Source of the DNA: Candidatus Arthromitus sp. SFB-mouse-Japan | GTDB taxonomy: Bacteria > Bacillota > Clostridia > Clostridiales > Clostridiaceae | NCBI RefSeq assembly: GCF_000270205.1 | Contig: NC_015913.1 | Location: 210,001 to 242,000, forward strand | Length of the DNA: 32,000 nt | Direction of reading: 5' to 3' | In this document: positions 1-32,000 of the stretch, piece after piece | Layout: each line of letters starts with the position of its first letter | Position numbering within the stretch: the first letter of the stretch is position 1 | The notes under the pieces: generated by a model | Database searches by the model: none | The model's input: the letters and a program-made list of their open reading frames with translations, nothing else | What the model was told of the DNA's origin: nothing | Translations under genes and position numbers: made by a program

Positions 1-596
1 CTAAAGTTTCAGATAAGATAAATGTTATAAATAATTTATTAGATAAAGTTGATACTTTAATAATAGGCGGTGGTATGGCTTATACCTTTTTGAAAGCTCA
101 GGGTTATTCAATTGGGATAAGTTTAGTTGAAGAAGATAAGTTAGAGTATGCGAAAGATATGATAGAGAAAGCTAAAATAAAAGGCGTTACATTGTTACTT
201 CCAGTGGATCATGTTACAGGAGATAAGTTTTCAAATGATGCGATCAGAAAAATTACTAGCGATGAGAATATAGATGATGGATTTATGGGATTAGATATTG
301 GAAATAAGACAAGTAAATTATTTGGAGATGCTTTAAGAAGTGCAAAAACAATAATTTGGAATGGACCTATGGGAGTTTTTGAATTTTCTAATTTTAATCA
401 AGGAACAATAGAGGTTGCTAAAGCTATGGCAGAATCTGGTGCTGTAACAATAATAGGTGGGGGAGATTCAGCAGCAGCTGTTAATATTTTAGGTTTTGGA
501 GATAAAATGACCCATATATCTACGGGTGGAGGAGCTTCTCTCGAATTGTTAGAAGGTAAAGTTTTACCTGGAATTGATGTTTTGAATAATAAATAA
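1..596 (+). CDS. pgk: phosphoglycerate kinase, C-terminal part (5' end lies outside the window)
   Basis: The frame is open from the window edge. The first full codon is at nt 3 and reads [32 protein letters not shown] motifs present: [34 protein letters not shown]. Stop TAA at 594-596. Gene order pgk-tpiA-gpmI-eno. Confidence 0.95.
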
Positions 597-614
597 TAAA
601 GTAGGTGTATTTTG

Positions 615-1361
615 GTGAGAAAGAATATAATAATGGGAAACTGGAAAATGCATTTTACAATTGAGGAAACTGAAGAATTTTTAAATAGTTTGTTACCTAA
701 AGTTAAGAATGCTAAAACTGAAGTTGTTGTGTGTCCTCCATTTACTTCTCTTGCTTTATCTTCAAATATACTTAAGGGTTCAAATGTAAAATTAGGTGCT
801 CAAAATGTACATTTTGAGGAAAAAGGAGCATTTACTGGTGAAATTTCCCCAAATATGCTTAAGAATTTAGGAGTTTCTTATATTATAATAGGTCATAGTG
901 AGAGAAGGATGTACTTTGGAGAAACAGATGAGACAGTTAATAAAAAGATCCATATGTGCTTAAAACATAAATTTAACCCAGTTTTATGTGTTGGAGAGAG
1001 TTTGGAAGAAAAAGAAAGTAATAACATGGAGAAAGTATTGACTCGTCAAATAGAAAAAGCCTTTTTTAATATATCTGAGGAAGATGCAAAAAAAGTTGTA
1101 ATTGCATATGAACCAATATGGGCTATTGGAACTGGCAAGACAGCAACAAGTTCTGATGCTGATAATATAATTTCTTTTATAAGAAAAGTTATTAGTGGTA
1201 TTTATAATAAAGAAGTGTCTGAGAATATAGTTATGTTATATGGTGGATCAGTTAAACCCAATACTATAAAAGAGCAAATGTCTATGGAAAATATAGATGG
1301 TGCTTTGGTTGGTGGAGCTTCTATAGTTGTTGAAGATTTTGAAAGGATTGTTAATTTTTAG
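615..1361 (+). CDS. tpiA: triose-phosphate isomerase
   Basis: Motifs GNWKM, IIGHSERR and AYEPIWAIGTGKTA. AGGTG at 603-607 lies 7 nt before GTG 615, giving the N-terminus MRKNIIMGNWKM typical of TpiA. TTG 612 from the ORF track is the alternative start. Confidence 0.95.
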   Translation: MRKNIIMGNWKMHFTIEETEEFLNSLLPKVKNAKTEVVVCPPFTSLALSSNILKGSNVKLGAQNVHFEEKGAFTGEISPNMLKNLGVSYIIIGHSERRMYFGETDETVNKKIHMCLKHKFNPVLCVGESLEEKESNNMEKVLTRQIEKAFFNISEEDAKKVVIAYEPIWAIGTGKTATSSDADNIISFIRKVISGIYNKEVSENIVMLYGGSVKPNTIKEQMSMENIDGALVGGASIVVEDFERIVNF

Positions 1362-1373
1362 GGGGAGCTCATT

Positions 1374-2906
1374 GTGGATAGAAATGCGTGTATTTTATTA
1401 ATTTTAGATGGATTTGGGATATCACCAGATTCAAATGGTAACTCCATAGCTAGAGCTAAAACAAATAATATAGATAGAATTACTAGTGTTTATCCAAATG
1501 CTAATTTATATGCAAGTGGTATGAATGTAGGTTTACCTGATGGTCAAATGGGTAATTCTGAAGTTGGTCATTTAAATATAGGTACAGGAAGAATAGTATA
1601 TCAGGAACTGACAAGAATAACAAAATCAATAAATGATAGTGAATTTTTCGAAAATGAAGATTTAATAAAAACTATGGATAATTGTATAAAAAATTGTAGT
1701 AATCTTCATATTATGGGACTTGCTTCAGATGGAGGGGTGCATTCTCATATTGAACATTTAAAAGCAGTTCTTAAACTTGCTAAGGAAAAGAATGTTAAGC
1801 AAACATATATACATTTGTTTACTGATGGAAGAGATGTTTCTCCAACCTCTGGATATACTTATGTTCAGGATATTATGAATTATATTGATGAAATATCATA
1901 TGGAATAATCTCAACTATTTCTGGAAGGTATTATGCAATGGATAGAGATAAGAGATGGGATAGAGTCCAAAAGGCGTATGATGCTATAGTTCGTGGAATT
2001 GGAGAAGATAAAATCTCTAAAAATCCTGTTGATATTTTAAAAGATTATTATAAGGATGGTATAACGGATGAATTTGTTCCTCCAACTTTAGTAGAAAGAA
2101 ATGGTAATATTAGAAATAAAGATTCTTGTGTGTTTTTTAATTTTAGACCAGATAGAGCTAGAGAACTGACTTATGCTATAACTGATAAAGGATTTAAGGA
2201 TTTTGATGTCGAATATTTAGATATTACATTTTTATGTATGACAATGTATGATAAGAAATTAAAGGATGTATTGGTAGCATTTAAACCTGAAACTTATTCT
2301 AATACATTAGGAGAGTATTTAAGCAGTCAAAATAAGAAACAGTTAAGGATTGCAGAGACTGAAAAATATGCTCATGTTACATTTTTCTTTAATGGAGGTC
2401 TTGAACAATCGTATAATGGGGAAGATAGAATTTTAATACCTTCCCCAAATGTTAAAACTTATGATTTACAGCCGGAGATGAGTTTGCCTGAATTGACAGA
2501 TACATTGATTGAAAAAATAGAATCTATGAAGTATGATTTTATAGTTTGTAACATAGCAAATCCGGATATGGTTGGTCATACAGGTAATTTTGATGCTGCT
2601 GTTAAGGCTATTGAGGCTGTTGATCTAGCTGTTGGAAGAATATCTGATAAGGCTTTAAGTTTAGGATATACATTGTTTATTACAGCTGATCATGGAAATG
2701 CTGAATGTATGATTGATGAGAAAGGTGGACCTATGACTGCTCATACTTGTAATAAAGTTCCTTTTATATGTGTTACAAGAGACTATGAAAGTATAAGAAT
2801 GAAAGAAAGTGGTAAACTTGCAGATATAGCACCAACTATTTTGAGTGTGATGGAATTAGATATTCCATCAGAAATTACTGGGGAAAATTTAATCATAAAA
2901 AAATAG
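1374..2906 (+). CDS. gpmI: 2,3-bisphosphoglycerate-independent phosphoglycerate mutase
   Basis: 510 aa. The N-terminus ILLILDGFG, the phosphoserine motif GNSEVGHLNIG and the ADHGNAE motif are all present. GTG start 6 nt after GGGGGAG. Confidence 0.95.
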   Translation: MDRNACILLILDGFGISPDSNGNSIARAKTNNIDRITSVYPNANLYASGMNVGLPDGQMGNSEVGHLNIGTGRIVYQELTRITKSINDSEFFENEDLIKTMDNCIKNCSNLHIMGLASDGGVHSHIEHLKAVLKLAKEKNVKQTYIHLFTDGRDVSPTSGYTYVQDIMNYIDEISYGIISTISGRYYAMDRDKRWDRVQKAYDAIVRGIGEDKISKNPVDILKDYYKDGITDEFVPPTLVERNGNIRNKDSCVFFNFRPDRARELTYAITDKGFKDFDVEYLDITFLCMTMYDKKLKDVLVAFKPETYSNTLGEYLSSQNKKQLRIAETEKYAHVTFFFNGGLEQSYNGEDRILIPSPNVKTYDLQPEMSLPELTDTLIEKIESMKYDFIVCNIANPDMVGHTGNFDAAVKAIEAVDLAVGRISDKALSLGYTLFITADHGNAECMIDEKGGPMTAHTCNKVPFICVTRDYESIRMKESGKLADIAPTILSVMELDIPSEITGENLIIKK

Positions 2907-2922
2907 GAAATTATGGAGGTAA

Positions 2923-4224
<1,302 letters not shown>

Positions 4225-4229
4225 TATAA

Positions 4230-4260
4230 GTGGGGTTTTGAGACCCCACATTTTTATTTT
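4230..4260 (+). terminator. Rho-independent terminator after eno
   Basis: GTGGGGT (4230-4236) pairs with ACCCCAC (4243-4249) around a 6-nt loop. It is followed by TTTTTATTTT. Confidence 0.8.
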
Positions 4261-4450
4261 TGGAGGATTTTTACAGGATTTATATATTGAATAAAAACAT
4301 ATACAAATAGTTATAATTTTTATATATACTAATGGAAAAGTTAATTAAAATTTAAATGTTATTTATTTTAATCATTATTTGTGATATTATTTTTTTGGAT
4401 ATAAAAATACTTGTAAAGAAGTATGGTAGTACTTTTATAGGGAGAATATA

Positions 4451-5287
4451 ATGAGTTTTATGATTAATTATGAACAATATTCTGTTATAGGAGATCCGGT
4501 ATATCAGAGCATTTCTCCGTTTATACATAGAACTATTTTTAATTATTTTGATGAAACATATAAAATGTATTCTAAGCTTAAAATTACTTCTGATGGACTA
4601 GTGTATAATTTTAGTTTGTTGAAGAGTAATTTTCAAGGATTTAATGTAACTTCTCCTCACAAGATTAACATAATAAAGTATTTAGATGAGTTAGATGATT
4701 TTTCTAAGAAAATAGGGTGTGTTAATACTGTTAAGGTTTTAAATGGTAAAACTATAGGATACAACACCGATGCTTATGGTTTTTTAAAAGGATTCGAAGA
4801 TTACAAAGACAAAGTTAGTGGTAAGGATGTATTGGTTTTGGGAAGCGGAGCTACTTCTAGAATAGTTATAAGCTCTTTAATTGATTTGGGAGCGAATGTA
4901 TATGTGCGTGCTAGAAATACTGAAAAGTTAAATGTTCTCAAAAAGTTAATACATGATATGCACGGTGGATATGAAATTGATATTGATGTATTGGATAAAG
5001 TACAAGGTACATATTTTGGGTTGGTAAATACGACAAGTATAATGAGTAATTTAAATTTGGGTAATTTAGATGTTTTAAGTTTTGTTTATGATGTGAATTA
5101 TAGTGTTAGAAAGCTTACAGATTTTTTGAGCAAATTTTTGAATAATAATCTAATGCTTATTGATGGTCGCGATATGGTTTTTTATCAAGCGATAAAGTCC
5201 CAAGAAATTTGGAGAGATTGTACTATAGATCAAGAGGATGTTTCTAATATATATAATGAATTTACAAAGATTTTTTCGGAGGATTAA
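4451..5287 (+). CDS. aroE: shikimate dehydrogenase
   Basis: 278 aa. VIGDPVYQSISPFIH near the N-terminus, NVTSPHK, NTDAYGF and a GSGATSR dinucleotide-binding loop. GGGAGA SD upstream of the ATG. Confidence 0.85.
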   Translation: MSFMINYEQYSVIGDPVYQSISPFIHRTIFNYFDETYKMYSKLKITSDGLVYNFSLLKSNFQGFNVTSPHKINIIKYLDELDDFSKKIGCVNTVKVLNGKTIGYNTDAYGFLKGFEDYKDKVSGKDVLVLGSGATSRIVISSLIDLGANVYVRARNTEKLNVLKKLIHDMHGGYEIDIDVLDKVQGTYFGLVNTTSIMSNLNLGNLDVLSFVYDVNYSVRKLTDFLSKFLNNNLMLIDGRDMVFYQAIKSQEIWRDCTIDQEDVSNIYNEFTKIFSED

Positions 5288-5719
5288 TTGAAAAAAGTAC
5301 TTGTTATAAATGGGCCTAATTTAAATTTTTTGGGTAGGCGTCAAAATTATATTTATGGGAATGAAACCTTAGATGAGATAAATGATTATATAAAGTTAGA
5401 GGGAGAGAAGATTTCTATTTCTGTTGATTTTTACCAGAGTAATCACGAGGGAGAAATTATAAATAAAATTTATAATGAATTTGAAAATTATGATGGTTTT
5501 GTGATAAATGCAGGTGCATTTACTCATTATAGTTATGCTATATATGATGCTATATTATCTGTAGATAAGATATTTATAGAGGTTCATTTATCTAATATAT
5601 TTTCAAGGGAGGATTTTAGAAAAAGGAGTGTTATATCCGAGGCATGTTTAGGTCAAATCTGTGGTTTTGGTAAGCATTCATATGTTTTGGCACTTTATGC
5701 TTTAAGAGAAATATTTTAG
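5288..5719 (+). CDS. aroQ: type II 3-dehydroquinate dehydratase
   Basis: 143 aa. Motifs VLVINGPNLNFLGRR, QSNHEGEII, INAGAFTHYSYA and EVHLSNI. The TTG start abuts the aroE stop, with GGAGG 5 nt upstream. Confidence 0.9.
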   Translation: MKKVLVINGPNLNFLGRRQNYIYGNETLDEINDYIKLEGEKISISVDFYQSNHEGEIINKIYNEFENYDGFVINAGAFTHYSYAIYDAILSVDKIFIEVHLSNIFSREDFRKRSVISEACLGQICGFGKHSYVLALYALREIF

Positions 5720-5728
5720 AGGTTTGGA

Positions 5729-6508
5729 ATGGATTTAGAAGTTTACAGGAGCAAAATTGTTAATTGTGATTATAAGATTTTGAAGATACTTGAGCAGAGA
5801 TATAATTGGGTTCTTAAGGTTTCTAATTACAAAGAAAAGAATGGAAAACCAATTCTTGATAGGAAGAGAGAAGAGGATATCAAGAATGATTTTTTGAAAA
5901 ATATGAACCATACATATTTTAAAAAATATCACGAAGAAGAATTTGAAAAGATTATAAATATAATAATGGAAGTTAGTCGTGATATACAGTATAGGAAAAT
6001 TTATAAGAAGAATATTGTGCTTATTGGATTTATGGGTTGTGGTAAGACTACACTTGGAAGGATACTTTCAAGGAAGTTAGGCGTTAAATTTTTGGATACG
6101 GATTATCAGGTTGAAAAAAGATTGATGATGAAAGTAGGAGAGATATTTTCATCTCTTGGCGAGGAATATTTTAGAAAAATTGAGAGTGATGTAATTAGAA
6201 ATGTTGCTAATGGATTTCGTGGGGTGATTTCAACAGGTGGAGGAAGCGTGCTTAATAAATCAAATGTTAAATATTTGAAGTCATCTGGAAAATTAATTTA
6301 CCTAAGGTCCTCTGCAGAAAATATATTGTATAACTTAAATAGGAGTACTAAGGATAGGCCTCTTCTTAAGCAAAATTTAAATATAAATTATATACAAAAG
6401 TTTATAAAATCTAGGCATGAAATTTATAATAAAGTTAAGGATTATGAGATAAATATAGACGATATGTCTACAGATAAAATAATCCATTATATATCTAGAA
6501 TAATGTAG
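5729..6508 (+). CDS. aroK: bifunctional chorismate mutase (AroQ-class, N-terminal) / shikimate kinase (C-terminal)
   Basis: The N-terminal ~90 aa follow the CM type 2 pattern (RSKIVNCDYKILKILEQRYNWVLKVSNYKEKNGKPILDRKREEDI). The C-terminal half has Walker A GFMGCGKTTLGR, DTDY and STGGGS, typical of shikimate kinase. Confidence 0.8.
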   Translation: MDLEVYRSKIVNCDYKILKILEQRYNWVLKVSNYKEKNGKPILDRKREEDIKNDFLKNMNHTYFKKYHEEEFEKIINIIMEVSRDIQYRKIYKKNIVLIGFMGCGKTTLGRILSRKLGVKFLDTDYQVEKRLMMKVGEIFSSLGEEYFRKIESDVIRNVANGFRGVISTGGGSVLNKSNVKYLKSSGKLIYLRSSAENILYNLNRSTKDRPLLKQNLNINYIQKFIKSRHEIYNKVKDYEINIDDMSTDKIIHYISRIM

Positions 6509-6522
6509 GGAGGAATTTTGAG

Positions 6523-6753
6523 ATGCAAACTTTTCTTTATACAATTCAGTTTATACTTGTAATTGGTATTTTGATTATTGTGTTGATGCAACCTAGTAAA
6601 GCTGATGGACTTAAGGGATTTATGACAGGATCTCAAGAAACATTCTTTAATAAAAATAAATCTAAAACAAGGGAAGCGAAACTTGTTAAAATAACGTATT
6701 TACTAGCGATATTATTTGCTTTAAATACGATTTTGATTAATATTCTATTATAG
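6523..6753 (+). CDS. secG: preprotein translocase subunit SecG
   Basis: 76 aa with two hydrophobic helices flanking a G/S-rich loop (LMQPSKADGLKGFMTGS). GGGAGG SD. It sits upstream of rnr-smpB. It starts 14 nt after the preceding gene. Confidence 0.8.
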   Translation: MQTFLYTIQFILVIGILIIVLMQPSKADGLKGFMTGSQETFFNKNKSKTREAKLVKITYLLAILFALNTILINILL

Positions 6754-6763
6754 AATTTTTAGG

Positions 6764-6801
6764 ACTTTATTTAGATTTTCGAATTTAAATAAAGTTTTTT
6801 T
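6764..6801 (+). terminator. possible weak terminator or attenuating hairpin between secG and rnr
   Basis: ACTTTATTTAGA (6764-6775) pairs with TTTAAATAAAGT (6784-6795) with one mismatch, followed by a T6 run. The stem is all A/T plus a few G/C, so it is probably leaky. Confidence 0.4.
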
Positions 6802-6817
6802 GTTTATGGAGGAAATT

Positions 6818-8896
6818 ATGATTGAAAAAATATTAAAGTGTATTTATATAGATGATTTGAAATTAAATTATAAAGAAATGTTAAAGAAACTTAAGAGTTC
6901 TAATATAAAACTATTTAATAAGAGTTTAGATAAGCTTAAAAATGATGGAGTTATATTTAAAGATAAAGATGGGAGATTTGTAAAAAGTAAGAAGGAAGAT
7001 ATTTATTTTGGAGTTTATGAGGGTACTAGAAAAGGATTTGGATTCTTATTACTTGAAGAGGAAAACGATATTTTTATACCTAGAACTTCATTAAATGGAT
7101 GTATGGATAGAGACACTGTAATTGTTAGGCTTATAGAGGATAAGTGCACTAGTATAAGGAAAGTTGGAGAGGTTATTTATGTAATTGAGCATTATAATAA
7201 AGAGATAATCGGAGAGTATCAGGACTCAAAATTTTTTGGATTTGTTATTCCAAGAAATTATAATATAAACTATGATATTTATATACCAAAGAAATATAAA
7301 ATGGGTGCTAAAAGTGGGGATATTGTTTCTGTTAAGATAACAAAGTATCCAAGCGAGGGTAAAAAGCCTGAGGGAATAGTTAGTGATATACTTGGGAATA
7401 AGGACAGAAAAGATATTAATATGCGTGTTCTTATGAAGAAGTACAATTTAAAAGAAGATTTTCCTAAGGGAGTTTTAAATGAACTCAAACGTTTTCATAT
7501 GGAGGTTATTGAGGATGAATTAAGTTCTAGGAGAGATTTAAGAGATTTACCTATTGTTACTATTGATGGAAGTGATGCTAAAGATTTAGATGATGCGGTT
7601 TATGTTAAAAGACAAGGGGAGGAGTATATACTTTCTGTACATATAGCAGATGTTAGTCATTATGTAAGATATAGAAGTGAGCTTGATAAGGAGGCTTTAA
7701 AGAGAGGAACTTCTGTTTATTTAATAGATAAGGTTGTGCCAATGCTTCCCAAAGAGTTATCAAATGATTTATGTTCTTTAAATTCTGGAACGGATAAACT
7801 TACTTTAAGTTGTGAGATGGTTATAAATAAGTCTGGTGAAGTAACTCGTTATGATATATTTGAGAGTGTAATAAGAACTAAATATAGATTAACTTATGAC
7901 AATGTTCAGGATATAATAGATGACAATACAAATGAATTTTCTGATATATACGAGATGATTTTTAATATGAAGGATTTAGCAGAGATATTAAATAGTAGGA
8001 GAGAGCGTAGGGGAGCTATTAATTTTGATTTTCCAGAATGCAAGATATCTTTAAATGAAGATGGAGATGTTTTAGATATAAGTGCTTTTATGCGTAAATT
8101 TTCTCACAATATAATAGAAGAATTTATGCTTTTATGTAATGAGACTATTGCAGAGCATATGTTTTTTTTAAATTATCCATTTCCGTATAGGATACATGAG
8201 GAACCTGATATGGAGAAAATTATGAATTTAAGGGATATACTTCATAATTTAGATTATAATTTTAGGATTAATGATAAGGTGTATTCAAATCAAATACAAA
8301 AGGTGCTTATGCATTTTAAGGGTAAAGATGAGGAGATGTTTTTAAGTAAATTTATTTTAAGGAGTATGTCAAAGGCAAGATATTTAAAAGACTGTATTGG
8401 TCATTTTGGACTTTCGACTAAATATTATTGTCATTTTACATCACCTATTCGAAGGTATCCTGATTTAGTTGCTCATAGGATTATAAAATTATCTTTAAAA
8501 GGTGGTATAGGGGAGAGATTATTTAAAAATTTATCTGAAGAGGTCTCTATTTGTTGTGAGAATTCATCATTAAGAGAGATGGAAGCAGAGGAATGTGAAA
8601 GAGAACTATATGATATTAAAAAAGCTGAATTTATGAAAGATAAGATTGGTGAAGAGTATGCTGGAATAATATCATCATTGACGAGTTTTGGATTTTTTGT
8701 TGATCTTCCAAACACTGTAAGGGGGCTTGTTCATATTAATGATATGGAGGATGATGATTATTATTTTGATGAGGAGAGTATTTCTTTAATTGGAAGAGAG
8801 AATAAAAATGTGTTTAAGATTGGTATGAAGGTTCAAGTAAAGGTTTTAAATGTTATTTTGGAGAACAATGAAATTTATTTTGGGTTAAGTAGGTGA
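6818..8896 (+). CDS. rnr: ribonuclease R
   Basis: RNB catalytic motifs ([26 protein letters not shown]), cold-shock-like N-terminal region and a C-terminal S1 domain ([15 protein letters not shown]). GGAGG at 6808-6812 favours ATG 6818 over the ORF-track TTG 6800. Confidence 0.9.
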
Positions 8897-8901
8897 AAAT
8901 C

Positions 8902-9363
8902 GTGAGTAAAAAATCAAATGTAATATCTAAAAATAGGAAGGCTTTTCATGATTATTTCGTTGAGGAGAATTATGAGGCTGGAATTGTTTTGGTTGGTACT
9001 GAGGTTAAATCTATAAGATCTGGTGGGGTTAATTTAAAAGATAGCTATGGAGTTTTTAAAAATGGAGAGTTATATATAATAAATATGCATATAAGTCCCT
9101 ATGAGAAGGGTAATATATTTAATAGAGATCCGCTTCGTGATAGAAAGTTATTACTTCATAAAAAGGAGCTTTCGGAGCTTTTTATAAAAAATAATCAGGA
9201 AGGATATTCTCTTATACCTATTTCTCTTTATGTTAAAAATGGAGTTATAAAAGTAAATTTGGGACTTTGTAAGGGTAAGAAAAATTATGATAAGAGGGAT
9301 TCTATGCTTGAGCGAGAACATAGAAGAGATATTGATAGAGCTATGAAGGAGAAATATAGGTAG
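8902..9363 (+). CDS. smpB: SsrA-binding protein SmpB
   Basis: Motifs [16 protein letters not shown] and LLLHKKE. AGGTG (8891-8895) overlaps the rnr stop TGA (8894-8896) and lies 6 nt before GTG 8902. GTG 8893 is the alternative start. It lies immediately upstream of ssrA. Confidence 0.9.
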
Positions 9364-9368
9364 TATAA

Positions 9369-9397
9369 TTGAAAAAATATTTTTAAGGTGGTATACT
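9369..9397 (+). promoter_or_regulatory. candidate sigma-A promoter of ssrA
   Basis: TTGAAA (9369-9374), a 17-nt spacer, then TG-n-TATACT (extended -10, 9389-9397). It lies about 20 nt upstream of the mature tmRNA 5' end. Confidence 0.5.
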
Positions 9398-9418
9398 TGT
9401 TAAGGATAATTTTTTTAA

Positions 9419-9778
9419 GGGGGCGTATTTTGGTTTCGACGGGGGTACTGGAGTATTTAAATAGCGAGTAGAGTTTTAGTGGATTCTCTTAAAAAATTTA
9501 CTAAAAAAAGTAAACGACAAAAATTATTCTTTACAAGCTGCTTAATTAATAGCTAGCTTCATCTAGTTTGCGAGTCCTACGGCGTAGATGTAGGTGTAAA
9601 ATTTAAGTAGGGAAACGAGCCTTAAAAAGCTTTGATTAAGGAACGGGATTTATGAAGCTACTTTATATAAATTTTGTTTATGGAAGTTATATAGGGGAAT
9701 TTAAAACATAAACTGCACTCGGAGAAGTTTAAATATGACTACTTTCGGACAGGGGTTCAATTCCCCTCGCCTCCACCA
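9419..9778 (+). ncRNA. ssrA: tmRNA (transfer-messenger RNA)
   Basis: The 5' end GGGGGCGTATTTTGGTTTCGACGGGGG pairs with the 3' end CGCCTCCACCA, giving a 7-bp acceptor stem with G3:U (alanine identity). T-arm GGACAGGGGTTCAATTCCCCTCGCC with encoded CCA. The internal tag frame ends in TAT TCT TTA CAA GCT GCT TAA (stop at 9543-9545). It lies directly downstream of smpB. Confidence 0.9.
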
Positions 9779-9783
9779 AGTAT

Positions 9784-9818
9784 GAGCGTTAATTTTAAAT
9801 AATTAACGCTCTTTTTTA
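9784..9818 (+). terminator. Rho-independent terminator after ssrA
   Basis: GAGCGTTAATT (9784-9794) pairs perfectly with AATTAACGCTC (9801-9811) around a 6-nt loop, followed by a T6 run at 9812-9817. Confidence 0.8.
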
Positions 9819-10056
9819 TTTTTTAAATTAGATTAATGAAGTTTTATAAATATTAACTAATAGTGAATAAAATAAATAAAAAAATCAATAATAATAATTG
9901 TTTATTAAGAATTTAAATTAATTTTCTTATACATAACTAAAATGTTATGTTTCATGGACTAAAATGGAACTAATTCTGATTTTAAGTTTAGGGGGGAATT
10001 TTTTATATAGAGTATTTTAATGTTGGTTAATTATCTAAAAAAGGAGGAACGAAAAA

Positions 10057-13000
10057 TTGGGGAAAACGTTTAGAAAATTTAGAAGTCTTGCATTCTTTTT
10101 ATGTTTTATGTTTATATTTGAATTTTTAGTTTTAAATTTTGGTATTAAGTCAAAAGAGGCAAAAGCTTCTACAATAAATGCCATTGTATCTATCGATTAT
10201 GATTTTAAAATTGTTGATAACAAAATTGCATTTGATTTTACAAAAAGTTTATCAGAAGGAGACTCTATTGAAAGTATTGTTTTGAAAAAAGGAGAAAGTA
10301 ATTTAAATATTAAGGCACATGATAAAGCAAAGAAGATCTGGACAACAGATGTTCTTTTTGAAAAAGCACAATATGAGCTTAATATTACATTGAATACTAA
10401 TAATTCAGTAAAAAAATTAATTTCTACATTTTACTATGAAGATTATGAAATGGAATATTTTGTACCTGTAGTTAAGGCAGATGGGAATAATTTAAAGATT
10501 ACTGGTTTAACAAATTGGGCAAATAAATTTTTAGAAACAGATGGTGTAATTATTGATATTTTAGCAAGCAATGGCACTGTAGTTATTCCAGAAGTCACAA
10601 AGACAATTAAGGAATGCAAGAGTGATATTGTACTAACTGGTGCTAAATCAAAATTAACTAATCTTAAAGCATATGTTGTAAGAGCTAGATTGAGAGAGTC
10701 TGGTACAGAATTTAACCGAATTTTTTTAAGTGAATATACTGCAGATAGTAATAATGCGGCTAGACAAATGAATTCTAAGATAAAATCTATTACTAGAAGA
10801 GATAATGGAAATTATGATATTGATGTTTCTGTATATTATAATGTGGCATCTGATGCTTCGCTTTATATTTATTATGCTGGTTCTAATTTAGGATCAACCT
10901 CAGAAAGAGAGAGTAATAATAAAAAGATATTTAAATTTCAGGATATTCCAATTACTCTTGGTACAAGATGTTTTCTTAAAGAAGGTGGTAGTGCAGTTAG
11001 AGAAGACTATTTAGGATTTTATGAAAAAACTAAATTAGATGCTAGTAAAATTAATTGTGAAAGTTTAACACTTATCAATGATGAGGCTAGAGGAGTAAAA
11101 ATAAAGCTTAATAAGTCTATGAGAGATGTTTTTTCAACTACTGGGGGAAATAATAAAGTAGTTATTTATGAGCTTAATGATAATTTAGGTAAAACTAAAA
11201 TTGCTGAACAAAGCAGTATAAATTCTCTTAGTACAAATAATATTAATCTTAATAATGATAAAGTTTTGGAAAAAGGAAAAGCTTATTTTATTGAATTTAC
11301 AAATGGAGAAAAATCATTTGGTCAGTCATTTATATATTATCCTATAAATTCATCAGCATCAGAGATAAAAGAAACATCTGTTAAAATAACTTGGAGTTAT
11401 CCAAGCGGATATATACCAGCATCTGGAGATAGGGTTGAGATATTTTTAAGAGATAAGGCAAGTAGTGATACTTTTTCATCAATACCAAAATTAACTTTAG
11501 CTCATGGAAATAATGGTGTTAATTTTTCAAATACTAGCTCAACTGTTGTAACTGGAATGGCTCCAGGAACTAATTATGAGGCGAAAATTGTTTTATATAA
11601 CCAAAGGGCAATAACAAATACCTTTGTAGATTTTACAACACTTCCTTTTGCACTTACTAATTTTATTGAAGTTGAAAATTGTCAGTATAGGGATGCTTAT
11701 TATAAGGAGGCATGGCCTAGGAATAGAGAGGTTAATATAACTTGGGATTTTGAGCCAACTAATATGCAATTCAATGAAGGTGATAAAGTTGAAATCTTTA
11801 TAAAACCAAATGGTAGTGGTGCTTTTTCAGGGTATCCAAATACCATAAATTCAGTTGATTCGTCCTATTCTAACCCAGTATTTTCGGCTACGCAGAATTT
11901 AAATAGTGTTAAGAGAGCAACTATTAAAATGCCTAGTTGGGAAAAAAACTATCATGTTGACCTGATTTATACGATAGGTGGTAAGCAAATAATAACAAAC
12001 AAGCCATCTGGTACAGAAGGTGAAGATGGATATAATAGGAGAACTATTAATTCTAGACCAGGACCAGTTACTATAAATATTATTGATCAAAAACAGACTT
12101 CAGCTAAGATTGTTTGGCAAGTAGATACAGGCGATGAAAATAATGAATTTACTCCATATCAGCCAGAAAATGGGCATTTAGTAAAAGTACATTTAAGGAA
12201 AGTAAATTCTTTAAACGATACTAGCACTGCTTTTTATGATCCAGATAAAATTTTTGAATATGTTTATGGTCAAAATTGGAATTATAGTAGAGATCCTCAA
12301 GAATATATGTTAGAAAATCTTGAACCAGATCAATGTTATAGAGCTAGAATTCAGCATTTAGTACAGTTTCCAGAAAATTTTAATGGGGCTAGTTATGCAG
12401 GAAGTACAGCTTACTTTAATTTTAAAACAGAAGCTTTTAGCATTACATCATTAAATTCAGAAAATCAGACAGATGATATATCAAAGGTAAAACTTAAGTG
12501 GGAAACTCAAGGTGAAGTTGAGTTTGGAGAAGATGATAAACTAGAAGTATTCTTAAAAGAGAGTACTAGCTCAGAGTATCCAGAAACACCTATACAGGAT
12601 TTGAATTTAACCCCATCAACTTCGAAAGAAGCAACAATAGAAGTTCCAAGATTTAATACTCTTTATAACGCTAAAGTTGAATACACAATCAAAGGTAAAA
12701 AGATTAATAAGTATGTTTTAGTTCAAGTAGATGCAGAACTTAATATTGATGTTACTGATATTAAAACTGCAAATAATAATTGGACTGCAAAAGTTAAATG
12801 GACTTATCCAGATGGATATAAGGAAAATAATAGAACAAATGATAAAGTTAAATTAACTGTAACAAAGAAAGAAGAATCAACAAGAAATTCGTCTCTTCCA
12901 AATAATGAAGAAATAGCAGTTACGACAAAAGAAAACACTTTAACGGATCTTGAAGCAAATGCAACCTACGATGTTACACTTAAATTCTTAAATGATGGGC

Positions 13001-15813
13001 AAGAAGTTTATAGTACTTCAACTAGCTTTAAAGCAACAACTGATTTACAAATTGTAGGATTAAATACGTCAAATGTTAAGACCAAAACAGGTACAATAAA
13101 TTGGAGTTTTTCACCTAGTGATAAGAGTTTTAGTAATAGTGATAAGGTTGAGATATTTATAAAAGAAAATACTAAGACATCAAGAAGTGATGATTTATCA
13201 AACTTTACGAAAATTTATACCATGACTCAAGGTGCTAGTACTAGAAGTGGAGATGAAAATATTGTAGTACTTTCAAGTGAACCACAGCATACACAACATG
13301 TAAATAAGACAGGGGATCTTAGAACCTTTAAATCTCTAGATTTAAAGAATTTAGGAGTTAATAAAGATTATACTCTAAAAGTTAGATATACTATGACTGA
13401 AAGTGGATCAAGAGAGGGTGAAAGAGCAGGAGAGACTAAGACTTCAGAGGCAGAAGTAAAACTTAAAACACAGGTTGATGAACTTAAAGCTACAGTTTAT
13501 GTATCAAATCAAACTTCTGCAACATTTGGTTGGGAATATCCACCAGAGTATGAACTTCAAGAAGGAGACAAGATAGAGATTTTTGTTAAAGAGCTTAGTG
13601 AAGAAGGAGGAAATTCAGAAACAAGAGATAGTGGAATTAGCACAGATTATAGTGATCCACTATTAACATTAACTCATGCATCAAGTCAGAATCCAGAAGA
13701 AGGCAAATATGATATGAATGAGGTTACAGCAGTTGATGTATCGGGATTAACACCAGAGAGGAGATATAAATCTAAAATTAAATTTACTATGGGAACAGGG
13801 GAGGATAGCTATTTTATAGAAAAAGAAGTTGATATATCAACAAAATCATTTGAGATAAAGTCATTTGAGATGGATAGTTATCAGGAATACGATATACTAG
13901 TTAACTGGACAGTAGAACCTGAAAATATGGTATTTAATCCAGCAGATACATTAAAGATATTTGTAAAACCTGCAACTGAAGATGCGTATCCAGATGAACC
14001 AGAATATAGTCTTAGGTATGAAGAAAATGCTGCAGGCAAGAGTATAAATAATACTTTTGGTGATTATGTATTAGCTCACTCTCTTGGAGTTGATCAGAAA
14101 ATGAAACTAGAATATAAGGTCGGAGAGAGAACTTATGAAAAAGAACTAGAGTTTAATAATAAGATAAACCCAATTAAAGCGGAAGCAACTGAAGTTAATG
14201 AAACAAGAGCATTAATAAGTATTACTCCACCAGATAATTATGAATTTGTTAGTGGGGATAAACTTTTAATATACGCTATGGATGAATTTTCTGATGGCGA
14301 TTTAATAGATGAAAATAATTTGGTATTTGAGGGAGTTCAAACAGATACTGCTAATATAGCTGATATGACTTTAATTGAATTAAGTTATCTACTACCAGAA
14401 GCAAAATATGATATAGCAATTGTATTAGACTTAGAAGATGGTTATGTCGAGCCAGTACAATTTGAGCTAACTACAACAGGACTTTCACTTACTGATATAA
14501 AACTTGAACAATTAAAATACAATGAGGCACTTATATCATGGAATTATGGTAAAAATGCAATAGATTTCTTTGAAGATTCTGATTACAGTATGACAGATAA
14601 ATTAATAATAGCTCATAAAGAATCTGATGGAACACCTATGCCAGAAGATATAAATTTATTAAAGCAGTTATCTAATACAGAGTATTTAGGAGAGAAAATT
14701 AACTCTGTAGGTGATGCGAGCATAAAAATTGAAGATCCATCAAAAGATTATGATGTTGCCGTTTGTTATGATCTCGGAGGACTATTGTATATGAAAACAT
14801 TTAAAGCATCGTATTTATCAGCATCAGTTGATGAAGCATCAATAACATCAGAAGGAGCAAAAATTAATTGGAAATATCCAACTAATATAACATTTGGAGA
14901 TGCTGATAAAACAGAGGTTTTTGTAAGAAAATCAGATGAAACAAATTATCCAGATTCAGCATCCTTAACATCAACTGGATCAGGAACAACTTCAGGGGAT
15001 TTAACAGGATTAGAAGGTGGGGCATCATATATAGCAAAAGTTCAAATAACCAAAGAAGGACTTCAAATAGATCCATTTGAGGTAACTTTTGAAACACAAG
15101 CAGGATTTGGGGAAGAAACAATAATTGAAGAAATACCTATGGATATTCAAGGAACTGCAGCTGAATTTGTAATACCAGCAGAACTTCCAGTAGATACATC
15201 AGGAACTATTTCATTAAGTATGGGTGATGAGGTTTATCAAGGTTTCACAGCTACATTTAATGAAGATGGAACAGGATTTACAATAGCTCCAACAATACCT
15301 AAGAAGGTTTATACAAACATTGAATTGGAAATTCCATTAGAAAATGGCTCAACTCACAAAATTATAATTCCTGAGTTTACAACACAACCAGAAGATTTAG
15401 CTCAAGATTGGTTAAGTAATGCATACTGGTTTGCATTTGAGAGATTTCCAGATGAGGAAGGATATAATTATTGGTATGCACATAGAATGAAACCAAAAAC
15501 ATTAAATGGCGAGTACTTCTTAAAGAATTTGATGTTCGCTGAAGATGAGTTTACAAATAGAAACTTAGCAGATAATGATCTTATAGCAGCATTATATCAA
15601 ATAGTTGTTAATAGGGAATATGATCAGGGAGGACTTGAATTCTGGATAGGAATATACAATGAAAATCTTCAAAATGCTCAAGGCAACAAAAAGCTTGCCC
15701 AAGAAGTTTTGGTTGATAGAATGGTTCACGAACCAGAGTTTGGAAAGCTTTGTGATAAGGTTGGAATATTCTGGAGACAACAAGATCAAGATGCAGCTGG
15801 AGTGGTTGCGTAA
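10057..15813 (+). CDS. secreted giant surface or adhesin-like protein: signal peptide, degenerate N-terminal modules, ~11 FN3-like modules, C-terminal DUF4214-like domain
   Basis: 1918-aa uninterrupted ORF in a genome where random frames close quickly. AGGAGG lies 9 nt before TTG 10057. Sec-type signal peptide (basic MGKTFRKFR, hydrophobic core, AKA|ST). Recurrent FN3 signatures (xxIxW...DKVEIFIK...L.gL.p...Y.vkv). The C-terminus shows the DUF4214 pattern. The product name is descriptive only. Confidence 0.85.
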   Translation: MGKTFRKFRSLAFFLCFMFIFEFLVLNFGIKSKEAKASTINAIVSIDYDFKIVDNKIAFDFTKSLSEGDSIESIVLKKGESNLNIKAHDKAKKIWTTDVLFEKAQYELNITLNTNNSVKKLISTFYYEDYEMEYFVPVVKADGNNLKITGLTNWANKFLETDGVIIDILASNGTVVIPEVTKTIKECKSDIVLTGAKSKLTNLKAYVVRARLRESGTEFNRIFLSEYTADSNNAARQMNSKIKSITRRDNGNYDIDVSVYYNVASDASLYIYYAGSNLGSTSERESNNKKIFKFQDIPITLGTRCFLKEGGSAVREDYLGFYEKTKLDASKINCESLTLINDEARGVKIKLNKSMRDVFSTTGGNNKVVIYELNDNLGKTKIAEQSSINSLSTNNINLNNDKVLEKGKAYFIEFTNGEKSFGQSFIYYPINSSASEIKETSVKITWSYPSGYIPASGDRVEIFLRDKASSDTFSSIPKLTLAHGNNGVNFSNTSSTVVTGMAPGTNYEAKIVLYNQRAITNTFVDFTTLPFALTNFIEVENCQYRDAYYKEAWPRNREVNITWDFEPTNMQFNEGDKVEIFIKPNGSGAFSGYPNTINSVDSSYSNPVFSATQNLNSVKRATIKMPSWEKNYHVDLIYTIGGKQIITNKPSGTEGEDGYNRRTINSRPGPVTINIIDQKQTSAKIVWQVDTGDENNEFTPYQPENGHLVKVHLRKVNSLNDTSTAFYDPDKIFEYVYGQNWNYSRDPQEYMLENLEPDQCYRARIQHLVQFPENFNGASYAGSTAYFNFKTEAFSITSLNSENQTDDISKVKLKWETQGEVEFGEDDKLEVFLKESTSSEYPETPIQDLNLTPSTSKEATIEVPRFNTLYNAKVEYTIKGKKINKYVLVQVDAELNIDVTDIKTANNNWTAKVKWTYPDGYKENNRTNDKVKLTVTKKEESTRNSSLPNNEEIAVTTKENTLTDLEANATYDVTLKFLNDGQEVYSTSTSFKATTDLQIVGLNTSNVKTKTGTINWSFSPSDKSFSNSDKVEIFIKENTKTSRSDDLSNFTKIYTMTQGASTRSGDENIVVLSSEPQHTQHVNKTGDLRTFKSLDLKNLGVNKDYTLKVRYTMTESGSREGERAGETKTSEAEVKLKTQVDELKATVYVSNQTSATFGWEYPPEYELQEGDKIEIFVKELSEEGGNSETRDSGISTDYSDPLLTLTHASSQNPEEGKYDMNEVTAVDVSGLTPERRYKSKIKFTMGTGEDSYFIEKEVDISTKSFEIKSFEMDSYQEYDILVNWTVEPENMVFNPADTLKIFVKPATEDAYPDEPEYSLRYEENAAGKSINNTFGDYVLAHSLGVDQKMKLEYKVGERTYEKELEFNNKINPIKAEATEVNETRALISITPPDNYEFVSGDKLLIYAMDEFSDGDLIDENNLVFEGVQTDTANIADMTLIELSYLLPEAKYDIAIVLDLEDGYVEPVQFELTTTGLSLTDIKLEQLKYNEALISWNYGKNAIDFFEDSDYSMTDKLIIAHKESDGTPMPEDINLLKQLSNTEYLGEKINSVGDASIKIEDPSKDYDVAVCYDLGGLLYMKTFKASYLSASVDEASITSEGAKINWKYPTNITFGDADKTEVFVRKSDETNYPDSASLTSTGSGTTSGDLTGLEGGASYIAKVQITKEGLQIDPFEVTFETQAGFGEETIIEEIPMDIQGTAAEFVIPAELPVDTSGTISLSMGDEVYQGFTATFNEDGTGFTIAPTIPKKVYTNIELEIPLENGSTHKIIIPEFTTQPEDLAQDWLSNAYWFAFERFPDEEGYNYWYAHRMKPKTLNGEYFLKNLMFAEDEFTNRNLADNDLIAALYQIVVNREYDQGGLEFWIGIYNENLQNAQGNKKLAQEVLVDRMVHEPEFGKLCDKVGIFWRQQDQDAAGVVA
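11350..15100 (+). repeat. intragenic array of ~11 divergent FN3-like modules (repeated at protein level, not at nucleotide level)
   Basis: The conserved B-strand Trp codon recurs at 11392, 11743, 12115, 12499, 12799, 13102, 13531, 13906, (Ile at 14221), 14539 and 14869. The period is 100-143 aa. Each is followed by (D/E)-K-h-E-h-F-h-K and later by L-x-x-L-x-P/x-x-x-Y-x-h-K-h. Confidence 0.7.
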
Positions 15814-15819
15814 AAATAA

Positions 15820-15850
15820 AAGTGGTGAGGATTTCCTTACCACTTTTTTA
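15820..15850 (+). terminator. Rho-independent terminator after the giant gene
   Basis: AAGTGGTGAGG (15820-15830) pairs with CCTTACCACTT (15835-15845) with one G:U pair and a 4-nt loop. A T6 run follows. Confidence 0.8.
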
Positions 15851-15929
15851 CATATATAAATTACCCTTTTTAAACGATGGATTTTATATTATAATGTGAT
15901 TGGTTGAACATAAAAGGAGAGTTTAATTT

Positions 15930-17393
15930 ATGGTGAACAATAGAAAACAAATATCTAAAATTGCATTACTTCTTATGACATTCTCTGCAATCTTTAATTT
16001 TCCAAATATAATAAATAATAGTATACAGATAGGACTAGCCAACATATCCGGATATTTATTCTCAACTGTAGTTTATTTTATTCCGATTACATTTATAGTA
16101 GCTGAATTTATATCCATAAATAAAGATAGTGAATCGGGCATATATAGCTGGATAAAAACTTCTTTAGGAGATAAGTGGGCGTTTTTGGGTGCTTGGTCTT
16201 ATTTCTTTGCAAATTTATTTTATTTTACATCCCTTATTCCAAACACTTTAATATATGCATCCTATACTCTTTTTGGGAGAAATCTGTTTGATGGGAAAAG
16301 CAGTACTTTTATTTTAGCTTTGGCAAGTGTTATACTTTTTTGGATTGGAACTTATGTTTCAATAAAGGGGGTAAAAGTTTTATCTAAGGTTACAAATATT
16401 GCAGGTATAGCTAAAATATTAATGGGAATTTTATTTATAATATTAGCTTTTGTATTTGTGTTTTTTATGAAAAATCCTCCAGCACAAGAGTTTACGGTTG
16501 AAACTTTAACCCCAAAATTTGATTGGACGTTTTTTATGGTTATGGCATGGATACTTCAATCACTCGGAGGATCTGAAAGCACAGGAGTTTATGTTAAAGA
16601 TACAAAAGGAGGAATAAAGTCTTTTATAAAAACTATAATAACAGCTGTTATTTTAGTTGGTATTATGTATACTTTAGCGTGTGTTGCTATAGGACTCGTG
16701 GTACCTAGGGAAGTTTTAGAAAATAATTATTCAAACGGAATATTTAATGTTTTTTCTATATTAGGTGGTTATTTTGGAATACCTAATATGTTGATGAATA
16801 GATTTATAGGTTTAATACTTCTACTCTCAAATCTTGGATCGCTTGTTATATGGACATCTGTACCTGTTAAAGCTCTATTTTCTGAAATACCTAAAGGAGT
16901 ATTTGGGACTTGGGTTGCTAAGACTGATGAGTTTGGAACTCCATATAATGCACTAAAGGCTCAAGCCATTATAGTAACAGTTTTATTGTTGATACCAGGG
17001 ATTGGCATTGGATCTTTGGAAAGTTTTCTTGAAACCGTTATAAATATGACAGCTGCGACTTATCTCATTCCAATACTTTTTTTGCTTATAGCTTATATTG
17101 TTCTTAGGCTTAAAAAGAATAATATTGAAAGAGATTTTAAAATGGGGAATAGAGGATTCGGAATTTTTATGGGAATACTTTTATTTCTTATATTAATATT
17201 TGTGATATTTATGTCTATATTCCCTGAGCCAGCGTTAATTTTTGATGCTATAAATGGAATTATACCAGAAGGAGAAGGAAATCCTATAATTATATGTGCT
17301 TATAAAGTTTTAGGGCTTATTGTGTTTATATGGTTTGCTCTTATATGTTGGGGAAGACATTCTAAGAATAAGTTAAATATAGATAAGAATTAA
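15930..17393 (+). CDS. APC-superfamily amino acid permease (YjeM/GadC-like subfamily)
   Basis: 487 aa with ~12 hydrophobic segments. The segment FIPITFIVAEFISINKDSESGIYSWIKTSLGDKWAFLG matches the conserved AE...GGIYSW...G..AF block of this subfamily. AAGGAGA SD. Confidence 0.85.
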   Translation: MVNNRKQISKIALLLMTFSAIFNFPNIINNSIQIGLANISGYLFSTVVYFIPITFIVAEFISINKDSESGIYSWIKTSLGDKWAFLGAWSYFFANLFYFTSLIPNTLIYASYTLFGRNLFDGKSSTFILALASVILFWIGTYVSIKGVKVLSKVTNIAGIAKILMGILFIILAFVFVFFMKNPPAQEFTVETLTPKFDWTFFMVMAWILQSLGGSESTGVYVKDTKGGIKSFIKTIITAVILVGIMYTLACVAIGLVVPREVLENNYSNGIFNVFSILGGYFGIPNMLMNRFIGLILLLSNLGSLVIWTSVPVKALFSEIPKGVFGTWVAKTDEFGTPYNALKAQAIIVTVLLLIPGIGIGSLESFLETVINMTAATYLIPILFLLIAYIVLRLKKNNIERDFKMGNRGFGIFMGILLFLILIFVIFMSIFPEPALIFDAINGIIPEGEGNPIIICAYKVLGLIVFIWFALICWGRHSKNKLNIDKN

Positions 17394-17425
17394 AAGCTAT
17401 GGAAATTTTCTATAGCTTTATTTAT
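17393..17425 (+). terminator. possible terminator after the permease gene
   Basis: AAAGCTAT (17393-17400) pairs with ATAGCTTT (17412-17419) around an 11-nt loop, followed by a T-rich tail. The stem is short. Confidence 0.45.
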
Positions 17426-17507
17426 GTTTTTATAAAAATAATTTAAAATTGTTGTATTAAATGAGGTCAATCAGGAAATTAATAAATTTATATATTAGGA
17501 GATAAGT

Positions 17508-18035
17508 ATGGGCAGAAAAATTGTACTTAATTTAGCTATGAGCCTTGATGGATATATTGCTAAAGAAAATGGAGAGTATGATTGGATAAAGGGTCAAGGT
17601 GATAATTCTTTAGATACTGATGATAAATGGAGATATGAAGAATTTTTAAATGATGTAGATGTTGTTTTGATGGGAAGAGATTGTTATGATCTAGGATTTC
17701 ATAAAGATTTTGAGGGTAAAAAGATATTTGTAGCTACTTCGAAAAAACTTGAGAATTATGATAATATTCATTTTATAAATGGAGATATAGTATCAATAAT
17801 ACTTGAAGAGTTAAAGAAGGATGGTAAAAATATATTTTTGTTTGGTGGGGGAGTAACGCTTACTCAATTTATATCTAGAAATATAATTGATGAGTATATT
17901 ATAGGAATTATACCTGTTATACTTGGTAAAGGTAGGAGACTCTTTGTTCAGGAAAGTGATATCTTGATCAAACTAAAATTGATTAAATATTTAGTTGATG
18001 ATGGGATTTTGATATTAAGGTATAGTAAATGTTAA
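17508..18035 (+). CDS. dihydrofolate reductase-like protein (RibD C-terminal domain family)
   Basis: 175 aa. KIVLNLAMSLDGYIA at the N-terminus, VVLMGRDCYD and LFGGG. This is the RibD_C / DHFR-fold pattern. AGGAGA SD. Confidence 0.75.
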   Translation: MGRKIVLNLAMSLDGYIAKENGEYDWIKGQGDNSLDTDDKWRYEEFLNDVDVVLMGRDCYDLGFHKDFEGKKIFVATSKKLENYDNIHFINGDIVSIILEELKKDGKNIFLFGGGVTLTQFISRNIIDEYIIGIIPVILGKGRRLFVQESDILIKLKLIKYLVDDGILILRYSKC

Positions 18036-18063
18036 AATATTTTTAGAAAGGAAGCTTGTCTAA

Positions 18064-18552
18064 GTGTTAAGGAGAGCAACCATTCAAGATTTACATAAAA
18101 TAGTTTATGTTTTTAATGAATCAATGGAAGATATGGAAGAACATGGATATGATAAATTGGACTATCTAGGAGAGGATACTTTTAGAGATGGAATAGAAAA
18201 TGGATATATTTATGTAAGGGGTATTGGAACAGATATTGGAGGTTTTATATTTATAAGTAGCAATGAGATATTAAATTCATCTCATATAAAATGGAGTAAA
18301 AATATAACAGGTACTTCTTTTCATAGCATAACCATTAATAAAAATTATAAGGATAGAGGTATTGAAGAAGAACTTATATTTCTTGCAGAAGATATATCAA
18401 GAAAATATAGGTTAAATTATGTAAGAGGATGTATATATGAATTAAATACGGATACAATAAGAGCGGTTGAAAAATTTAACTATAGATTTGTTGGCGATAT
18501 ACATAAAGAGAATATGAAATATTTTTTTCGTTGTTATGAAAAACTTTTATAA
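18064..18552 (+). CDS. probable GNAT-family N-acetyltransferase
   Basis: 162 aa. An N-terminus like RRATIQDLHKIV and a central ITINKNYKDRGIEEELI resembling the acetyl-CoA binding (Q/R-x-x-G-x-G/A-like) segment. GTG start. Pattern-level call only. Confidence 0.55.
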   Translation: MLRRATIQDLHKIVYVFNESMEDMEEHGYDKLDYLGEDTFRDGIENGYIYVRGIGTDIGGFIFISSNEILNSSHIKWSKNITGTSFHSITINKNYKDRGIEEELIFLAEDISRKYRLNYVRGCIYELNTDTIRAVEKFNYRFVGDIHKENMKYFFRCYEKLL

Positions 18553-18584
18553 AACCTATTGAAATATTTCAATAGGTTTTTTTA
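18552..18584 (+). terminator. Rho-independent terminator
   Basis: Perfect 28-nt palindrome AAACCTATTGAAAT/ATTTCAATAGGTTT (18552-18579) running into a T7 run. Confidence 0.75.
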
Positions 18585-18621
18585 TATGTTAAAATAGTAT
18601 TAAGTAAGGAGGGGTTGATTT

Positions 18622-19350
18622 GTGTCTACTATTTATATAATAATACTTCTCGTTTTAATCTTATGTTTTATATTTAGGGATATAATATTTAAGGTATTAA
18701 AAGGAGAGAAAAGCAATTTTTATAAATCAAAGAAGGTAACTACACAAGAATATAACATATGTGAGCCAGAAGGAAGAAATATATTGATAGATATACTAGA
18801 TACTGATGTAAAGATATTGGGAGATGAGAATATAAAGGATATTTTTATACAGACTAGTTATTTAGTTGATGAGTTTTTTTATGATATATCTCATGATCAA
18901 AAAACTATAAAGATTATAAGAAATAATAAAGAAAATTTTAAGGAAATAGGAAATTGTGGACGTGTTTTAATAAAAGTACCTATAAATAAAATGCTAAATG
19001 ATATTGAAATATCAGTCAATAATGGGGATATTGAGATATACGATATAACTTCACATGAATTGAAGATTGAGTGTGGGAATGGTGCTTTAAGACTTGATTC
19101 AAGTAGGGTAAAGAGCATAAACCTTTCTAAATCTAATGGCGATGTGTATTTATCGCATGTATGTGGAGATTCAATTGATCTTGATATTAAAAATGGTAAT
19201 GGTGATTTTGTTGATGTACACACTGAAAGAGTTCATGTAAATGTTTCTAATGGAGATTTTATATACGCAAATGCAGATGAGAATTATAAGATAGGTGATT
19301 TAAAAGTTAATGTAGATAATGGTAAGAAGAAGTTAAAAGTGAATTATTGA
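18622..19350 (+). CDS. membrane-anchored DUF4097-family protein (putative beta-helical adhesin-like / LiaG-like)
   Basis: N-terminal TM helix (IYIIILLVLILCFIF). It is followed by repeated NGD-containing beta-strand rungs (NNGDIEIY, GNGALRLD, SNGDVYLS, NGNGDFVDV, SNGDFIY, DNGKKKL). GGAGG lies 9 nt before GTG 18622. Confidence 0.7.
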   Translation: MSTIYIIILLVLILCFIFRDIIFKVLKGEKSNFYKSKKVTTQEYNICEPEGRNILIDILDTDVKILGDENIKDIFIQTSYLVDEFFYDISHDQKTIKIIRNNKENFKEIGNCGRVLIKVPINKMLNDIEISVNNGDIEIYDITSHELKIECGNGALRLDSSRVKSINLSKSNGDVYLSHVCGDSIDLDIKNGNGDFVDVHTERVHVNVSNGDFIYANADENYKIGDLKVNVDNGKKKLKVNY

Positions 19351-19356
19351 TTTTAA

Positions 19357-19382
19357 ATAGTGCATTTTGCACTATTTTTTAT
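19357..19382 (+). terminator. Rho-independent terminator
   Basis: ATAGTGCA pairs with TGCACTAT around a short T loop, followed by TTTTTTATT. Confidence 0.7.
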
Positions 19383-19385
19383 TAT

Positions 19386-19415
19386 ATAAATGTCATCATT
19401 ATTGATGACATTTAT
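19386..19415. promoter_or_regulatory. perfect 12-bp inverted repeat upstream of the mtl promoter (candidate MtlR operator)
   Basis: ATAAATGTCATC (19386-19397), a 6-nt spacer, then GATGACATTTAT (19404-19415). It ends 15 nt upstream of the putative -35. No T-run follows, so it is unlikely to be a terminator. Confidence 0.35.
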
Positions 19416-19429
19416 GAAACTTGTTTTAA

Positions 19430-19459
19430 TTGAAACCGTTTAACATAATTCATTATAAT
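19430..19459 (+). promoter_or_regulatory. candidate sigma-A promoter of the mtl operon, with an overlapping cre-like element
   Basis: TTGAAA (19430-19435), an 18-nt spacer, then TATAAT (19454-19459). TTGAAACCGTTTAAC at 19430-19444 matches 8 of 10 defined positions of the cre consensus WTGNAANCGNWNNCW. Confidence 0.4.
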
Positions 19460-19473
19460 AATTATAATGAATT
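19447..19473. promoter_or_regulatory. perfect 13-1-13 palindrome overlapping the -10 box and start region of the mtl promoter
   Basis: AATTCATTATAAT-A-ATTATAATGAATT. Reverse-complement identity was checked base by base. It lies 26 nt upstream of the mtlA ATG. The sequence feature is certain and its function is unknown. Confidence 0.4.
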
Positions 19474-19498
19474 ATGAGATATTAAAAGGAGAAATAAA

Positions 19499-21343
19499 AT
19501 GGGTAATTTTAAAAGCAAAGTGCAAAGATTTGGGAAGTTTTTAAGCGGTATGGTGATGCCAAATATTGGAGCATTTATTGCTTGGGGTCTTATAACTGCA
19601 TTTTTTATTCCATCAGGATGGATTCCGAATGAAACTTTTGGAAGTTTAGTTGACCCAATGCTTAAGTATTTGTTACCTCTTTTGATTGGTTATACTGGTG
19701 GTCGAGCTGTCGGAGGTACACGAGGTGGAGTTATTGGAGCGATTGCAACAAGTGGAGTTATAGTTGGATCAGATATACCAATGTTTATCGGTGCTATGGT
19801 TGTAGGGCCTATAAGTGGATTTGTAATTAAAAAATTTGACAATTATGTGGAAGATAAAATTCCTTCAGGATTTGAAATGCTTGTAAATAATTTTTCTATA
19901 GGAATTTTGGGATTAATATTAGCTATAGTATCACTTATCTTTATAGGACCTATTATAACAATATTGACAGGATTTTTATCTGTTGGAGTTTTTACAATAA
20001 TTGAAAAGGGATTACTTCCTCTTGTGTCTATATTTATTGAACCTGCAAAGGTTTTATTTTTAAATAATGCAATTAATCATGGAGTATTAGGGCCTATAGG
20101 TATTAATCAGGTTCAGGAAGTTGGAAAATCTATATTATTTTTATTAGAATCAAATCCAGGACCAGGACTTGGTGTTATACTTGCATATTTTGTATTTAGT
20201 AAGGGCATGGTGAAACAGTCAGCAACTGGTGCTGCTATTATACATTTTTTCGGAGGAATTCATGAAATATATTTTCCTTATATTTTAATGAATCCTATGC
20301 TAATACTTAGTGTTATACTTGGAGGAGTTAGTGGGGTTTTAATATTTTCTATATTTTCAGTTGGACTTGTGGCTACGCCTTCTCCTGGAAGTATATTTTC
20401 GATACTATTTTTAGCAGCTAAGGGTGATGCTTTTAAAATATTACTAGGGATAATGGTATCAACTGTAGTTTCATTTTTAGTTAGTGGATTTTTTATAAAG
20501 AGAACTTCAGAAGATGATTTAAATAAGGCAAAATCTGGTGTAAAAGATCTAAAAAATAATTCTTCAAGTGTGGTAATTGATTTTTCAAATATAAATAAAA
20601 TAGTGTTTTCTTGTGATGCTGGAATGGGTTCTAGTGCTATGGGAGCATCAAAGTTTAGAAATAGACTTAAAAAAGAAGGTATTAATATAGAAGTTTCTTA
20701 TTCTTCTGTAGATAGTATACCAAGTGATGCTCAAGTTGTTGTAACGCATGATAATCTCAAAGATAGAGTTTTAAATGCAAATAAAAATTTACAGGTTATA
20801 GGAATACAAAACTTTTTAAATGATCCAAATATTGAGAATTTATTTAAAAATATTTTGGAGAATGGGAGAAAAAATGATAGTGATAGTCCATCAAATAAGG
20901 GAAATCATAAAAATACTCAGGATATTTTCAATGAGAATAATATTATTTTAAATGCTTCAGTTAAGACTAAGGAAGAAGCTATTGAAATGGCAGGAAAACT
21001 TTTATTTAAAAATGGCTATGTTAAAGAAGATTATATAGATGGAATGCTTAGACGTGAATCTTTAGTATCAACTTATATTGGTATGGGGGTTGCGATTCCG
21101 CATGGAGAGAATGATGTTAAAAGTAGTATTATAAAGAGCGGTATAACATTTATTCAACTTAGAGATGGGGTTTGTTTTGGAGAAGATATGGCTTATTTAA
21201 TTGTTGGTATTGCTGGAGTTGGAGATGATCATATAAAAATACTTTCAAATCTCGCTGAGATTATTGGAGATGAGGAAAATTTAAAAAGACTTAAAGAGAG
21301 TAATAGCAAAAAAGAAATATTAGATATAATTTTAAGAGAGTAA
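19499..21343 (+). CDS. mtlA: PTS mannitol-specific transporter, fused EIICBA
   Basis: 614 aa. The N-terminus VQRFGKFLSGMVMPNIGAFIAWG is typical of EIIC-Mtl. EIIB motif SCDAGMGSSAMGAS. C-terminal EIIA (type 2) with GMGVAIPHG. Confidence 0.95.
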   Translation: MGNFKSKVQRFGKFLSGMVMPNIGAFIAWGLITAFFIPSGWIPNETFGSLVDPMLKYLLPLLIGYTGGRAVGGTRGGVIGAIATSGVIVGSDIPMFIGAMVVGPISGFVIKKFDNYVEDKIPSGFEMLVNNFSIGILGLILAIVSLIFIGPIITILTGFLSVGVFTIIEKGLLPLVSIFIEPAKVLFLNNAINHGVLGPIGINQVQEVGKSILFLLESNPGPGLGVILAYFVFSKGMVKQSATGAAIIHFFGGIHEIYFPYILMNPMLILSVILGGVSGVLIFSIFSVGLVATPSPGSIFSILFLAAKGDAFKILLGIMVSTVVSFLVSGFFIKRTSEDDLNKAKSGVKDLKNNSSSVVIDFSNINKIVFSCDAGMGSSAMGASKFRNRLKKEGINIEVSYSSVDSIPSDAQVVVTHDNLKDRVLNANKNLQVIGIQNFLNDPNIENLFKNILENGRKNDSDSPSNKGNHKNTQDIFNENNIILNASVKTKEEAIEMAGKLLFKNGYVKEDYIDGMLRRESLVSTYIGMGVAIPHGENDVKSSIIKSGITFIQLRDGVCFGEDMAYLIVGIAGVGDDHIKILSNLAEIIGDEENLKRLKESNSKKEILDIILRE

Positions 21344-21352
21344 TAACTGTAT

Positions 21353-23452
21353 ATGAGTAAATTAAAGTTAACTTTTAGACAAAAACAAATAATTTTAATA
21401 CTTATTGATAATTTTAAAAATCCCAAAAGAATAAAAGATATATCAAATGAGTTAAATGTGAGTTCTCGAACTATTATGAGGGAACTCCATCTTATTGAAG
21501 AATTTTTTGATGAGAGGGAGATATTATTTGTTAAAAAAAGTGGGGTTGGGATATTTTTAGATGGTGAGTATGAAAAGATAAATAAATTGAGAGAAGAGAT
21601 GAGCTTAGAATATCCTTTAACTAAATATTCAAAAAATGATAGAGTTATATGTATACTTGAGAATATTTTACATTCAGAAACTAAGAGTACTTTATTTTTA
21701 AATAAGTTTAAGATATCTTATTCTACTTTTTCAAAGGATTTGGATTACATAAAAAGTAAAATTTTAACTAAGTTTGATTTAAAACTTTTAACTAAAAAAG
21801 GTTTAGGGATATATATAGAGGGAAGTGAAGATAAATTAAGAGAGCTTTCTTCTTATTTGTTTTATGAAAAGTTTTCAGGAAGGAATTTGTATTTAATTTT
21901 CCAAAATTATTCTTTGAATTTATATGATGATTTTGGTGGATTGCTTGAGGAACATCTTAAAATTATAAATCAAGTGGTAGAAGAGACTTTTTTATTATTT
22001 AATATAAAGTTATCGCATAAAGCGTATTCATCTCTTATGGTTCATCTTATTGTAACGCTTCATAGGATGAAAGATTCTTATAATTGTGAATTTCCATTAT
22101 CTAAGATAAATGAGTTTAAAAAGGATATAGAGTTTAATATTTCAAAGATGATATTGAATAAATTGGATGAAAAATTTGAAATTGAAGTTAAAGATGGGGA
22201 TATATGTTACATATCAATGCATCTTAAGGCAAATAATATATGCGGTGATAATTATGAGTATAGTGATGATTTTAATTTTGATCGTTTAGATAGGATTAAG
22301 ATTTCAGGAGATATTATATGTGAGGTTCAAAAGATACTTGGAATATCTCTTATAGATTCAAGAGATCTTATAAAAAATTTAAGCCTTCATCTTGGACCTG
22401 CTATAAATAGATTATTTATGAATATGAACATTAGAAATTCATTTTTAGGGATGATGAAAACAGAGTATAAGGAAATATTTGATGCGACAAAGAAAGCATG
22501 TTTGGTTTTAGAAAATGTAATATCGAGAGAGGTTCCAGATAGTGAAGTTGGATATATAACGATGCACATAGTTGCAGCTTACGAAAGAAAGCTCCAATTA
22601 AAATTTAAATATAGAGTTTTAATATATTCAGAGGGAGAGAGGGGGGTTACCTCCTTTTTATATAATAAAATAACAAAGGAATTTCCAAATGTTGTTATTG
22701 TAAATACGATTGATTCTTTTGATGAACTTAGGAATTCATATGATGAAAATATAGATTTTATTATTTCAACAAGTGATATAAAAGATAATATGAACTATAT
22801 AAAAGTTGGTGTTGATTTAAGTATAAGTGATATATTAATTATAAATGATAAGATAAAAGAAATATTTAAATTAAAGTCCAAAGCTATTAAGAATGTAGAA
22901 AATAAGAATAAGTCATTAGATATAGATGTGATAAATTATTTAGGAAATATGATTAAGTTTATAGAAGAAAACTTTAAGGTAAATAAAATTGATACATATG
23001 GATCAATACAAAATGTAATCAGAGATTTTGTGTATAAAACTCTTTCTTATAATAGGGATGAAATATTTCATGAAATATTAAGAAAAGAGATGATATCGAG
23101 TTCTTATGTAAAGGAATTAGGGATAATAATTCTTCATACAATAAGCAAATTTTCAAAGGATATATATATAGGGAGTTATATATTAAGTAAAGATATACCA
23201 ATTTATAATGGAAATTTAAATATTATTTTTTATTTTATTATACCAGAAGAGTTAAATACGAAAGTTTTAAGGAAAGTTATAGGGGAGTTAACTTCAAATT
23301 TAGTAAAAGATGACACTTTTATAGATATTTTAAAAAAACAGGATATATTGATTATTAGAGAGTATATAAGAAATATATTATCAATTTATTATGTGGAAGA
23401 ATTAAAGGGAATTATAGAGAAATTTGAAAATGGTATCATAAAGGAGAGGTAA
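21353..23452 (+). CDS. mtlR: PRD-containing transcriptional regulator of the mannitol operon
   Basis: 699 aa. N-terminal HTH (KDISNELNVSSRTIMREL). Two PRDs with conserved His residues (VHLIVTLHRM, ISMHLKA, LSLHLGPA, ITMHIVAA). These are followed by an EIIB-Gat-like domain and an EIIA-Mtl-like domain. It lies between mtlA and mtlD. Confidence 0.9.
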   Translation: MSKLKLTFRQKQIILILIDNFKNPKRIKDISNELNVSSRTIMRELHLIEEFFDEREILFVKKSGVGIFLDGEYEKINKLREEMSLEYPLTKYSKNDRVICILENILHSETKSTLFLNKFKISYSTFSKDLDYIKSKILTKFDLKLLTKKGLGIYIEGSEDKLRELSSYLFYEKFSGRNLYLIFQNYSLNLYDDFGGLLEEHLKIINQVVEETFLLFNIKLSHKAYSSLMVHLIVTLHRMKDSYNCEFPLSKINEFKKDIEFNISKMILNKLDEKFEIEVKDGDICYISMHLKANNICGDNYEYSDDFNFDRLDRIKISGDIICEVQKILGISLIDSRDLIKNLSLHLGPAINRLFMNMNIRNSFLGMMKTEYKEIFDATKKACLVLENVISREVPDSEVGYITMHIVAAYERKLQLKFKYRVLIYSEGERGVTSFLYNKITKEFPNVVIVNTIDSFDELRNSYDENIDFIISTSDIKDNMNYIKVGVDLSISDILIINDKIKEIFKLKSKAIKNVENKNKSLDIDVINYLGNMIKFIEENFKVNKIDTYGSIQNVIRDFVYKTLSYNRDEIFHEILRKEMISSSYVKELGIIILHTISKFSKDIYIGSYILSKDIPIYNGNLNIIFYFIIPEELNTKVLRKVIGELTSNLVKDDTFIDILKKQDILIIREYIRNILSIYYVEELKGIIEKFENGIIKER

Positions 23453-23455
23453 AAT

Positions 23456-24589
23456 ATGAAAAGGGCAATACAATTTGGTGCAGGAAATATAGGAAGGGGA
23501 TTTATTGGATATCTTTTAAGTAAGTCTTTATATGATGTTTTATTTGTTGATGTAAATAAAGATATAATAGATAAAATAAATGAAAATAAACGGTATAGAG
23601 TTGTAATTACAGATAATGTAAAGAGTGAGGAGATAGTAGAAAATATACGGGGTATGTATTCTTATGACGAGAATCTCATAAATGAAATATCTAATTCAAA
23701 TATAATAACAACCGCAGTTGGTGTATCGATTCTTCCAAGAATATCTGAGATTATATCAAAAGGTATAATAAAAAGAATTGAGGATGGAAATAGATCATAT
23801 TTAAATATAATTGCTTGTGAGAATTCTGTAAACGCAACAGATGTCTTAAAAAATGAGATTTTAAAATATTTAAGTGAAGATCAAAAGATCCAAATAGAAA
23901 ATTTAGTAGGCTTTCCAAACTGTTCCGTTGATAGGATTGTTCCTCCATGCGATATAGATTCTATAGATGTAAATGTTGAAGAATTCTTTGAATGGAATGT
24001 TGAGAAAGATAAAATATTGGGTGATTTAGATATAAATGGCATGAATAAAGTATGTAATTTACATTCGTATATAGAGAGAAAATTATTTACGTTAAATACA
24101 GCTCATTCAATGACTGCTTATCTTGGATTTAATAAGGGATATGAAACGATTTTTGAGAGTATAAATGATCCATATATTTATAAAAATGTTTGTGATGCTA
24201 TGGTTGAGAGTGGAGAAGGTCTTATATCAAAATACTCTTTTGATAGAGAAGAGCATATGAAATATATAAATAAAATAATTAATAGGTTTAAGAATCCATA
24301 TTTAGTTGATTCTGTCTTGAGGGTTGGTAGAGAGCCTATGAGAAAATTATCAAGAAATGATAGATTTATAAAACCTATATTAACATCAAGTAGTTATGGA
24401 AAAGATATAAATGCACTATGTTTGGGAGTTGCATATGCTCTTAAATTTATAACAGATAAAGATGAGAATAGTCTAAAGATGAAATCTATAATAGATGAAA
24501 AAGGTATAAGGGATGCTATAGTTTATATTTGTAAAATTGATGATGAGGCTATAGTAGATAAAATTGTAAAACATTATGACAATATATAA
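23456..24589 (+). CDS. mtlD: mannitol-1-phosphate 5-dehydrogenase
   Basis: 377 aa. The N-terminus AIQFGAGNIGRGFIG is the Rossmann loop characteristic of MtlD. Also VDRIVPP and the operon context. AAGGAGAGG SD. Confidence 0.95.
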   Translation: MKRAIQFGAGNIGRGFIGYLLSKSLYDVLFVDVNKDIIDKINENKRYRVVITDNVKSEEIVENIRGMYSYDENLINEISNSNIITTAVGVSILPRISEIISKGIIKRIEDGNRSYLNIIACENSVNATDVLKNEILKYLSEDQKIQIENLVGFPNCSVDRIVPPCDIDSIDVNVEEFFEWNVEKDKILGDLDINGMNKVCNLHSYIERKLFTLNTAHSMTAYLGFNKGYETIFESINDPYIYKNVCDAMVESGEGLISKYSFDREEHMKYINKIINRFKNPYLVDSVLRVGREPMRKLSRNDRFIKPILTSSSYGKDINALCLGVAYALKFITDKDENSLKMKSIIDEKGIRDAIVYICKIDDEAIVDKIVKHYDNI

Positions 24590-24597
24590 TTATTAGT

Positions 24598-24632
24598 AAA
24601 TAGGAGTTATTTAATAACTCCTATTTTATTTT
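24598..24632 (+). terminator. Rho-independent terminator after mtlD
   Basis: AAATAGGAGTTAT (24598-24610) pairs perfectly with ATAACTCCTATTT (24614-24626) around a 3-nt loop, then TTTTATTTT. Confidence 0.8.
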
Positions 24633-24693
24633 GCCTTTAATTAGATATTTATAGTATTATTATTCTGTTATTGTAATTTTTGGTGAGGGGCAT

Positions 24694-25365
24694 ATGAAAA
24701 AGGGGATCTTAATAGCATCATTTATTATTATAATTTTGGGTTTCATATTCATCTTTAAATATTTTAATAGAGGGAAATTAGGGCAGGTTATATCAAAGAG
24801 AATAATAGTTATCGATGCAGGACATGGTGGTGTTGATACTGGATCTATAGGATATAGTAATACACTTGAGAAGGATGTAACGCTTAATATTTCATTAAAG
24901 CTTGGTCAAAAGCTTGAGGAAAATGGATTTGATATTTATTACACTAGAGAGGAGGATGTTTCTTTGGGAGATAGCGAGTTTTATGATTTAAATAGTAGGA
25001 TTAAAATTATAAATAATTTGAAGCCAGATGTATTTTTATCCATACATTTAAATGGGAGTGAGTACGAAAGTGCTAGGGGAGTTGAAACCTATACCAGATC
25101 ATTAGATAATAAAAGTTATCTTCTTGGTGAGTGTATACAGGATGAACTATCTTCTATAGAGTATACAACAGATAGAGGAGTTAAAACAACTAAGGATAGA
25201 AGGCTTGCTATTTTAAATAGAACAAAATATGTGGGAGTATTACTTGAACTTGGATTTATAACTAATGAAAGTGATGAGGAATATTTAATTTCAGTAAGTG
25301 GACAAGATATTATAGTTGGTTGTATAGTATCCGGAATTTTGGATTATTTCAATAAAATTCAATAG
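24694..25365 (+). CDS. cwlD: N-acetylmuramoyl-L-alanine amidase (Amidase_3), CwlD-like
   Basis: 223 aa. It has an N-terminal TM anchor followed by IDAGHGGVDTG, EKDVTLNISLKL, FLSIHLN and LLELGFITN. Size and architecture match the germination-specific amidase CwlD. The symbol is tentative. Confidence 0.7.
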   Translation: MKKGILIASFIIIILGFIFIFKYFNRGKLGQVISKRIIVIDAGHGGVDTGSIGYSNTLEKDVTLNISLKLGQKLEENGFDIYYTREEDVSLGDSEFYDLNSRIKIINNLKPDVFLSIHLNGSEYESARGVETYTRSLDNKSYLLGECIQDELSSIEYTTDRGVKTTKDRRLAILNRTKYVGVLLELGFITNESDEEYLISVSGQDIIVGCIVSGILDYFNKIQ

Positions 25366-25377
25366 TGAGGTCATATT

Positions 25378-26715
25378 ATGAAAAGGATGGATCTTTTAAA
25401 TGACGATTTAAAAAAAATATTTATTAGATATTTGATACCAGGAATTCTTTCCTCTTTGGCAATCTCTCTTTATATATTTGTTGATACTATGTTTGTGGGA
25501 ATAGGGGTTGGTAGAGATGGTCTTACTGCTCTTAATGTTACAGTACCTCTTTTTACTTTATTTACATCGATCAATTTATGTATAGGAATAGGTGGATCAA
25601 ATATACTTTCTTTGAATAAGGCAAGTGGTGGAAAAGACAGTAACAAAATATTTACTATTGCATTCCTATTTACAATTATGATAGGAATTATCATATCTGT
25701 TTTAGGTGTTGTATTTACTGATCAAATAGGTAAAGTTTTGGGAGCTACACCTGATATTAGTTATTTATTTAGGGATTATTTTAGAATACTTGTAGGATTT
25801 ACTTGGGCATTTTTAATATCGGGAGTACTTGGATGTTTTATAAGAAATGATGGTGCACCAAAGCTTGTTATGACTGCAACAGTAGTTGCAAATATTACGA
25901 ATGTAGTTTTAGATTATATATTTATTTTTGAGTGGAATTTGGGTATTAAAGGAGCTGTTATAGCGACTGTAATTTCCCCCATTGTGAATATATTGATATT
26001 GAGTACTTATTTTTTTAAAAAGAATAGTAATATAAAATTGTGTAAGGTTAGATTTGATTTTAGGTTATTATCTAGAATTTTAAATAATGGATTTGGAACA
26101 TTTCTTTTAGAGATGAGCAGAGGAATTAGTATATTTATATTTAATAATATACTTGTAAGATTGGGAGGTAATATATATGTTGCATCTTATGGGATAATAT
26201 TAAATGTATCATATGTTATAATTTGTATATTTTCAGGTATAGCGCAAAGTATACAACCTATAGTGAGTATGAATTATGGACATAATTCAATTAAGAGAAC
26301 TAAAACAGTATTTAGATATGGCTTTATAACATCTATTTTTATAGGAGTATCGTCTTTTTTAATTGCACTTATGTTTTCGGAAAATATCTCATCTTTATTT
26401 ATAAATAATGATTTTGAACTTCTATCTATAACAATTTATGGGATGAAGATTTATTTTATAGGATGCATCTTTATGGCATTTAATATTGTAACTATTTATT
26501 TTTTCCAGTCTATAAATCAATCGCAAAAATCTATATTAATTTCATTATGCTCAGGAATACTTTTCATAATACTAGGGTTTTTAATTTTGATTCCTATATT
26601 AAAAATAAATGGAGTTTGGTTTGTATATCCATTTTCAGAATTTTTAGGATGTATTGTATGTTTGTTAATTATAAAAAGAACAAATATTGAAAACAAAAAG
26701 GAGCTTATATTATAA
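25378..26715 (+). CDS. MATE-family efflux transporter
   Basis: 445 aa with 12 predicted TM segments. The N-terminal ILSSLAISLYIFVDTMFVG.G..GLTALNV pattern is typical of MATE/NorM-like proteins. Confidence 0.9.
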   Translation: MKRMDLLNDDLKKIFIRYLIPGILSSLAISLYIFVDTMFVGIGVGRDGLTALNVTVPLFTLFTSINLCIGIGGSNILSLNKASGGKDSNKIFTIAFLFTIMIGIIISVLGVVFTDQIGKVLGATPDISYLFRDYFRILVGFTWAFLISGVLGCFIRNDGAPKLVMTATVVANITNVVLDYIFIFEWNLGIKGAVIATVISPIVNILILSTYFFKKNSNIKLCKVRFDFRLLSRILNNGFGTFLLEMSRGISIFIFNNILVRLGGNIYVASYGIILNVSYVIICIFSGIAQSIQPIVSMNYGHNSIKRTKTVFRYGFITSIFIGVSSFLIALMFSENISSLFINNDFELLSITIYGMKIYFIGCIFMAFNIVTIYFFQSINQSQKSILISLCSGILFIILGFLILIPILKINGVWFVYPFSEFLGCIVCLLIIKRTNIENKKELIL

Positions 26716-26731
26716 ATATGAGCTCCTTTTA
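26696..26731 (+). terminator. possible terminator overlapping the MATE stop codon
   Basis: AAAAGGAGCT (26696-26705) pairs with AGCTCCTTTT (26721-26730) around a 15-nt loop. The T tail is short. Confidence 0.5.
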
Positions 26732-26823
26732 CATGAACTAAATGTTTAAACAATTTAAATATTGTTAACTAATTATGTAAAATTATTGTATAAAGTATTA
26801 AATTAAAGGAATAAATTAGTATT

Positions 26824-26839
26824 ATGAATATATATTCAT
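26824..26839. promoter_or_regulatory. perfect 16-bp palindrome, candidate ArsR-family operator
   Basis: ATGAATAT/ATATTCAT lies 81 nt upstream of the arsR-like ATG and abuts a TTTACA -35-like hexamer (26839-26844). The TGAA...TTCA core resembles known ArsR/SmtB operators. Confidence 0.35.
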
Positions 26840-26919
26840 TTACAAACATACATCTTATATTATATTATTAATATGATAAGTTACAAAATTTAGGAAAATG
26901 AAAGAGGAATAATAGCTTT

Positions 26920-27204
26920 ATGATTATCGCAAATATTAAAGAAGTAGCAGAAATTTTAAGGGTCTTATCTAATGAAAATAGACTCAATATAGTTTGTTAT
27001 CTTCTAGAAAGACCAATGACAGTAAGTGAACTTCATAGTAAACTAAATCATGTAACCCAATCGGCATTATCTCAGCATTTATCAACTTTAAAGGCGCATA
27101 AAATATTAGTTTCTAATAAATCAGGACTTGCGATTACATACTCGATAAATGACCAAAATTTAGGAAAATTAATACAGGTATTAAAGGAAAATTATGGATA
27201 TTAA
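26920..27204 (+). CDS. ArsR/SmtB-family transcriptional regulator
   Basis: 94 aa. Winged-HTH pattern ILRVLSNENRLNIVCYLLERPMTVSELHSKLNHVTQSALSQHLSTLKAHKIL. It lacks the ELCVCDL-type metal site and has only one Cys. Confidence 0.85.
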   Translation: MIIANIKEVAEILRVLSNENRLNIVCYLLERPMTVSELHSKLNHVTQSALSQHLSTLKAHKILVSNKSGLAITYSINDQNLGKLIQVLKENYGY

Positions 27205-27417
27205 AATTCGCTATTGTTAAGTTATAGCTTACAAATAGAGGTAAGATATTTATGATATATAGGAGTTTTAGAAGTTTATTTATAGTTGATGATTAATTAA
27301 GCATGTAGGATTATTTTTAAGAATACGCATGCTTTATTTTTTTATAATAATTTAGGTATACTTGATATGAATGAATAGATATATGGTGTATTCATATGAA
27401 GTTTGCGTAATAAATAA

Positions 27418-27446
27418 AGGAGACCTTTATGGTCTCCTGTTTTTTA
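27418..27446. terminator. bidirectional Rho-independent terminator between the convergent arsR-like and Cys-rich genes
   Basis: AGGAGACC (27418-27425) pairs perfectly with GGTCTCCT (27431-27438) around a 5-nt loop. GTTTTTT follows on the + strand, and AAATAAA precedes it, which reads as a T-rich tail on the - strand. Confidence 0.8.
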
Positions 27447-28163
27447 GTCATTCCAAAAATTTGATCCACAACATTGGTTGTTTGAACAAGTTCCACTTTG
27501 AGGTTGAGTGTTACAAACATTTTGTATATATCCAAAGTTTTGAGTTGGATAACCATCTTGAAGTTCTTGAACGTTAGAGTATCCAGTGTTGCAGCATCCA
27601 TCAGTGTTTGTAGTATTACAAGTACTGCAGTTATTATATACTCTGTTTTGGTTAAATGATGAAGTTTCACTACCTAAATACTCAACAGTGTATTCGCAAC
27701 AGTTGTTTTGACTAGTATAGGCACAAGAATCCTCAGGATTGTTACAGCAGCATGAATTTCTCGTTTGAGAACATCCCCCTGAAACATAAGGTGTAGAGGA
27801 TATTGGCATTACTGGTTGAGTAGTTTGACATGGCATGCTTGCGACTATTTTATATTTTTTACAACCAGAATTTCTATTTAGGAATAGATTGAATTCATAC
27901 ATTCCTCTGCAGTTTGAAGTTGTATAAGCTATGAGTTTATATTGACATCCGCAATTGCTTTTTTCAAATAATTGAAGATTTGCATAAGGTATAGATAATC
28001 CAGTACAGCTGTTTACAACCTCTCCTGTTATATATAATTTTTTAAATGGATTGATTGGAATGTTAACTCTAACAGTACAACTATTTTGGCTACTTCCTGG
28101 TTCTACATTTATATTAACAGAGTTTGAAATTGTATTTTGAGCAGTATTGCAACAATAAGACAT
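27444..28163 (-). CDS. cysteine-rich protein of unknown function (24 Cys in 239 aa) with a beta-sandwich-like core
   Basis: 720-nt ORF with AGGAGG 7 nt upstream of the ATG and terminators on both sides. There is no signal peptide or TM segment. The composition is non-random (CC/CCC clusters, N/S/T/Q-rich). The two ORF-track entries overlapping it (27371..27577 +, 27392..27670 -) are shorter and lack an SD. Confidence 0.8.
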   Translation of the reverse strand: MSYCCNTAQNTISNSVNINVEPGSSQNSCTVRVNIPINPFKKLYITGEVVNSCTGLSIPYANLQLFEKSNCGCQYKLIAYTTSNCRGMYEFNLFLNRNSGCKKYKIVASMPCQTTQPVMPISSTPYVSGGCSQTRNSCCCNNPEDSCAYTSQNNCCEYTVEYLGSETSSFNQNRVYNNCSTCNTTNTDGCCNTGYSNVQELQDGYPTQNFGYIQNVCNTQPQSGTCSNNQCCGSNFWND

Positions 28164-28344
28164 TTTTAGTCCTCCTAAAGTGTATATATAATATTTTTAT
28201 CAAACTTCCTTATGGAAGTTTTAAATGTTCTTATAGGGTATATTATTCATTTTAAGTAATTTGTGTTAACGGAAAATAAGAAAATATTAAAATTATTTTT
28301 TTAAACATTATTATATTGTTATATATAGAGGTCTTTGTTAATAA

Positions 28345-28373
28345 AAGAGGATGTGCATTTTGCACTTCCTCTT
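28345..28373 (-). terminator. Rho-independent terminator after nadE
   Basis: On the - strand, AAGAGGAAGTGCA-AAA-TGCACATCCTCTT (one mismatch) is followed by TTTTATT. It overlaps the nadE stop by 1 nt and insulates the downstream Cys-rich gene. Confidence 0.75.
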
Positions 28374-30277
28374 TAGTTTATAAAAGAATTATATGAAGAG
28401 TCTGAACTCATCTTAAAATCTCCTCTTGGAGAGAGTGATATTTCAGTTATTTTTGGACCATCAGGCATGGCTGATCTCTTAAATTGATTTTGAAAAAATC
28501 TTTTTATAAAAATATTTAATGAATTTTTTATGATATCGTTAGGATAGATGTCTTTAAATGCATTTAGAGCTAAAAATTCTATTTTATTAAATGAGGCATT
28601 GTGTTTCATAAAGTGGTATATGAAAAAGTCATGTAATTCATATGGACCTACGATGTTCTCAGTTTCTTGTAAAATTTTATCATTGCTATCTGTAGGAAGA
28701 AGTTCTGGTGATATCGGAGTGTTTATGATATCTATGAGTATTTTTTTTATATTGTCAGATATTGGATAATTTTCATAATAATGTTTTAATAAATGTTTTA
28801 TTAATGTTTTTGGAATAGATGAATTTATGTTGTACATACTCATGTGATCTCCATTATAGGTCGAAAATCCCAAAGCTATTTCAGATAGATCTCCTGTACC
28901 TAAAAGTATTGCACCTTCTTTATTTGATAAATCCATGAGAATTTGTGTTCTTTCTCTTGCCTGTGAATTTTCGTAAGTTATATCAAAAATATTTTCATTA
29001 TGATTAATATCTTTAAAGTGTTGTTTAACTGATTTTGTTATATCTATAGATTTTAATGTAACATTTAATTCTTTGCATAGATTTATTGCGTTATTTTTAG
29101 TTTTATTTGATGTTCCAAATCCTGGCATTGTCACAGCTATTATATTTTTGATATCTATGTTCATGAGATTAAATGCGTTATATGATGATATAAGTGCAAG
29201 GGTTGAGTCTAATCCCCCACTTATTCCAAGTATAATTTTATAACTATTTATGTGAGACAATCTCTTTTCAAGTGAGCATTTTTGCATAATAAATATCTCT
29301 TCAAATAATTCTTTATTCTTTTCATGATTCTCATATATAAACGGGTTTAATTTTATTTTTTTATCAAATTCTCCATATGAAATATCGTCAAATGGGATAT
29401 TAATTATTTTAATATCTCGCTTGTAATATTTAAATGAATCTCTAAATGTTATGTTATTAATTCTACTAGTGTTTAGGTATTCTATATCTATTAATCCTGA
29501 GCATACAGTGTTCTCAAATAAAAATCTATTACTTTCTTTAATTAGCTCACCATTTTCATATATGGCGTTATAAGATGAAAATACAATATCTGTTGTTGAT
29601 TCAGATGGGCTTGAATTTGCATATATGTATGCTGCATTTATTTTGTAACTATGATATTTAATCAGGTTTTTTCTATATTCATGTTTGAAGCTTGTTTCAT
29701 TTGATGCAGATAGATTACATATTATGTTTGCTCCATTTATTGCAAGATATGAGCTATTTGGTATTGGAGCCCATAGATCCTCGCAAATTTCAATTCCTAT
29801 TTTAATATCTTTATAACAAAATAAAATATCGGTTCCGAAGTATGTTTTATCGCCCATGAATGAAACTTCTATGCATTTTATAAAGCCTTCTGAAAAATAT
29901 CTTTTTTCATAAAATTCTTGATAGTTTGGGAGATATGTTTTTGGGATAATACCGAGAATTCTTCCTTTGTGTACCACAAATGCTGAGTTGAAGAGCAAAT
30001 TATTGTATTCAAAAATGCTTCCAATAATAATTAAAATATCCTTATTATTTGAAAAATCTAAGATTTCTTTGATACCTTCATAGCTTTTTTCGAGAGTAGT
30101 TCTTTTTAGGAACATATCAAAACAAGAGTAGGATGTTATTGAGAGCTCTGGGAATACAATGAGTTTTGATTTATCATTTAATGCTTTATTTATGCATTTT
30201 TTAATATTTGACACATTGTGAGAAATATCGCATACCTTTGTATTTATACTCGATGCACTAACTCTTAAAAAATTCAT
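28373..30277 (-). CDS. nadE: glutamine-dependent NAD(+) synthetase (long form with N-terminal CN-hydrolase domain)
   Basis: 634 aa. The nitrilase-type triad context is present (VFPELSITSY, GIEICEDLWAP). C-terminal synthetase domain has the PP-loop GISGGLDSTLAL. AAGGAG SD. Confidence 0.9.
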   Translation of the reverse strand: MNFLRVSASSINTKVCDISHNVSNIKKCINKALNDKSKLIVFPELSITSYSCFDMFLKRTTLEKSYEGIKEILDFSNNKDILIIIGSIFEYNNLLFNSAFVVHKGRILGIIPKTYLPNYQEFYEKRYFSEGFIKCIEVSFMGDKTYFGTDILFCYKDIKIGIEICEDLWAPIPNSSYLAINGANIICNLSASNETSFKHEYRKNLIKYHSYKINAAYIYANSSPSESTTDIVFSSYNAIYENGELIKESNRFLFENTVCSGLIDIEYLNTSRINNITFRDSFKYYKRDIKIINIPFDDISYGEFDKKIKLNPFIYENHEKNKELFEEIFIMQKCSLEKRLSHINSYKIILGISGGLDSTLALISSYNAFNLMNIDIKNIIAVTMPGFGTSNKTKNNAINLCKELNVTLKSIDITKSVKQHFKDINHNENIFDITYENSQARERTQILMDLSNKEGAILLGTGDLSEIALGFSTYNGDHMSMYNINSSIPKTLIKHLLKHYYENYPISDNIKKILIDIINTPISPELLPTDSNDKILQETENIVGPYELHDFFIYHFMKHNASFNKIEFLALNAFKDIYPNDIIKNSLNIFIKRFFQNQFKRSAMPDGPKITEISLSPRGDFKMSSDSSYNSFIN

Positions 30278-30361
30278 TTAATTCACTCCTTGAAATTAAA
30301 ATATATAGTTTTTATACTAAATTGTATAGGGATAAATTTTGTATAGGTCAGGGGTATTTTT

Positions 30362-31057
30362 GTGGATTTGTTGAAGGAATTTGATATTTTAAAGGTTAAA
30401 GAGAAGTTCAGGGAAATTATATTAAGAGAAAGTCAGCATGAATATTTTAAAAGATTGATGAGTGATTTAAAAGATGAATATGAAAATAATACTATTTTCC
30501 CTAAAAAGAGTGACGTGTTTAATGCATTTAAATATAGGGATTTTCATGAGATAAAGTGTGTAATAATTGGGCAAGATCCTTACTATAAGAAAAATGAAGC
30601 ACATGGATTATCTTTCTCTATTTGTGATAAAGATATAAAAATACCGAGTTCGCTTAGAAATATTTTTAAGGAGCTTGAATATGATTTGGGAATAAGTATA
30701 CCATGTCATGGGGATTTAAGTTCGTGGTGTGAAAATGGTGTACTACTTTTAAATTCTGTATTAACTGTACGAGAAGGATTCCCAAATTCTCATAAAGATA
30801 TAGGGTGGAGTATATTTACAGATAGTATTATAAAAAATTTATGTAAAAATAGGAGTAATTTAGTTTTTATTTTATGGGGTAATTTTGCTAGGAAAAAAGA
30901 AAAATTAATAGATAAAAATAGACATTTAATAATAAAATCATCCCATCCTAGTGGACTTTCAGCTCATAAGGGTTTTTTTACATCAAAACCATTTTCAAAG
31001 ACTAACGATTATTTAAAAGATCACTTAGTAGGTGAAATTGATTGGAAGATAAATTGA
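30362..31057 (+). CDS. ung: uracil-DNA glycosylase (family 1)
   Basis: Motif A GQDPYYKKNEAHGLSFS (canonical GQDPYH), LLLNSVLTV, and motif B SSHPSGLSA (canonical HPSPLS). GTG start. It is divergent from nadE. Confidence 0.9.
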   Translation: MDLLKEFDILKVKEKFREIILRESQHEYFKRLMSDLKDEYENNTIFPKKSDVFNAFKYRDFHEIKCVIIGQDPYYKKNEAHGLSFSICDKDIKIPSSLRNIFKELEYDLGISIPCHGDLSSWCENGVLLLNSVLTVREGFPNSHKDIGWSIFTDSIIKNLCKNRSNLVFILWGNFARKKEKLIDKNRHLIIKSSHPSGLSAHKGFFTSKPFSKTNDYLKDHLVGEIDWKIN

Positions 31058-31125
31058 AATTTAAATTATAGAAAATACTTTTGATGAAATAATATAAAAA
31101 ATATTATTGGGAGATATGATTTTAA

Positions 31126-32000
31126 GTGGAAAATTTATATTTAGAAGTTAATTTATATAATATAGATAAAAATATTGGTATAATTAGGAATATTTTGGGG
31201 AATAAAAAATTTATAGCAGTTGTTAAGGGGGATGCATATGGGCTTGGGATCCATAAAATATGCGATTTTATTAAGGAAAAGGTAGATTTATTTGGTGTTT
31301 CAGATATTGATGAAGCTATAACGCTTTATAATATAGGGATTGAAAATGAAATTTTAATACTAACTCCAATTATTATGAAGGAATATTTTAAAAATCCGCT
31401 AATAGAAAAGTTTACTGTAACTATAGATAATAGGGAAATTTTAGATTTTATACCTAAGGAATTAAATATAAATGCACATATATATGTATGCACTGGGATG
31501 AATAGAAAAGGAATAAAGATTGAAGAATTAAATGAATTTATAAGATATGTAGAAAATAATTATAATAATATAAATATAACTGGTATATATACCCATTTAC
31601 ATAATGCAAAAGATGAAAAATATACATTAAATCAGATAGATATGTTTAAAAATGCTGTTTTAAAATATAAGGGGAAGTATTTAATACATGTTTTAAATTC
31701 AAAGGGATTTATAAATAAAAATATCAGGGAGAGGGCAGATTTTTGCGATGGAATAAGAATTGGAAATTTAATATATGGATATGATGGATCGAGTTTAGGA
31801 ATATCTAAGAGTTTTAACTATTATTCAAAAGTTATATCTTCTTATATGGTTAAAAAGGGCGAATATGTAGGATATGGGAATAAGGTTAAGTTAAAAGATG
31901 ATACAAATGTGTGCATACTTGGTATTGGAAATATACACCATATAGGATTTTATAGAGAATTTAAGAGGAATTTTATATATGATTTATTAAAATTTGTATA
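31126..32000 (+). CDS. alr: alanine racemase, N-terminal part (3' end lies outside the window)
   Basis: Absent from the ORF track because it has no stop in the window. I translated frame 1 from GTG 31126 (in-frame TAA at 31123-31125) to the window end without meeting a stop. PLP-lysine motif AVVKGDAYGLG, CTGMNRKG and GIYTHL. Confidence 0.85.
   Translation, partial: MENLYLEVNLYNIDKNIGIIRNILGNKKFIAVVKGDAYGLGIHKICDFIKEKVDLFGVSDIDEAITLYNIGIENEILILTPIIMKEYFKNPLIEKFTVTIDNREILDFIPKELNINAHIYVCTGMNRKGIKIEELNEFIRYVENNYNNINITGIYTHLHNAKDEKYTLNQIDMFKNAVLKYKGKYLIHVLNSKGFINKNIRERADFCDGIRIGNLIYGYDGSSLGISKSFNYYSKVISSYMVKKGEYVGYGNKVKLKDDTNVCILGIGNIHHIGFYREFKRNFIYDLLKFV

What the first reader, a model, noticed from the sequence alone, without database searches (positions are those of the whole stretch)
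27444..28163. Orphan 24-cysteine protein with a beta-sandwich core and a CC/CCC-rich tail, encoded as an insulated single-gene unit
Seen in sequence: this minus-strand ORF has AGGAGG 7 nt before its ATG and encodes 239 aa. It contains 24 Cys (about 10%). These include MSYCC at the extreme N-terminus, one CCC, four CC pairs, and a recurring (N/S)(N/S/G)C context. It has no signal peptide, no TM segment and few charged residues. Residues ~44-110 (ITGEVVNSCTGLSIPYANLQLF...CRGMYEFNL...KKYKIVAS) follow the alternating pattern of carboxypeptidase-regulatory-like / Cna-B prealbumin-fold domains. The last ~110 aa are low-complexity Cys/Asn/Thr/Gln/Ser. Hairpin terminators at 27418-27446 and 28345-28373 bracket the gene, so it needs its own promoter. 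I recognise no characterised family. Inference: there are two competing hypotheses. (a) It is a disulfide-cross-linked spore coat or exosporium structural protein made in the mother cell. A cwlD-like gene in the window suggests a spore former. Cys-rich outer-layer proteins such as C. difficile CdeC are a precedent by composition only. (b) It is a metal-binding or sequestering protein functionally tied to the adjacent convergent ArsR/SmtB-family regulator, by analogy with SmtB and metallothionein.
Basis: partly seen in the sequence, partly recalled or inferred. Interest (0 to 1): 0.72.

Follow-up and report, generated by a model that had tools for sequence, protein, structure and literature searches.

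The report
Cysteine-rich predicted spore-envelope protein of SFB
This gene of a mouse segmented filamentous bacterium encodes a real, conserved, 10%-cysteine protein from an undescribed family that in other clostridia sits inside spore-surface gene clusters, so it is most likely a disulfide-cross-linked building block of the spore envelope rather than a metal-binding protein.

Summary
The sequence observations all hold. The ORF is 239 aa with 24 Cys, a strong ribosome-binding site and terminators on both sides. The window is from Candidatus Arthromitus SFB-mouse, and the gene is SFBM_0215, annotated as hypothetical.

"Orphan" is wrong. Orthologues follow nadE in seven SFB lineages, under purifying but relaxed selection (omega 0.36). 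Profile searches found about 140 homologues in spore-forming Clostridia, all unnamed. They share three parts:
- an N-terminal stretch that usually contains Cys;
- a transthyretin/CarboxypepD_reg-like beta-sandwich (AF2 pLDDT above 90; Foldseek to transthyretins);
- a Cys-rich tail.

About 16 of 23 informative non-SFB loci place the family in spore-envelope clusters. These hold SPOCS/SipL (CsxA-type) proteins, DUF11 (P29-type) proteins, collagen-like proteins and glycosyltransferases. One is the C. paraputrificum counterpart of the C. taeniosporum spore-appendage cluster. A conserved upstream promoter fits the sigma-K consensus with 0-1 mismatches, but it also looks sigma-A-like.

Best reading (about 0.6): a mother-cell-made spore outer-layer protein cross-linked by disulfides. 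This would be a third fold class beside CotY/ExsY and CsxA/CdeC. The ArsR/metal idea is not supported. Nothing here is experimental.

The parts
27444..28163 (-). CDS of the 239-aa, 24-Cys protein (SFBM_0215 of Ca. Arthromitus SFB-mouse-Japan); the stop codon is 27444-27446
   Evidence: An identical protein P0003 is annotated as a hypothetical protein in SFB-mouse genomes. It is conserved in mouse, rat and five other SFB-type lineages.
28149..28154 (-). Codons for the N-terminal vicinal cysteines C4-C5 (MSYCC)
   Evidence: They are invariant in the mouse/rat alignment A1 and are kept in P0020 (MSCCN) and P0021 (MSCCT). 78% of family members have at least one Cys N-terminal of the GNS motif.
28053..28142 (-). 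Residues 8-37: conserved N-terminal segment (QNTISNSVNINV...SCTVRVNIP), corresponding to the family motif (I/L)GNSxD...EI(K/R)(A/V)D
   Evidence: Alignments A2 and A4. The profile match starts at residue 8-16. pLDDT is about 70.
27819..28052 (-). Residues 38-115: transthyretin/prealbumin-like (CarboxypepD_reg-like) beta-sandwich core, holding Cys 53, 71, 73, 85, 101 and 112
   Evidence: The AF2 model has pLDDT of about 85-97 (per 10-residue block) over residues 41-110. Foldseek PDB top hits are transthyretin/HIUase, E 3e-3, TM(target) about 0.42. 33 of 91 family members give sub-threshold PF13620 hits.
27447..27818 (-). Residues 116-239: Cys/Asn/Ser/Thr/Gln/Tyr-rich tail with 15 Cys, including CCC and three CC pairs
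   Evidence: pLDDT is below 50. The tail is rich in indels between mouse and rat. Family tails have a median of 13% Cys.
27447..27575 (-). Residues 197-239: conserved C-terminal motif NVQELQDGYPxQxxGYIQN...(C)...SNFWND, specific to the long-tailed SFB forms
   Evidence: It is conserved in mouse, rat, P0020 and P0021. It is absent from the short forms L003-L005.
28171..28176 (-). Shine-Dalgarno AGGAGG, 7 nt before the ATG
   Evidence: TAAGGAGGAC is conserved in five other SFB-type orthologues.
28239..28267 (-). Conserved promoter: AACA-N16-AATAATATA. It has one mismatch to the sigma-K consensus mACm-N16-CATAnnnTA, and it also reads as a sigma-A-like TTAACA-18-TAATAT
   Evidence: The same register is found in all SFB orthologues, and a similar match with 0-2 mismatches lies upstream of the C. 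taeniosporum, C. weizhouense, L091, L092, L093 and L094 homologues.
28202..28221 (-). 8-bp hairpin in the predicted 5' leader (AAACUUCC-AUAA-GGAAGUUU); tentative
   Evidence: A hairpin of different sequence sits at a similar place in rat, L086, L003 and L004, but the z-scores are weak (-2.4 to +0.9).
27418..27438 (.). Intrinsic terminator hairpin after the gene, with T-runs on both strands (bidirectional; convergent with the ArsR gene)
   Evidence: -13.7 kcal/mol, z -4.2.
28344..28374 (-). Terminator of the upstream nadE gene, which insulates the Cys-rich gene from read-through
   Evidence: -16.8 kcal/mol, z -6.7.

Best explanation
X is a structural protein of the outer spore envelope (outer coat, exosporium or appendage layer) of the segmented filamentous bacterium.

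Proposed mechanism:
1. It is made without a signal peptide in the mother-cell compartment. It is transcribed from its own promoter, which is probably late and sigma-K-type, as a monocistronic and strongly translated mRNA.
2. The folded transthyretin-like beta-sandwich (residues ~38-115) is the assembly module.
3. The Cys-bearing N-terminal stretch and the long Cys-rich tail are flexible connectors. Five vicinal CC/CCC motifs act as branch points that lock subunits to each other, or to other envelope proteins, through intermolecular disulfides once they are concentrated on the spore surface.

What is shown: the gene, its conservation, the fold, the family, the family's gene neighbourhoods and the conserved promoter.

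What is inferred: expression in the mother cell, location on the spore and disulfide cross-linking.
For: 1. The gene is real and under selection. It follows nadE in mouse, rat and five further SFB-type lineages. For mouse versus rat, dN/dS is 0.36 and the reading frame is intact. 32 near-identical variants all keep the frame.

2. It belongs to a family. A profile built from SFB sequences alone finds short Cys-rich proteins of Clostridia over residues 8-112. A profile built from 79 non-SFB members finds X at E 6e-18. The 138 family members have a median length of 163 aa and a median of 13 Cys.

3. Gene neighbourhood.
- In C. paraputrificum the homologue lies between a 566-aa DUF11 protein and two SipL/SPOCS proteins of 158 and 160 aa. 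A 415-aa DUF11-SPOCS protein and 269/267-aa DUF11 proteins follow. This is the gene order and these are the sizes published for the C. taeniosporum spore-appendage cluster CRD1-HYPO1-HYPO2-HYPO3-CRD2-P29a... (PMC5749712).
- In C. taeniosporum and C. weizhouense the homologue heads a sugar-nucleotide/glycosyltransferase operon. In C. taeniosporum this lies 6 kb from CL2/P29b.
- Two further genomes place it among SPOCS, collagen-like and DUF11 genes.
- In 19 independent metagenome loci, 21 of 69 neighbouring ORFs carry PF12673 SipL/SPOCS. 10 of the 15 loci that have any neighbour contain one.
- SPOCS proteins include CsxA and CsxC, the Cys-rich exosporium and parasporal lattice proteins (bioRxiv 10.64898/2026.09.03.749163). 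Cys-rich exosporium genes are known to co-locate with collagen-like and glycosyltransferase genes (PMC7333573).

4. A conserved promoter fits mACm-N16-CATAnnnTA with 0-1 mismatches in 8 of 14 homologues. At least 7 of 8 core positions match in 13 of 16 family upstream regions, against 18% of 193 control regions.

5. X has no signal peptide or TM segment, as is usual for coat and exosporium proteins (established knowledge).

6. Vicinal N-terminal CC motifs cross-link S-ENA spore pili (PMC12357932).
Against: - There are no expression, localisation or biochemical data for X or for any family member. All are annotated as hypothetical.
- In SFB the gene is not in a spore-envelope cluster. No SPOCS, DUF11 or collagen-like gene lies in the window or in any SFB locus.
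- Three non-SFB homologues are also isolated among housekeeping genes.
- The promoter also reads as a sigma-A type TTAACA-18-TAATAT. The mouse -10 element lacks the consensus C.
- The SFB proteins are divergent members. The family's near-invariant W46, H80, D84 and Q90 are replaced in X.
- The tail is unmodelled, so its cross-linking role is inferred from composition only.
Confidence: 0.6

Rival explanations
1. X is a metal-binding or metal-sequestering protein (metallothionein-like) controlled by the adjacent convergent ArsR/SmtB-family regulator.
For: X has 24 Cys, including one CxC beside the CCC and one CxxC. The neighbour is a bona fide ArsR/SmtB-family protein (NF033788, 69.7 bits, above its cut-off). 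The X-ArsR adjacency is kept in mouse, rat and L005, and with one inserted gene in L084 and L086.
Against: - No metallothionein family is hit.
- Cys is 10%, the protein has 15 Tyr and it has a folded beta-sandwich. This is unlike metallothioneins (established knowledge).
- The ArsR has no alpha3 CVC or alpha5 DxH...HxxE ligands (read from the sequence). Its best specific models (BigR, SdpR, PagR) are non-metal regulators, and all score below their cut-offs.
- The genes are convergent and separated by 240 nt and a terminator, not divergent as in smtB-smtA.
- ArsR is missing next to X in L003 and L004 and in all 8 non-SFB genome loci.
- ArsR is 100% conserved between mouse and rat while X is 67% identical.
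Confidence: 0.05
2. X is a protein of the non-sporulating SFB life cycle. For example, it could be a cytoplasmic or envelope component of filaments, of intracellular offspring or of holdfast differentiation. It would be expressed from a sigma-A promoter, with the family's spore-cluster association not applying to the divergent SFB branch.
For: The promoter also matches sigma-A (TTAACA-18-TAATAT, 9 of 12). The SFB gene lies among housekeeping genes (nadE, ung). The SFB long forms have diverged strongly and gained a lineage-specific tail. X evolves faster than all its neighbours, as host-interaction proteins often do.
Against: Without a signal peptide, TM segment or sorting motif, surface exposure on filaments has no obvious route. 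Homology to the spore-cluster family is solid. The promoter is shared with homologues in spore clusters. Scattered monocistronic genes are the norm for coat proteins (established knowledge).
Confidence: 0.17
3. X is a scaffold or carrier for spore-surface glycosylation, or an anchor or adaptor for collagen-like or DUF11 fibres, rather than a bulk lattice protein. This is a narrower variant of the best explanation.
For: In C. taeniosporum and C. weizhouense the homologue is the first gene of an operon with an NTP-transferase and glycosyltransferases. The tail is rich in Ser, Thr and Asn. The F-ENA-3a spore fibre is O-glycosylated on Ser/Thr (PMC12357932).
Against: No glycosyltransferase, collagen-like or DUF11 gene lies near X in any SFB locus. 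There are only two N-x-S/T sequons. The idea is wholly inferential.
Confidence: 0.12
4. X is a non-functional or spurious ORF, or a ribosomally synthesised peptide precursor.
For: It has a low-complexity tail and no annotated function.
Against: It is conserved in at least 7 SFB lineages with an intact frame and dN/dS of 0.36. It has a conserved ribosome-binding site and promoter and a confidently folded domain. No radical-SAM, LanM/LanB or cyclodehydratase gene lies nearby. At 239 aa it is far longer than known precursors.
Confidence: 0.02

Closest known systems
CsxA / CsxC of Clostridium sporogenes and CdeC of C. difficile (Cys-rich SPOCS/DUF3794-fold exosporium and parasporal lattice proteins)
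   Same: They are Cys-rich, lack a signal peptide and are made in the mother cell. They are proposed to self-assemble and become locked by cooperative disulfides. They are encoded beside collagen-like and glycosyltransferase genes (PMC7333573; bioRxiv 10.64898/2026.09.03.749163). Homologues of X are encoded directly next to SPOCS genes.
   Different: There is no sequence relation, since PF12673 is not hit and the local SPOCS HMM is negative. The fold is different: a transthyretin-like sandwich rather than a SPOCS tripod. No assembly data exist for X.
CotY / CotZ / ExsY of Bacillus (Cys-rich crust and exosporium basal-layer proteins)
   Same: They belong to the same functional class that is proposed for X: small, Cys-rich spore outer-layer proteins stabilised by disulfides.
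   Different: They are unrelated in sequence, with no Pfam hit at E<=1, and are described as having very different folds from the clostridial proteins (bioRxiv 10.64898/2026.09.03.749163). They come from a different taxon.
S-ENA subunits Ena1B/Ena2A (DUF3992) of Bacillus endospore appendages
   Same: The architecture is alike: a flexible N-terminal connector carrying a double-Cys motif, then a beta-sandwich core with Cys residues, with disulfides tying subunits together (PMC12357932). X starts MSYCC, and most family members have N-terminal Cys.
   Different: X gives no DUF3992 or DUF4183 hit. X has a prealbumin-like rather than jellyroll core and a long C-terminal tail. Fibre formation is untested.
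HYPO1 position of the Clostridium taeniosporum ribbon-appendage gene cluster (CRD1-HYPO1-HYPO2-HYPO3-CRD2-P29a-GP85-P29b-CL2)
   Same: In the matching C. paraputrificum cluster, an X homologue (P0075, 180 aa) occupies the slot between the CRD1-like and HYPO2/HYPO3-like genes (compared with PMC5749712). Another homologue (P0105) lies 6 kb from CL2 in C. taeniosporum itself.
   Different: The sequence of C. taeniosporum HYPO1 could not be retrieved, so its identity with the family is untested. HYPO1 has no known function either.
CarboxypepD_reg (PF13620) / transthyretin-like beta-sandwich domains
   Same: The fold and the sequence pattern G-x-V-x-D-x-x-G-x-P-(I/V)...A-x-(V/L)-x-L...(T)-(D/N)-x-x-G-x-Y-x-F...Y-x-(I/L) are shared. 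33 of 91 family members score E<0.01 against PF13620, and Foldseek hits transthyretins.
   Different: No member reaches the gathering score (best 26.6 bits against 32.3), and X itself is not hit at E<=1. This domain is a generic module and says nothing about function.

Membership tests
Undescribed Cys-rich 'GNSxD + prealbumin-like sandwich + Cys tail' family of spore-forming Clostridia (no name, no Pfam/NCBIfam model) | Significant profile homology over the N-terminal segment and the beta-sandwich | tested here: met
   A profile from SFB sequences only finds non-SFB members at E 4e-10 to 9e-4 over residues 8-112. A profile from 79 non-SFB members finds X at E 6e-18, 58 bits.
Undescribed Cys-rich 'GNSxD + prealbumin-like sandwich + Cys tail' family of spore-forming Clostridia (no name, no Pfam/NCBIfam model) | High Cys content, with Cys in the N-terminal extension and in a variable C-terminal tail | tested here: met
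   X has 24 Cys (10%), with CC at residues 4-5 and 15 Cys in the tail. The family median is 13 Cys (8%), with tails at 13% Cys.
Undescribed Cys-rich 'GNSxD + prealbumin-like sandwich + Cys tail' family of spore-forming Clostridia (no name, no Pfam/NCBIfam model) | Encoded within a SPOCS / DUF11 / collagen-like / glycosyltransferase spore-envelope cluster | tested here: not met
   This holds for about 16 of 23 informative non-SFB loci. It does not hold for X or any SFB orthologue, nor for L092-L094. It is a frequent feature of the family, not an obligatory one.
Pfam CarboxypepD_reg (PF13620) | HMM score at or above the gathering threshold (32.3 bits) | tested here: not met
   X gives no hit at E<=1. 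The best family member scores 26.6 bits. 33 of 91 members hit at E<0.01, all below threshold.
Pfam CarboxypepD_reg (PF13620) | Prealbumin/transthyretin-like beta-sandwich fold | tested here: met
   The AF2 core has pLDDT above 90. The top 50 Foldseek PDB hits are dominated by transthyretin/HIUase, although E is only about 3e-3.
SPOCS/DUF3794 Cys-rich exosporium proteins (CsxA, CsxC, CdeC; Pfam PF12673 SipL) | SPOCS domain detectable by profile | tested here: not met
   There is no PF12673 hit at E<=1. A local HMM built from 10 SPOCS neighbours finds nothing in the window. The predicted fold differs.
CotY/CotZ/ExsY family | Sequence membership in the Pfam family | tested here: not met
   Scanning all of Pfam-A at E<=1 returned no family for X.
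Endospore appendage subunits S-ENA (DUF3992) and F-ENA (DUF4183) | DUF3992 or DUF4183 domain | tested here: not met
   There is no Pfam hit. The domains are defined in PMC12357932. Only the N-terminal CC motif is alike.
Bacterial metallothionein / SmtB-SmtA type metal module | Metallothionein sequence family; regulator with metal-ligand residues; conserved linkage of regulator and target | tested here: not met
   No metallothionein family is hit. The ArsR lacks the CVC and DxH...HxxE motifs (read from the sequence). Linkage is lost in L003 and L004 and in non-SFB homologues.
Bacterial metallothionein / SmtB-SmtA type metal module | Metal content of the protein | not testable with these tools
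   This needs ICP-MS on the purified protein.
Sigma-K (late mother-cell) regulon | Promoter matching mACm-N16-CATAnnnTA at a conserved position | tested here: inconclusive
   The mouse gene has 1 mismatch (28239-28267). The L091 homologue has 0, six other homologues have 1, and four have 2. Matches are enriched over control upstream regions. The same site scores 9-10 of 12 as a sigma-A promoter.
Sigma-K (late mother-cell) regulon | Sporulation-dependent transcription | not testable with these tools
   No SFB expression data for this gene were found.

The most novel reading that the evidence does not exclude
The family is a third, structurally distinct class of self-assembling, disulfide-locked spore-envelope proteins: a transthyretin-like sandwich with Cys-rich connector arms, working alongside SPOCS (CsxA-type) lattices. 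In segmented filamentous bacteria its long-tailed, fast-evolving version forms the outermost spore layer. Because that layer differs between host-specific SFB lineages, it could contribute to host-specific spore persistence, germination or antigenicity.
Probability: 0.2. Interest if true: 0.75.

Novelty: new variant of a known kind. Interest (0 to 1): 0.55.

Why it matters
Segmented filamentous bacteria are the classic Th17-inducing gut commensals. They spread between hosts as spores, yet no SFB spore-envelope protein has been characterised. This gene gives a concrete candidate that is abundant-looking and specific to the lineage. It could serve for antibodies, spore detection and host-specificity studies.

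More widely, about 140 unnamed homologues sit next to CsxA-type SPOCS genes, DUF11 (P29-type) genes and collagen-like genes in many Clostridia. This points to an overlooked component of exosporium and appendage assembly. If confirmed, it would add a third fold to the 'Cys-rich, crystallise-then-cross-link' strategy known from CotY/ExsY and CsxA/CdeC. It would also give the unexplained HYPO1 slot of the C. taeniosporum appendage cluster a family.

Tried and rejected
- AF2 on the 7-sequence mouse/rat alignment gave an unusable model (pLDDT 33). Only the 91-sequence family alignment gave a confident core.
- PDB sequence searches gave nothing significant. The single sequence gave no hit, and the best profile hit was protocatechuate dioxygenase beta chain at E 0.07, another prealbumin-like sandwich.
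- Literature searches for the locus tag, for SFB plus spore coat plus transcriptome, and for SFB plus cysteine-rich found nothing on this gene.
- The supplements of the C. taeniosporum genome paper do not give HYPO1 data.
- A CsxA relationship was considered and rejected (different domain and fold). F-ENA and S-ENA membership was considered and rejected (no DUF4183 or DUF3992).
- A RiPP precursor and a spurious ORF were rejected (size, folded domain, conservation, no modifying enzymes nearby).
- The 5'-leader hairpin looked conserved by eye, but folding statistics are weak. I keep it only as a tentative note.
- No remnant of the extra gene that separates X and ArsR in L084 and L086 was found in mouse or rat.
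Full report
**1. Observation**

The ORF at 27444..28163 (minus strand) is as described. It has an ATG start and encodes 239 aa, with AGGAGG 7 nt upstream. It has 24 Cys: the start MSYCC, one CCC and four CC pairs. That is 10% Cys, against 1.03% in the other 22 large ORFs of the window.

The protein is 26.3 kDa with pI 5.5. It has no hydrophobic stretch (maximum 19-residue Kyte-Doolittle mean 0.75), so there is no TM segment and no signal-like N-terminus.

Both flanking hairpins are strong intrinsic terminators. The one at 27418-27438 folds at -13.7 kcal/mol (z -4.2) and reads as a terminator on both strands. The one at 28344-28374 folds at -16.8 kcal/mol (z -6.7). Six terminator-like sites were found in this 2-kb region, against 0.4 expected.

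**2. Where the window comes from**

The window has 28.5% G+C. The protein is identical to the hypothetical protein SFBM_0215 of Candidatus Arthromitus sp. SFB-mouse-Japan, and to entries from other SFB-mouse genomes. A cluster at 59-65% identity comes from SFB-rat-Yit and rat-like metagenomes. So the window is the chromosome of a mouse segmented filamentous bacterium.

Its neighbours, in window order:
- mannitol-1-phosphate dehydrogenase;
- a CwlD-like amidase, which scores below the CwlD cut-off;
- a MATE exporter;
- a 94-aa ArsR/SmtB-family regulator;
- X, on the opposite strand;
- glutamine-dependent NAD synthetase (nadE), on the same strand as X and upstream of it;
- uracil-DNA glycosylase.

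**3. X is not an orphan**

A word-indexed search found only the mouse and rat clusters. A full HMMER scan of 1.84 billion representatives with the mouse/rat profile found more:
- Two more full-length relatives, P0020 (247 aa) and P0021 (231 aa). They include the C-terminal NVQELQD...FWND motif.
- Ten shorter proteins (130-270 aa) that match only residues ~8-112.

P0020 and P0021 lie in the same nadE-X-(extra gene)-ArsR-MatE context in two further SFB-type genomes. Three more SFB-type genomes carry a 135-146-aa homologue directly after nadE. These are a chicken-gut MAG named Ca. Dwaynia gallinarum, MAG.106 and an Arthromitus MAG. NadE identities among these lineages are 65-78%.

Iterated searches raised the family to about 140 proteins, all annotated as hypothetical. 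They come from:
- Clostridium paraputrificum, C. weizhouense, C. taeniosporum and C. cylindrosporum;
- Sarcina and Alkalithermobacter;
- Cellulosilyticaceae, Filifactoraceae and Oscillospiraceae MAGs.

A profile built only from 79 non-SFB members recovers X at E 6e-18 over residues 16-198, so the relationship is not an effect of composition.

Family statistics: median length 163 aa, median 13 Cys (8%), tails at 13% Cys, and 78% of members with Cys N-terminal of a conserved (I/L)GNSxD motif.

**4. Anatomy**

With the 91-sequence alignment, AF2 predicts a beta-sandwich for residues ~38-115 at pLDDT of about 85-97 (per 10-residue block). The N-terminal segment scores about 70 and the tail (126-239) is below 50. 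Foldseek against the PDB returns transthyretins and 5-hydroxyisourate hydrolases (E about 3e-3, TM about 0.42 on the target). Of the 91 family members, 33 give sub-threshold hits to Pfam CarboxypepD_reg, and none reaches the gathering score. X itself is not hit.

In the mouse/rat alignment, 13 of the 24 Cys are invariant, including C4-C5, C138-C139 and C190-C191. The tail differs by several indels but ends in a conserved 45-residue motif.

**5. Selection**

For mouse versus rat, X has 67% amino-acid identity, 29 gapped columns and dN/dS of 0.36. The N-domain gives 0.38 and the tail 0.32. Its neighbours range from 0.01 to 0.27, and ArsR is 100% identical. X is under purifying selection but evolves fastest in its neighbourhood.

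**6. Gene neighbourhood outside SFB (the main functional evidence)**

I examined eight genomic loci.

- *C. paraputrificum*. The genes run DUF11/CLIPPER 566 aa, family member 180 aa, SipL/SPOCS 158 aa, SipL/SPOCS 160 aa, DUF11+SPOCS 415 aa, DUF11 269 aa, 349 aa, DUF11 267 aa, 240 aa, glycosyltransferase. The published C. taeniosporum ribbon-appendage cluster is CRD1 (564), HYPO1, HYPO2 (158), HYPO3 (160), CRD2 (413), P29a (269), GP85, P29b (269), CL2, with sigma-K-type promoters (PMC5749712). The family member therefore occupies the HYPO1 slot.
- *C. taeniosporum*. Another member (P0105) heads an operon with an NTP-transferase and glycosyltransferases, 6 kb from CL2/P29b.
- *C. weizhouense* has the same arrangement.
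- A 959-kb Clostridium-type contig places a member among six SPOCS genes, a 526-aa collagen-like gene and glycosyltransferases.
- An Oscillospiraceae MAG has tandem paralogues, then two SPOCS genes and a 1243-aa DUF11 protein.
- A local HMM search found extra paralogues in three of these clusters.
- Three loci (Alkalithermobacter and two others) are isolated single genes among housekeeping genes, as in SFB.

An independent scan of metagenome contigs gave 19 more loci. Of 69 neighbouring ORFs of at least 100 aa, 21 carry PF12673 SipL/SPOCS, 4 carry DUF11, 1 carries collagen repeats and 2 are GT1 glycosyltransferases. Ten of the 15 loci that have any neighbouring ORF contain a SPOCS gene, and one more contains DUF11.

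SPOCS/DUF3794 is the domain of SipL, CotE-like morphogenetic proteins and the Cys-rich lattice proteins CsxA, CsxC and CdeC (bioRxiv 10.64898/2026.09.03.749163). Co-location of Cys-rich exosporium genes with collagen-like and glycosyltransferase genes is a documented pattern (PMC7333573). DUF11-plus-CsxA-like proteins are proposed anchors of spore fibres (PMC12357932).

No SPOCS, DUF11 or collagen-like gene lies in the window or in any SFB locus.

**7. Promoter**

About 100 nt upstream of the ATG, all SFB orthologues share TT(A/T/G)(A/T)CAC-N15-(G/A)(A/C)ATA(A/T)TAT(A/G). Matches to the same consensus also lie upstream of the C. taeniosporum, C. weizhouense, L091, L092, L093 and L094 homologues.

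In the register mACm-N16-CATAnnnTA, the sigma-K consensus quoted in PMC5749712:
- the L091 gene matches perfectly;
- mouse (28239-28267), rat, L086, L005, C. taeniosporum, C. weizhouense and L093 have one mismatch;
- four others have two mismatches.

At least 7 of 8 core positions match in 13 of 16 family upstream regions, against 18% of 193 control regions from the same loci. However, the same mouse site scores 9-10 of 12 as a sigma-A promoter, the mouse -10 element begins with A rather than C, and the SFB orthologues are not independent samples. The promoter is real and conserved. Its sigma factor is not settled.

**8. Mechanism proposed**

X is made in the mother cell, with no export signal, from its own late promoter. 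It is deposited on the developing spore. The beta-sandwich is the packing module. The N-terminal CC and the tail's CCC and CC motifs form intermolecular disulfides.

Two adjacent cysteines rarely bond to each other, so each doublet can reach two different partners. This is the branching logic seen for the double-Cys connector of S-ENA spore pili. It also fits the 'crystallise, then cross-link' principle proposed for CsxA, CsxC, CotY and ExsY.

What is shown: the gene, its conservation, the fold, family membership, the neighbourhood association and the conserved promoter. What is inferred: timing of expression, location and cross-linking.

**9. Rivals**

- *Metal-binding protein under ArsR.* The regulator belongs to the ArsR/SmtB family but lacks the CVC and DxH...HxxE ligand motifs. 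The genes are convergent and separated by 240 nt and a terminator. The adjacency is lost in L003 and L004 and is absent outside SFB. No metallothionein family matches. I give this 0.05.
- *A vegetative or offspring-stage role in SFB.* This cannot be excluded because the SFB gene is outside any spore cluster and the promoter is ambiguous. I give this 0.17.
- *A glycosylation-scaffold or fibre-anchor role.* This is a narrower version of the main model. I give this 0.12.
- *A spurious ORF or RiPP precursor.* This is rejected.

**10. Comparison and novelty**

X works most like the Cys-rich spore-envelope proteins CsxA/CsxC/CdeC and CotY/ExsY, but it fails every membership test for those families. 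It also fails for the ENA subunit families and for PF13620 at the curated threshold.

It belongs to a family that has no name, no model and no studied member. I rate it a new variant of a known kind: a new fold and family within the class of Cys-rich spore-envelope proteins. The SFB setting adds interest because SFB spore composition is unknown and the protein diverges quickly between host-specific lineages.

Interest is 0.55. The functional assignment is well supported by context, but it is indirect and has no experimental backing.

Noticed in passing
L089:1-16543 (C. paraputrificum JBNOOG010000005.1): This locus reproduces the gene order and protein sizes of the C. taeniosporum ribbon-appendage cluster (CRD1/HYPO1/HYPO2/HYPO3/CRD2/P29a/.../P29b). 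The 2018 genome paper thought that cluster might be unique among clostridia. HYPO2 and HYPO3 correspond to SipL/SPOCS-domain proteins, and CRD2 to a DUF11+SPOCS fusion.
   Followed up: partly
window 10057-15813 (+): A 1918-aa ORF lies directly after the tmRNA gene. Only one fn3 domain (residues 431-517) and a C-terminal DUF4214 (residues 1828-1868) are recognised. It looks like a giant SFB surface-type protein of unknown function.
   Followed up: no
window 6800-9778 (+): RNase R, SmpB and tmRNA (9419-9778, 175 bits) form a compact trans-translation module.
   Followed up: no
window 26920-27204 (+): The ArsR/SmtB-family regulator lacks the canonical alpha3 (CVC) and alpha5 (DxH...HxxE) metal ligands and has a single Cys. 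It is 100% identical between mouse and rat SFB (dN/dS 0.013), far more conserved than anything around it. It has its own promoter-like site (26839-26868), and the nearest terminator is the shared hairpin 214 nt past its stop codon.
   Followed up: partly
window 24694-25365 (+): The 'cwlD-like' amidase scores 133 bits against the CwlD equivalog model, whose cut-off is 221.55 bits. It is only 69.5% identical between mouse and rat SFB (dN/dS 0.27). It is an Amidase_3 protein, but it is not securely CwlD, so it is weak evidence for sporulation on its own.
   Followed up: partly
L084:8777-9388 (-) and L086:8730-9362 (-): In two other SFB-type species, an extra 203-210-aa ORF with a signal-like N-terminus and no Pfam domain sits between X and ArsR. 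Mouse and rat have only a 240-nt spacer, and tblastn finds no remnant.
   Followed up: yes
L004:8580-11161 (-) and L003:5303-7508 (-): In L003 (a chicken-gut MAG) and L004, the ArsR/MatE genes next to X are replaced. L004 carries several paralogous ORFs that start MLSKKF(R/G)LRKLN..., have signal-like N-termini and in one case long Gly/Ser-rich stretches. This looks like a lineage-specific secreted protein family.
   Followed up: no
window 28202-28221 (-): The predicted 5' leader of X contains an 8-bp hairpin. Rat, L086, L003 and L004 have a hairpin of different sequence at a similar place, which could stabilise the mRNA. The folding z-scores are weak (-2.4 to +0.9), so this may be chance.
   Followed up: partly
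L091:7429-8612 (+), L089:362-874, 7983-8540 and 16005-16541, L104:927-2037 and 4073-4405: The family is often present as two or three paralogues within one spore-envelope cluster, in tandem in L091. One representative (P0029, 269 aa) contains two copies of the domain in a single protein.
   Followed up: partly
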